This document shows positions 1 through 41,362 of a stretch of 41,362 nt of DNA, one piece after another. The translations under genes and the position numbers were made by a program. The first letter of the stretch is position 1; each line of letters starts with the position of its first letter. The notes beneath the pieces were generated by a model. The model did not search any database and was not told the DNA's origin. It was given only the letters and a program-made list of their open reading frames with translations. Location of the stretch: sequence record SRR20825019_2111; one strand, written 5' to 3'.

Positions 1-880
1 CATCTTTTTGATTGATGTAGAGATAATCCCTTTCATAGAAATCATTGGAAATATAAATGTCGGGGTAAAGGTCGCCATTAAAATCCGTGACCATTACACC
101 AAGACCGAAACCGATAAGGCTTCCATAGATTCCAGCTTCTTCGCTTACATCCACAAATTTACCATTGTCGTTTCTTAGGAGCATATCGCCAACACCTTTG
201 AAGATGTCCGGAACCCCCTCCCAGTCCTGAGCACGAACTTCTCGCTGCTCTGCGTACCCCAGGCTGCTTACGGGAATATTACTGTTGTTAAGAATATAGA
301 CATCCAAATCACCGTCCTTGTCATAATCAAAAAAGGAAGCATGTGTGGTAAAGCCTGTTTTGGCCAAATTGTATTCGTCTGCTCTTTCTGTAAATGTAAG
401 GTCCCCATTGTTGATGTATAGGTCATTGTCGTGGTTGTTGCCTTCCATGTTCCCTGCGTTGCAGACGTATATGTCCAACAAGCCATCGTTGTTAATATCG
501 ACCATTACAACCCCGGTGGACCATGGTTTGTTGCCGAGTACACCTGCATTTTCGGAAATATCCTCGAACTTCATGCCCCCTTTGTTCAGGTAGAGCCTGT
601 TAGGTTCCATGTTGCCGGTAAGGTAAATGTCCTGTAACCCATCGTTGTTGATGTCCCCAATGGCAACACCCCCACCATTGTAGAAGTTCCGGTACTTAAA
701 AATGTTGAAGTTTTTCTGATTTTCTACTTTATTGATAAAGTTCACACCTGTTTCCTCTGGTTTTAAAAGTGTGAAAAGAGTCTCGGTGGTGGCTTGTTCC
801 CCCGTTTGATTTTCACTCTTGTTATTACAGGAAGTAAAGGCAAGAACTACAAGGCATGCTGCTATATATTTCAGTTTCAT
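1..880 (-). CDS. VCBS/FG-GAP repeat (ASPIC/UnbV-type) lipoprotein, 3' part runs off the window
   Basis: Not in the ORF track; manual translation from ATG 880: MKLKYIAACLVVLAFTSC (lipobox) ... FYNGGGVAIGDINNDGLQDIY ... MVDINNDGLLDIYV ... FFDYDKDGDLDVY ... TDFNGDLYPDIYISNDF. These are repeated DxNxDGxxD FG-GAP motifs; the frame is open to the window edge. Confidence 0.92.
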   Translation of the reverse strand, partial: MKLKYIAACLVVLAFTSCNNKSENQTGEQATTETLFTLLKPEETGVNFINKVENQKNFNIFKYRNFYNGGGVAIGDINNDGLQDIYLTGNMEPNRLYLNKGGMKFEDISENAGVLGNKPWSTGVVMVDINNDGLLDIYVCNAGNMEGNNHDNDLYINNGDLTFTERADEYNLAKTGFTTHASFFDYDKDGDLDVYILNNSNIPVSSLGYAEQREVRAQDWEGVPDIFKGVGDMLLRNDNGKFVDVSEEAGIYGSLIGFGLGVMVTDFNGDLYPDIYISNDFYERDYLYINQKD

Positions 881-1137
881 TTAGCGTTTTGTTTTTTTAC
901 CAAAAAAATGGGAGCATCATTATTCATCGTGACAATGAATTCTTGGTTCCCATCAATACGTATCATTTCAATTTTTCTGGCAGCACCGGATATTCCCATA
1001 TTTTCTTTCCAACGTACATCCCCAAATTCATCATTTGTCAATAAAAACCCATGTGAAGCGTCCAATCTACCAAGTTGGGTGCTTATCTCAAAATTATTGG
1101 TAGCCATTAATATTTCATTAATCCTTTTTTTGCCCAT
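877..1137 (-). pseudogene. C-terminal remnant of a second VCBS/ASPIC-type protein (probable large in-frame deletion)
   Basis: 86-aa ORF; NEILMATNNFEISTQLGRLDASHG...IVTMNND resembles the last ~80 residues of long flavobacterial VCBS proteins. Its stop overlaps the next start (ATGA). Confidence 0.65.
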
Positions 1138-1155
1138 TTTTTATGGTTTTGGACT

Positions 1156-1193
1156 AAAAAGCAATGCCGCCCTTTTGGATAAAGGACGGCATT
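1156..1193 (-). terminator. Intrinsic terminator after susD
   Basis: Stem AATGCCG(C)CCTTT-TGGAT-AAAGG(A)CGGCATT at 1163-1193, followed by GCTTTTT on the minus strand. Confidence 0.7.
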
Positions 1194-1219
1194 AATATTA
1201 AACTGCTTAAACTTTAAGT

Positions 1220-2797
1220 TTAGTACCCAGGATTTTGAACTAGGTTAGGGTTGGATAATAATGCTGTTGCCGGTATGGGGAACAGGTTTACATTATCATC
1301 ACCACTAATTTCCTTAAGACCCCATGGAGCTGAAAATTGACCAAATCTTACCAAATCATTTCTTCTCCAGAATTCAATAAATAGTTCTCGTGCTCTTTCG
1401 TCAAGAAGTGCCTGTTCATCAACACTGCCCAAATCAGGAGTGTCCTCTCTTAAACTTCTTAGCTCGTTGACCATTGCTGTTGGGTTACCTCCCATTCGCA
1501 TCATTGCTTCGGCCTTCATCAAATGAGCATCGGCATATCTGAAAATAATCTGGTGTTGTCTGTATGAATTCACTTGATCATCCTCATCAGTTGGATCGTA
1601 AGGGTGGTATTTGATTACACGAACACCTTCTGCCTCACCGTTACCAACAAGTGATGGAAATTCTTTTTGGAAGACCAATGGCTGGTCTTGTCTGTTGGTC
1701 AATGGAGTACCATCCTCATTGTATTGCAGGCCTATTAGGAAACCATATCCAATACCAAGATTCTCACTATTTGCCGTAGCGGCATCAGGTACAAAACCTC
1801 TTCTTTCCTCTTGTCCGTCCCCCACATAGTTCGTGTTGGGATCTCCTTCGAAAAGATCGTAGAATTCGGCCAAAGTCGAAAAACCGTTCCATCCACCCCC
1901 TGCGTTGTCGGGAGAGTTTTGGTTATAGTGCAGACTGTTCCAGATCCTAGCTCCTAAGTCACTTCTAAGGAACAGAATAGTCTCGCTATCATCGGTAGGC
2001 TCAAATATTTGGAAGTATCCTTCTTGAACTGCAAAGCCACTTGCACTGATTTCATCAACCAAATCAATCACATTTTGCATGTCAGCATTGTCAGCAGTGC
2101 CAGTGCCTTTATAAACATGCCCGTTCAAGTAAAGTTTGGCCAATAGAAACTTGGCGGCTTCTTGACTTGCCAATCCAACATTTTCCACACCGGGTCCAAC
2201 AGATGGCAAAGCTGCAATCGCATCCGTCAAATCTGTTTCTATAAAGCTATATGCTTCTAGTCTTGTTAGAACAGTAGGATTAACATCCGGACCTTCATCC
2301 ACCCCTCTAAAAGGAACAGAACCGAATAGATCCATAACAAAGAACATGTTGAAAGCTCTTAAGAACTTGGCTTGGGCTACAGTGCTGGCATCGGCGCTTG
2401 TTGTCTCAATGATTTCAGAAGACCTGAAGATGTTCTGGTTCAAATTGTTCCATGCAGCTTTAATAAAGGCATGGTCCGGAGTCCAGGTATGTGTGTGCAA
2501 TTGTCTCCAAACACCGTTATCTCCCCAGTCTGTTCCCCTTGTAGGGACCAACAGCTCATCGGAAGTTACTTCAGATAACGAGTACATGCTTTCTTGGGTG
2601 GCGAAATCGCCCCCAACTTTGTTGTACAAATCGTTCAATGCACTGGAAGGATTCGATACTCCAGAAAACCCAGTGTCTCCTGTGTCTTCACTAATTAGGG
2701 AGTCTGTTTCTTCAATTTCCAAATCGGTACAAGAGAAGGTAAGACCTAATATAAAGAGTGAAGCAAAAACAAATTTTTTATATGTTTCTAGTTTCAT
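1220..2797 (-). CDS. susD: RagB/SusD family nutrient-binding outer-membrane lipoprotein
   Basis: Lipobox LTFSC; SDE...RGTDWGD, IFRYADAHLMKAEA, ERARELFIEFWRRNDLVRFG and terminal NPNLVQNPGY; directly downstream of susC. Confidence 0.96.
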   Translation of the reverse strand: MKLETYKKFVFASLFILGLTFSCTDLEIEETDSLISEDTGDTGFSGVSNPSSALNDLYNKVGGDFATQESMYSLSEVTSDELLVPTRGTDWGDNGVWRQLHTHTWTPDHAFIKAAWNNLNQNIFRSSEIIETTSADASTVAQAKFLRAFNMFFVMDLFGSVPFRGVDEGPDVNPTVLTRLEAYSFIETDLTDAIAALPSVGPGVENVGLASQEAAKFLLAKLYLNGHVYKGTGTADNADMQNVIDLVDEISASGFAVQEGYFQIFEPTDDSETILFLRSDLGARIWNSLHYNQNSPDNAGGGWNGFSTLAEFYDLFEGDPNTNYVGDGQEERRGFVPDAATANSENLGIGYGFLIGLQYNEDGTPLTNRQDQPLVFQKEFPSLVGNGEAEGVRVIKYHPYDPTDEDDQVNSYRQHQIIFRYADAHLMKAEAMMRMGGNPTAMVNELRSLREDTPDLGSVDEQALLDERARELFIEFWRRNDLVRFGQFSAPWGLKEISGDDNVNLFPIPATALLSNPNLVQNPGY

Positions 2798-2807
2798 GCT
2801 TATTTTT

Positions 2808-5800
2808 TTAAAAAGTTACGCTAAAGCCAAAAGTGTATGTTCTTGGCCTTGGGAATGATGAGTAATCGATACCGGCGATCGGCAGACCGTTCAAAAGGTC
2901 GTTAGATGCTGGAGTAACACTTACTTCAGGGTCTAAACCACTGTAATCAGTGATTACAAAAAGGTTCTGGCCTGTGATGCTCAACCTCATTGTTTTGAAT
3001 AGGCCATCACCAGAAAGGGGCACGTTGTACCCTATCGAAGCTGTTTGTAACCTGACAAAATCACCTTTCTCCAAGAATCTTGTAGAAACAGAAGCTTCTG
3101 CAAATCGGCTTTCCTGTCCCGCCAAGTCCACTACATCTTTAATAACATTGTTACCGCTTCCAATAGCACCTGCCGTAAAGAAGGCATTAGCGGTGTTGTT
3201 ATAAATGTAATTTCCAAATTGTCCTGTGAAGTACAAAGATGCATCCCAGTTTTTATAGTTTGCTGAAGTCGAGAAACCTCCTGTGAAATCGGGCAGAGCA
3301 CTTTTGCCAACAAATTGTTGGTTGTCCGTACCACCCTCGTGAACAGGGTTTCCATTCTCATCAAACCCAGTGAACTCCCTTAAATAGAAAGAATAAAGAG
3401 GTTGTCCAGACTGTAAACGTTGTGCGAAAGCGTTGGTAAGACCGGCACCTCTAATTGTTCCAGCAGGAATGGCTCCGTCAAAATCTTGAATTTCGTTTTT
3501 GTTGTACGCCATGTTAAAACCTGCGGTCCAGAAGAAGTCCTCACCTTGGATAATATCATAATTAAGGGAGAATTCCACACCTTGGTTCAAGACCATTGCA
3601 TCCAAGTTCTGGAAAAAGAATGGTTGTGGGGATGGTTGCGCAGCTTCAACGCTGAGCAATAAATCTCTTGTTTCTTTACGGTACACATCCACGCTACCAT
3701 TTAAACGGTCGTTGGCAAAACCAAAGTCGATACCAACACCGTATTGTGTTGTTTCCTCCCACTTAAGGTCAGGATTGGCAAAATCCACAGTGCTAGTACC
3801 AGGTACATTAACGGCACCACCGTCACCTACACTTCCTCCCGAGTATCTTTCCCTTCTTACAAACCTACCGTAGCCAATACCATCTTGGTTACCTGTAATA
3901 CCGTAGCTCAATCTTAATTTAAGGGTAGATACGGCATCTCCTATAAAATCCTCTTCGTTGATTTTCCAAGCAAAGGCTGCGGATGGAAAAATACCATACT
4001 TGTTGTTTTCACCAAAACGGGAAGAACCATCTGCTCTTACGGTCGCTGTGAACAAATATTTATTGGCCAAGGTATAGTTGACCCTTCCAAAGAAAGATTG
4101 AAGTTCATCTGTGTTATCAAATGTGTCGGCAAACAATGCCCTTACATCAACCCCTGAGGTTTCACCTAAAAACTCTGTTTCCGGTGTCTCTGTGAACAAT
4201 CGGTTCACGAAAAGTCCATTGGGATTATTGGGTACATCGAAAGAGTATCCGTACTGTTGGTAATTCCCTGAAATCATGGATTCAAGAGTGGCAGCCGAAT
4301 TGAAAAGATCTCTTGGCATTTGATTAAGGTCTGCTGATGCATATCCCCATCCCTCTATATTTCTTCCTCTTCTATTGAAATCCTGATAAGAGAAACCTAC
4401 CAAGGCATCCAAATTGGAATTGTCAAACTCTTTGGTATAATTTAATGTGGCTTCCAATAGGCGGTTCTCATTTATAAGGTCGTTCAATGCACCTCTACCA
4501 TTATTAGCGGCACCACGTGCCACGTTGAAGGACTCAGAAGTCAAAGAGGCCTCTCTTTTAGAGTCTGATTTATCGTAACCAACAGTAACTTTTCCCGTCA
4601 ATTCGCTTGTAATATCATATTCAGCGGAGAAATTGACCAATACACGATCAGTGTACGTCATACTCTGCCAGTTGTTCAAAAGGTTCAATGGATTGATCCT
4701 ATCCCCAGGATTGAAGTCTGGATTGGCTGGCCAAGTAGGATTGGCCGCATAAGAAGCTCCCAGCAAGTCCCCAGTAGATCCGGCACTACCACTCAATGGA
4801 GGTGCTTCGTCATTCACCCTCGAAAGTGTACCCTGCAAATTTAGACGTAACTTGTCTTCCAAGAATCGGTGAGTGGCATTAAGTCTTCCGGTAATTCTTT
4901 CCTGAGAAGATTTTTCGATTACCCCAAATTGCTTTCCATAGTTAAAGGTTGCCCTTACGTTACCGGAACCGTAATTTTGGGAATAAGCCAAGTTATTATT
5001 GGTGGAAGCTGTAGACCTTGTAACAAGATTTTGCCAATCTGTATTTCCTCCGGCATTAATAGCTTGTCCTCCGAATGTATCAACTGCAGAAAGGAATTCA
5101 GAGGCGTTAAGAATGTCAAAACTTTCAGCAGGCGTGGAGTAGCTCAAATCAGAAGAATATTCCCAAGTTCCGCCTCTTGCACCAGTTTTACCACTTTTAG
5201 TAGTAATGATAACAACACCATTGGCACCCCTGGAACCATATATTGCTGTTGCAGAAGCATCCTTAAGGATACTCATGCTTTCAATATCATTAGGGTTAAG
5301 GAAACTCAACGGGTTTCTTGCCGAGCTGGATCCAACACCAATGTTTGTTCCTTCGGATGAAGTGTCACCAGAAGGTAACGGAACTCCATCAACTACAAAT
5401 AAAGGATTATTGTTGGACCTTACCGAAGAGGTACCTCTAATCCTAATGGCGACACCGGAACCGGGCTCTCCACTACCTTGTGCTATCTGAACACCAGCGG
5501 TTTTACCTTGGATCAATTGTTCTGGTGAGGAAATAACCCCTTTGTTAAAATCCTCCGAGGTAACGGCCGATACAGCACCTGTTGCATCCTTTACGGTAGT
5601 TTGGCCGTAACCTATAATTACAACCTCGTCCAAAGCTTGTGCATCTTCGGCCAAGGTAATATCAATGGAGGATTGTCCATTGACTGCAATTTCTTGGGTC
5701 TTGTAACCGATGTAGCTAAAAACCAAGGTAGCGGCACCTTCCACATTGTTAAGTGTGTAGTTACCGTCAAAGTCGGTCTGCGTACCGTTGGTAGTACCTT

Positions 5801-5933
5801 TTACCAATACGCTTGCCCCTGGCAAAGGTCCGTTCGCATCCGAAACGGTACCTGATACTGTTTGAGCTTTTACCAACCCAAAGCACAGGAATGCTCCGAG
5901 CATTAAAAAGCTCCTTAGTAGCGTAATCTTCAT
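2808..5933 (-). CDS. susC: SusC/RagA family TonB-dependent transporter
   Basis: N-terminal CarboxypepD_reg-like domain, plug motif LKDASATAIYGSRGANGVVIITTK, NPDLKWEET, C-terminal aromatic residue (FSVTF). Confidence 0.97.
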   Translation of the reverse strand: MKITLLRSFLMLGAFLCFGLVKAQTVSGTVSDANGPLPGASVLVKGTTNGTQTDFDGNYTLNNVEGAATLVFSYIGYKTQEIAVNGQSSIDITLAEDAQALDEVVIIGYGQTTVKDATGAVSAVTSEDFNKGVISSPEQLIQGKTAGVQIAQGSGEPGSGVAIRIRGTSSVRSNNNPLFVVDGVPLPSGDTSSEGTNIGVGSSSARNPLSFLNPNDIESMSILKDASATAIYGSRGANGVVIITTKSGKTGARGGTWEYSSDLSYSTPAESFDILNASEFLSAVDTFGGQAINAGGNTDWQNLVTRSTASTNNNLAYSQNYGSGNVRATFNYGKQFGVIEKSSQERITGRLNATHRFLEDKLRLNLQGTLSRVNDEAPPLSGSAGSTGDLLGASYAANPTWPANPDFNPGDRINPLNLLNNWQSMTYTDRVLVNFSAEYDITSELTGKVTVGYDKSDSKREASLTSESFNVARGAANNGRGALNDLINENRLLEATLNYTKEFDNSNLDALVGFSYQDFNRRGRNIEGWGYASADLNQMPRDLFNSAATLESMISGNYQQYGYSFDVPNNPNGLFVNRLFTETPETEFLGETSGVDVRALFADTFDNTDELQSFFGRVNYTLANKYLFTATVRADGSSRFGENNKYGIFPSAAFAWKINEEDFIGDAVSTLKLRLSYGITGNQDGIGYGRFVRRERYSGGSVGDGGAVNVPGTSTVDFANPDLKWEETTQYGVGIDFGFANDRLNGSVDVYRKETRDLLLSVEAAQPSPQPFFFQNLDAMVLNQGVEFSLNYDIIQGEDFFWTAGFNMAYNKNEIQDFDGAIPAGTIRGAGLTNAFAQRLQSGQPLYSFYLREFTGFDENGNPVHEGGTDNQQFVGKSALPDFTGGFSTSANYKNWDASLYFTGQFGNYIYNNTANAFFTAGAIGSGNNVIKDVVDLAGQESRFAEASVSTRFLEKGDFVRLQTASIGYNVPLSGDGLFKTMRLSITGQNLFVITDYSGLDPEVSVTPASNDLLNGLPIAGIDYSSFPRPRTYTFGFSVTF

Positions 5934-5974
5934 AAATAATTAATTTTAAGTTTAGTTAATTTTAATTCAAGTGT

Positions 5975-6004
5975 TAAACATATATAAAAAAAAGGTTAAT
6001 CAAA
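5975..6004 (-). promoter_or_regulatory. Putative Bacteroidota housekeeping promoter of susC
   Basis: Minus strand TTTG (6004-6001), 18 nt, TATGTTTA (5982-5975); resembles the -33 TTTG / -7 TAnnTTTG consensus. Confidence 0.45.
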
Positions 6005-6027
6005 ATTTAAGTATATTGCAATATTCA

Positions 6028-6043
6028 ACGAAACCGTTTTCGT
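6028..6043. promoter_or_regulatory. Putative LacI-family operator
   Basis: ACGAAACCGTTTTCGT is a near-perfect 16-bp palindrome with central CG, between susC and the divergent LacI gene. Confidence 0.6.
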
Positions 6044-6304
6044 GTTAACAACTTTATGGGGTGTAGATTTCACAATTTTAAATCTGCAAGTTTGTTTAAT
6101 TCCCAATTAAGTTTGCGGGAATTACGAAATCAGCAATAATCCCTCTAATATAGCAATTTTATTTTTTGAACAATATTTTTATTGAAGACATCTCCAGACA
6201 ATGGATGTTCATGTTTTGTTAAAAAAGTAAAACACGTAGATTGCATTGTTTTGATTATTGAGTAATTTTCAAGACCGAATTAGACTACTACAAAAAAAAT
6301 ATAA

Positions 6305-7324
6305 TTGAAAGCCAAGATTACATTAAAGGATATAGCAAGAGAACTTGAAGTGTCCATTTCTACCGTCTCCAAAGCACTAAAGAACAGCGAGGAAATCAGC
6401 AGGGATACCAAAGAGAAGGTCCAGGCCTTTGCTAAGCTTTATAATTACAAGCCAAATAATATAGCAATCAGCTTAAAAAACAAGAGAACCAAAAATATTG
6501 GGGTAGTGATTCCGGACATTGTCCATCATTTCTTTACCACCGTTATCCGTGGTATTGAGAAGTATGCAAATGCTCGTGGTTATAATGTTATCGTTTGTCT
6601 TTCTGAAGAGTCTTTTGACAAGGAGGTCATCAATATGGAAATGTTGGCCAATGGTAGTATCGACGGTTTCATCATGTCGCTTTCTTCCCAAACACAGGAG
6701 AAAGGGGATTACAATCATTTAAAGGAAGTGACCGATCAAGGTATTCCTGTGGTGCTTTTTGATAGAATTACCCATGAGATCGATTGTGATAAAGTGATTA
6801 TAGACGATGAGCTTGGTGCTTACCAGGCAACAAAAAAATTTATAGACCAAGGTAAGAGAAAAATAGCACTGATTACCACGGATGACTACCTAAGTGTAAG
6901 CAAGGCCCGGACCAAGGGATATTGGAAAGCATTGCAGGAAAGTGAAATGGGAGCCGATGAATCCATGATTCTAAAGATGCCATCAATGGAGATGGACGAA
7001 GAAGCCATCAAAACCTTTTTGGATAAGAAGGAGCCCGATGCCGTTTTATGTGTAAATGAAATCTTTGCCGTCTGCGGTATGCGATTTGTTCAGAAAAAAG
7101 GCCTAAGAATACCCGAGGATATTGCATTTATCGGATTTACTGATGGAGTTTTGTCCAAATATGCCAATCCAAGTCTTACCGTTGTGGCACAACATGGTGA
7201 AAAAATGGGCGAGGAGTCGGCAAGGATGTTGATAGATAAGGTTGAGAGCGAGGCGGAAGAGGAGACCTATCAAACCAAAATTCTAGAGCCTACTTTGGTA
7301 ATAAGGGATTCCATCGCCCACTGA
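6305..7324 (+). CDS. LacI family transcriptional regulator (maltose/alpha-glucan PUL)
   Basis: ITLKDIARELEVSISTVSKAL HTH, YKPN hinge, sugar-binding domain; TTG start. Confidence 0.95.
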   Translation: MKAKITLKDIARELEVSISTVSKALKNSEEISRDTKEKVQAFAKLYNYKPNNIAISLKNKRTKNIGVVIPDIVHHFFTTVIRGIEKYANARGYNVIVCLSEESFDKEVINMEMLANGSIDGFIMSLSSQTQEKGDYNHLKEVTDQGIPVVLFDRITHEIDCDKVIIDDELGAYQATKKFIDQGKRKIALITTDDYLSVSKARTKGYWKALQESEMGADESMILKMPSMEMDEEAIKTFLDKKEPDAVLCVNEIFAVCGMRFVQKKGLRIPEDIAFIGFTDGVLSKYANPSLTVVAQHGEKMGEESARMLIDKVESEAEEETYQTKILEPTLVIRDSIAH

Positions 7325-7353
7325 CTTCAACCAAATGGTTAAATGTATTAAGC

Positions 7354-9225
7354 ATGAGAACCATATTCGTCCATATTTTAGTACTAGCATTTCTGACGTT
7401 ATCTTCGTGCATGGATAAACCAGACCAAAAGACCACCCCTTTGCTCATGAAAAACAAAGCAGTAGTCTATCAGGTATTTACCCGACTTTTTGGAAATACC
7501 AATACGACCAACAAGCCATGGGGCACTATCGAAGAAAATGGAGTAGGCAAGTTTGCCGACTTTACCCTAAAAGCCTTGTCAGAGATCAAGAAGTTAGGAG
7601 TGACCCATATTTGGTACACAGGGGTGCCCCATCATGCGGTAATAGCCGATTATAGCGCTTACGGAATCTCAAACGACGATCCCGATGTGGTAAAAGGAAG
7701 GGCAGGCTCTCCCTACGCGGTAAGGGATTACTATAATGTAAACCCCGATTTGGCCCTTGATCCCGCCAAACGTTTGGAAGAGTTCAAAGAGTTGATAGAA
7801 AGAACCCACCGGGCAGGTTTAAAAGTCATAATCGATATTGTTCCCAACCACGTGGCCCGAGGTTATGAGGGGCTTACAAATCCAGAGGGCATAGAAGATT
7901 TTGGTGCCGCCGACGATACTTCCAAGGAATACGACATCAACAACAATTTTTACTATATCCCAGGTCAAGCCTTTAAAGTGCCCGAGTGGCAAGATGGATA
8001 TTTGCCATTGGGAGGTAGGGAGAATACGTTGGCAGATTCCAAGTTTGAGGAAAACCCGGCAAAATGGACAGGAAACGGTTCCCGTTTGGCGCAGCCTCAT
8101 TTTAATGATTGGTACGAAACCGTAAAGATAAATTATGGAGTTCGACCGGATGGGACAAAGGATTTTGAAGAATTACCCGAAGAATATCGTCAAAAGGATT
8201 ATAGGGAGCACTACAAATTCTGGAAGGATAAAGAATTGCCCGATTCTTGGCACAAATTCAAGGATATTACCCAATATTGGTTAAGTTTTGGCGTGGACGG
8301 CTTCCGTTTTGATATGGCCGAAATGGTACCCGTAGAGTTTTGGAGCTATCTTAACTCCAACATCAAAATGACAAATCCAGATGCATTCCTGTTGGCCGAG
8401 GTATATAATCCGGGATTGTACCGCGATTACATTCAGAAGGGGAAAATGGATTACCTATATGATAAGGTAGAACTCTATGATAGCATAAAACATATTATGA
8501 AGGGGTACGGTTGGACCGACCATATCCCCGTAGTGCAAAGAGGAATGGCCGATATAGAGCACCATATGCTCCACTTTCTGGAAAACCACGACGAACAGCG
8601 TATCGCCAGTCCCGATTTTGTGGGTAACGCCCAATTGGGAAAACCTGCAATGGTGGTTTCCGCTACCATCAGCACGTCACCGACGATGATATACTTTGGT
8701 CAGGAAGTTGGTGAACCAGGTGCGGAAGATGCCGGGTTCGGAAAGCCTACAAGAACATCCATTTTTGATTACATCGGAGTGCCGCACCATCAAAGGTGGC
8801 TCAACAACAAAAAATATGATGGTGGCCAATTATCGGATGAAGAGAAACATCTCAGGGATTTTTACAAGCGCCTCCTAAATTTCACTATCAATAGTGAAGC
8901 GCTGATGGGCCAATACCAAGAAATCCATTTTTATAATAAAGGCAATACAGAGGGATACGACCATAGGGTTTTGTCTTATGTGAGATGGACAAACAACGAG
9001 AAAATCATTGTGCTTACCAATTTTGATGAATACAAGAGTTATTCCTTCGAACTCAAAATACCCGAAGATATAATTGCCAGTTGGCAATTAAAAAGCGGTA
9101 CATATCCACTCACAGAGGAGCTTTACCAAGAAATCAATGTAAACATGGTCGTTACTAATGGGCAAGGTAAAATCCAATTGGATTTGGCACCGCTTCAATC
9201 ATATATTTTTAAGGTTGATGAATGA
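7354..9225 (+). CDS. GH13 alpha-amylase family lipoprotein
   Basis: Lipobox LSSC; conserved regions DIVPNH, GVDGFRFDMA, LLAEVY, FLENHDEQR. Confidence 0.93.
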   Translation: MRTIFVHILVLAFLTLSSCMDKPDQKTTPLLMKNKAVVYQVFTRLFGNTNTTNKPWGTIEENGVGKFADFTLKALSEIKKLGVTHIWYTGVPHHAVIADYSAYGISNDDPDVVKGRAGSPYAVRDYYNVNPDLALDPAKRLEEFKELIERTHRAGLKVIIDIVPNHVARGYEGLTNPEGIEDFGAADDTSKEYDINNNFYYIPGQAFKVPEWQDGYLPLGGRENTLADSKFEENPAKWTGNGSRLAQPHFNDWYETVKINYGVRPDGTKDFEELPEEYRQKDYREHYKFWKDKELPDSWHKFKDITQYWLSFGVDGFRFDMAEMVPVEFWSYLNSNIKMTNPDAFLLAEVYNPGLYRDYIQKGKMDYLYDKVELYDSIKHIMKGYGWTDHIPVVQRGMADIEHHMLHFLENHDEQRIASPDFVGNAQLGKPAMVVSATISTSPTMIYFGQEVGEPGAEDAGFGKPTRTSIFDYIGVPHHQRWLNNKKYDGGQLSDEEKHLRDFYKRLLNFTINSEALMGQYQEIHFYNKGNTEGYDHRVLSYVRWTNNEKIIVLTNFDEYKSYSFELKIPEDIIASWQLKSGTYPLTEELYQEINVNMVVTNGQGKIQLDLAPLQSYIFKVDE

Positions 9226-9277
9226 TTCATTTTTTTCATTTGCAAATCGTATTTTTAGTTTCTAAAACCAAACCAAA

Positions 9278-10030
9278 ATGAGTAAGACCTTGCTAGTAGC
9301 TCTCGGAGCTTTTCTATTTTTAACCAGTTGTGAAATGAAAACATCGAAACCATTGGTAATTGGCCATAGAGGTGCTATGGGGCACGAAACAGAGAATACC
9401 TTGGCATCCGTTCAAAAAGCACTTGATCTAGGTGTGGATATGATAGAAATAGATGTGTTTAAAATCCAAAGTGGTGAAATTGTCGTTTTTCACGATGAAA
9501 AAGTGGATAGGCTTACAAATGGTGGCGGCAATATTGAAGAATATAATATTGTTCAACTTCGGCAACTTATTTTGGATGGTGGGCATAAAATCCCAATGCT
9601 TCAAGATGTTTTAAAACAGATAGACAACAAAGTTGCTTTGAATATAGAGCTCAAAGGCCCTGGGACTGCGGATAGGGTGAATTTCATTGTAGATTACTAC
9701 ATCAAATCCAAAGGATGGAGTCCGGAGAATTTTGTGATTTCGAGTTTTAATTGGGATGAACTGCGAGATATGAGGTCTCGTAATGCAGATATAAAAATTG
9801 CAGTTTTAACCTCTGAAGACCCGATTATAGCAATTGATGTGGCCAAAGAGCTGAAGGCCGTTGCCATCAACCCCCATTTTGAAACACTTACGAAAGAGAA
9901 TACAGCAAAAATACACGAAGAAGGACTAAAAGTATACACATGGACGGTTAACGAACCCGAGGACATCCAAAAAATGACCGAGTTCGGGGTAGATGGAATC
10001 ATTACCAATTATCCGGAACGTGTGAAGTAA
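9278..10030 (+). CDS. Glycerophosphodiester phosphodiesterase (GDPD)
   Basis: IGHRGA...ENT...IEIDV...HD, WTVN, GVDGIITNYP; lipobox LTSC. Confidence 0.95.
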   Translation: MSKTLLVALGAFLFLTSCEMKTSKPLVIGHRGAMGHETENTLASVQKALDLGVDMIEIDVFKIQSGEIVVFHDEKVDRLTNGGGNIEEYNIVQLRQLILDGGHKIPMLQDVLKQIDNKVALNIELKGPGTADRVNFIVDYYIKSKGWSPENFVISSFNWDELRDMRSRNADIKIAVLTSEDPIIAIDVAKELKAVAINPHFETLTKENTAKIHEEGLKVYTWTVNEPEDIQKMTEFGVDGIITNYPERVK

Positions 10031-11295
10031 TGTACGATATTGTTATAGCAGGGGGAGGAGCAGCAGGCTTTTATGCAGCAATTCAAATTGCGGAATTGTC
10101 GCCACAATTGAACATAGCCATTTTTGAAAGGGGCAAAACCGTACTTTCCAAAGTAAAGGTTTCGGGCGGGGGACGTTGCAATGTGACCCATGGCGAATTT
10201 CTTCCCAAAGAATTGGCCACAAACTATCCTCGTGGAGAAAAAGAGCTTTTAGGGCCATTCCACAAATATGCCCCAATGGATGTGATGTCATTTTTTGAGG
10301 AAAGGGGAGTGCTGCTCAAAATAGAGGAAGACGGACGGGTTTTTCCTAAAAGTGATTCATCCCAAAGCATAATAGATTGCTTGCTCACTGAGGCAGAACG
10401 TTTAGGTGTACAAGTTTTGAAAAACAGTTCGGTAAAGGTCATCGATAAATTGGATGATGGTTGGCAGGTAACTACCATGAACAAGCATTACCAGACCAAA
10501 AAACTATTGCTCACTACGGGGAGTAACCCTAAAATTTGGGCACAGCTACAAAAATTGGGACATCAAATAATATCTCCCGTACCTTCCTTGTTCACATTCA
10601 ATATAAAGGATAAAAGGATTCAGGGAATTCAAGGGATAAGTGCGTATGCTACCGTAGAGGTACTTCCAAAAAAGACTTTTTATACCGATAAAAGGAACTT
10701 GAACCTTAAGAGTAACGTAAAAGATGAACCGGTTCTTTATTCAGATGGGCCACTTTTGATTACACACTGGGGTTTGAGCGGGCCTGCCATTCTGAAGCTT
10801 TCTGCATGGGGGGCGAATATTTTGCACGATTATAATTATTCTTTCAGAATAAGAGTGAACTGGTTGCCCGAATACAGTACCGAATCCATGGAGGCCTACC
10901 TTAAAGAACTCAAAGAGGTGGAGGCCAAAAAAACTGTTATGCGTACCAATGTTACAGAATTGCCCAAACGTTTATGGAAGCGCTTGGTGGAAGCCGCCGA
11001 AATAATGCCGGATGAACGTTGGGGCGATATTAATAAAGAGCAGTTACTTGCGTTGGCAGAACAATTGACAGCTTCATCTTTTAAAGTAGAGGGTAAGAGT
11101 ACTTTCAAAGAAGAGTTTGTTACAGCCGGTGGAGTTGATTTAAAAGAAATCAACTTTAAGACCTTCGAGAGCAAATTGCATCCCAATCTCTATTTTGCAG
11201 GCGAAATAATCAATGTGGATGCTATCACAGGTGGATTCAATTTTCAAAATGCATGGACAGGGGCCTATATTGCTGCGCAGGCCATTGCCTCCTAA
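10030..11295 (+). CDS. NAD(P)/FAD-dependent oxidoreductase, HI0933/BaiN family
   Basis: GGGAAG, SGGGRCNVT, THWGLSGPA, VTAGGV, TGGFNFQNAW. Confidence 0.93.
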   Translation: MYDIVIAGGGAAGFYAAIQIAELSPQLNIAIFERGKTVLSKVKVSGGGRCNVTHGEFLPKELATNYPRGEKELLGPFHKYAPMDVMSFFEERGVLLKIEEDGRVFPKSDSSQSIIDCLLTEAERLGVQVLKNSSVKVIDKLDDGWQVTTMNKHYQTKKLLLTTGSNPKIWAQLQKLGHQIISPVPSLFTFNIKDKRIQGIQGISAYATVEVLPKKTFYTDKRNLNLKSNVKDEPVLYSDGPLLITHWGLSGPAILKLSAWGANILHDYNYSFRIRVNWLPEYSTESMEAYLKELKEVEAKKTVMRTNVTELPKRLWKRLVEAAEIMPDERWGDINKEQLLALAEQLTASSFKVEGKSTFKEEFVTAGGVDLKEINFKTFESKLHPNLYFAGEIINVDAITGGFNFQNAWTGAYIAAQAIAS

Positions 11296-11297
11296 AA

Positions 11298-12026
11298 TTA
11301 TTGTAGGGCCAAAGCAATCCATGCAGCTATCGAGGCTCCCAAAATAGGCCCAACAACAGGTATCCAAGCATAGCCCCAACCATTACTCCCCTTGTTTTTT
11401 AAAGGTAAAAGTGCGTGAACAATGCGCGGACCCAAATCCCGTGCAGGATTTATGGCATAACCTGTGGTTCCACCCAAGGACAGACCGATGCCCCAAACAA
11501 TAAGAGCAACAGGTAAAGCGCCCAGAGAACCCAAACCTATAATCGCATCGTCCGTAGATAGTACTGCGTCGGTAAAATAGAGCACGGAAAAGACCAATAC
11601 AAATGTTCCCAATACCTCGGAGAATAGATTTGTAAATGTATTTGGAATGGCCGGTGCCGTACAAAAGACCCCTCGTTTGGTGCCTCCATCCTCAGTAACA
11701 TCAAAATGGTCTTTGTTTACGAGCCACACACAAAATGCGGCAAACATTGCACCGATAAATTGGGCCAATATATAGGAAGGAACCTCCGCCCAAGGAAATT
11801 CACCCGCTACGGCCAATCCAATACTTACTGCGGGATTTATATGCGCGCCGCTGTATGGGCCAGCGACGACAACACCGGTATAAACGGCAAAAGCCCAGCC
11901 TGTAGTGATCACGATCCAGCCGGAGCCGTTCCCGTAGGTTTTATGTAGGGATACGTTGGCATTTACGCCACATCCGAGTACCATCAACAAAAAAGTGCCT
12001 ACAATTTCAGCTATAAAAGGAGTCAT
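11298..12026 (-). CDS. glpF: Glycerol uptake facilitator (MIP/aquaglyceroporin)
   Basis: Two NPA motifs (HINPAVS, AINPARDLGPR); downstream of glpK. Confidence 0.93.
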   Translation of the reverse strand: MTPFIAEIVGTFLLMVLGCGVNANVSLHKTYGNGSGWIVITTGWAFAVYTGVVVAGPYSGAHINPAVSIGLAVAGEFPWAEVPSYILAQFIGAMFAAFCVWLVNKDHFDVTEDGGTKRGVFCTAPAIPNTFTNLFSEVLGTFVLVFSVLYFTDAVLSTDDAIIGLGSLGALPVALIVWGIGLSLGGTTGYAINPARDLGPRIVHALLPLKNKGSNGWGYAWIPVVGPILGASIAAWIALALQ

Positions 12027-12062
12027 ATAAAGGAAATGTTAGTGTTTATGATATTTTGAAAA

Positions 12063-13559
12063 TTAAGGGTTCTGCGTCCAGAACTCCAACGCTTTAATGG
12101 CTTTGTACCATCTTTTTATGCCTTCATTAATAGTTTCACGTTCCTGAGTTGGATTAAAATGGACATCAGTTTGCCAAATATCCTGTATTTCTTCAGGACT
12201 TTCCCAATAGCCAACGGCCAATCCTGCCAAATACGCAGCTCCCATTACAGTGGTCTCCACAATCTTTGGTCGTACCGTAACAGTGTTCAAAACATCGGCC
12301 TGAAATTGCATCAGCATATCATTTACAGTGGCACCGCCATCAACACGAAGCTCTTTTATAGAAATACCCGAATCTGCTTCCATTGCTTTTAGGATATCCA
12401 TGGTCTGGTAGGCAATGGACTCCAAAGCGGCACGTGCAACATGGGCATCGGTGCTGCCCCGTGTAAGGCCAAAAATAGTTCCCTGTGCCTTTTGGTTCCA
12501 GTGGGGCGCGCCCAAACCTGCAAACGCCGGAACAAAAACCACTCCTTCTGTACTGTCTACCGAACTGGCAAGTTTTTCTACTTCAGCCGAGGTTTTTATA
12601 ATGTTTAGGCTATCTCGTAACCATTGTACCACGGCACCTGCGATAAAGATGCTTCCCTCAAGGGCATATTGTGTTTTTCCGTTGATTTTCCAAGCGACCG
12701 TGGTCAGCAGGTTGTTGTCCGAAACAATCGGTTTTTCCCCAATGTTCATCAACATAAAGCAACCAGTCCCGTAGGTGTTCTTGACCATTCCTTTTTTGGT
12801 GCACATTTGCCCGAACAGGGCAGCTTGCTGATCGCCCGCAATGCCTGCAATCGGAATAGGAGTGGCAAATAAGTTGGGAGTGGTATGCCCATAGACTTCG
12901 CTGGATTGCTTCACTTCGGGCAACATGCTTTTAGGAATCGTCAACAGTTCCAAAAGCTCATCATCCCAATCCATCGTGTTGATATTGAACAGCATGGAGC
13001 GGCAAGCATTCGTCACATCCGTTATATGAAGTCCCCCATCCGTCATTTTCCATATCAACCACGAATCTATGGTTCCCATGATCAAATCACCCATTTCTGC
13101 CTTTTCTCGAGCGCCCTCCACGTTGTCCAGAATCCATTTTACCTTGGTTCCGGAAAAATAGGAATCGATGACCAATCCCGTTTTTTCTCTAATCATTTGG
13201 GACTTGCCTTCTTTTTTCAGCTCATCGCAATAATCTGCCGTCCGTTTGTCTTGCCAAACAATGGCATTATAAATGGGCTCGCTGGTATTCCTGTCCCACA
13301 CCACAACGGTTTCCCGCTGATTGGTTATGCCAATGGCGGCCATTTGCGAAGCCTTCAATCCTTTTTTGCTCACAGCTTCTGCGGCCATACCAGCTTGGGT
13401 GGACCAGATTTCATCGGGGTCGTGTTCTACCCAACCTGGTTTGGGAAATATTTGTGTGAATTCTTTTTGGGCAACGGAGATAATGGTTCCCTTTTGATCA
13501 AAGACTACGGCACGGGAACTTGTGGTACCTTGGTCCAAGGCAAGGATATATTGATTCAT
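12063..13559 (-). CDS. glpK: Glycerol kinase
   Basis: [47 protein letters not shown]. Confidence 0.98.
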
Positions 13560-13619
13560 TTTGCTAATTTAAGTGCGTTTGAATTTACTAAAATTAATTC
13601 GGGTTTGGAATCCATCAAT

Positions 13620-14159
13620 ATGGGGAATACACATATAGCTTTGTTGCGCGGAATCAATGTAAGTGGTCAAAAAAAGATAAAAATGGCCGATTTGAGGCAA
13701 GTTTTGGAGGAAAACGGACTGAAAAACGTCAAAACCTACATCCAAAGTGGCAATATTATTTTTGATGACGAACAAACAGATAGGCGTAAACTTCAGGAAA
13801 AAATAGCGATAATCATACGTCAACAATTTGGATTTGATGTACCGACCTTAGTGGTTCAGAAAGATGACGTGGAACATATATTGAAAGCAAATCCTTTTCA
13901 CGAAGAGGCGGAGGAAAACAAACTGTATTATGTTTTGCTGAAAAGTACCCCTAAAGAAGAGCTGGTGGAGCAGTTCAATCAGCTTCAATTTGAACATGAA
14001 GGTTTTAAAATCACCGATACCTGCGTATATCTTTTCTGTAAAAGCGGCTATGGTAAGGCAAAACTGAACAACAATCTTATTGAAAAGAAACTACAAGTAG
14101 AGGCTACTACCCGAAATCATAAAACAATGCTGAAGTTATTGGAAATAGCTAGTAATTAA
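13620..14159 (+). CDS. DUF1697 domain protein
   Basis: ALLRGINVSG..KIKMADL, VKTYIQSGNIIF, ATTRN. Start trimmed to ATG 13620; the longer ORF from 12885 is antisense to glpK. Confidence 0.9.
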   Translation: MGNTHIALLRGINVSGQKKIKMADLRQVLEENGLKNVKTYIQSGNIIFDDEQTDRRKLQEKIAIIIRQQFGFDVPTLVVQKDDVEHILKANPFHEEAEENKLYYVLLKSTPKEELVEQFNQLQFEHEGFKITDTCVYLFCKSGYGKAKLNNNLIEKKLQVEATTRNHKTMLKLLEIASN

Positions 14160-14632
14160 CCGTTCAGTTCCCAAATTTTATAGTTCAGTGCCGATGCAAA
14201 GGCCACCCAAAGTACATAAGGAACCATTAACAGTGCCGCAGGTTTACTGATGACCCTGAACCATTTTATGGTAAGGATGATCATCGTCAACAATACCAGG
14301 ATAACAACCATTCCACCCAACGGATTTTTAAGCCCGAAGAAAACAATGCTCCAGAGGGCATTCAATAACAGTTGGAACACAAAATGGTACAGCGCTGTCT
14401 TAACCCAAATATGATGGTAGCCTTTGGACCAAACTATGCCCGCGGCAACGCCCATCATAATGTACAATGCCGTCCAAACGGGGGCAAAAAGATAGTTTGG
14501 GGGGGTAAAAGATGGCTTGTTCAGGGTAACGTACCAATCATTCACAGAACTTTGGGTAGCAATGCTCGCCAAAAAACCAATGGCAAGGCAGACCAAAACG
14601 CTCAGGGTTATGTAGATAATTCTTTTTTTCAT
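14156..14632 (-). CDS. TspO/MBR family tryptophan-rich sensory protein
   Basis: WYVTLNKPSFTPPNYLFAPVWTALY, LNALWSIVFFG, PYVLWVAFA; start placed at MKKR. Confidence 0.93.
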   Translation of the reverse strand: MKKRIIYITLSVLVCLAIGFLASIATQSSVNDWYVTLNKPSFTPPNYLFAPVWTALYIMMGVAAGIVWSKGYHHIWVKTALYHFVFQLLLNALWSIVFFGLKNPLGGMVVILVLLTMIILTIKWFRVISKPAALLMVPYVLWVAFASALNYKIWELNG

Positions 14633-14726
14633 GGCTGGCACAACTTCGACTAAAATAAGAATTTATTTGCATCCGATTTCCAGTAAGTTTGTCGCTGCTT
14701 ATATTTGTTTAAATAATCCATTCCCA

Positions 14727-15812
14727 ATGACGGAAAATGATTTTTTGCCCAGTAGCTATCAAAATTCGCCCGAGAAAGGTAAGGTGACTTGGAAGGCACC
14801 AAGCAACATTGCCCTTGTAAAATACTGGGGAAAACGTCCCGTTCAGATACCTGCCAATCCGTCCATTAGTTTTACGTTGGATTCTTGCGCAACGACCACT
14901 TCCGTTTCTTTCGAAAAAAAAGAGGATAGGGAAAGTTTTTCATTTGATTTGTTTTTTGAGGGAAAACCGAAGGACGATTTTAAGCCGAAGATCCTAACCT
15001 TTTTGGAGCGGATTGAGAAGTACCTGCCTTTTTTGAAGGAATATCATTTCATCATTGAAACGTCAAATTCCTTTCCGCACAGCAGCGGAATAGCATCCTC
15101 TGCCAGTGGCATGGCAGCACTGTCCTTATGTTTGATGGATATAGAAAAGCAACTAGATCCTGCCTTGGATGAAGCGTCCTTTTATGCCAAAGCTTCGCAT
15201 TTGGCCCGTTTGGGCTCTGGAAGTGCCTGCCGAAGTATTAAGGGCAGTCTGGTTCAATGGGGAGAACACAAAAATATTCCAAATAGTTCCGACGTATGCG
15301 GAATTGAATACCCGTTCGAGGTGAACCCTGTTTTTAAAAGCTATTGCGACACCATTTTATTGGTGCACAAAGGTCAAAAACAGGTGAGCAGTACAGTGGG
15401 CCACCAATTGATGCACGGTCACCCGTATGCGGAAAACCGATTTAAGCAAGCATTTGATAACTTGGACAAGCTAAAACCCATTTTGGCCGATGGTAATCTG
15501 GAAGAGTTCATCAAACTAGTGGAAAGCGAAGCACTTACCCTGCATGCCATGATGATGACCAGCATGCCCTATTTTATGTTGATGAAGCCCGATACTTTGC
15601 AAATCATCAATAAAATTTGGGCATATCGCGAAGCGACCAAAACCCCAGTTTGTTTTACATTGGATGCGGGCGCCAACGTACATTTACTATATCCGGAAGA
15701 TGTTAAGGAAAAAGTACTGGACTTTATCAAAGATACATTGGCCGAACACTGCGAAAATGGTCAGTACATCCACGATCAAGTAGGCGAGGGCGCCATCAAA
15801 ATAAACACTTAA
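14727..15812 (+). CDS. mvaD: Diphosphomevalonate decarboxylase
   Basis: APSNIALVKYWGK, SGIASSASG, RLGSGSACRS, FTLDAGANVH; start trimmed to ATG 14727. Confidence 0.92.
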   Translation: MTENDFLPSSYQNSPEKGKVTWKAPSNIALVKYWGKRPVQIPANPSISFTLDSCATTTSVSFEKKEDRESFSFDLFFEGKPKDDFKPKILTFLERIEKYLPFLKEYHFIIETSNSFPHSSGIASSASGMAALSLCLMDIEKQLDPALDEASFYAKASHLARLGSGSACRSIKGSLVQWGEHKNIPNSSDVCGIEYPFEVNPVFKSYCDTILLVHKGQKQVSSTVGHQLMHGHPYAENRFKQAFDNLDKLKPILADGNLEEFIKLVESEALTLHAMMMTSMPYFMLMKPDTLQIINKIWAYREATKTPVCFTLDAGANVHLLYPEDVKEKVLDFIKDTLAEHCENGQYIHDQVGEGAIKINT

Positions 15813-15817
15813 AAATG

Positions 15818-15837
15818 AACAGCTAAGCTGTTTTTTT
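15818..15837 (+). terminator. Possible intrinsic terminator after mvaD
   Basis: AACAGC-TAA-GCTGTT followed by a T run. Confidence 0.45.
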
Positions 15838-15954
15838 ACGTTATTTGCCAAGATTTTAGGCAGACGGGAGAAGTTTTTTTATAGATGAAATCGATTTGTT
15901 TATCGAATTTCGTTCATCATTAAACAAAATTTGTTTGTATCTTAGTAGTATTAT

Positions 15955-16893
15955 ATGAAAGGTCCATTATTTTATTCCAAGATTTTATTGTTCGGGGAGT
16001 ACGGTATCATCAAAGACTCCAAAGGACTATCCATACCCTATAATTTTTTTAAAGGAGCGCTAAAATGGGACAACGACAATTCCGAAATGGCTCAAAAATC
16101 GAACAAAAGCCTGAAAGCCTATGCGCAGTATTTGAAAGTGCTCGAAATGAAGGAGGAAGGTTTGGTCTCTTTTGACATTGAAGCTTTGGAAAAGGATGTG
16201 GCAGATGGGATGTACTTTGACAGTTCCATCCCCCAAGGCTACGGAATTGGCAGTAGCGGCGCATTGGTCGCTGCGATTTACGACCGCTATGCCACCGATA
16301 AAATCACGGTACTGGAAAATCTTACCCGTGAAAAATTGCTTCAATTGAAGAAGATTTTCGGGAAAATGGAATCCTTCTTCCACGGCAAGTCTTCCGGACT
16401 GGATCCGTTGAACAGTTATTTGAGCTTACCCATTCTCATCAACTCCAAGGATAATATTGAATCCACCAGTATTCCGTCTCAAAACATGGAGGGAAAAGGA
16501 GCGGTTTTCTTATTGGATAGTGGAATGACGGGTGAGACCGCACCTATGGTACAGTTGTTTATGGAGAACATGAAGCAGGAAGGTTTCCGCAATATGATCA
16601 AGAACCAGTTCATAAAACATACCGATGCCTGTGTGGAGGACTTTTTGAACGGTAATGTGAAATCTTTGTTCGGAAATTTAAAGCAACTTTCCCATGTGGT
16701 TTTTGACAATTTTAAACCAATGATTCCGGCTAAGTTTCACCAACTTTGGCAAAAGGGCATCGAAACCAACGATTATTACCTCAAACTTTGTGGTTCTGGA
16801 GGCGGTGGATATATTTTGGGCTTTACCCAAGATTTGGAAAGGGCCAAAAAAGCGCTTGAAGGCCATAATCTGGAAGTAGTGTACAACTTCTAA
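15955..16893 (+). CDS. mvk: Mevalonate kinase (GHMP family)
   Basis: KILLFGEY, IPQGYGIGSSGA, HGKSSGLD, KLCGSGGGG. Confidence 0.9.
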   Translation: MKGPLFYSKILLFGEYGIIKDSKGLSIPYNFFKGALKWDNDNSEMAQKSNKSLKAYAQYLKVLEMKEEGLVSFDIEALEKDVADGMYFDSSIPQGYGIGSSGALVAAIYDRYATDKITVLENLTREKLLQLKKIFGKMESFFHGKSSGLDPLNSYLSLPILINSKDNIESTSIPSQNMEGKGAVFLLDSGMTGETAPMVQLFMENMKQEGFRNMIKNQFIKHTDACVEDFLNGNVKSLFGNLKQLSHVVFDNFKPMIPAKFHQLWQKGIETNDYYLKLCGSGGGGYILGFTQDLERAKKALEGHNLEVVYNF

Positions 16894-16903
16894 CAGCAAA
16901 CAC

Positions 16904-17809
16904 ATGCTTAGTAGAAAAAACAAACTCTTGCTGTTTAAGCTATTGAGTCTGTTTTCTGTGGTTCGGGGTTACAATATCCTCGTGATAACCTTTGCACAAT
17001 ACTTGGCCTCCATCTACATATTGTCACCCAACATTCCTTTGCGTAAAGTGGTTTTGGATGTGAATCTGTTCCTTATCGTTACCGCCTCTGCGCTTACCAT
17101 AGCGAGCGGATATATCATCAATAATTTTTATGATGCGGAAAAAGACTTGATCAACAAGCCTACCAAAAGTATGTTGGATCGTTTGGTGAGCCAGCGTTTT
17201 AAACTGACCACCTATTTTATCCTTAACTTTTTGACTGTTTTTGCAGCGAGCTATATTTCATTTAAGGCGGTTTTGTTCTTTTCGGCCTATATTTTTGGTA
17301 TCTGGATTTATTCACACAAGCTGAAACGTATACCTTTTGTTGGTAATTTGGTATCCTCCACTTTGGCCATAGCACCGTTTTTTGTGGTTTTTGTTTACTA
17401 CCAGAACTTTCAGACTGTGATTTTTGTACACGCCCTTTTTCTGTTCCTATTGATTTTAGCCCGGGAAATGATAAAGGATTTGGAAAATATGGCAGGCGAT
17501 TTGGCGCAGAACTATAAAACCATTCCCATAATATATGGGGCCGGGGTCTCAAAATCCATTATCACCTCTTTGATTGTACTCACCTTGGTGCCCGCCCTGT
17601 TGCTCATCAAAAGTTTTGATGTCGGCTATATGCATTACTACTTTATGGCCTGCGTGGCCCTTCTTATTCTTTTCTTGATACTGTTATGGAAAGCCGAAGG
17701 CAAAAGACACTACGTTTGGCTGCACAACATCATCAAATTTATTATTGTAGTGGGCGTTTTCAGTATTTTGTTGATAGATGTGGATGTGGTACTCAACCGA
17801 ATTTTGTAA
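16904..17809 (+). CDS. UbiA-family prenyltransferase (DGGGP-synthase-like)
   Basis: GYIINNFYDAEKDLINKP and REMIKDLENMAGD acidic motifs; multiple transmembrane segments. Confidence 0.88.
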   Translation: MLSRKNKLLLFKLLSLFSVVRGYNILVITFAQYLASIYILSPNIPLRKVVLDVNLFLIVTASALTIASGYIINNFYDAEKDLINKPTKSMLDRLVSQRFKLTTYFILNFLTVFAASYISFKAVLFFSAYIFGIWIYSHKLKRIPFVGNLVSSTLAIAPFFVVFVYYQNFQTVIFVHALFLFLLILAREMIKDLENMAGDLAQNYKTIPIIYGAGVSKSIITSLIVLTLVPALLLIKSFDVGYMHYYFMACVALLILFLILLWKAEGKRHYVWLHNIIKFIIVVGVFSILLIDVDVVLNRIL

Positions 17810-17869
17810 TTCTTTGTTCTTTAGGATTTTTGGAACTTAAAAAGACTACATTTGCAAAAAATTCGACTG

Positions 17870-18712
17870 ATGGCGAAATCAGACAACAACAGAGGTAAAA
17901 GACCTTCCAAAAACTTCAAGGGCGGTGAAAGAAAAAAACCGTTCAACAAAAATTTTTCTTCAAGACCCAAGCAGAACGCTCCCCAGAAAAAATCCAATCC
18001 AGATGAGATTCGATTGAACCGCTATATTGCCAATGCCGGGATTTGTTCCCGTAGGGAAGCTGACACTTATATTGCTGCCGGAAACGTAACCGTAAACGGA
18101 AAACCGGTGACCGAAATGGGTTACAAGGTAAAGCGATCCGATGATGTGCGTTTTGATGGAAAGCGCCTTAATTTGGAAAAAAAGGAATACGTGCTGTTGA
18201 ACAAGCCCAAAAATTTTATTACTACCACAAGTGATGAAAAAGGGCGCCGTACCGTAATGGAACTGATTTCGAGTGCATCCAACAACCGTTTGTTGCCGGT
18301 AGGCCGATTGGACAGGAACACCACAGGGCTGTTGCTTTTTACCAACGATGGAGACCTCACCAAAAAGTTAACGCACCCTACGCACAACGTACGCAAAATT
18401 TACCACGTGCATTTGGACAATAATCTTAGTTTGGGCGACCTCCATAAAATCGAGGCTGGTCTGGAACTGGAAGATGGGCCCATATCCGTGGATAGCGTGA
18501 GTTACATCCAAGGGGCACCAAAGCGAGAGGTGGGCGTGGAAATCCACAGCGGACGAAACCGAATTGTGCGCCGTATTTTTGAGCATTTTGGCTATAATGT
18601 GACCAAATTGGACCGCGTGGTCTTCGCCGGCCTGACCAAGAAAGATTTGCCACGGGGCCATTGGAGGTACTTAACGGAGCAGGAGGTAATCAATTTGAAG
18701 AATATTAAATAA
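17870..18712 (+). CDS. rRNA pseudouridine synthase, RsuA/RluB family with S4 domain
   Basis: RLNRYIANAGICSRREAD (S4), VGRLDRNTTGLLLFTNDG; start trimmed to ATG 17870. Confidence 0.95.
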   Translation: MAKSDNNRGKRPSKNFKGGERKKPFNKNFSSRPKQNAPQKKSNPDEIRLNRYIANAGICSRREADTYIAAGNVTVNGKPVTEMGYKVKRSDDVRFDGKRLNLEKKEYVLLNKPKNFITTTSDEKGRRTVMELISSASNNRLLPVGRLDRNTTGLLLFTNDGDLTKKLTHPTHNVRKIYHVHLDNNLSLGDLHKIEAGLELEDGPISVDSVSYIQGAPKREVGVEIHSGRNRIVRRIFEHFGYNVTKLDRVVFAGLTKKDLPRGHWRYLTEQEVINLKNIK

Positions 18713-18787
18713 ACAACTGATAGTATTCTTGGAGCGATCGATACAGCGTTCGTTGATTTGTCTCTTTTCAAACCATAGATTTTTTCC

Positions 18788-19546
18788 TTATTTACGGCAT
18801 AAGTAGATTTTTTCTGTGCAATCAAATCCATACTTAAATTGTTCTTCTGTGGAGAACGAGTCGATAAAATCATCTTCCGTTACCTCAAAGCCGGCATTTG
18901 TCAACCGTTCTTTGTAGTCTTGTCCGTACCACCGCACATGGTCACGCCTTCCAAACGCTTTTAACCTTGCTTTGGGGGATGTTATGGAAAAATCCTCATA
19001 AGTTTTTTCTCGATCATAATCAATGGGAACTTGGAATATGCCTAAACCATTTGGTTTCATCACCCTATAAAGTTCTGACATTGCCAATGCATCGTTTGGA
19101 ATATGCTCCAGGACATGGTTGCATAAAATAAAATCAAAATAATCGTCCTCGAACGGAATTTTGGTGATATCGGCCTTCCTGACTGGGATGTTGCCGTTAT
19201 AGTTATAAATATCCGGATGAAGATCGCAGGGAAAATAATCTATCTGGGAAGATTCCGAAAAAATGTCATAAAAGACTTTTTCGGGTGCAAAATGGAGTAA
19301 TCTCAATGGTTTGTTGATTAACTCTTTGTCCTGAATATATTTCCAAATCAATCGATGCCTTTCCAGTGAGCCACAATTATGGCATTTGGAGTTCTTTCTT
19401 TTTGTATTTCCAAATGGTCCAAATTCGCGGTACTCTGAATTACAGATGGAACATTGGACAATATTTCCCTTGAATATTTTTTCCTTTCTCTTTTTAAGGT
19501 GTTCCCTATGCTTTTGTTTGATGGAAAATTTAAGCAGGCTGTTCAT
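18788..19546 (-). CDS. Class I SAM-dependent methyltransferase with N-terminal CxxC...CxxC motif
   Basis: CSIC...CHNCGSLERHR, LLHFAPE, DFILCNHVLEHIP, DHVRWYG. Confidence 0.88.
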   Translation of the reverse strand: MNSLLKFSIKQKHREHLKKRKEKIFKGNIVQCSICNSEYREFGPFGNTKRKNSKCHNCGSLERHRLIWKYIQDKELINKPLRLLHFAPEKVFYDIFSESSQIDYFPCDLHPDIYNYNGNIPVRKADITKIPFEDDYFDFILCNHVLEHIPNDALAMSELYRVMKPNGLGIFQVPIDYDREKTYEDFSITSPKARLKAFGRRDHVRWYGQDYKERLTNAGFEVTEDDFIDSFSTEEQFKYGFDCTEKIYLCRK

Positions 19547-19566
19547 TATTTTTCAGATTTGAAAAA

Positions 19567-19635
19567 TAAAGATGGGTAAAACTGCCCAAAACAATCACTC
19601 CCAATTGACGAATGCCCCTTTTGGGTTGACGGATT
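19567..19635 (-). promoter_or_regulatory. Direct-repeat (LytTR-like) promoter, copy 1, upstream of the methyltransferase
   Basis: Plus-strand half-sites TTGACGAAT (19605) and TTGACGGAT (19626), 21-bp period; -7-like CATCTTTA 28 nt downstream on the minus strand. Confidence 0.65.
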
Positions 19636-19764
19636 TACAAAATGTAGACCATTGATGAGGATTTTCTGAACAAAAAGACATCAATTTGAAGGGTATCGGA
19701 TAGTCTCAAATAGGAATTTGGAACATGGGAGTGCCATGTTTGCGGCGAGGTGATAAATTCTTTG

Positions 19765-21402
19765 TTAAGGCTTAGGTTGCTTTGTAACTTTACCTATTCG
19801 GTAATAATCAAAATCAACATATCCGCCTGCTTCTTGTGTAGCATAATTGAACAGTCCAAAACGATAGCCCATAAAGTGCTTGGTAAAGGTGTACACCATC
19901 TGTAACGGTTTGCCGATTGGTTGCCATTCTTTTCCATCAAGACTGTAATAAAAAAGTGCTTTATCGGTATCAAAATCGCAATCGATTCTAAAATGGACAT
20001 TTTCTTGATCAATGGGGACCTGTTCAATAATTTTGGATGTAGTACTTAAGTCGTTATAAGCAAGAACACCTTGTTTCTCATCTTCCCCTTCCATATCCAA
20101 CTTTGACTCAACCATCACAATGAAGTTTTTTCCATCTTCTTTTTTCACACCAACGTATCCGTATTTGTTTTGAAGAGCAATTAGGCCTGCTATATCGCCA
20201 TTCTTCATTTGGGATATGTCGATCAAAGTACTGGCGGTGCTTTTTGGACCAAACGTGCGCTGGGTGAGCATGTTTTTGGCAAGGAGAACGTTGTTGTCCA
20301 CGCGTGCTGTGGTAATACGCAATCGCCCAGGGTTTTCCAAAATATCCCAGTTGTTGTTATCAGGGTTGTGGTTCCATTGCCATGCGAGCGGCAATTTTGG
20401 ATCGCTTATATCACGTTCGAATTCATCGGAAGCTACAATTCCAAAAATACCTTTGGAGTTATCGGCTAGATCTAAGCTTTGCGGCACTTTTCCATCAACG
20501 CCAAGTACCGGCCAACCACTTTGGAACGTCACAGGAACCAAGTAGGGGATACGTCCTACACTTCCTCTATCTCCGAACAACATAGCGTACCAATCGCCAT
20601 CGGGCGTGTTTACCAATCCCCCTTGGGCAATGCCCTTATGTTGTAGGGCGACACGGCCTTCATAAGGTCCTTCAATATTATCTGCCCTATGTATGATCAC
20701 TGAGCGTTCCCATTTGCTTTTTGGAGATGCAATGTTGAACAGATAATATTTGCCATTGATTTTATGTAGCTGGCTACCTTCTCCTGGTAATCCGCCTACT
20801 TCATCTTCACCGAATGCAAGGTTTACATTCTCAATGATTACTTTTTCAAGCCCATTGGGTTTTATATCGGATGCGTCAGGAAGTAATTCCACCAATTTGA
20901 TTTGACCACCTCCATAGATCATATATACACGTCCGTTATCATCAAAAAACAGTGAATTGTCGTGCAGAACGGGTTCAAAAGAATGGGATTCCCATGGTCC
21001 GGTCTCTGGGTTTTTGGTTTTGTAAACATGTGTTTTTCCAGAAGTGGCGGAAAAAGTTGACGCATAAAATAGGCCATTGTGATATCGTAGGCTACTGGCC
21101 CAAGACCCTTTTCCGTAGGCTTCTTTACCATTTTCCAGATTCATTTTGTCGTTTTCCACCAATCGGTCGTAGGCGTAGCCAGCGATTTCCCAGTTGACCA
21201 AATCCTTTGATTTCATGATAGGCAATCCAGGGCTCATGTGCATGGTGGTGGAGCTCATATAATAAGTGTTATTCACTCGCATGACGCTTACATCTGGAAC
21301 ATCGGCCCAAATAATGGGGTTTTCTGCAACTTGGCAAGAGGTATTGATTATACCTAAAAAAAAGAGAGATAAAAGGAATCTACAGCCCATATTCATCGCC
21401 AT
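19765..21402 (-). CDS. GH43 glycoside hydrolase (beta-xylosidase/arabinofuranosidase-like) with C-terminal beta-sandwich
   Basis: NPIIWADVPDVS, WASSLRYH, GEGSQL, WQWNHNP, FMGYRFGLFNYAT; lipoprotein-like N terminus (NTSC). Confidence 0.92.
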   Translation of the reverse strand: MAMNMGCRFLLSLFFLGIINTSCQVAENPIIWADVPDVSVMRVNNTYYMSSTTMHMSPGLPIMKSKDLVNWEIAGYAYDRLVENDKMNLENGKEAYGKGSWASSLRYHNGLFYASTFSATSGKTHVYKTKNPETGPWESHSFEPVLHDNSLFFDDNGRVYMIYGGGQIKLVELLPDASDIKPNGLEKVIIENVNLAFGEDEVGGLPGEGSQLHKINGKYYLFNIASPKSKWERSVIIHRADNIEGPYEGRVALQHKGIAQGGLVNTPDGDWYAMLFGDRGSVGRIPYLVPVTFQSGWPVLGVDGKVPQSLDLADNSKGIFGIVASDEFERDISDPKLPLAWQWNHNPDNNNWDILENPGRLRITTARVDNNVLLAKNMLTQRTFGPKSTASTLIDISQMKNGDIAGLIALQNKYGYVGVKKEDGKNFIVMVESKLDMEGEDEKQGVLAYNDLSTTSKIIEQVPIDQENVHFRIDCDFDTDKALFYYSLDGKEWQPIGKPLQMVYTFTKHFMGYRFGLFNYATQEAGGYVDFDYYRIGKVTKQPKP

Positions 21403-21606
21403 AATGTATTATTTTCAAACAGAGAGTGAAGTTAATTAAAAAAATGTAATTTACACACTTGTATTGTGTTGCTGTAAAAATGCAGTACTGCTATTATGAA
21501 ATCTATTTCTGGAAAATTGTTATAATTTACTAAAGTCCTTTTTTTAACTTACATTGTAAGTTCTTGAAGAATTTAATGATGTGGTTCAGGTCAAAATTAA
21601 AAAACC

Positions 21607-23463
21607 ATGTTTCGAAAACATATCCTATTTGTATCGTTCCTTTTTTTACTGATTGCATGCTCAGATGAAGGCTCTTCTAGCGAACAAGAAGAAGAGCAGA
21701 TCGTTGAAAATGTCCTAATAGAATTGAATATTGAAAATGACGAAATCATTACTTCGGACGAGATAACCATCACAATAACTGGAGATGCGGCAATATCCAG
21801 TTTAGAGGTTTTTTTGGATAATGGGATGATTCACAAGTTTAATGCACCACCTTTTATCATAAAGATTGAGACAGAGGCATTAGAGGACGGTGAGCATAGT
21901 TTAAAAGTTGATGCCTATTCTGAAGGCAAAATAATAGGGACCAAGACAATATCTGTCAAAATTGATAATGAAGGTCCAATTTTTGTTTTGGATGATATCT
22001 CCGAAAATGAGATTATCTGTGAGGAAGTGCAATTACATCCAAGTATAACAGATCTGGCTTCAAATGTTGAACTACTTCAGGTCTATATCGATGATTTGCT
22101 ATTATTGGAAAAGCAAAGAACGACCGATTGTTCTTTTTTATTGAACCCAAGAGAGCTTCCCACAGGTATTGGAAACCTTAAATTTATAATGGAGGACACT
22201 TCAGGTAATATTACCAAAGATTCTGTTGCAATCAATGTTGCAGACCAGTTCTTTCGAATTAGCTTTCCTAATGATTTTATGAGGAAGAATATAGAGAAGG
22301 TACATGTGTTAATTTCAGATAAGGACGGAAATTATATCGACAGTAAAACACACGAGTCTGGCGAAATCGAGACATTGTCATTCTGCTCCATGGAAGAAAT
22401 GAATCCTGCTACGGAGTTTACAATTTCCTTTATTGAGGACTTTGATAATACCATATTCAACTTTTACGTATACAATAATCTAACATTGAACATGGTTGGT
22501 GAAGAAATCACCTTAAATCAAAAGTCCGGGGGGTTGTCCCCAGCAATACTGAATATCGAAGTGCCCTTTTTTGAGGAAGGATACCAAATGAGGGCTTCAG
22601 GTCCATGGAATTCGCTTATCTATACCGGCGATGAATTTTCGGGTCATGTCTCAAGAGAGTTCAGTAATGATTTGGCAACAAACAAAACATTTATCAGTTA
22701 CTTTAATTCAAACATCGAAAACAGTTATCAATGGGCCTTTATCAGCGATTTACAATACAGAACATCCTTGCTGGAGGAAGATTTTTCAAGTGATGATGTG
22801 GAAATAAATAGCTTTGATCTCAATCGAACGTATCAAAGTACGCTGATCAAAATTACTGGATACGAAAATGAAGCTATGTACCGAGCCAGAAGCGGCCATT
22901 TGCTATACGCAGATTATCTCAGACCAAGTGGCTCATTTACCAACGCATATATTTATCCAAATATGTTTGAGTATACAACCTATTGGGGTCAGTTGTTAAA
23001 CTATACCTTCGAAGGCTCCGGAACCATACCGTCCACGATTACCGTACCCACTGCATCTGTAGATTATAGCTTCTCCAATGAACAACTAAGCTTTACCGGG
23101 TTGCCTAATTTTGAAGTTGGTCGTCTGCGGTTAGTGGGTACAAGTTCTGGTACTGGATTGCTTACACCTGAAAACCCATCTGTTAGAATGGAATTTATTT
23201 TTGATGGTCAAAATACGAATCCGACGATACCCGAAGTACCTGAAGGACTCTTTCCAGAAGCAGTAACAGAGATGTTTGCAAATAAATATTTCGAAATAAC
23301 ACAAGGGGCGGCAGAAAACTACTCGGTCTTTACTTCCTATCAAGAATATATTCAAAACGTATTGGTTCCGTCCGTTCCTTTTTACATAGCATCACCTTTT
23401 AAAGAGCGAGTGTTTAAGTCTCAGGGACCACAATGGTTGCCAGCTAATGAATTTCCATTTTAA
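21607..23463 (+). CDS. Acidic surface lipoprotein with N-terminal Ig-like domains
   Basis: Lipobox LLIAC followed by an acidic stretch; LEDGEHSLKVDAY...IDNEGP is an Ig-like (Big) repeat pattern; C-terminal part not recognised. Confidence 0.75.
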   Translation: MFRKHILFVSFLFLLIACSDEGSSSEQEEEQIVENVLIELNIENDEIITSDEITITITGDAAISSLEVFLDNGMIHKFNAPPFIIKIETEALEDGEHSLKVDAYSEGKIIGTKTISVKIDNEGPIFVLDDISENEIICEEVQLHPSITDLASNVELLQVYIDDLLLLEKQRTTDCSFLLNPRELPTGIGNLKFIMEDTSGNITKDSVAINVADQFFRISFPNDFMRKNIEKVHVLISDKDGNYIDSKTHESGEIETLSFCSMEEMNPATEFTISFIEDFDNTIFNFYVYNNLTLNMVGEEITLNQKSGGLSPAILNIEVPFFEEGYQMRASGPWNSLIYTGDEFSGHVSREFSNDLATNKTFISYFNSNIENSYQWAFISDLQYRTSLLEEDFSSDDVEINSFDLNRTYQSTLIKITGYENEAMYRARSGHLLYADYLRPSGSFTNAYIYPNMFEYTTYWGQLLNYTFEGSGTIPSTITVPTASVDYSFSNEQLSFTGLPNFEVGRLRLVGTSSGTGLLTPENPSVRMEFIFDGQNTNPTIPEVPEGLFPEAVTEMFANKYFEITQGAAENYSVFTSYQEYIQNVLVPSVPFYIASPFKERVFKSQGPQWLPANEFPF

Positions 23464-23477
23464 ATTTGAGGTTCTGA

Positions 23478-23909
23478 TTATTGTCGGGAATAATTGATTT
23501 TGATACTGCTAAATCCACCAAGGCTATCGTATCCGCACCAGATGCTTCCCCAGTCAAAATTTCGTTTAGTCCCAACCTCTCTTTGGAGCCAGTTTTTACA
23601 ATATTCCAAATGTTCCATTTCGTCTTCATAGCTCCAATTGTTCCAATTTTCTTTAAAGTAAAAAGGGACAGTGTTTATAAAAATTTCAAGGAGAATTAAT
23701 TTGTTATAGCTAAAACTCAAACGCAAAATAAAATACCTGCCATCGATCGCTACATTTCTAAAGATTATTTTTTGTTCCTGAGCATCAGAGGTTCCAATTA
23801 CTTCTGGGTTTTCGCCAAGCATGAAATCCTTTATTATATTGAAATCGGTTTTGGGACCAAATTTTATCCCTTCGTCAATGGACAAAGTGCCGGTATTCTT
23901 GTCTAGCAT
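23478..23909 (-). CDS. Hypothetical protein (143 aa)
   Basis: Clean ORF preceded by promoter copy 2; Trp-rich C-terminal motif FDWGSIWCGYDSLGGFSSI. Confidence 0.75.
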   Translation of the reverse strand: MLDKNTGTLSIDEGIKFGPKTDFNIIKDFMLGENPEVIGTSDAQEQKIIFRNVAIDGRYFILRLSFSYNKLILLEIFINTVPFYFKENWNNWSYEDEMEHLEYCKNWLQREVGTKRNFDWGSIWCGYDSLGGFSSIKINYSRQ

Positions 23910-23936
23910 CTCTTCGTGTTTTATATATAATTTAAC

Positions 23937-24005
23937 CGAAGTTCTGCAATTTCGGGAGGACAGCTTACCTAAAATTGACGAATACCCCTTTTGGGTTGAT
24001 GGATT
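23937..24005 (-). promoter_or_regulatory. Direct-repeat (LytTR-like) promoter, copy 2
   Basis: TTGACGAAT (23975) / TTGATGGAT (23996); -7-like GAACTTCG 28 nt downstream; 31/33 identical to copy 1. Confidence 0.65.
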
Positions 24006-24009
24006 GCAA

Positions 24010-26199
24010 TTACCGATTAAACCAATAGGTAAATTTGAGCGTCAGCGACCATAAATTACCTTCAAGCGGTGATAATTGCTCGTTGTTGTTGAAGACCAAA
24101 AACAAATCCGAAGCAGGGGCATAGCGCCATTGCAATCGGGAGTTGATGCCAAAATTATTGACCTGTTCGTTGTATTGGAACAGCGTGTTCCAAAACAATT
24201 TATTCGTAAAAGTAATATCGGCTTCAGTGCCCACGAGCCAAAAATCCGTGGTGTACCATGGTTCGGGCAAATCTAAATTGTTGTAACTGAGAACAGCCTT
24301 TAAACTAACATAGGGCTGAAACCTATACCCGAGTTCCGCATTAAGGTTGGTGCGGTATCCTCCTGAAAAATAATGTCCCAGACGAGTGGTCAGATTGTAA
24401 GTGAACAGACTTTTAGGTCGCGAATTATAGGAGAGGTATACGCCGTTCCAATGGTGGCGGGTCCCTGCGGCCAATTCCTCTTTTCCGGTATTAGTAGGGT
24501 CGAACGGAGCCAAAAGCTGTACATATTCGTTAAAAACATCCACTCCCAACGAGCTACGGTCCATAAAGTTTACCGCGTACCCCAAAATGGAGACATAATC
24601 GGTTGAATTCATACTCGGGTCGAAGTAGTAATAACCGGTGTACTGCGGACCATGGCTCACCACCTTATCGCTGGACGGCAGAAACAGATGCCCTACGGTA
24701 CCTTCCAATTTAATGTAATTGTTCCGGGGCACAAAACCTACTTCCGAAGTGAAGTTCTCGGAGATATACTCCTGCTGTACGCGCCAGTTCCATTTACGAC
24801 TACTGTATTCCAAATGGGCACCTTGGGCAAAACCATTATAGGTGGAATCAGGACCGAACGATTTCAGCATAAATACCTTGCCATTATATTGATTGTCAGC
24901 AGAGGCCAGATTGTATTCAAGCCCGAGATTTCTATTGAATTTAGTGTATTGTGTCTGCAGGCTATCGGCTAAGGAATTGTAATCCAGCGATTCCTTGTTT
25001 ACGAACATGAGGCCAATATTGGAGCGGGAAAATACCTTTTGTTGTAGAGATAGTACCGCAAAGTTTTGACTGGGCAATCCTGTTTCGTCCAATTTGTCGG
25101 TCTGCATATCCATTAGCCCCAAACGAAGGTTCTTGTTCAAGTTACCACTTACTCTTGCTCCGGCAACAATGGGTACGCCAAGTCCAATTCTGCGTGAAAA
25201 GAACGGGCGAATCTCATCGTATCCGAAACTGGCAAAGAGGTCCGCATTTTCAAGGAAAAATTGCCGTCTTTCAGGAAAAAATAGCTCAAAACGGGTCAAA
25301 TTGGCAACTTGACGGTCGGCTTCCACTTGCGAAAAATCAGGGTTAATGGTCAGGTCCAAATTAAGTGAAGAAGTGAGTCCAAGTTTTACGTCCCCACCTA
25401 CCTTAAATTCATTATCGTACGTAATATCCTCGATGCTAGAATTGCCGACCGTGCCCAGTACATAGGGGATGATGGAGTAGTTGAGCCCTTGTTTAGGTGG
25501 TGGGTTGTCCCAGACCATTGTGCCCGTATAGGCCAAAGAGGCTGTTGGAAATTGGCGTGGAATCGGTGTCCAGCTCGATTTTTCGTTGGTGCTCAAATCC
25601 AATCTGGAAAAATTGACGCCCCACTCGGTCACGTTTTTTTCATAACGGATGGATTTAAAGGGGATGGCCATTTCCACGACCCATTTGTCTTCATAGCTCT
25701 GTACTTCGGAAACCCATTTACTGTCCCAGTTAAGGTCAATGCTGCCACCGTTGGACATGGTTCCGTCCCATTGGGCGCCATAGGCGTTTGCCCCAAAACT
25801 AAACCCCGTGGTCTGGTTGTTGAACGGGTCCATGAACAACAAAAAATTATCGTTGCCCCCAAAGGAGAAGTCCCTACGAAGCGATTCCACCACATAGGTG
25901 TTTCCAGGCGTTTTGTAAAAGGTGGCCAAGAGATAGAGCTGTTTGTCGTCATAGACCATTTTAACTTCTGATGGCTGTGTGGCCTTACGGTCGTCCATGG
26001 GCAAAACCATAAAGAAGTCCTTGGCGGCCTCAGCTTTTTGCCAAGTGGCCTCATCACCAATACCATCGATGGTGAGGGTTTCGTCGGTTTTGTACAGATG
26101 GATTTTGTAATCGGCATTTTTCTTTTGGGCAAACGAAAATGCGCAAAAGAATATAGCAAAAGCTATAAAAGCGGGGGTGGGGTTGGTTCGGTTGATCAT
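24010..26199 (-). CDS. CBM9-like + DUF5916 outer-membrane protein
   Basis: IDGIGDEATW, WVVEMAIPFKSIRY, INPDFSQVEAD, FELFFPERRQFFLE, terminal KFTYWF; start trimmed to ATG 26199. Confidence 0.88.
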   Translation of the reverse strand: MINRTNPTPAFIAFAIFFCAFSFAQKKNADYKIHLYKTDETLTIDGIGDEATWQKAEAAKDFFMVLPMDDRKATQPSEVKMVYDDKQLYLLATFYKTPGNTYVVESLRRDFSFGGNDNFLLFMDPFNNQTTGFSFGANAYGAQWDGTMSNGGSIDLNWDSKWVSEVQSYEDKWVVEMAIPFKSIRYEKNVTEWGVNFSRLDLSTNEKSSWTPIPRQFPTASLAYTGTMVWDNPPPKQGLNYSIIPYVLGTVGNSSIEDITYDNEFKVGGDVKLGLTSSLNLDLTINPDFSQVEADRQVANLTRFELFFPERRQFFLENADLFASFGYDEIRPFFSRRIGLGVPIVAGARVSGNLNKNLRLGLMDMQTDKLDETGLPSQNFAVLSLQQKVFSRSNIGLMFVNKESLDYNSLADSLQTQYTKFNRNLGLEYNLASADNQYNGKVFMLKSFGPDSTYNGFAQGAHLEYSSRKWNWRVQQEYISENFTSEVGFVPRNNYIKLEGTVGHLFLPSSDKVVSHGPQYTGYYYFDPSMNSTDYVSILGYAVNFMDRSSLGVDVFNEYVQLLAPFDPTNTGKEELAAGTRHHWNGVYLSYNSRPKSLFTYNLTTRLGHYFSGGYRTNLNAELGYRFQPYVSLKAVLSYNNLDLPEPWYTTDFWLVGTEADITFTNKLFWNTLFQYNEQVNNFGINSRLQWRYAPASDLFLVFNNNEQLSPLEGNLWSLTLKFTYWFNR

Positions 26200-26298
26200 T
26201 GTTTGTTTAGTGAAGTAAATGTAATAATTTACTTTGTTTTTTAACAATGAATTAAAACTAGCGTGGCTATACTATCAAATAACTAAGTTCAATCAATA

Positions 26299-26349
26299 TT
26301 GGTGGATTTAGGATATAGTGGTTGGGAGTGTTTTAGGTGTTGTACTTAT
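26299..26349. repeat. Right-flank repeat of the cassette platform; paralog of 31999-32052
   Basis: TTGGTGGATTTAGGATATAGTGGTTGGGAGTG---TTTTAGGTGTTGTACTTAT aligns with TTGATGGATTTAGTATAGAGTGATTGGGAGGGGCGATTTACGTGTTGTACTTAT. Confidence 0.85.
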
Positions 26350-26468
26350 CGGTCTCGTGTATGAGCAGTAGCGGATTTTATACACTCTTTTGATGTTAAT
26401 CACCGACCTTTATTATAAAATTACTCACTTCGTTATAGCGACTAAACCGCTATTATTTTTATACACTG
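26350..26468 (-). repeat. attC-like imperfect inverted repeat after the DUF4411 gene (left core missing)
   Basis: Plus-strand arms GTGTATGAGCAGTAGCGG (26357-26374) and CCGCTATTATTTTTATACAC (26447-26466); ends in CC G|ATAAGT on the minus strand, like the site at 34250. Confidence 0.7.
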
Positions 26469-26471
26469 GCT

Positions 26472-26981
26472 TTATTCTGATTTACAAGTAAATTTTATGT
26501 TCAAATCCCTTATAAAGTCAAAATCGTCAATCCACTTAACATTCATATTATCGTAAACATGAGGGATTTTAATTTTGGTTTGTTTCTTAAAATAATCTTT
26601 CGTTTCCTTTGTCACGACAATTGCATTTTCTTTAATTGCGTGGGCAATTACCCAAGGGTCAGCCTTTGAGTGAATTCCGTTACTTGAAACTAAATATTTA
26701 TGACTTGGATTAGATGCATATATTTCTTTTAAACAGTTTGCTATTTCTCCATCAATTTTTCTAATCGGAATATCACTGTTTTTTAACCATTCAAATAAAT
26801 TGTCCTCACCTTTCTCTATTTCTTCATAAACTAATTCGGGAATAAAAATCACGCCTTTTTTACCTAAATCGTTTAAAACCTCCCAATAAGAAGGACAAAT
26901 TTCTGGAGAATAATATTTTTGCCAAGCTTGAATAAGAATATTGGCGTCAATACAGTAAACTACTTTTTCATCTTCGAACAT
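26472..26981 (-). CDS. DUF4411 family PIN-like protein (putative toxin)
   Basis: YCIDANILI, VYEEI, KADPWVIAHA, VVTKE, KIP; TAATG coupling to the upstream gene. Confidence 0.88.
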   Translation of the reverse strand: MFEDEKVVYCIDANILIQAWQKYYSPEICPSYWEVLNDLGKKGVIFIPELVYEEIEKGEDNLFEWLKNSDIPIRKIDGEIANCLKEIYASNPSHKYLVSSNGIHSKADPWVIAHAIKENAIVVTKETKDYFKKQTKIKIPHVYDNMNVKWIDDFDFIRDLNIKFTCKSE

Positions 26982-28153
26982 TAGGCTAGCAGTTTTTCAA
27001 ATTTTTGGAATTTATTAATCTGCGTGTTAAGAAGATTACTTGCAATTGATGGTGACAATGAACCGTTATTGAAAGAATCCATTACAATTCTCGTGAATAG
27101 TTTACTGTTTTTATTTAAGCGTAAAAGGTAAGCATCTGGACCTCCTTTTCTTTCTCTTTGTTTTTCCTTTTTTATCTTTTCTCTTTCTAAAAACTTCTCA
27201 AATTCATCTTGAGCATCTTGTTTCAGAATTTTATATTCTGATTGGGAAATTAAATTTAAGTTTAAAGCACGAACTAATAACGCGAAAGAACTTATGCCTA
27301 GTTCTTTTGCCTGTTTAAAAATTAAATCATTTGAATCGAATGTATCGGCTCCCAATTGTGTGATTAATTCCGTTGGCATTAGTGCATTGGCTGCAACTTG
27401 GTTACAAAACAATTCTACTGGATGAAATTTTGATTTAGGTCTATCAGTAAAATCAATATCTATTTCATTTGAGATACCCGATTTAGCTATCCAAATATGT
27501 GCTAATTCGTGGACTAATGTAAAGAGTTGTGGTGCATTCCAATTTTTTGAATTAACAAACACAAAAGGGGCGAATTTGTCAGCAATCGCAAAACCTTGAA
27601 TTAAGTCTCTATCTAGTACCAAATGTGAATGCAAATAGCTAGCACGAGATATAAATATTCCCGCAGTTTCTGCTTTATCAATCCATTCGTTAATTGGTGT
27701 TTTCTGATAATTACTTGGACTAATTTTTAAGGTGTTCAATATATCTCTAGCAACAATTTCTGGGTTATCATTGATAGAATATTTGCCAACAAAAGGAAGT
27801 TTGTCTTCGCCAATTTCTTCGTATAATTCACTTATCCAGTTCTGTTTTTCTTGAACATCACGAATTATAAATAATGATGCTGTATCTAACTTCTGAGCAT
27901 CATCTCTTCTATAATCTTGTAGTGGTTGAAAATCTTTTGGTATTTCTGGTAAAAAGAAAAGTGAAAATGGTCTTCTAAAACTTTTTGCCAAGATTTGAGC
28001 TTGTCGAATTGTCGGAAAATCATTTCCGTCCTCCCAAGTCAAATATCTTTCGGGTGATACAGAAACTTTTTTGGCAGCATCTTCCACAGAGATATTAGCG
28101 GACTTTCTTGCCCACTTTAAAATCTCGGATGTTATAAATGCTTTATCCGCCAT
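26981..28153 (-). CDS. XRE-HTH + ImmA/IrrE Zn-metallopeptidase (putative antitoxin, RosmerTA-like)
   Basis: N-terminal HTH (LKWARKSANISVEDAAKK...WEDG...PTIRQ), FTLVHELAHIW (HExxH), ELFCNQVAANALMP. Confidence 0.92.
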   Translation of the reverse strand: MADKAFITSEILKWARKSANISVEDAAKKVSVSPERYLTWEDGNDFPTIRQAQILAKSFRRPFSLFFLPEIPKDFQPLQDYRRDDAQKLDTASLFIIRDVQEKQNWISELYEEIGEDKLPFVGKYSINDNPEIVARDILNTLKISPSNYQKTPINEWIDKAETAGIFISRASYLHSHLVLDRDLIQGFAIADKFAPFVFVNSKNWNAPQLFTLVHELAHIWIAKSGISNEIDIDFTDRPKSKFHPVELFCNQVAANALMPTELITQLGADTFDSNDLIFKQAKELGISSFALLVRALNLNLISQSEYKILKQDAQDEFEKFLEREKIKKEKQRERKGGPDAYLLRLNKNSKLFTRIVMDSFNNGSLSPSIASNLLNTQINKFQKFEKLLA

Positions 28154-28190
28154 TATTTTTTATACAAAGGTAAAATTTTAATTCAGAGAG

Positions 28191-28258
28191 TGAAGTAAGT
28201 AGATTTCCGGATAAATCTTTAGTATAAATTGACCAATGCCCTATTTCAGTTGACGGAT
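28191..28258 (-). promoter_or_regulatory. Direct-repeat (LytTR-like) promoter, copy 3
   Basis: TTGACCAAT (28229) / TTGACGGAT (28250); -7-like TTACTTCA 28 nt downstream. A second canonical TACCTTTG lies nearer the ImmA start. Confidence 0.65.
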
Positions 28259-28268
28259 GCTATAATTT
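28201..28268. repeat. 68-bp direct repeat, paralog of 32482-32549
   Basis: 59/68 identical by manual alignment; includes the palindrome AGATTT-N6-AAATCT and a copy of the AAA TTA TAG end of the M1 peptidase gene. Confidence 0.9.
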
Positions 28269-28424
28269 ACCATCTTCTAAGACAAAATTTAAATTGGTTT
28301 ATGTGCCTAGGAAGATTTTCAAGAGCGAGCATCTATATCAATCTTGCGCAGTACGCAATTTATTTGATTGCCTTTTCCAAAAATGTTTTAGCCTTTTTGA
28401 TCATTGCTTTGGCAGGCTCACCTT

Positions 28425-31400
28425 TTACCACGATAGATGATTCGTTTCTAAAATACTTGCTGTTTTCATCACACGAAGTGCAGAAAACCAGTTGAACGAA
28501 CCATCAATAATTATGTCATTGTCAATTATAATTGTTTTGCTATGGATGCCGTTTACCAATTTCAACTTTGCTCCACTTTGTATAATTATCTCACGGCCTT
28601 TCTGGGCTACAGGTTTTAGCTGATTATTTTGTAGATCAAGTGTGGAGTCGGTAATTATAATCACCTTTACTCCTTTGCTCACTGTAGCGCTCAATTGTTC
28701 TTTAACGGAATCAATTTTAATTGAGTTCAATTTTCTTTTGTCATTGTTATCATAGCACTTGATTGTATTGCATTCTATCGCATTTGAAGAAATGAACGGG
28801 GAAACAATGATCAATTCGGATTTTGCAATCTCAAACGCTCGGTTAAGTGTGCCAACATGTGTTTTCAAATCACTAACGCGGATTACATCATGATTTGTTT
28901 CTGTAGTATCAAAAACAATCTTGTTGGACAATTCACAATTTTCATCTTCTTGTAGCCATTGTTTTAAACGGCCTAATGGATTTTTCTTTGTTGCATCAAT
29001 AGCGTTTAGATTGCCAAAAACAAGAAAACTCGATTTTGCTCTCGAAACAGCTACATTGAGCATATTTAGGTTGTCTGCAAATAGCATACTGTCACCAGGT
29101 GTGATTACGGACGAAAAAACAACAATATCAATTTCAGCACCTTGCAAGGCGTGAACGGTACCTGATATTAATGGTTGATATGCTTTTTTATCAATCTTTA
29201 GCAGCTCATCCTTAATAAGGGATGCCTGGGATTTATAGGGAGTAATTATGGCCAATATTTCTGCAATAGGTTTTTTGCCAAAGGAACTTTCTAGCTCCGT
29301 CCTCTTACTTTCAATCCATTTGGCAATGGTGATGCCATCTTGCTTGTTATGCCTACTATTTTCAACCTTCTCACTCGTACTTTCAATATGCATAAAACCT
29401 TTTAGTGGAAGGTCTGTATCTACCTTTCTTTGATTTCCTTTGGTCAGGATCAGTTTGTTGTGATATACGTTTTTGTTTGAATAGGAAATAATTTTGTCCG
29501 GACATCTCCTATGTTCCTTCAAAAGGGTACCTCCGAAGTCAACGTCTTTTACGAAACAGGAACGTTGGGCAATTTTCATTAAATTGCCAGATGAACAGAG
29601 TAACCCCGAATCTTTATAACTATTTATTACATCCATAGAGGCGTCTTCGGCCAGTATGTTGTTCATTTTAAGATTGACAATATCTAGTGGTTCCTCTACG
29701 GACCAAACAGGTTCAATCTGAAATACATCACCTACAACAATTGCTTTCTTTGCCAAGGAAAATGAAGGTATGGCAATATCTGGGGCAACTTGTCCTGCTT
29801 CATCCACAATGATCAGGTCGAACAAATCGTAATAGGCCTGTTCACCTTCGGCATTATCGTAAAAGGTGCTAAACCTTGGGATGGAATGAAAGGTAGATAT
29901 ATAAATAGGTGTTACCCCCGCAAACCGTTGTAGTTTTTCTTTATAACCAATTTTGCCCCGCTCTTTATCCTTACTGTTTTTTTCAAGCTTGGCCTCAAGG
30001 TTCAGCAAATATTCTGCCTCTCTAAAATGTATCGCATACCAAAAAGCTTCATAACGGAACGAAATATCCATTCTAACCTGCATATCCTCAAGAGGTTGCA
30101 AGTCTTGATATTCTTTACCGGTCGTGGAGTAAAGCTTTGTTAATTGATTACCATAATTGTTGTTCCAATTATTGATACAGGATTGATAATTGGAAGTAAA
30201 CTCCTCAATCTTGCTTTTGGTGTCCATGGCATGGGTCAACTCTATGTTTAGCTGTTTTGCCGCGTTGGTCTTTGAAATAATTCTCTCGTTGAGCAAATGA
30301 ATCAAAGCACTGTAACTTCCGTAATCCGAAACTTCTTTCAAGTCAATATGTAACAGTATCCTTTGAAAAAGTGAAGCCCTTCGCTTCTTAAATTTTGGAA
30401 GAAAAGGAAATGCTTTTTGAATAAATGGTTGTTGTTTTTCTGCTTGTATCAGATTCTTTTCTGCATCCGAGATTTGTTGAATTTCAGCGTTGCAATTCTC
30501 CAATTTGGTTTGAATAGTGGAAATAAGCACTTTTAAATCATCAAGATTGGAACATCCACTTTTTTCTAAAAGCGGGCCTATGTTCTCATAGTTTTCAGCA
30601 ATTTCAAGATGCTCCCTAATGTGATTGACTTTTGATTTAACTATATTGAATAATTGATGTTTACATTCTTCAATGTCCTTACTTTTTTCAATATATGCTC
30701 CAAACTCATTTAAAAAGAACTCTTTTTTATCATCAATAGAGTCACTTTCAAAATCATTTATAAAACCGTTGCCAAATTCGGATGTACATGTTTGATATGT
30801 ACTGTTTTCATTCGTGGATAGGTACAGGCCCAGAGAGGACACGACAGGTAACCAACGTTGGGTCAATTTATCCTTAGAGTCAAGCACAAAACTGTCAAGT
30901 ATATTTGTGATAGCTTGATTGTTGGCAGAACATGCGACCAGTAATTCTGGTTTTTGCTGATTTACAACAGTGGAGACCACACTATTTGCAACAACGGATT
31001 GCAAAAAGGTAGTTTTACCTGTTCCTGGTGGACCATTTACGGCCAAAACATTGGAATCTGTAAGAAGATTAAAACAACCGATGCTTTCTCTTTGTGATAC
31101 GGAAAGAGGAAACTCGCCACTCATTTGCCCAATGTGATTTTTGTTCCGAATGATCGTGGATTTATCAGGAATTGACATGCATTTTACTCTCCCGGCATCA
31201 ATCAGGTTATTGAGTAAACTTTTTTTAGGAGGCGCCTCTTCCAGTCTTTTATACAGTTTTCGGATATTTCCGGTTAGGCCGCGTAGTTCACCTTTTTGTA
31301 TGAATATATATTTTTCATGTTTTGTGTTGAACTCATCAAAGTTCTTCGCTGTTACAATCGAAAAAAAGGATTCACACTTTTTCCAGTATGCTTCCCATGA

Positions 31401-31856
31401 ATCGTCTTTGAACTCAACTTTCTGTAAGGCAATATCAACATCTTTTATGGATGCGATATTACAGGAACCTTTGTAGGTGGGGGAAAGGTATTCCCTAACA
31501 AAAAAAGGTTTGGATACTCCCTTATTGGATTTTTGTGGCTCAAGTGTCCCATCTTTATGCATTATTGCTGGAATCCAGAAAGGATAGGTTATTTCTTCCT
31601 CCAGCTCCTTTGATTTGGCATGTTCAAATTCTGGTTGAATTGAACAAGGGCAAATATCTACGTTTATATATGGTGTATCTCTGTTGGCCCCAGAAATTTT
31701 CCACAAGAATTTTGCGTGTTTTTGAGGTACTTGCTGTATAAAGTAGGAATCTACGGGAATCGGATGTGTGGAGACATCAATTCTTTTTCTGTCAACATCC
31801 AACAGCGTTTTTTTCCAATAACCCAACCAAGCTTTTATATCTGAAACCTCTACCAC
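28425..31856 (-). CDS. Upf1/DNA2-like SF1 helicase fused to a C-terminal single-HKD PLD nuclease domain (Mokosh type II MkoC-like); C terminus probably frameshifted, restored stop at 28360
   Basis: GPPGTGKTT, IVDEAGQ, VGDVFQIEPV, EHRRCP, ITPYKSQ, GTVHALQGAE, LNVAVSRAK; PLD motif HSKTIIIDNDIIIDGSFNW. Confidence 0.88.
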   Translation of the reverse strand: MVEVSDIKAWLGYWKKTLLDVDRKRIDVSTHPIPVDSYFIQQVPQKHAKFLWKISGANRDTPYINVDICPCSIQPEFEHAKSKELEEEITYPFWIPAIMHKDGTLEPQKSNKGVSKPFFVREYLSPTYKGSCNIASIKDVDIALQKVEFKDDSWEAYWKKCESFFSIVTAKNFDEFNTKHEKYIFIQKGELRGLTGNIRKLYKRLEEAPPKKSLLNNLIDAGRVKCMSIPDKSTIIRNKNHIGQMSGEFPLSVSQRESIGCFNLLTDSNVLAVNGPPGTGKTTFLQSVVANSVVSTVVNQQKPELLVACSANNQAITNILDSFVLDSKDKLTQRWLPVVSSLGLYLSTNENSTYQTCTSEFGNGFINDFESDSIDDKKEFFLNEFGAYIEKSKDIEECKHQLFNIVKSKVNHIREHLEIAENYENIGPLLEKSGCSNLDDLKVLISTIQTKLENCNAEIQQISDAEKNLIQAEKQQPFIQKAFPFLPKFKKRRASLFQRILLHIDLKEVSDYGSYSALIHLLNERIISKTNAAKQLNIELTHAMDTKSKIEEFTSNYQSCINNWNNNYGNQLTKLYSTTGKEYQDLQPLEDMQVRMDISFRYEAFWYAIHFREAEYLLNLEAKLEKNSKDKERGKIGYKEKLQRFAGVTPIYISTFHSIPRFSTFYDNAEGEQAYYDLFDLIIVDEAGQVAPDIAIPSFSLAKKAIVVGDVFQIEPVWSVEEPLDIVNLKMNNILAEDASMDVINSYKDSGLLCSSGNLMKIAQRSCFVKDVDFGGTLLKEHRRCPDKIISYSNKNVYHNKLILTKGNQRKVDTDLPLKGFMHIESTSEKVENSRHNKQDGITIAKWIESKRTELESSFGKKPIAEILAIITPYKSQASLIKDELLKIDKKAYQPLISGTVHALQGAEIDIVVFSSVITPGDSMLFADNLNMLNVAVSRAKSSFLVFGNLNAIDATKKNPLGRLKQWLQEDENCELSNKIVFDTTETNHDVIRVSDLKTHVGTLNRAFEIAKSELIIVSPFISSNAIECNTIKCYDNNDKRKLNSIKIDSVKEQLSATVSKGVKVIIITDSTLDLQNNQLKPVAQKGREIIIQSGAKLKLVNGIHSKTIIIDNDIIIDGSFNWFSALRVMKTASILETNHLSW

Positions 31857-31939
31857 AATCCTAATTTTTAATGAATCAACCCATGGAAATGTTGAATGTT
31901 AATAGTCTATCTAGTGGGGGATTAGAAAAAATCAAATAA

Positions 31940-32007
31940 TGAAGTTAGTAAATATGGGGCAGAAATTTCCACATCAATTGACGAATGGCTGTTTTGAATT
32001 GATGGAT
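31940..32007 (-). promoter_or_regulatory. Direct-repeat (LytTR-like) promoter, copy 4, upstream of the helicase-PLD gene
   Basis: TTGACGAAT (31978) / TTGATGGAT (31999); -7-like TAACTTCA 28 nt downstream. Confidence 0.7.
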
Positions 32008-32052
32008 TTAGTATAGAGTGATTGGGAGGGGCGATTTACGTGTTGTACTTAT

Positions 32053-32427
32053 AGCTTTTGTTGGCGGTTCGTGCGTCAAATGGTGTCTTTACTTTGTCTT
32101 CCATTCGGCGGTCGCTAATTTATATTGATCGGGAAGTTGTCTCAGTGCATCGTCAACAGATTCATATACACCGTCTTGTTGGACTTTCCAGTACTTGTCG
32201 CAGCTAAATCTGTAAATACTACCTTAGTCATCGTATTGGCAAATAGCAAATCCAAATATTTCAATCGTGTCATTCGAGTCCGCTGTTGGTATAAAGCCAA
32301 AAGATTTGTCCCCGGACCAAGCCCACTTAATTACTTTTGCCCCGTCTAGCTCGTCAGGAGGTTCGATTATTTGGTTCACTTCTTTGTCCTTCTCTATTGC
32401 AATGTTGTCACTTAGCATGACCGCCAA
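32053..32427 (-). mobile_element. Integron-like cassette B (collapsed attC-like site)
   Basis: Starts A|TTGGCGGT at 32427; after the gene comes the complementary ACCGCCAAC (32068-32060), then only AAAAGCT before ATAAGT. Confidence 0.65.
32089..32418 (-). pseudogene. Small hypothetical protein with in-frame premature stop
   Basis: ...PPDELDGAKVIKWAWSG...FAICQYDD*GSIYRFSCDKYWKVQQDGVYESVDDALRQLPDQYKLATAEWKTK*; TAA at 32226-32224, frame stays open to 32089; start uncertain. Confidence 0.75.
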
Positions 32428-32473
32428 TGATTAGCTAAATATCGTTTCAATGATTTTTAGCATACGATAAGTG
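32428..32473 (-). repeat. Hairpin target site (left part) preceding cassette B
   Basis: Minus strand CACTTATCGTATGCTAAAAATCATTGAAACGATATTTAGCTAATCA; 37/39 identical to 35079-35117. Confidence 0.8.
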
Positions 32474-32539
32474 GATTTAACAGATTTCCTGATAAATCTC
32501 GAGAGGAAATTGACCAATGCTCTATTACAATTGACGGAT
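32472..32539 (-). promoter_or_regulatory. Direct-repeat (LytTR-like) promoter, copy 5
   Basis: TTGACCAAT (32510) / TTGACGGAT (32531); degenerate -7 TAAATCCA 28 nt downstream; abuts the M1 peptidase stop. Confidence 0.6.
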
Positions 32540-32540
32540 G

Positions 32541-34136
32541 CTATAATTTCCCCATATCTTCGAACAAAGTCCACTCATTTGGATCTAAAACAATGGAATC
32601 GGGTCGGTCTTTGCTTTCCAATTGGATGTTTTGGTTGCGCTGGTCCAACTCAATGGTTTTTATGGTCAACTTTCCATTTTTTACCACACCTATTTCCAAA
32701 GGGAACTCAAATACATGATGGTCTTGTAATTGCTGTATGTTAAGATTGATGTTCCCATTGCTGTAGTCCCAGTTCCATTTGATCTGTGGGTGGCCCTTCA
32801 CAAATAGCCATTGCTCAAAAAAGGATTTTAAATCTTCGCCGGATACTTCCTCCATGACATGTCGAAAGTCATCTGTTAGCACATTGCTGTTTTGGTATTT
32901 CGCGTAGTAATTTCGAATACCTTCCCAGAATACGCCATCGCCCAATTTGTGCCGTAACATGTTCAATACCCATCCCCCTTTTTGGTAGGTGTTGGTGCTC
33001 AAGACCTTCATGGGGTCTTTGATGGTGAGGTCGACAATGGGAGCTGGGTTTTTTCGGTAATACTCAAAGATTTGCTGCTTGTCGATGGCCAACTCCTCTT
33101 TTCTGCGCTCATCGCCATATTCGCTTTCCAAATACAGGATACAGAAATACGTGGCAAATCCCTCGCTCAACCAAACGTGGTTCCAGCTCTTCTCCGTGGC
33201 TGAATTTCCAAACCACTGGTGGGCAATTTCATGGGCAATCAATGGCTCCACCGTTTTATTGCCTGTCACAGAATTTTCAAAATAAGCGATGGTACCAGCA
33301 TTTTCCAGCCCACCCCATTGGGTCTTGGCCTGCATATTGGCCAGTTTGGCGTATGAGTAGGGTCCGATATGATCTATAAAATATTCGAGTACATCGCCCG
33401 CCACGGTATAGTCGCCAAACCCCTCCAATCGGTTTTGCGGATATACCCAGGCCGAAACCTCAATATTATCCACATGGTCCACAACTCGCGAAGCAAACTC
33501 GGTAACGCCAATGGTCATTACTTTGGTGGCCACAGGAGCTGGTTCTTCGTAAATGGTTAGTTTGTAACCGTTCTCCAGATTACTTTCTTCGATTTTCTTG
33601 CCCGTTGCCACCACATCGTATTGTTCTGGAGCAGTGATTCGGAATTCCACACTGGCCTTATCGTACGGATGGTCTACGGACGGTAGCCAATGCCTGGCCA
33701 AGTTGGGCCAATTGTCACCAAAAAAAGAGCGCTTTCCAAATTTGGTGGTATCGATGACCAAACCTCTTTCGGGAACACCCTGGTATTTGATGGTGAACGT
33801 CTGTACGGAATCGTTCGAATTTTTAGGAACGATGTTGATTTTGTTGTTGGTATAGGTGTAGCTTGCATTGGAGTCATTTTCCAACACACTCGTCACTTCC
33901 ATGCCAAATTCTCCCGTTTTTTGGATGAGGTCCAAAGCAAATGGAACCATGCCCTCCTTAAAACGAACCGTTACTTCGGTCTCCCCTTTGATTTGGTTGG
34001 AGGCATCGTTTAAATGAAGACCAAAAACATAGTTTTGGATATCTACCGATTCATTTTTGGTATAGAGGTCTTGGGCATTTCCAGTAAGGCAAGCAAAAAT
34101 AAAAGTGAATACAAAGGTTACCGTTCGAAGTTGCAT
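32541..34136 (-). CDS. M1 family zinc aminopeptidase
   Basis: GGLEN exopeptidase motif, HEIAHQWFGN...WLSEGFATY (HExxH-x18-E), YQKGGWVLNMLR; signal peptide. Confidence 0.95.
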   Translation of the reverse strand: MQLRTVTFVFTFIFACLTGNAQDLYTKNESVDIQNYVFGLHLNDASNQIKGETEVTVRFKEGMVPFALDLIQKTGEFGMEVTSVLENDSNASYTYTNNKINIVPKNSNDSVQTFTIKYQGVPERGLVIDTTKFGKRSFFGDNWPNLARHWLPSVDHPYDKASVEFRITAPEQYDVVATGKKIEESNLENGYKLTIYEEPAPVATKVMTIGVTEFASRVVDHVDNIEVSAWVYPQNRLEGFGDYTVAGDVLEYFIDHIGPYSYAKLANMQAKTQWGGLENAGTIAYFENSVTGNKTVEPLIAHEIAHQWFGNSATEKSWNHVWLSEGFATYFCILYLESEYGDERRKEELAIDKQQIFEYYRKNPAPIVDLTIKDPMKVLSTNTYQKGGWVLNMLRHKLGDGVFWEGIRNYYAKYQNSNVLTDDFRHVMEEVSGEDLKSFFEQWLFVKGHPQIKWNWDYSNGNINLNIQQLQDHHVFEFPLEIGVVKNGKLTIKTIELDQRNQNIQLESKDRPDSIVLDPNEWTLFEDMGKL

Positions 34137-34249
34137 AAATAAACCATTATAGTTGATGGCTCAAGATACAATTTTGGTAAAAAGCCTGTATGACTTTTTG
34201 AAGGAACCCAAAAATTTTAAAAAAAGGGAATTTTTGGAATGGCACTTAT

Positions 34250-34486
34250 CGTTTAGTATATGACAAGTAGGGCAGTAGAGAGCGATAAACTTTCAATTTT
34301 GTACCGAGCCAACGCGTTGTATTTTGTTTTTAATTTATTCATCCTTAAAAGCCAAACGTAAGTTCATGAGCTCCTTTGAAAATTCAAAATACTTGCGAAC
34401 TAAATCAACGATTTGGCGGTGTTGGTAAATGGAACTTAACTTTCCTTAAGCAACAATCGCCCTATTTGCTATATATTGTTGGCATT
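34250..34486 (-). repeat. attC-like long imperfect inverted repeat ending cassette A
   Basis: Minus strand AATGCCAAC-AATATATAGCAAATAGGGC ... GCCCTACTTGTCATATACTAAAC G|ATAAGTG; begins a few nt after the gene stop. Confidence 0.75.
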
Positions 34487-34489
34487 TCG

Positions 34490-34978
34490 TTATTTTTTTT
34501 CTAACCTTTTAAATCCGTAGAAAATCAGACCGCAACAAATCAATAAGCCAAGAATTGCAGGTATCAATATTGATTTTCCTGACTCTCCTGCATTTTGAAT
34601 ACTCCACACCATTTTGCCTGTTGCCATAAGAACAACTACCGCTATGCCCATTATCACACTTCGTTTCCAAAAAGCTAACCCTAAAGCTATAAATGAAATA
34701 GGGATTGTCAAGGTCAGTAGCTGTTTGCTCAAGTTCCATTCTCCGTACAGATATTCTTTTTCAAATTCTAAAAAATCAATTACACTCTCACTCACAATCT
34801 CAGGCTTGGGAAACCAAAACATACTTGTGAACAAGGCAAATATTGAAACCATCATTCCTGTAAAACTTTTTCTGTAGGCGAAATAGCAAAATGGAAGCAA
34901 AAACAAAGGTCGTAAATACCAACTCCATTGATTATGGTGTCGTTCAAAAACCCAATCAAAGAATGGTTTGTTAGTCAT
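34490..34978 (-). CDS. Hypothetical integral membrane protein; probably 5'-truncated by a frameshift (likely true start ATG 35052)
   Basis: FERHHNQWSWYLRP motif plus several hydrophobic helices; the upstream frame joins if the T7 run at 35009-35015 were T8. Confidence 0.8.
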   Translation of the reverse strand: MTNKPFFDWVFERHHNQWSWYLRPLFLLPFCYFAYRKSFTGMMVSIFALFTSMFWFPKPEIVSESVIDFLEFEKEYLYGEWNLSKQLLTLTIPISFIALGLAFWKRSVIMGIAVVVLMATGKMVWSIQNAGESGKSILIPAILGLLICCGLIFYGFKRLEKK

Positions 34979-35075
34979 TGAAATTACAATGAAGGTAATT
35001 GTCAGGATAAAAAAATACCTCCTAACAATAAATCTTTATTACTACTTTTCATCTGTTTTATTTAATGAATGCCAA

Positions 35076-35141
35076 CAGTTAGCTAAATATAGTTTCAATG
35101 ATTTTTAGCGTACGATACTTGCCTGTCGGCAGACAGCAGTG
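35076..35141 (-). repeat. Hairpin target site (left part) preceding cassette A, interrupted by a 20-bp insertion
   Basis: Minus strand CACT[20 bp]TATCGTACGCTAAAAATCATTGAAACTATATTTAGCTAACTG. Confidence 0.8.
35118..35137. repeat. 20-bp GC-rich palindromic (REP-like) insertion
   Basis: CTTGCCTGTCGGCAGACAGC, stem CTGTC-GGCA-GACAG; absent from the paralogous site at 32469/32470. Confidence 0.75.
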
Positions 35142-35207
35142 AAGTTAGTATTTTTCGGGTTTAAATTCCAGCCTCAACTGATCAATGCCCCATTTGGATT
35201 GATAAAC
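35140..35207 (-). promoter_or_regulatory. Direct-repeat (LytTR-like) promoter, copy 6
   Basis: CTGATCAAT (35178) / TTGATAAAC (35199), same GCCC..TTT spacer; -7-like TAACTTCA 28 nt downstream. Confidence 0.6.
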
Positions 35208-35239
35208 CAGAAATCAACACTTGATAAGTAGTAGTGTTT

Positions 35240-36526
35240 TTAGGAATTTAAGGATTTCTCCATTTTCTCTTTTATCTGCTCCAAGCATAGATTGCCCAAG
35301 CTGCCTTCGTGGGTATGGTCAATATCCCGTTTGGGTTTAAAGTTGCCATTTTCTATGGCCTTGCCCATGGTTTTGTAGGCATCACGGAACGGCATGCCAC
35401 TTTTTACAAGCTCGTTTAAAGTGTCCACACTGAAGAGGTAATCGTATTTGGGGTCTTCCAAAATGGCCTTGTTCACTTTGATTTCCTTTAAACTGAACGT
35501 CATCATCTCCAAACAGGCGTGCATGTCCTGCAAAGCAGGGACCATGACTTCTTTCACCAGTTGAAGATCACGGTGGTATCCACTGGGCAAATTGTTCATG
35601 ATCATGATCAATTGGTTGGGCACCGCTTGAATCTTATTACATTTTGCCCTTATGAGCTCAAACACATCTGGATTTTTCTTGTGCGGCATAATGCTGCTGC
35701 CCGTAGTCAGCTCGTTCGGGAAGGAGATAAAATCAAAATTTTGGCTCATGTACAGGCAAATGTCCATCGCCATTTTGGATAGGGTGGCGGCAACGCTCGA
35801 AATTCCGAAAGCGGTTGCTTTCTCTACTTTTCCGCGTCCCATTTGGGCGGCCACTACATTGTATTTTTTAGTGGAAAACTGCATTTCTTCTGTAGTGAAA
35901 CTTCTGTCAATAGGGAAGGAGCTTCCGTAGCCTGCCGCACTGCCCAGCGGATTTTGGTCCGCAACTTTATGGGCGGCCTGTACAAAGTACAGATCGTCTA
36001 TCAAACTTTCGGCATAAGCAGAAAACCATAGTCCGAACGAGGAGGGCATAGCAATCTGAAGATGGGTATAACCTGGCAGCAAGATATTTTTGTGTTTGTC
36101 CGCTAATTTCATCAACAGGTCAAATAGTTCTTTTACTTGATCTTTGATCTCGGTCAATTCATCTTTGAGGAACAACTGCATGGCCACCAAAACCTGATCG
36201 TTCCTGGAACGGGCCGAATGGATTTTTTTACCAGTATCGCCCAATTTTTCGGTCAGCATAAACTCTATCTTCGAGTGCATGTCCTCAAAATCGTCCTCGA
36301 TGGTAAACTTGTCCTTTTCAATGTCTTTGGCGATTTCATCCAATGCTTTTACCAAATCTTTGGCCTCTTCTTCGGATAACAGTCCCACTTTGCCCAGCAT
36401 TTTGGCGTGTGCTTTGGAGGCGATTACGTCATATTTGGCCAAAACCAAATCCAGTTCGCGGTCGTTGCCAACGGTAAAGTGGTCTATTTTTTTATCGGTA
36501 CTGAATCCTTTGTCCCAGAGTTTCAT
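35240..36526 (-). CDS. argH: Argininosuccinate lyase
   Basis: MKLWDKG, HSARSRNDQV, LPGYTHLQ, GSSIMPHKKNPD; start trimmed to ATG 36526. Confidence 0.97.
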   Translation of the reverse strand: MKLWDKGFSTDKKIDHFTVGNDRELDLVLAKYDVIASKAHAKMLGKVGLLSEEEAKDLVKALDEIAKDIEKDKFTIEDDFEDMHSKIEFMLTEKLGDTGKKIHSARSRNDQVLVAMQLFLKDELTEIKDQVKELFDLLMKLADKHKNILLPGYTHLQIAMPSSFGLWFSAYAESLIDDLYFVQAAHKVADQNPLGSAAGYGSSFPIDRSFTTEEMQFSTKKYNVVAAQMGRGKVEKATAFGISSVAATLSKMAMDICLYMSQNFDFISFPNELTTGSSIMPHKKNPDVFELIRAKCNKIQAVPNQLIMIMNNLPSGYHRDLQLVKEVMVPALQDMHACLEMMTFSLKEIKVNKAILEDPKYDYLFSVDTLNELVKSGMPFRDAYKTMGKAIENGNFKPKRDIDHTHEGSLGNLCLEQIKEKMEKSLNS

Positions 36527-36538
36527 AGTTTTTCTTTT

Positions 36539-36603
36539 GTCATTCCCACGAAGGCGGGAATCTTTTGATTTCGATATTATTGCCCTTCGACTACGATCAG
36601 GGC
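36539..36603. repeat. Two REP-like palindromic units in the M20-argH spacer
   Basis: GTCATTCCCACGAAGGCGGGAATC (ATTCCC-N8-GGGAAT, 36539-36562) and GCCCTTCGACTACGATCAGGGC (36582-36603). Confidence 0.7.
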
Positions 36604-36620
36604 CCAATTTTCGTTTTTTG

Positions 36621-37691
36621 CTATTGTAAAAATCCCGTTAGGGTTTTGATATAAATATCTATTCCTTCTTCTATCTCCCTTACAAAGATAAATTCGTTGG
36701 CCGAATGGGAACGTGTACTGTCACCAGGCCCCAATTTTACTGATTGACAAGTCAGTGCGGCTTGGTCCGATAAGGTTGGCGAGCCATAGGTTTTTCGGCC
36801 TAGGGCCAATCCACTTTTCACCAAGTCGTGATCAGGATTAATGCAAGATGAGTTCAAGCGTAGGGAGCGTGGGGTCATTTTGCAAGGTGCTTCTTTTTGT
36901 AGAATATCCGCTATTTCCTGATTGCTGTAACAATCGTTCACACGTACATCCACTACCAGGTCCACTTGTGCAGGAACAACATTATGCTGCTTTCCCGCAT
37001 TAATTTGGGTGACGGTTAATTTAACCTCGCCCAAGGCTTCGGAAACCTTTTCAAAAGAATAATCCTTGAACCATTGTAAGGTTTCAATGGCATTATAGAT
37101 ACAGTTGTCATCATTGGGATGGGCTGCATGCGATGGGGTTCCCTCCACAACGGCATCAAAAACCACCAATCCCTTTTCGGCGATGGCCAAGTCCATCAAC
37201 GTGGGTTCGCCTACAATGGCCACATCAATTTGTGGTAAAATAGGAAGCAGGGCCCTAATGCTTTTCTCTCCCGCATCCTCTTCTTCTCCTGTTGCGGCCA
37301 TAATAATGTTGTGACTTAGACCTTCTTTGTCATAAAAATGAACAAAAGTGGCCAAAAGCGACACCAGACATCCGCCCGCATCATTGCTTCCAAGACCATA
37401 GAGTTTGCCGTCTTCGATATGTGCATCAAACGGGTCTTTGGTATAGGCGCTGTTCGGTTTTACGGTATCGTGATGGGAGTTGAGCAACAAGGTCGGTTTG
37501 CTCTCATCAAAATATTTGTTGAAGGCATAAATGTTGTTGTATTGTCTTTTGGTATCAACCCCAAAGCTCTTTAAAAACTCCTCAATGGCATCACCTGTTT
37601 TGTCTTCTTCACCCGAAAATGACGGCGTGCTGATGAGTTTTTTAAGCAGTTCAATGGCTTTTTCCGTTAATATGTCCTGGGTTATTTTCAT
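36621..37691 (-). CDS. argE: M20 metallohydrolase, ArgE-like acyl-ornithine/acyl-citrulline deacylase
   Basis: LLLNSHHDTV, YGLGSNDAGG, GEEE, IVGEPT, SHSANE; ATGA overlap with argB; start trimmed to 37691. Confidence 0.85.
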   Translation of the reverse strand: MKITQDILTEKAIELLKKLISTPSFSGEEDKTGDAIEEFLKSFGVDTKRQYNNIYAFNKYFDESKPTLLLNSHHDTVKPNSAYTKDPFDAHIEDGKLYGLGSNDAGGCLVSLLATFVHFYDKEGLSHNIIMAATGEEEDAGEKSIRALLPILPQIDVAIVGEPTLMDLAIAEKGLVVFDAVVEGTPSHAAHPNDDNCIYNAIETLQWFKDYSFEKVSEALGEVKLTVTQINAGKQHNVVPAQVDLVVDVRVNDCYSNQEIADILQKEAPCKMTPRSLRLNSSCINPDHDLVKSGLALGRKTYGSPTLSDQAALTCQSVKLGPGDSTRSHSANEFIFVREIEEGIDIYIKTLTGFLQ

Positions 37692-38467
37692 AAGGTCAAT
37701 GTCGTATATTCTGAATTGTCCGCTTCCAACATGTTCGTATTGCCTACACAAACTTTGGATACGTTGTTCCGAAGGGCGTAAAAGCAATTGTGCATTTTCG
37801 GCAACATGCCATCAGCGATGATGCCGTAGGCCAATAACTCGTCGTAGCCTTGAGAGTCGATGTGCTTTATGACCGAGTTTTCATCCTCGATATCTTGAAG
37901 CACCCCTTTTTTCTCGAAACAATAATAGAGTGTGGTCTCAAACTGTTCGGACATGGCGATGGCGATTTCCGCGGCAATGGTATCCGCATTGGTGTTCAAC
38001 ATTTGTCCGTTACCATCGTGGGTGAGGGCACAAAATATGGGTGTGAAACCTGCCTGCAACAATTTAAAGATTCCGTAGGTGTTTACCGTATCCACATCGC
38101 CCACAAAACCGAAATCTACATTTTTCTTGGGCCTTTTATGGGCGCGGATGGCATCGGCGTCCGCTCCACTCATTCCTATGGCATCGGTGCCCAAAGATTG
38201 TAATTTGGCCACTATTTTTTTACTGTACAATCCTCCGTAGACCATCAGGGCGATATCGAGGGTTTCAGCATTTGTGATTCGTCTGCCGTTGACCATTTTG
38301 GATTCCACCCCCATCTGATTGGCCAATTCGGTAGCTTTTTTGCCTCCGCCATGGACCAAAATTTTGTTGCCGTCCATTTTGGAGAACAGGTCCAATACCT
38401 TTTTGCATCCTTCGGCATCTTCAATAAGATTGCCACCAATTTTTACTACGGATAATTTCTGTTTCAT
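37688..38467 (-). CDS. argB: Acetylglutamate kinase
   Basis: VVKIGGN, LVHGGGK, GRRITN, LNTNADTIA, GMLPK. Confidence 0.95.
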   Translation of the reverse strand: MKQKLSVVKIGGNLIEDAEGCKKVLDLFSKMDGNKILVHGGGKKATELANQMGVESKMVNGRRITNAETLDIALMVYGGLYSKKIVAKLQSLGTDAIGMSGADADAIRAHKRPKKNVDFGFVGDVDTVNTYGIFKLLQAGFTPIFCALTHDGNGQMLNTNADTIAAEIAIAMSEQFETTLYYCFEKKGVLQDIEDENSVIKHIDSQGYDELLAYGIIADGMLPKMHNCFYALRNNVSKVCVGNTNMLEADNSEYTTLTL

Positions 38468-38468
38468 T

Positions 38469-39215
38469 TTATGTATTTATAATCCCTCCATCTATGGTCA
38501 CTGTGGTTCCTGTAATCCAAGAACTATCCTCGGAAACCAAGAAAAGTACAAGTTTAGCAATATCTTCAGGTGCCCCCAACCTTTTTAACAATGTAGTCCT
38601 TTTCGCATTTTCGACAGCAGTATCTGGATTCTCAAAAGCCTGGGCGGATTCCCATAACAAAGGGGTGTCCACAGGGCCTGGACAAATGGCATTCACTCTG
38701 ACTTTTGGCGCATAATCAACTGCCATTTGCTTCATCAGGGCTACGGATGCAGCTTTGGAAGCACAGTAAGCGGGATGGTTTGGAAAACTCTTGAAGGCTG
38801 CAATCGATGCGTTGATCAAAATATTGCCTTGTGGTTGTTTCTGCAACTGCGGAAGTGCATATTTACAAAGGTAAAAGATGGAACTCAAATTCGTATCGAT
38901 GGTATTCCGCCACGAATCAATGGACAGCTCTTGGACATTTCCCAATCCAAGAATGCCCGCATTCAATGATAGGATGTCCAGCTTGCCATGGATTTCCATA
39001 GCGGTTTGTACCAACTTTTTGTTGTAGGACGGGTCGGTAACATCACCTGGAACAAAGAGCACATTGTTAAGGCCTTTTTCCAATGCTTTGCCACTTTCTT
39101 GGTTACGACCAGAAAGTATTAGCTTTGCTCCTTCAGAAGAAAAGGATTCGGCAATGGCTTTTCCCATTCCACTGGTTGCTCCTGTAACTATGCAGACCTT
39201 GTCCTTGAGTTTCAT
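38469..39215 (-). CDS. SDR family NAD(P)-dependent oxidoreductase
   Basis: TGATSGMG, LNAG, YCASK, RVNAICPGPVDT, IDGG. Confidence 0.95.
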   Translation of the reverse strand: MKLKDKVCIVTGATSGMGKAIAESFSSEGAKLILSGRNQESGKALEKGLNNVLFVPGDVTDPSYNKKLVQTAMEIHGKLDILSLNAGILGLGNVQELSIDSWRNTIDTNLSSIFYLCKYALPQLQKQPQGNILINASIAAFKSFPNHPAYCASKAASVALMKQMAVDYAPKVRVNAICPGPVDTPLLWESAQAFENPDTAVENAKRTTLLKRLGAPEDIAKLVLFLVSEDSSWITGTTVTIDGGIINT

Positions 39216-40150
39216 TTTTCCTCCAATATTTTTTTCAATACGATCTGTGCGGAATAAATCCTGTTTTTGGCCTGTTCCACCACCAATGATTGTTCTCCGT
39301 CCAAGACGGCGTCCTCCACGATCATATTTCTTCGAACGGGAAGACAGTGCATAAACTTGGCATGTCCCAATTTTTCTTTGGTAATGGTCCAGTTTTTATC
39401 CTTGTTCAATACTTTCCCATAATCCGAATAGCTGCTCCAGTTTTTCACGTATACAAAATCCGCATCTTCCAGTGCCTTGTCCTGATCGTATTCAATTTGA
39501 CATCCTTGGGTCAGTTCCACATTGAGTTCATATCCTTCGGGATGTGTTATCACGAAATCAGCATCTTGCATCTTCATCATCTGAACAAAGGAGTTGGCCA
39601 CCGCATGTGGCAATGCCTTGGGGTGCGGAGCCCAAGACAAAACGACTTTCGGTCTCTTTTTTACTTCATTCTCCTTCAAAGTAATGGCATCCGCCAAAGC
39701 CTGTAGTGGGTGCCCCACGGAACTCTCCATATTGACCACTGGAATGGTGGCGTATTTGGCAAATCCGTTGATTACCTCCTCGGCCTCGTCCTTTTCTTTG
39801 TCCACCAAACCTGCAAATGCCCGTATCGCAACAATGTCGGCGTATTGGGAAACTACTTGGGCCGCTTCTTTTATATGTTCCGAAGTACCCTGGTCCATCA
39901 CGGTGCCATCACCATATTCCAATGCCCAACCTTCGTTGCCAAAGTTCATGATCATTACTTCCATACCAAGGTTCATGGCCGCCTTTTGTGTACTCAAACG
40001 GGTCCTTAGGCTATTGTTGAAAAACAACAGGCATATCGTTTTTCGTTTGCCCAAATCCTCAAATAGGTAAGGGTCTTTTTTTAGGGTTATTGCTTCGTCC
40101 ACCCAATCGGGTAGGGATTCTATATCGTTTACGGATAAATAATGCTTCAT
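39212..40150 (-). CDS. argF: N-acyl-ornithine carbamoyltransferase (ArgF', probably succinyl-specific)
   Basis: SLRTR, GTSEHIKE, HPLQALAD, WAPHPKALP, HCLPVRR. Confidence 0.92.
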   Translation of the reverse strand: MKHYLSVNDIESLPDWVDEAITLKKDPYLFEDLGKRKTICLLFFNNSLRTRLSTQKAAMNLGMEVMIMNFGNEGWALEYGDGTVMDQGTSEHIKEAAQVVSQYADIVAIRAFAGLVDKEKDEAEEVINGFAKYATIPVVNMESSVGHPLQALADAITLKENEVKKRPKVVLSWAPHPKALPHAVANSFVQMMKMQDADFVITHPEGYELNVELTQGCQIEYDQDKALEDADFVYVKNWSSYSDYGKVLNKDKNWTITKEKLGHAKFMHCLPVRRNMIVEDAVLDGEQSLVVEQAKNRIYSAQIVLKKILEEK

Positions 40151-41274
40151 TATAATGCTTTTTTCAGCGCTTCAAAAAATAGGTCAATGTCTTCTTTGGT
40201 GATGTTCAATGCAGGTAAAAACCGCAATAACTTTTTGTTTTTGGCACTTCCCGTGAACATGTGTTGTTCCAGAATCATTTTCTTGCGTAGGTCGGCAACT
40301 TCAAAATCGAATTCCAAACCAATCATTAATCCTCTCCCCTTAACTTTTTTGATTTCTGGTATCTCAGCCGCTTTTTCCCTAAAATAGGCTCCAAGTTCTG
40401 ATGCATTTTCTATCAGGTTTTCACTTTCCAAAACCTCTAAAACTGCAAGACTGGCGGCACAGGCCAAATGGTTGCCACCAAAGGTGGTTCCCAAAAGACC
40501 GTATGATGGTTTAAACTTTTCATGAATTAAAATACCACCTACTGGAAAACCGTTCCCCATGCCCTTGGCTATGGAAATGATGTCGGGTTCTATACCATGA
40601 TGTTGAAAAGCAAAAAACTTTCCGCTACGGCCATAGCCCGATTGTACTTCATCAGCAATAAGCACAACATTATGTTCCTTGCATTTTTTGGCGATCAATT
40701 GGAAGAATTCCGTGGTGGGCTCGTCCAAACCACCGACACCTTGAATGGCTTCCAAGATAACGGTACAGTATTCATCACTCTCAATGGCCTTTTCAAAGGC
40801 ATCAAAATCGTTCAATGGCAAGAAAGTGACTTCTTGTTGTTTGTTGATAGGTGCATTGATGCTCGGGTTGTCCGTCGCGGCAACTGCTGCTGAGGTTCTT
40901 CCGTGAAAACTATTGGTAAAAGCGATCACTTTTGAATTTCCTGTGTGGAACGAGGCCATCTTGAGTGCGTTTTCGTTGGCTTCGGCTCCTGAATTGCACA
41001 TAAAAAGGTCATAGTTTTCACAACCAGACAAATCACCTAGCTTTTGTGCTAATGCTTCTTGCAACGGGTTTTGTACCGAATTGCTGTAGAAGGCCATTTG
41101 GTCCAATTGTTCTTTGATTCGCTTTACGTAGTGCGGATGTGTATGGCCAATGGAGATTACGGCATGACCACCATAAAAATCCAAATATTTTTCCCCTTTG
41201 TCGTCCCAGACCTCAATGCCCTTTGCCTTTACTGGAGTGACATTATATAGCGGGTATACGTCGAATAGTTTCAT
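40150..41274 (-). CDS. argD: Acetylornithine aminotransferase (class III)
   Basis: NSGAEANE, SFHGRT, LIADEVQSGYGRSG, IAKGMGNGFP, GTTFGGN. Confidence 0.95.
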   Translation of the reverse strand: MKLFDVYPLYNVTPVKAKGIEVWDDKGEKYLDFYGGHAVISIGHTHPHYVKRIKEQLDQMAFYSNSVQNPLQEALAQKLGDLSGCENYDLFMCNSGAEANENALKMASFHTGNSKVIAFTNSFHGRTSAAVAATDNPSINAPINKQQEVTFLPLNDFDAFEKAIESDEYCTVILEAIQGVGGLDEPTTEFFQLIAKKCKEHNVVLIADEVQSGYGRSGKFFAFQHHGIEPDIISIAKGMGNGFPVGGILIHEKFKPSYGLLGTTFGGNHLACAASLAVLEVLESENLIENASELGAYFREKAAEIPEIKKVKGRGLMIGLEFDFEVADLRKKMILEQHMFTGSAKNKKLLRFLPALNITKEDIDLFFEALKKAL

Positions 41275-41285
41275 AATTTCTTATT

Positions 41286-41358
41286 TGTCATCTCGAGCGC
41301 AGTCGAGAGGTACACTTATTTTTTAAGGTCTTGCATCTCGACTCCGCTCGATGTGACA
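41286..41358. repeat. REP-like inverted repeat pair upstream of argD
   Basis: TGTCATCTCGAGCGCAGTCGAGA (41286-41308) and TCTCGACTCCGCTCGATGTGACA (41336-41358), 20/23 complementary. Confidence 0.85.
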
Positions 41359-41362
41359 GCTC

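Follow-up and report, generated by a model that had tools for sequence, protein, structure and literature searches.

The window analysed here (the whole 41,362-nt stretch of sequence record SRR20825019_2111) derives from a marine flavobacterium. Between positions 26,299 and 35,207 it probably has a pair of landing pads, conserved elements of the chromosome that receive integron-type gene cassettes and are fed by the integron cassettes of their own lineage. The cassettes were identified with exact boundaries, the receiving site is conserved and covaries, naturally empty and alternatively filled sites occur, and the pad is widely spread.

Each pad (platforms A and B in Table 1) spans about 150 bp: a direct-repeat motif comes first, then a promoter-like stretch with TAACTT at its end, and directly after this a 46-nt imperfect palindrome with attC architecture. 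The 39-bp target described in the original prediction is part of this larger module. In order, the 46-nt site has the inverse core CACTTATCG, short spacers that stay unpaired, a stem of 10 bp in which one base is unpaired, a loop of 8 nt conserved as ATTRAAAC, and the core CG/ATAAGTG, with the crossover at G/ATAAGT (the slash marks the crossover). Platform A has this stem and an 8-nt loop, with its crossover G at 35076. A 53-nt direct repeat with 87% identity is common to both units (32417-32469 versus 35065-35117), and the sequence features of both are far above chance. The strings on which the original prediction was built were all found on the minus strand where it had placed them. In departure from the grammar that it assigned to both units, unit A reads CAAGTATCG in place of CACTTATCG, with an extra small stem-loop just upstream, and cassette B lacks a 3' hairpin. 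Junctions of the type G/ATAAGT are located at 34250 and 26350, and one reading T/ATAAGT at 32053. The pad is palindromic beyond its core as well, its upstream and right flanks bearing inverted GGAATTT- and AAATTCC-like ends.

Table 1 Features of the landing-pad interval, listed from the argH side
Feature	Position	Strand	Match or family
Platform A upstream conserved segment: direct-repeat motif, then promoter-like stretch to TAACTT (35142-35147)	35137..35239	-	repeat family D1
Small extra stem-loop between TAACTTCACT box and inverse core	35123..35136	-	only in some platform variants
Platform A recombination site: inverse core, spacer, stem, loop ATTGAAAC, spacer	35076..35121	-	model R1, 65.6 bits
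Cassette A: ORF 34490-34978 (162-aa membrane protein) and long attC 34250-34489	34250..35075	-	
Right half of platform A (ATAAGTGCC...), completing the palindrome with the left inverse core	34225..34249	-	
M1 peptidase gene, between platforms A and B	32541..34136	-	Pfam
Platform B upstream conserved segment, directly 3' of the M1 stop	32474..32540	-	
Platform B recombination site	32428..32473	-	model R1, 70.4 bits
Cassette B: ~109-codon frame with one in-frame TAA; attC truncated just past the inverse core	32053..32427	-	
Right flank Y1 (ATAAGTAC...), direct repeat of Y2	31998..32052	-	families D8, D11
Third upstream-segment copy X3, no hairpin, ahead of the Mokosh gene	31940..31997	-	family D2
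MkoC-like helicase and PLD nuclease, Mokosh type II defence	28425..31856	-	PADLOC MkoC 993.6 bits
Fourth upstream-segment copy X2, no hairpin	28189..28280	-	family D1, 82% to 32470-32552
Two-gene toxin-antitoxin module	26472..28153	-	HTH and M78 peptidase protein; DUF4411/PIN protein
attC-like end of the two-gene module, final G at 26350	26350..26466	-	
Right flank Y2 (ATAAGTAC...), preceding the DUF5916 gene	26298..26349	-	

The stretch upstream of the hairpin is a putative promoter. The original prediction had the GAT core overlapping a -7 box, which was not borne out: the conserved promoter-like boxes, of which TAACTT is the last, sit upstream of the hairpin, and neither platform yielded a promoter in a sigma-70 scan, although Bacteroidota promoter types lie outside the range of that scan. 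The signal of transcription consists of a single 251-nt metatranscriptome contig within cassette A, which may be DNA carry-over or derive from another genome.

The structure of the 46-nt site is under evident conservation. In the covariation analysis 95.8% of cells were paired, compared with 19-45% in slid controls, compensatory changes affected four of the ten stem pairs, and the covariation score was reached by none of 500 shuffles; one unpaired base was retained within the stem. The core pair covaries too, since an empty site in another genus reads CGTTTATC...G/ATAAACG, and another empty site, from yet another genus, carries a GTT core. Taken singly, the sites had fold energies no better than those of shuffles (z -1.6 to +0.9). 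A covariance-model search, which the original prediction had suggested, identified 337 pad matches in 83 of the 101 genomes of the genus (1-14 per carrying genome); of 149 other genera, 18 also have copies, which are weaker. The pad is thus dispersed across the genus, where the copies mostly hold a single cassette each, as had been predicted. In the genome under study the same model found the two pads and one weak third match, so that the predicted dispersal applies to the genus rather than to this genome; G001, the nearest whole genome, has just two occurrences of the 28-nt core, both inside the window.

Such a distribution might also be expected if the pad were no host device but a selfish mini-element, solitary and attC-like (a cassette without an ORF, or a palindrome of MITE type), which spreads by itself, with cassettes landing in it because any attC suits an attC x attC reaction. 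The copies at many unrelated loci, numbering 0 to 14 per genome, and the palindromy with inverted flank ends agree with this explanation, as do the copy X2, which contains the last codons of the M1 gene, and the tandem duplications in G020. We nevertheless regard it as unlikely. The pad is not found within or beside cassette arrays: the model, run over 186.5 kb at eleven array or recombinase loci (five SCI regions of the genus, the recombinase locus of G001 itself, and five loci of G056 and G175), returned only one weak 20-bit match. Furthermore, the promoter-like upstream segment and its orientation to the cassette were kept in all pads compared, no cassette-like boundaries were detected for the module itself, and several species have the site downstream of the M1 gene in the identical position. 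The upstream segment of platform A, which starts right after the argH stop, aligns with the equivalent segment of 20 other platforms, and the direct-repeat motif follows the M1 stop in three of seven relatives examined (G012, G017 and G019). The duplications in G020 comprise the right flank, the upstream segment and the hairpin in tandem.

The use of the pads as insertion sites is documented by their occupancy. Among 65 copies read, 10 were empty, 53 held a cassette beginning with TT, and 2 were unclear. The first set contained 3 empty sites out of 25, with the hairpin followed directly by ATAAGT (one in G366 and two in G019, one of these degenerate), and an independent set of model matches contained 7 empty, 31 filled and 2 unclear sites out of 40. 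At the platform downstream of argH, five genomes had five different cassette starts. The comparison of related genomes proposed in the original prediction thus revealed both empty and differently filled sites at the identical junction. The base preceding the cassette was G in 16/19 sites of the first set and 30/31 of the second (46/50 together). The prediction of a dedicated, repeated, self-complementary hairpin target with a GAT core and insertion after a conserved G is upheld. The crossover in filled sites was placed by looking for TT, and the statement that all cassettes start with TT is therefore partly circular. Cassette ends were searched, in 19 filled sites, for the reverse complement of the first 8 bases followed by ATAA[GA]T[GA] within 330 nt; it was found for 11 of 19 own pairs and 7 of 342 cross pairs, consistent with the earlier claim that each end core matches its own start and not the others'. 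In the second set, the end matched its own start in 16 of 31 sites.

These junctions bear on a further explanation, in which the hairpin would do no more than regulate the downstream transcript or serve as its leader, and alleles are swapped by homologous recombination in conserved flanks, with no site-specific recombination. The hairpin lies just past the promoter-like stretch and would be transcribed, its loop shows a higher degree of conservation than a site acting purely as DNA might require, and some allele differences, such as those between G001 and G017, reach past the cassette into the hairpin; homologous replacement of a whole filled site would fit these too. As a general account this is very improbable, given that unrelated loci and genomes have their breakpoints at the identical base, that each insert has its own attC with an inverse core matching its own first bases, that the same cassette is found in true arrays, and that no Rfam family matched in 26000-35500.

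Cassette A is a true mobile integron-type cassette. Its start, with the preceding G, is the exact 9-nt reverse complement of the bases right after its stop codon, and its attC, which folds through a 9-bp R pairing and an L pairing with bulges on both strands, is similar to the attCs of the arrays beside the recombinase described below. The encoded protein occurred in 4 of 301 sampled genomes of the family; two matches, 99% identical in G175 and 93% in G056, belong to two other genera, and G225 retains a 23-residue remnant. Cassettes of this type lie in tandem arrays both in a locus of G056 and on a 2.9-kb contig of G175, where the homologue is flanked by two other cassettes and homology to the window spans the first T to the last G of cassette A, i.e. 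the predicted junctions. Conversely, only the flanks in G348 can be aligned to the window, as far as query base 127 on one side and again from 951 on the other, the cassette comprising bases 126-951, and the resumed alignment begins exactly at the right half of platform A.

Cassette B, which opens with 8 bases that recur as their reverse complement near its own end, is already decaying: that end has no 3' hairpin and no fold (z +0.9). The downstream interval encodes a single protein that unites an SF1 helicase with a PLD nuclease, in which the MkoC profile covers residues 7-1131 and Pfam domains AAA_11, AAA_12 and PLDc_2 are matched, followed by an RmrA-like HTH and M78 peptidase gene (26981-28153) and a DUF4411/PIN gene (26472-26981). 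For the end of this toxin-antitoxin pair a third hairpin had been predicted. The G/ATAAGT at 26350 and the pairings of GTGTAT with ATACAC and of TAGCGG with CCGCTA are present; the hairpin is, however, thermodynamically weak, folding no better than shuffles (z -0.8).

Several attC-like ends within 9 kb, the absence of an integrase, and the degraded ends of cassette B and the toxin-antitoxin module might alternatively mark the eroded remnant (CALIN) of a classical array that formerly stood here with its integrase. This is even less probable than the leader-element explanation, because the cassettes are interleaved with genes whose order is conserved in relatives (argH, M1 peptidase, DUF5916; the M1 gene is present in 8 of 25 sampled genomes of the genus), and in G024, G012, G010 and G019 the gap between argH and M1 is just 48-75 bp. 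In addition, two of the attC-like sites are not cassette ends but the landing site, a conserved sequence at hundreds of loci, and the array of the genus lies at a different conserved locus, at which the genome under study also has it.

At that locus, the genus carries a chromosomal cassette array directly downstream of a 371-aa tyrosine recombinase, with 24 near-full-length matches in 22 of 101 genomes. In G410, G004 and G001 the arrays follow the recombinase gene, and cassettes and gene point the same way. The enzyme is Xer-like, aligning end to end with archaeal XerA, and lacks the ~43-residue domain specific to IntI (30 residues where Vibrio IntI4, 2a3v, has 73), with which canonical integron integrases act on folded attC sites. 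Three members scored only 149-199 bits against TIGR02249 (NCBIfam, cut-off 265 bits). Nothing exceeded this cut-off in G001, G017, G019, G056 or G175, and a TIGR02249 search of 301 family genomes at E <= 1e-40 gave no match, although the control genomes were likewise unmatched in that search. The description of the interval as integrase-less is correct insofar as none of the 8 ORFs scanned in 24010-36607 matched a recombinase family. It does not extend to the genus with its array, nor entirely to the genome under study, which keeps at the conserved array locus a copy with an 84-residue in-frame deletion, and no intact copy. The nearest family member is on another contig of G001. At least two cassettes lie elsewhere in the genome under study, outside the interval. 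An explanation by a hairpin-recognising single-strand transposase (IS200/IS605 or REP-associated) carrying the units as cargo, to which the subterminal hairpins, the insertion beside a fixed short sequence and one Y1 transposase gene in G001 might point, has next to no probability, as the Y1 family was found in only two of four platform-bearing genomes searched (absent in G017 and G020, weak in G371 with its 14 platforms) and the cassettes, with their G/TT boundaries, belong to the kind that forms the arrays next to the tyrosine recombinase.

Within the landing-pad explanation, circular cassettes from the lineage's own integron pool would recombine through their folded attC with the pad. Exchange after the conserved G would place the TT of the cassette first and leave its attC abutting ATAAGT, so that the promoter-like stretch would be followed by a single cassette in a fixed orientation. 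The Xer-like recombinase beside the chromosomal arrays would be the likely catalyst; both this identity and the folding of single strands are inferences, the evidence being comparative throughout, and a tyrosine recombinase could plausibly deliver the cassettes in trans. With the recombinase gene internally deleted in the genome under study, its present cassettes are probably fixed. G017 and G019 gave no recombinase match at E <= 1e-40, though their platforms differ in what fills them or in being empty; insertion in these genomes would require an enzyme since lost or of foreign origin, unless whole filled sites move by homologous recombination. More broadly, and as a tentative proposal whose parts taken jointly fall somewhat short of an even chance, marine Flavobacteriaceae may possess a decentralised integron, in which one Xer-like recombinase without the IntI domain would serve both the cassette store and up to 14 promoter-linked, attC-mimicking sites per genome, dispersed between housekeeping genes; each scattered site would capture and express one cassette, and the pad, with a core pair and stem that covary across genera, would be a selected host device for sampling defence and membrane genes.

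Integrons are generally viewed as one platform (integrase, attI and promoter) with one array, of which only the first cassettes are expressed, and isolated cassettes elsewhere are regarded as accidents at near-random GWT sites. The cassettes described here resemble those of class 1 and Vibrio chromosomal integrons in combining one gene with an imperfect palindrome whose inverse core pairs with the cassette's own start, in exchange after G and before TT, in their single orientation, and in the arrays beside a tyrosine recombinase. In contrast, the receiving site lies away from the integrase and is a conserved hairpin of attC type whose core is GAT; a genome has up to 14 such loci, usually with one cassette each; the recombinase lacks the IntI-specific domain and falls below the integron-integrase model cut-off, and the array is downstream of its gene in the same orientation. 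Whereas attI is recombined as double-stranded DNA beside the integrase gene, the pad is not beside the recombinase, the model found no copy in recombinase-proximal regions, and the sequence ahead of the first array cassette is different. In Acinetobacter plasmids, a Xer-type recombinase whose gene lies elsewhere mobilises the pdif modules, gene modules with short recombination sites at their borders; those sites, however, are double-stranded dif-like 28-mers in inverted pairs, while the inserts here have attC ends, with predicted folding, and the junction grammar of integron cassettes. In the reverse-orientation integrons of Spirochaetota, recombinase gene and cassettes point the same way, as in the arrays of the genus.

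According to one preprint, the IntIs of Spirochaetota are generally in this reverse orientation, and IntIs, archaeal ones included, carry a defining additional domain around patch III (bioRxiv 10.1101/2022.02.06.479319), which the flavobacterial enzyme does not have. A close parallel for single cassettes is provided by SALINs and attG sites, for which the available text gives the GWT triplet as the sole stated requirement, with 338,348 occurrences in E. coli (Loot et al., bioRxiv 10.1101/2022.09.11.507474). Cassette A is likewise a lone attC-bearing cassette far from an integrase, with none among the nearby ORFs scanned, at a triplet (GAT) fitting the GWT consensus of IntI1, and its expression would similarly depend on a resident promoter. 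As far as that text goes, the differences are that the target here is a conserved, structured 46-nt site with its own upstream segment, conserved across genera, and that one cassette or another has entered it at an identical base. The IntegronFinder 2.0 report lists only one complete integron in Bacteroidetes, in Salinibacter, and a literature search found no description in print of landing pads of this kind. If the proposal is right, it extends working integron biology to Flavobacteriaceae, with an enzyme that lacks the domain held to define integron integrases. The system, consisting of an empty site, a cassette attC and the recombinase, is directly testable, and would represent an additional mode of organising cassette capture, in which many slots, each for a single expressed cassette, take the place of one queue.

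A BLAST search was performed with platform B, one of the two ~150-bp landing pads of the window that combine an upstream segment with a 46-nt attC-like site, and 64 of the 101 genus genomes gave matches; identity over the hairpin was 85-97% at many unrelated loci. Twenty matching loci were fetched and aligned. The module starts with a direct-repeat motif and a promoter-like stretch (TGGAAT-like, ~17 nt, TAACTT), followed by the inverse core CACTTATCG and, after a spacer of 3-4 nt, by a 10-bp stem in which one base is unpaired or mismatched; the loop has 8 nt (ATTRAAAC). A further spacer leads to CG, which is succeeded by ATAAGTGCAA in an empty site and by the cassette in a filled one. The stem was 95.8% paired across the 20 sequences (18 distinct), with four of its ten pairs changed on both sides; its covariation score was reached by none of 500 shuffles, and slid controls paired at 19-45%. 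Stem and core pair are kept by compensatory change. Thermodynamics on its own is insufficient to carry the case. Fold energies showed no gain over shuffles at three places, namely the ends of the toxin-antitoxin module and of cassette B and a degenerate empty site in G019, and were only mildly better than shuffles for the empty site of G366 and the attC of G017. A search of positions 26000-35500 against Rfam gave no match at E <= 1.

The original prediction had placed a promoter -7 box over the GAT core, which found no support: the boxes that are conserved precede the hairpin on its upstream side, and when 31900-35300 was scanned for sigma-70 promoters and terminators, with a tool that does not cover Bacteroidota promoters, nothing was returned at the platforms. 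The direct-repeat motif itself comprises two GTCAAT-like boxes ~21 nt apart. The same motif, with no hairpin, was found ~75-85 nt 5' of lipoprotein-like genes (loci L003, L004 and L005; contigs C60 and C1 of G001, the nearest whole genome), and many genomes of the genus contributed to dozens of 85% matches. It is probably a regulator binding site.

The platform site is widespread. A covariance model built from the 20 aligned sites gave 337 matches in 83 of the 101 genus genomes (1-14 per genome); of 149 further genera in the family, 18 had weaker matches. On the window it returned the two platform sites and nothing else. Among the other-genus sites, one empty copy had its core pair changed on both sides (CGTTTATC ... 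G|ATAAACG), and another carried a GTT core. A genome-wide scan for CGATAAGTRC was rejected as evidence for platforms. Match counts were 14, 21 and 16, with 1, 1 and 6 in the reversed control, and 11 of the 12 other G001 sites looked unrelated to platforms (flanks inspected by eye, mostly apparently within coding sequence), so that the enrichment is uninformative on platforms; the twelfth is a possible platform remnant at most.

Individual copies of the site were then read in two sets, the second consisting of 40 further model hits, none of them among the model-building sequences. The 25 copies of the first set comprised 3 empty (one in G366 and two in G019, one of these degenerate), 22 filled and no unclear sites; the second set comprised 7 empty, 31 filled and 2 unclear sites. 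The platform site exists empty. Where a cassette was present, the base preceding it was G in 16 of 19 cases in the first set and 30 of 31 in the second. The cassettes were further searched for the reverse complement of their own first 8 bases, followed by ATAA[GA]T[GA], no more than 330 nt downstream. This was found for 11 of 19 own cassettes, compared with 7 of 342 pairings with the start of another cassette, and for 16 of 31 in the second set, where 2 of the remaining 15 had less than 100 nt of downstream sequence fetched. The point of entry is a single conserved, structured site, where cassettes lie in one orientation behind one conserved G.

The site downstream of argH is common to the window and four relatives (G017, G351, G348 and G336), with five different cassette starts. 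In G348, alignment of the flanks with the window stops at query base 127 and resumes at 951; query bases 126-951 correspond to the cassette. Four relatives (G024, G012, G010 and G019) had an argH-M1 gap of only 48-75 bp with no platform. In seven relatives the M1-DUF5916 gap measured between 360 bp and 11.9 kb. In G024 (L007, oriented 6000-17911) the 11.9-kb gap holds a cluster of about ten co-oriented ORFs, and the landing site is represented by its 3' half only. Cassette starts recurred at platforms of different genomes, one being common to G020, G372 and G389 (L034, L077 and L082), and G350 (L065) had a shorter insert of 494 nt with a start like that of cassette A. Movement of cassettes from platform to platform is suggested by this.

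Features of the argH-DUF5916 interval, in interval order
Feature	Coordinates	Strand	Placement
argH	35240-36607	minus	First, followed by unit A
Cassette A	35075..34250	minus	Insert at platform A
M1 peptidase gene	32541-34136	minus	Between unit A and unit B
Cassette B	32427..32053	minus	Insert at platform B
Upstream-segment copy without hairpin	31940-32003		Ahead of the Mokosh gene
MkoC-like helicase + PLD gene (Mokosh)	28425-31856	minus	After unit B
Upstream-segment copy without hairpin	28189-28280		Ahead of the two-gene module; carries a copy of the last M1 codons
RmrA-like HTH/M78 gene + DUF4411/PIN gene	26472-28153	minus	After the MkoC-like gene
DUF5916 gene	24010-26247	minus	Last

Every sequence string quoted in the original prediction was present in the window. 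A 53-nt repeat is present in both units at 87% identity; the 28-nt core of this repeat has only two copies in G001, both within the window. Three deviations from the proposed grammar were found: two mismatches in the left core of unit A together with an extra small stem-loop (35123-35136), the loss of the 3' hairpin of cassette B, and a hairpin after the two-gene module that folds no better than shuffles. The junctions read G|ATAAGT at 34250 and 26350, and T|ATAAGT at 32053. In cassette A, the first bases and the preceding G form an exact 9-nt complement of the bases after the stop. The start and end of cassette B match over 8 nt. A single in-frame TAA interrupts its frame, and its attC is truncated.

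Of the 301 family genomes sampled, 4 had the 162-aa protein of cassette A: identity was 99% in G175 and 93% in G056, which belong to other genera, and G225 had a 23-residue remnant. In G175 the homologue is flanked by two other cassettes on a contig of 2.9 kb; both of these have G|TT bounds and an inverse core of their own. Homology with the window extends from the first T of cassette A to its last G. The 240 nt that follow the ORF adopt an attC fold once joined to the first bases of the cassette. In this fold the R pairing spans 9 bp, and there are an internal loop, a bulged L stem and a long middle part that is variable; it is similar to the attC ends of the recombinase-linked arrays. The cassettes here passed the cassette tests on own-start inverse core, G|TT boundary and occurrence in arrays, and the inserts are cassettes of the integron pool of the family. 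No joints were found among metagenome and metatranscriptome contigs, whose gaps in coverage carry no information. Contigs from source organisms that may differ had loose ends at 34250, 35073, 34253 and 34246, so other cassettes, a following cassette or other flanks abut the same bases. One RNA-library contig of 251 nt (34478-34728) lies inside cassette A, which is no proof of transcription.

The right flank is present twice in the window (Y1 and Y2), so that the M1-DUF5916 stretch has the look of a single slot whose two alleles were joined in tandem on either side of the Mokosh gene. Comparable tandems of right flank, upstream segment and hairpin, with an own cassette per copy, were found in G020 (L034, positions 1-2400, reverse strand). 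The MkoC-like gene seems to stop early at 28425, with ~25 end-typical codons apparently in another frame (28360-28440, by eye), and the match to its PADLOC profile ends at position 1106 of 1136. There may be a frameshift near its 3' end. In the neighboring two-gene module, the HTH and M78 peptidase protein matched RmrA profiles of RosmerTA systems at ~50 bits, and its DUF4411/PIN partner had no PADLOC match. This module has an attC-like stretch at its end and has lost its 5' junction and platform hairpin. In the right flank of platform A (34180-34249), a 9-bp inverted repeat, CCAAAAATT / AATTTTTGG, encloses a T-rich loop; this is a possible terminator separating the slot from the M1 gene.

With the integron-integrase model, no protein scored over the cut-off in G001, G017, G019, G056 or G175; a wider search gave none either, control genomes included, and cannot show absence. 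A tyrosine recombinase of 355-379 aa with an N-terminal extension of ~95 residues reached ~199 bits on this model (cut-off 265); for the XerA/integron-integrase model, with its cut-off of 220, the score was 209 bits. The protein can be aligned with archaeal XerA over its whole length, and has 30 residues where the structure of Vibrio IntI4 has 73, so it is without the additional domain, which bioRxiv 10.1101/2022.02.06.479319 treats as defining for IntI. In public sources, family members go by "tyrosine-type recombinase/integrase" in Flagellimonas, Muricauda and further marine genera; a single Tenacibaculum entry is called "integron integrase" and a single Zobellia entry "Integron-related Integrase". 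The genus locus is conserved with co-oriented short-ORF arrays downstream, whose first cassettes have the same grammar, and in G056 the gene is divergent from a cassette with G|TT ends. There were 24 near-full-length matches in 22 of 101 genomes, three with an internal stop and many at contig ends; G017 and G019 had no match at E <= 1e-40. The copy of this genome (G001 contig C1, L020:8257-11200) lacks ~84 residues of the core-binding domain through an in-frame deletion, and at least two cassettes come after it. The genus array is sedentary and chromosomal, directly 3' of and co-oriented with the Xer-like recombinase (L054-L058). Between array cassettes, ORF-less repeated units with cassette-like bounds were observed, ~470 nt long in G410 (L054 11800-13350) and ~230 nt in G056 (L021, L015).

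The arrays are the likely source of the cassettes and the Xer-like recombinase the likely enzyme, which would catalyze exchange between attC and the site on folded single strands, as IntI does; the upstream stretch would drive transcription through the hairpin into the cassette. Because the enzyme of this genome is damaged, its cassettes are presumably now fixed. It is possible that the platform is instead a selfish solo-attC mini-element, as its variable copy number and the tandems would fit, but a search of 186.5 kb from recombinase-linked and cassette-array loci gave a single weak 20-bit match to the module. Specific tests count against each of three further rivals, namely a local integron that has eroded, allele swapping by homologous recombination alone, and a hairpin transposase; Y1 transposase did not track with platforms.

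Full-text literature searches, with subscription journals and supplementary files outside their scope, turned up no account of flavobacterial arrays or of such landing pads; supplements of integron papers may list flavobacterial elements. The IntegronFinder 2.0 report names a complete integron in Bacteroidetes only in Salinibacter, and the window does not qualify as one. The flavobacterial enzyme falls outside IntI on two membership tests, and the platform target is unlike the near-random GWT sites described by Loot et al. (bioRxiv 10.1101/2022.09.11.507474). The likeness to integron cassette capture lies in the way of working.
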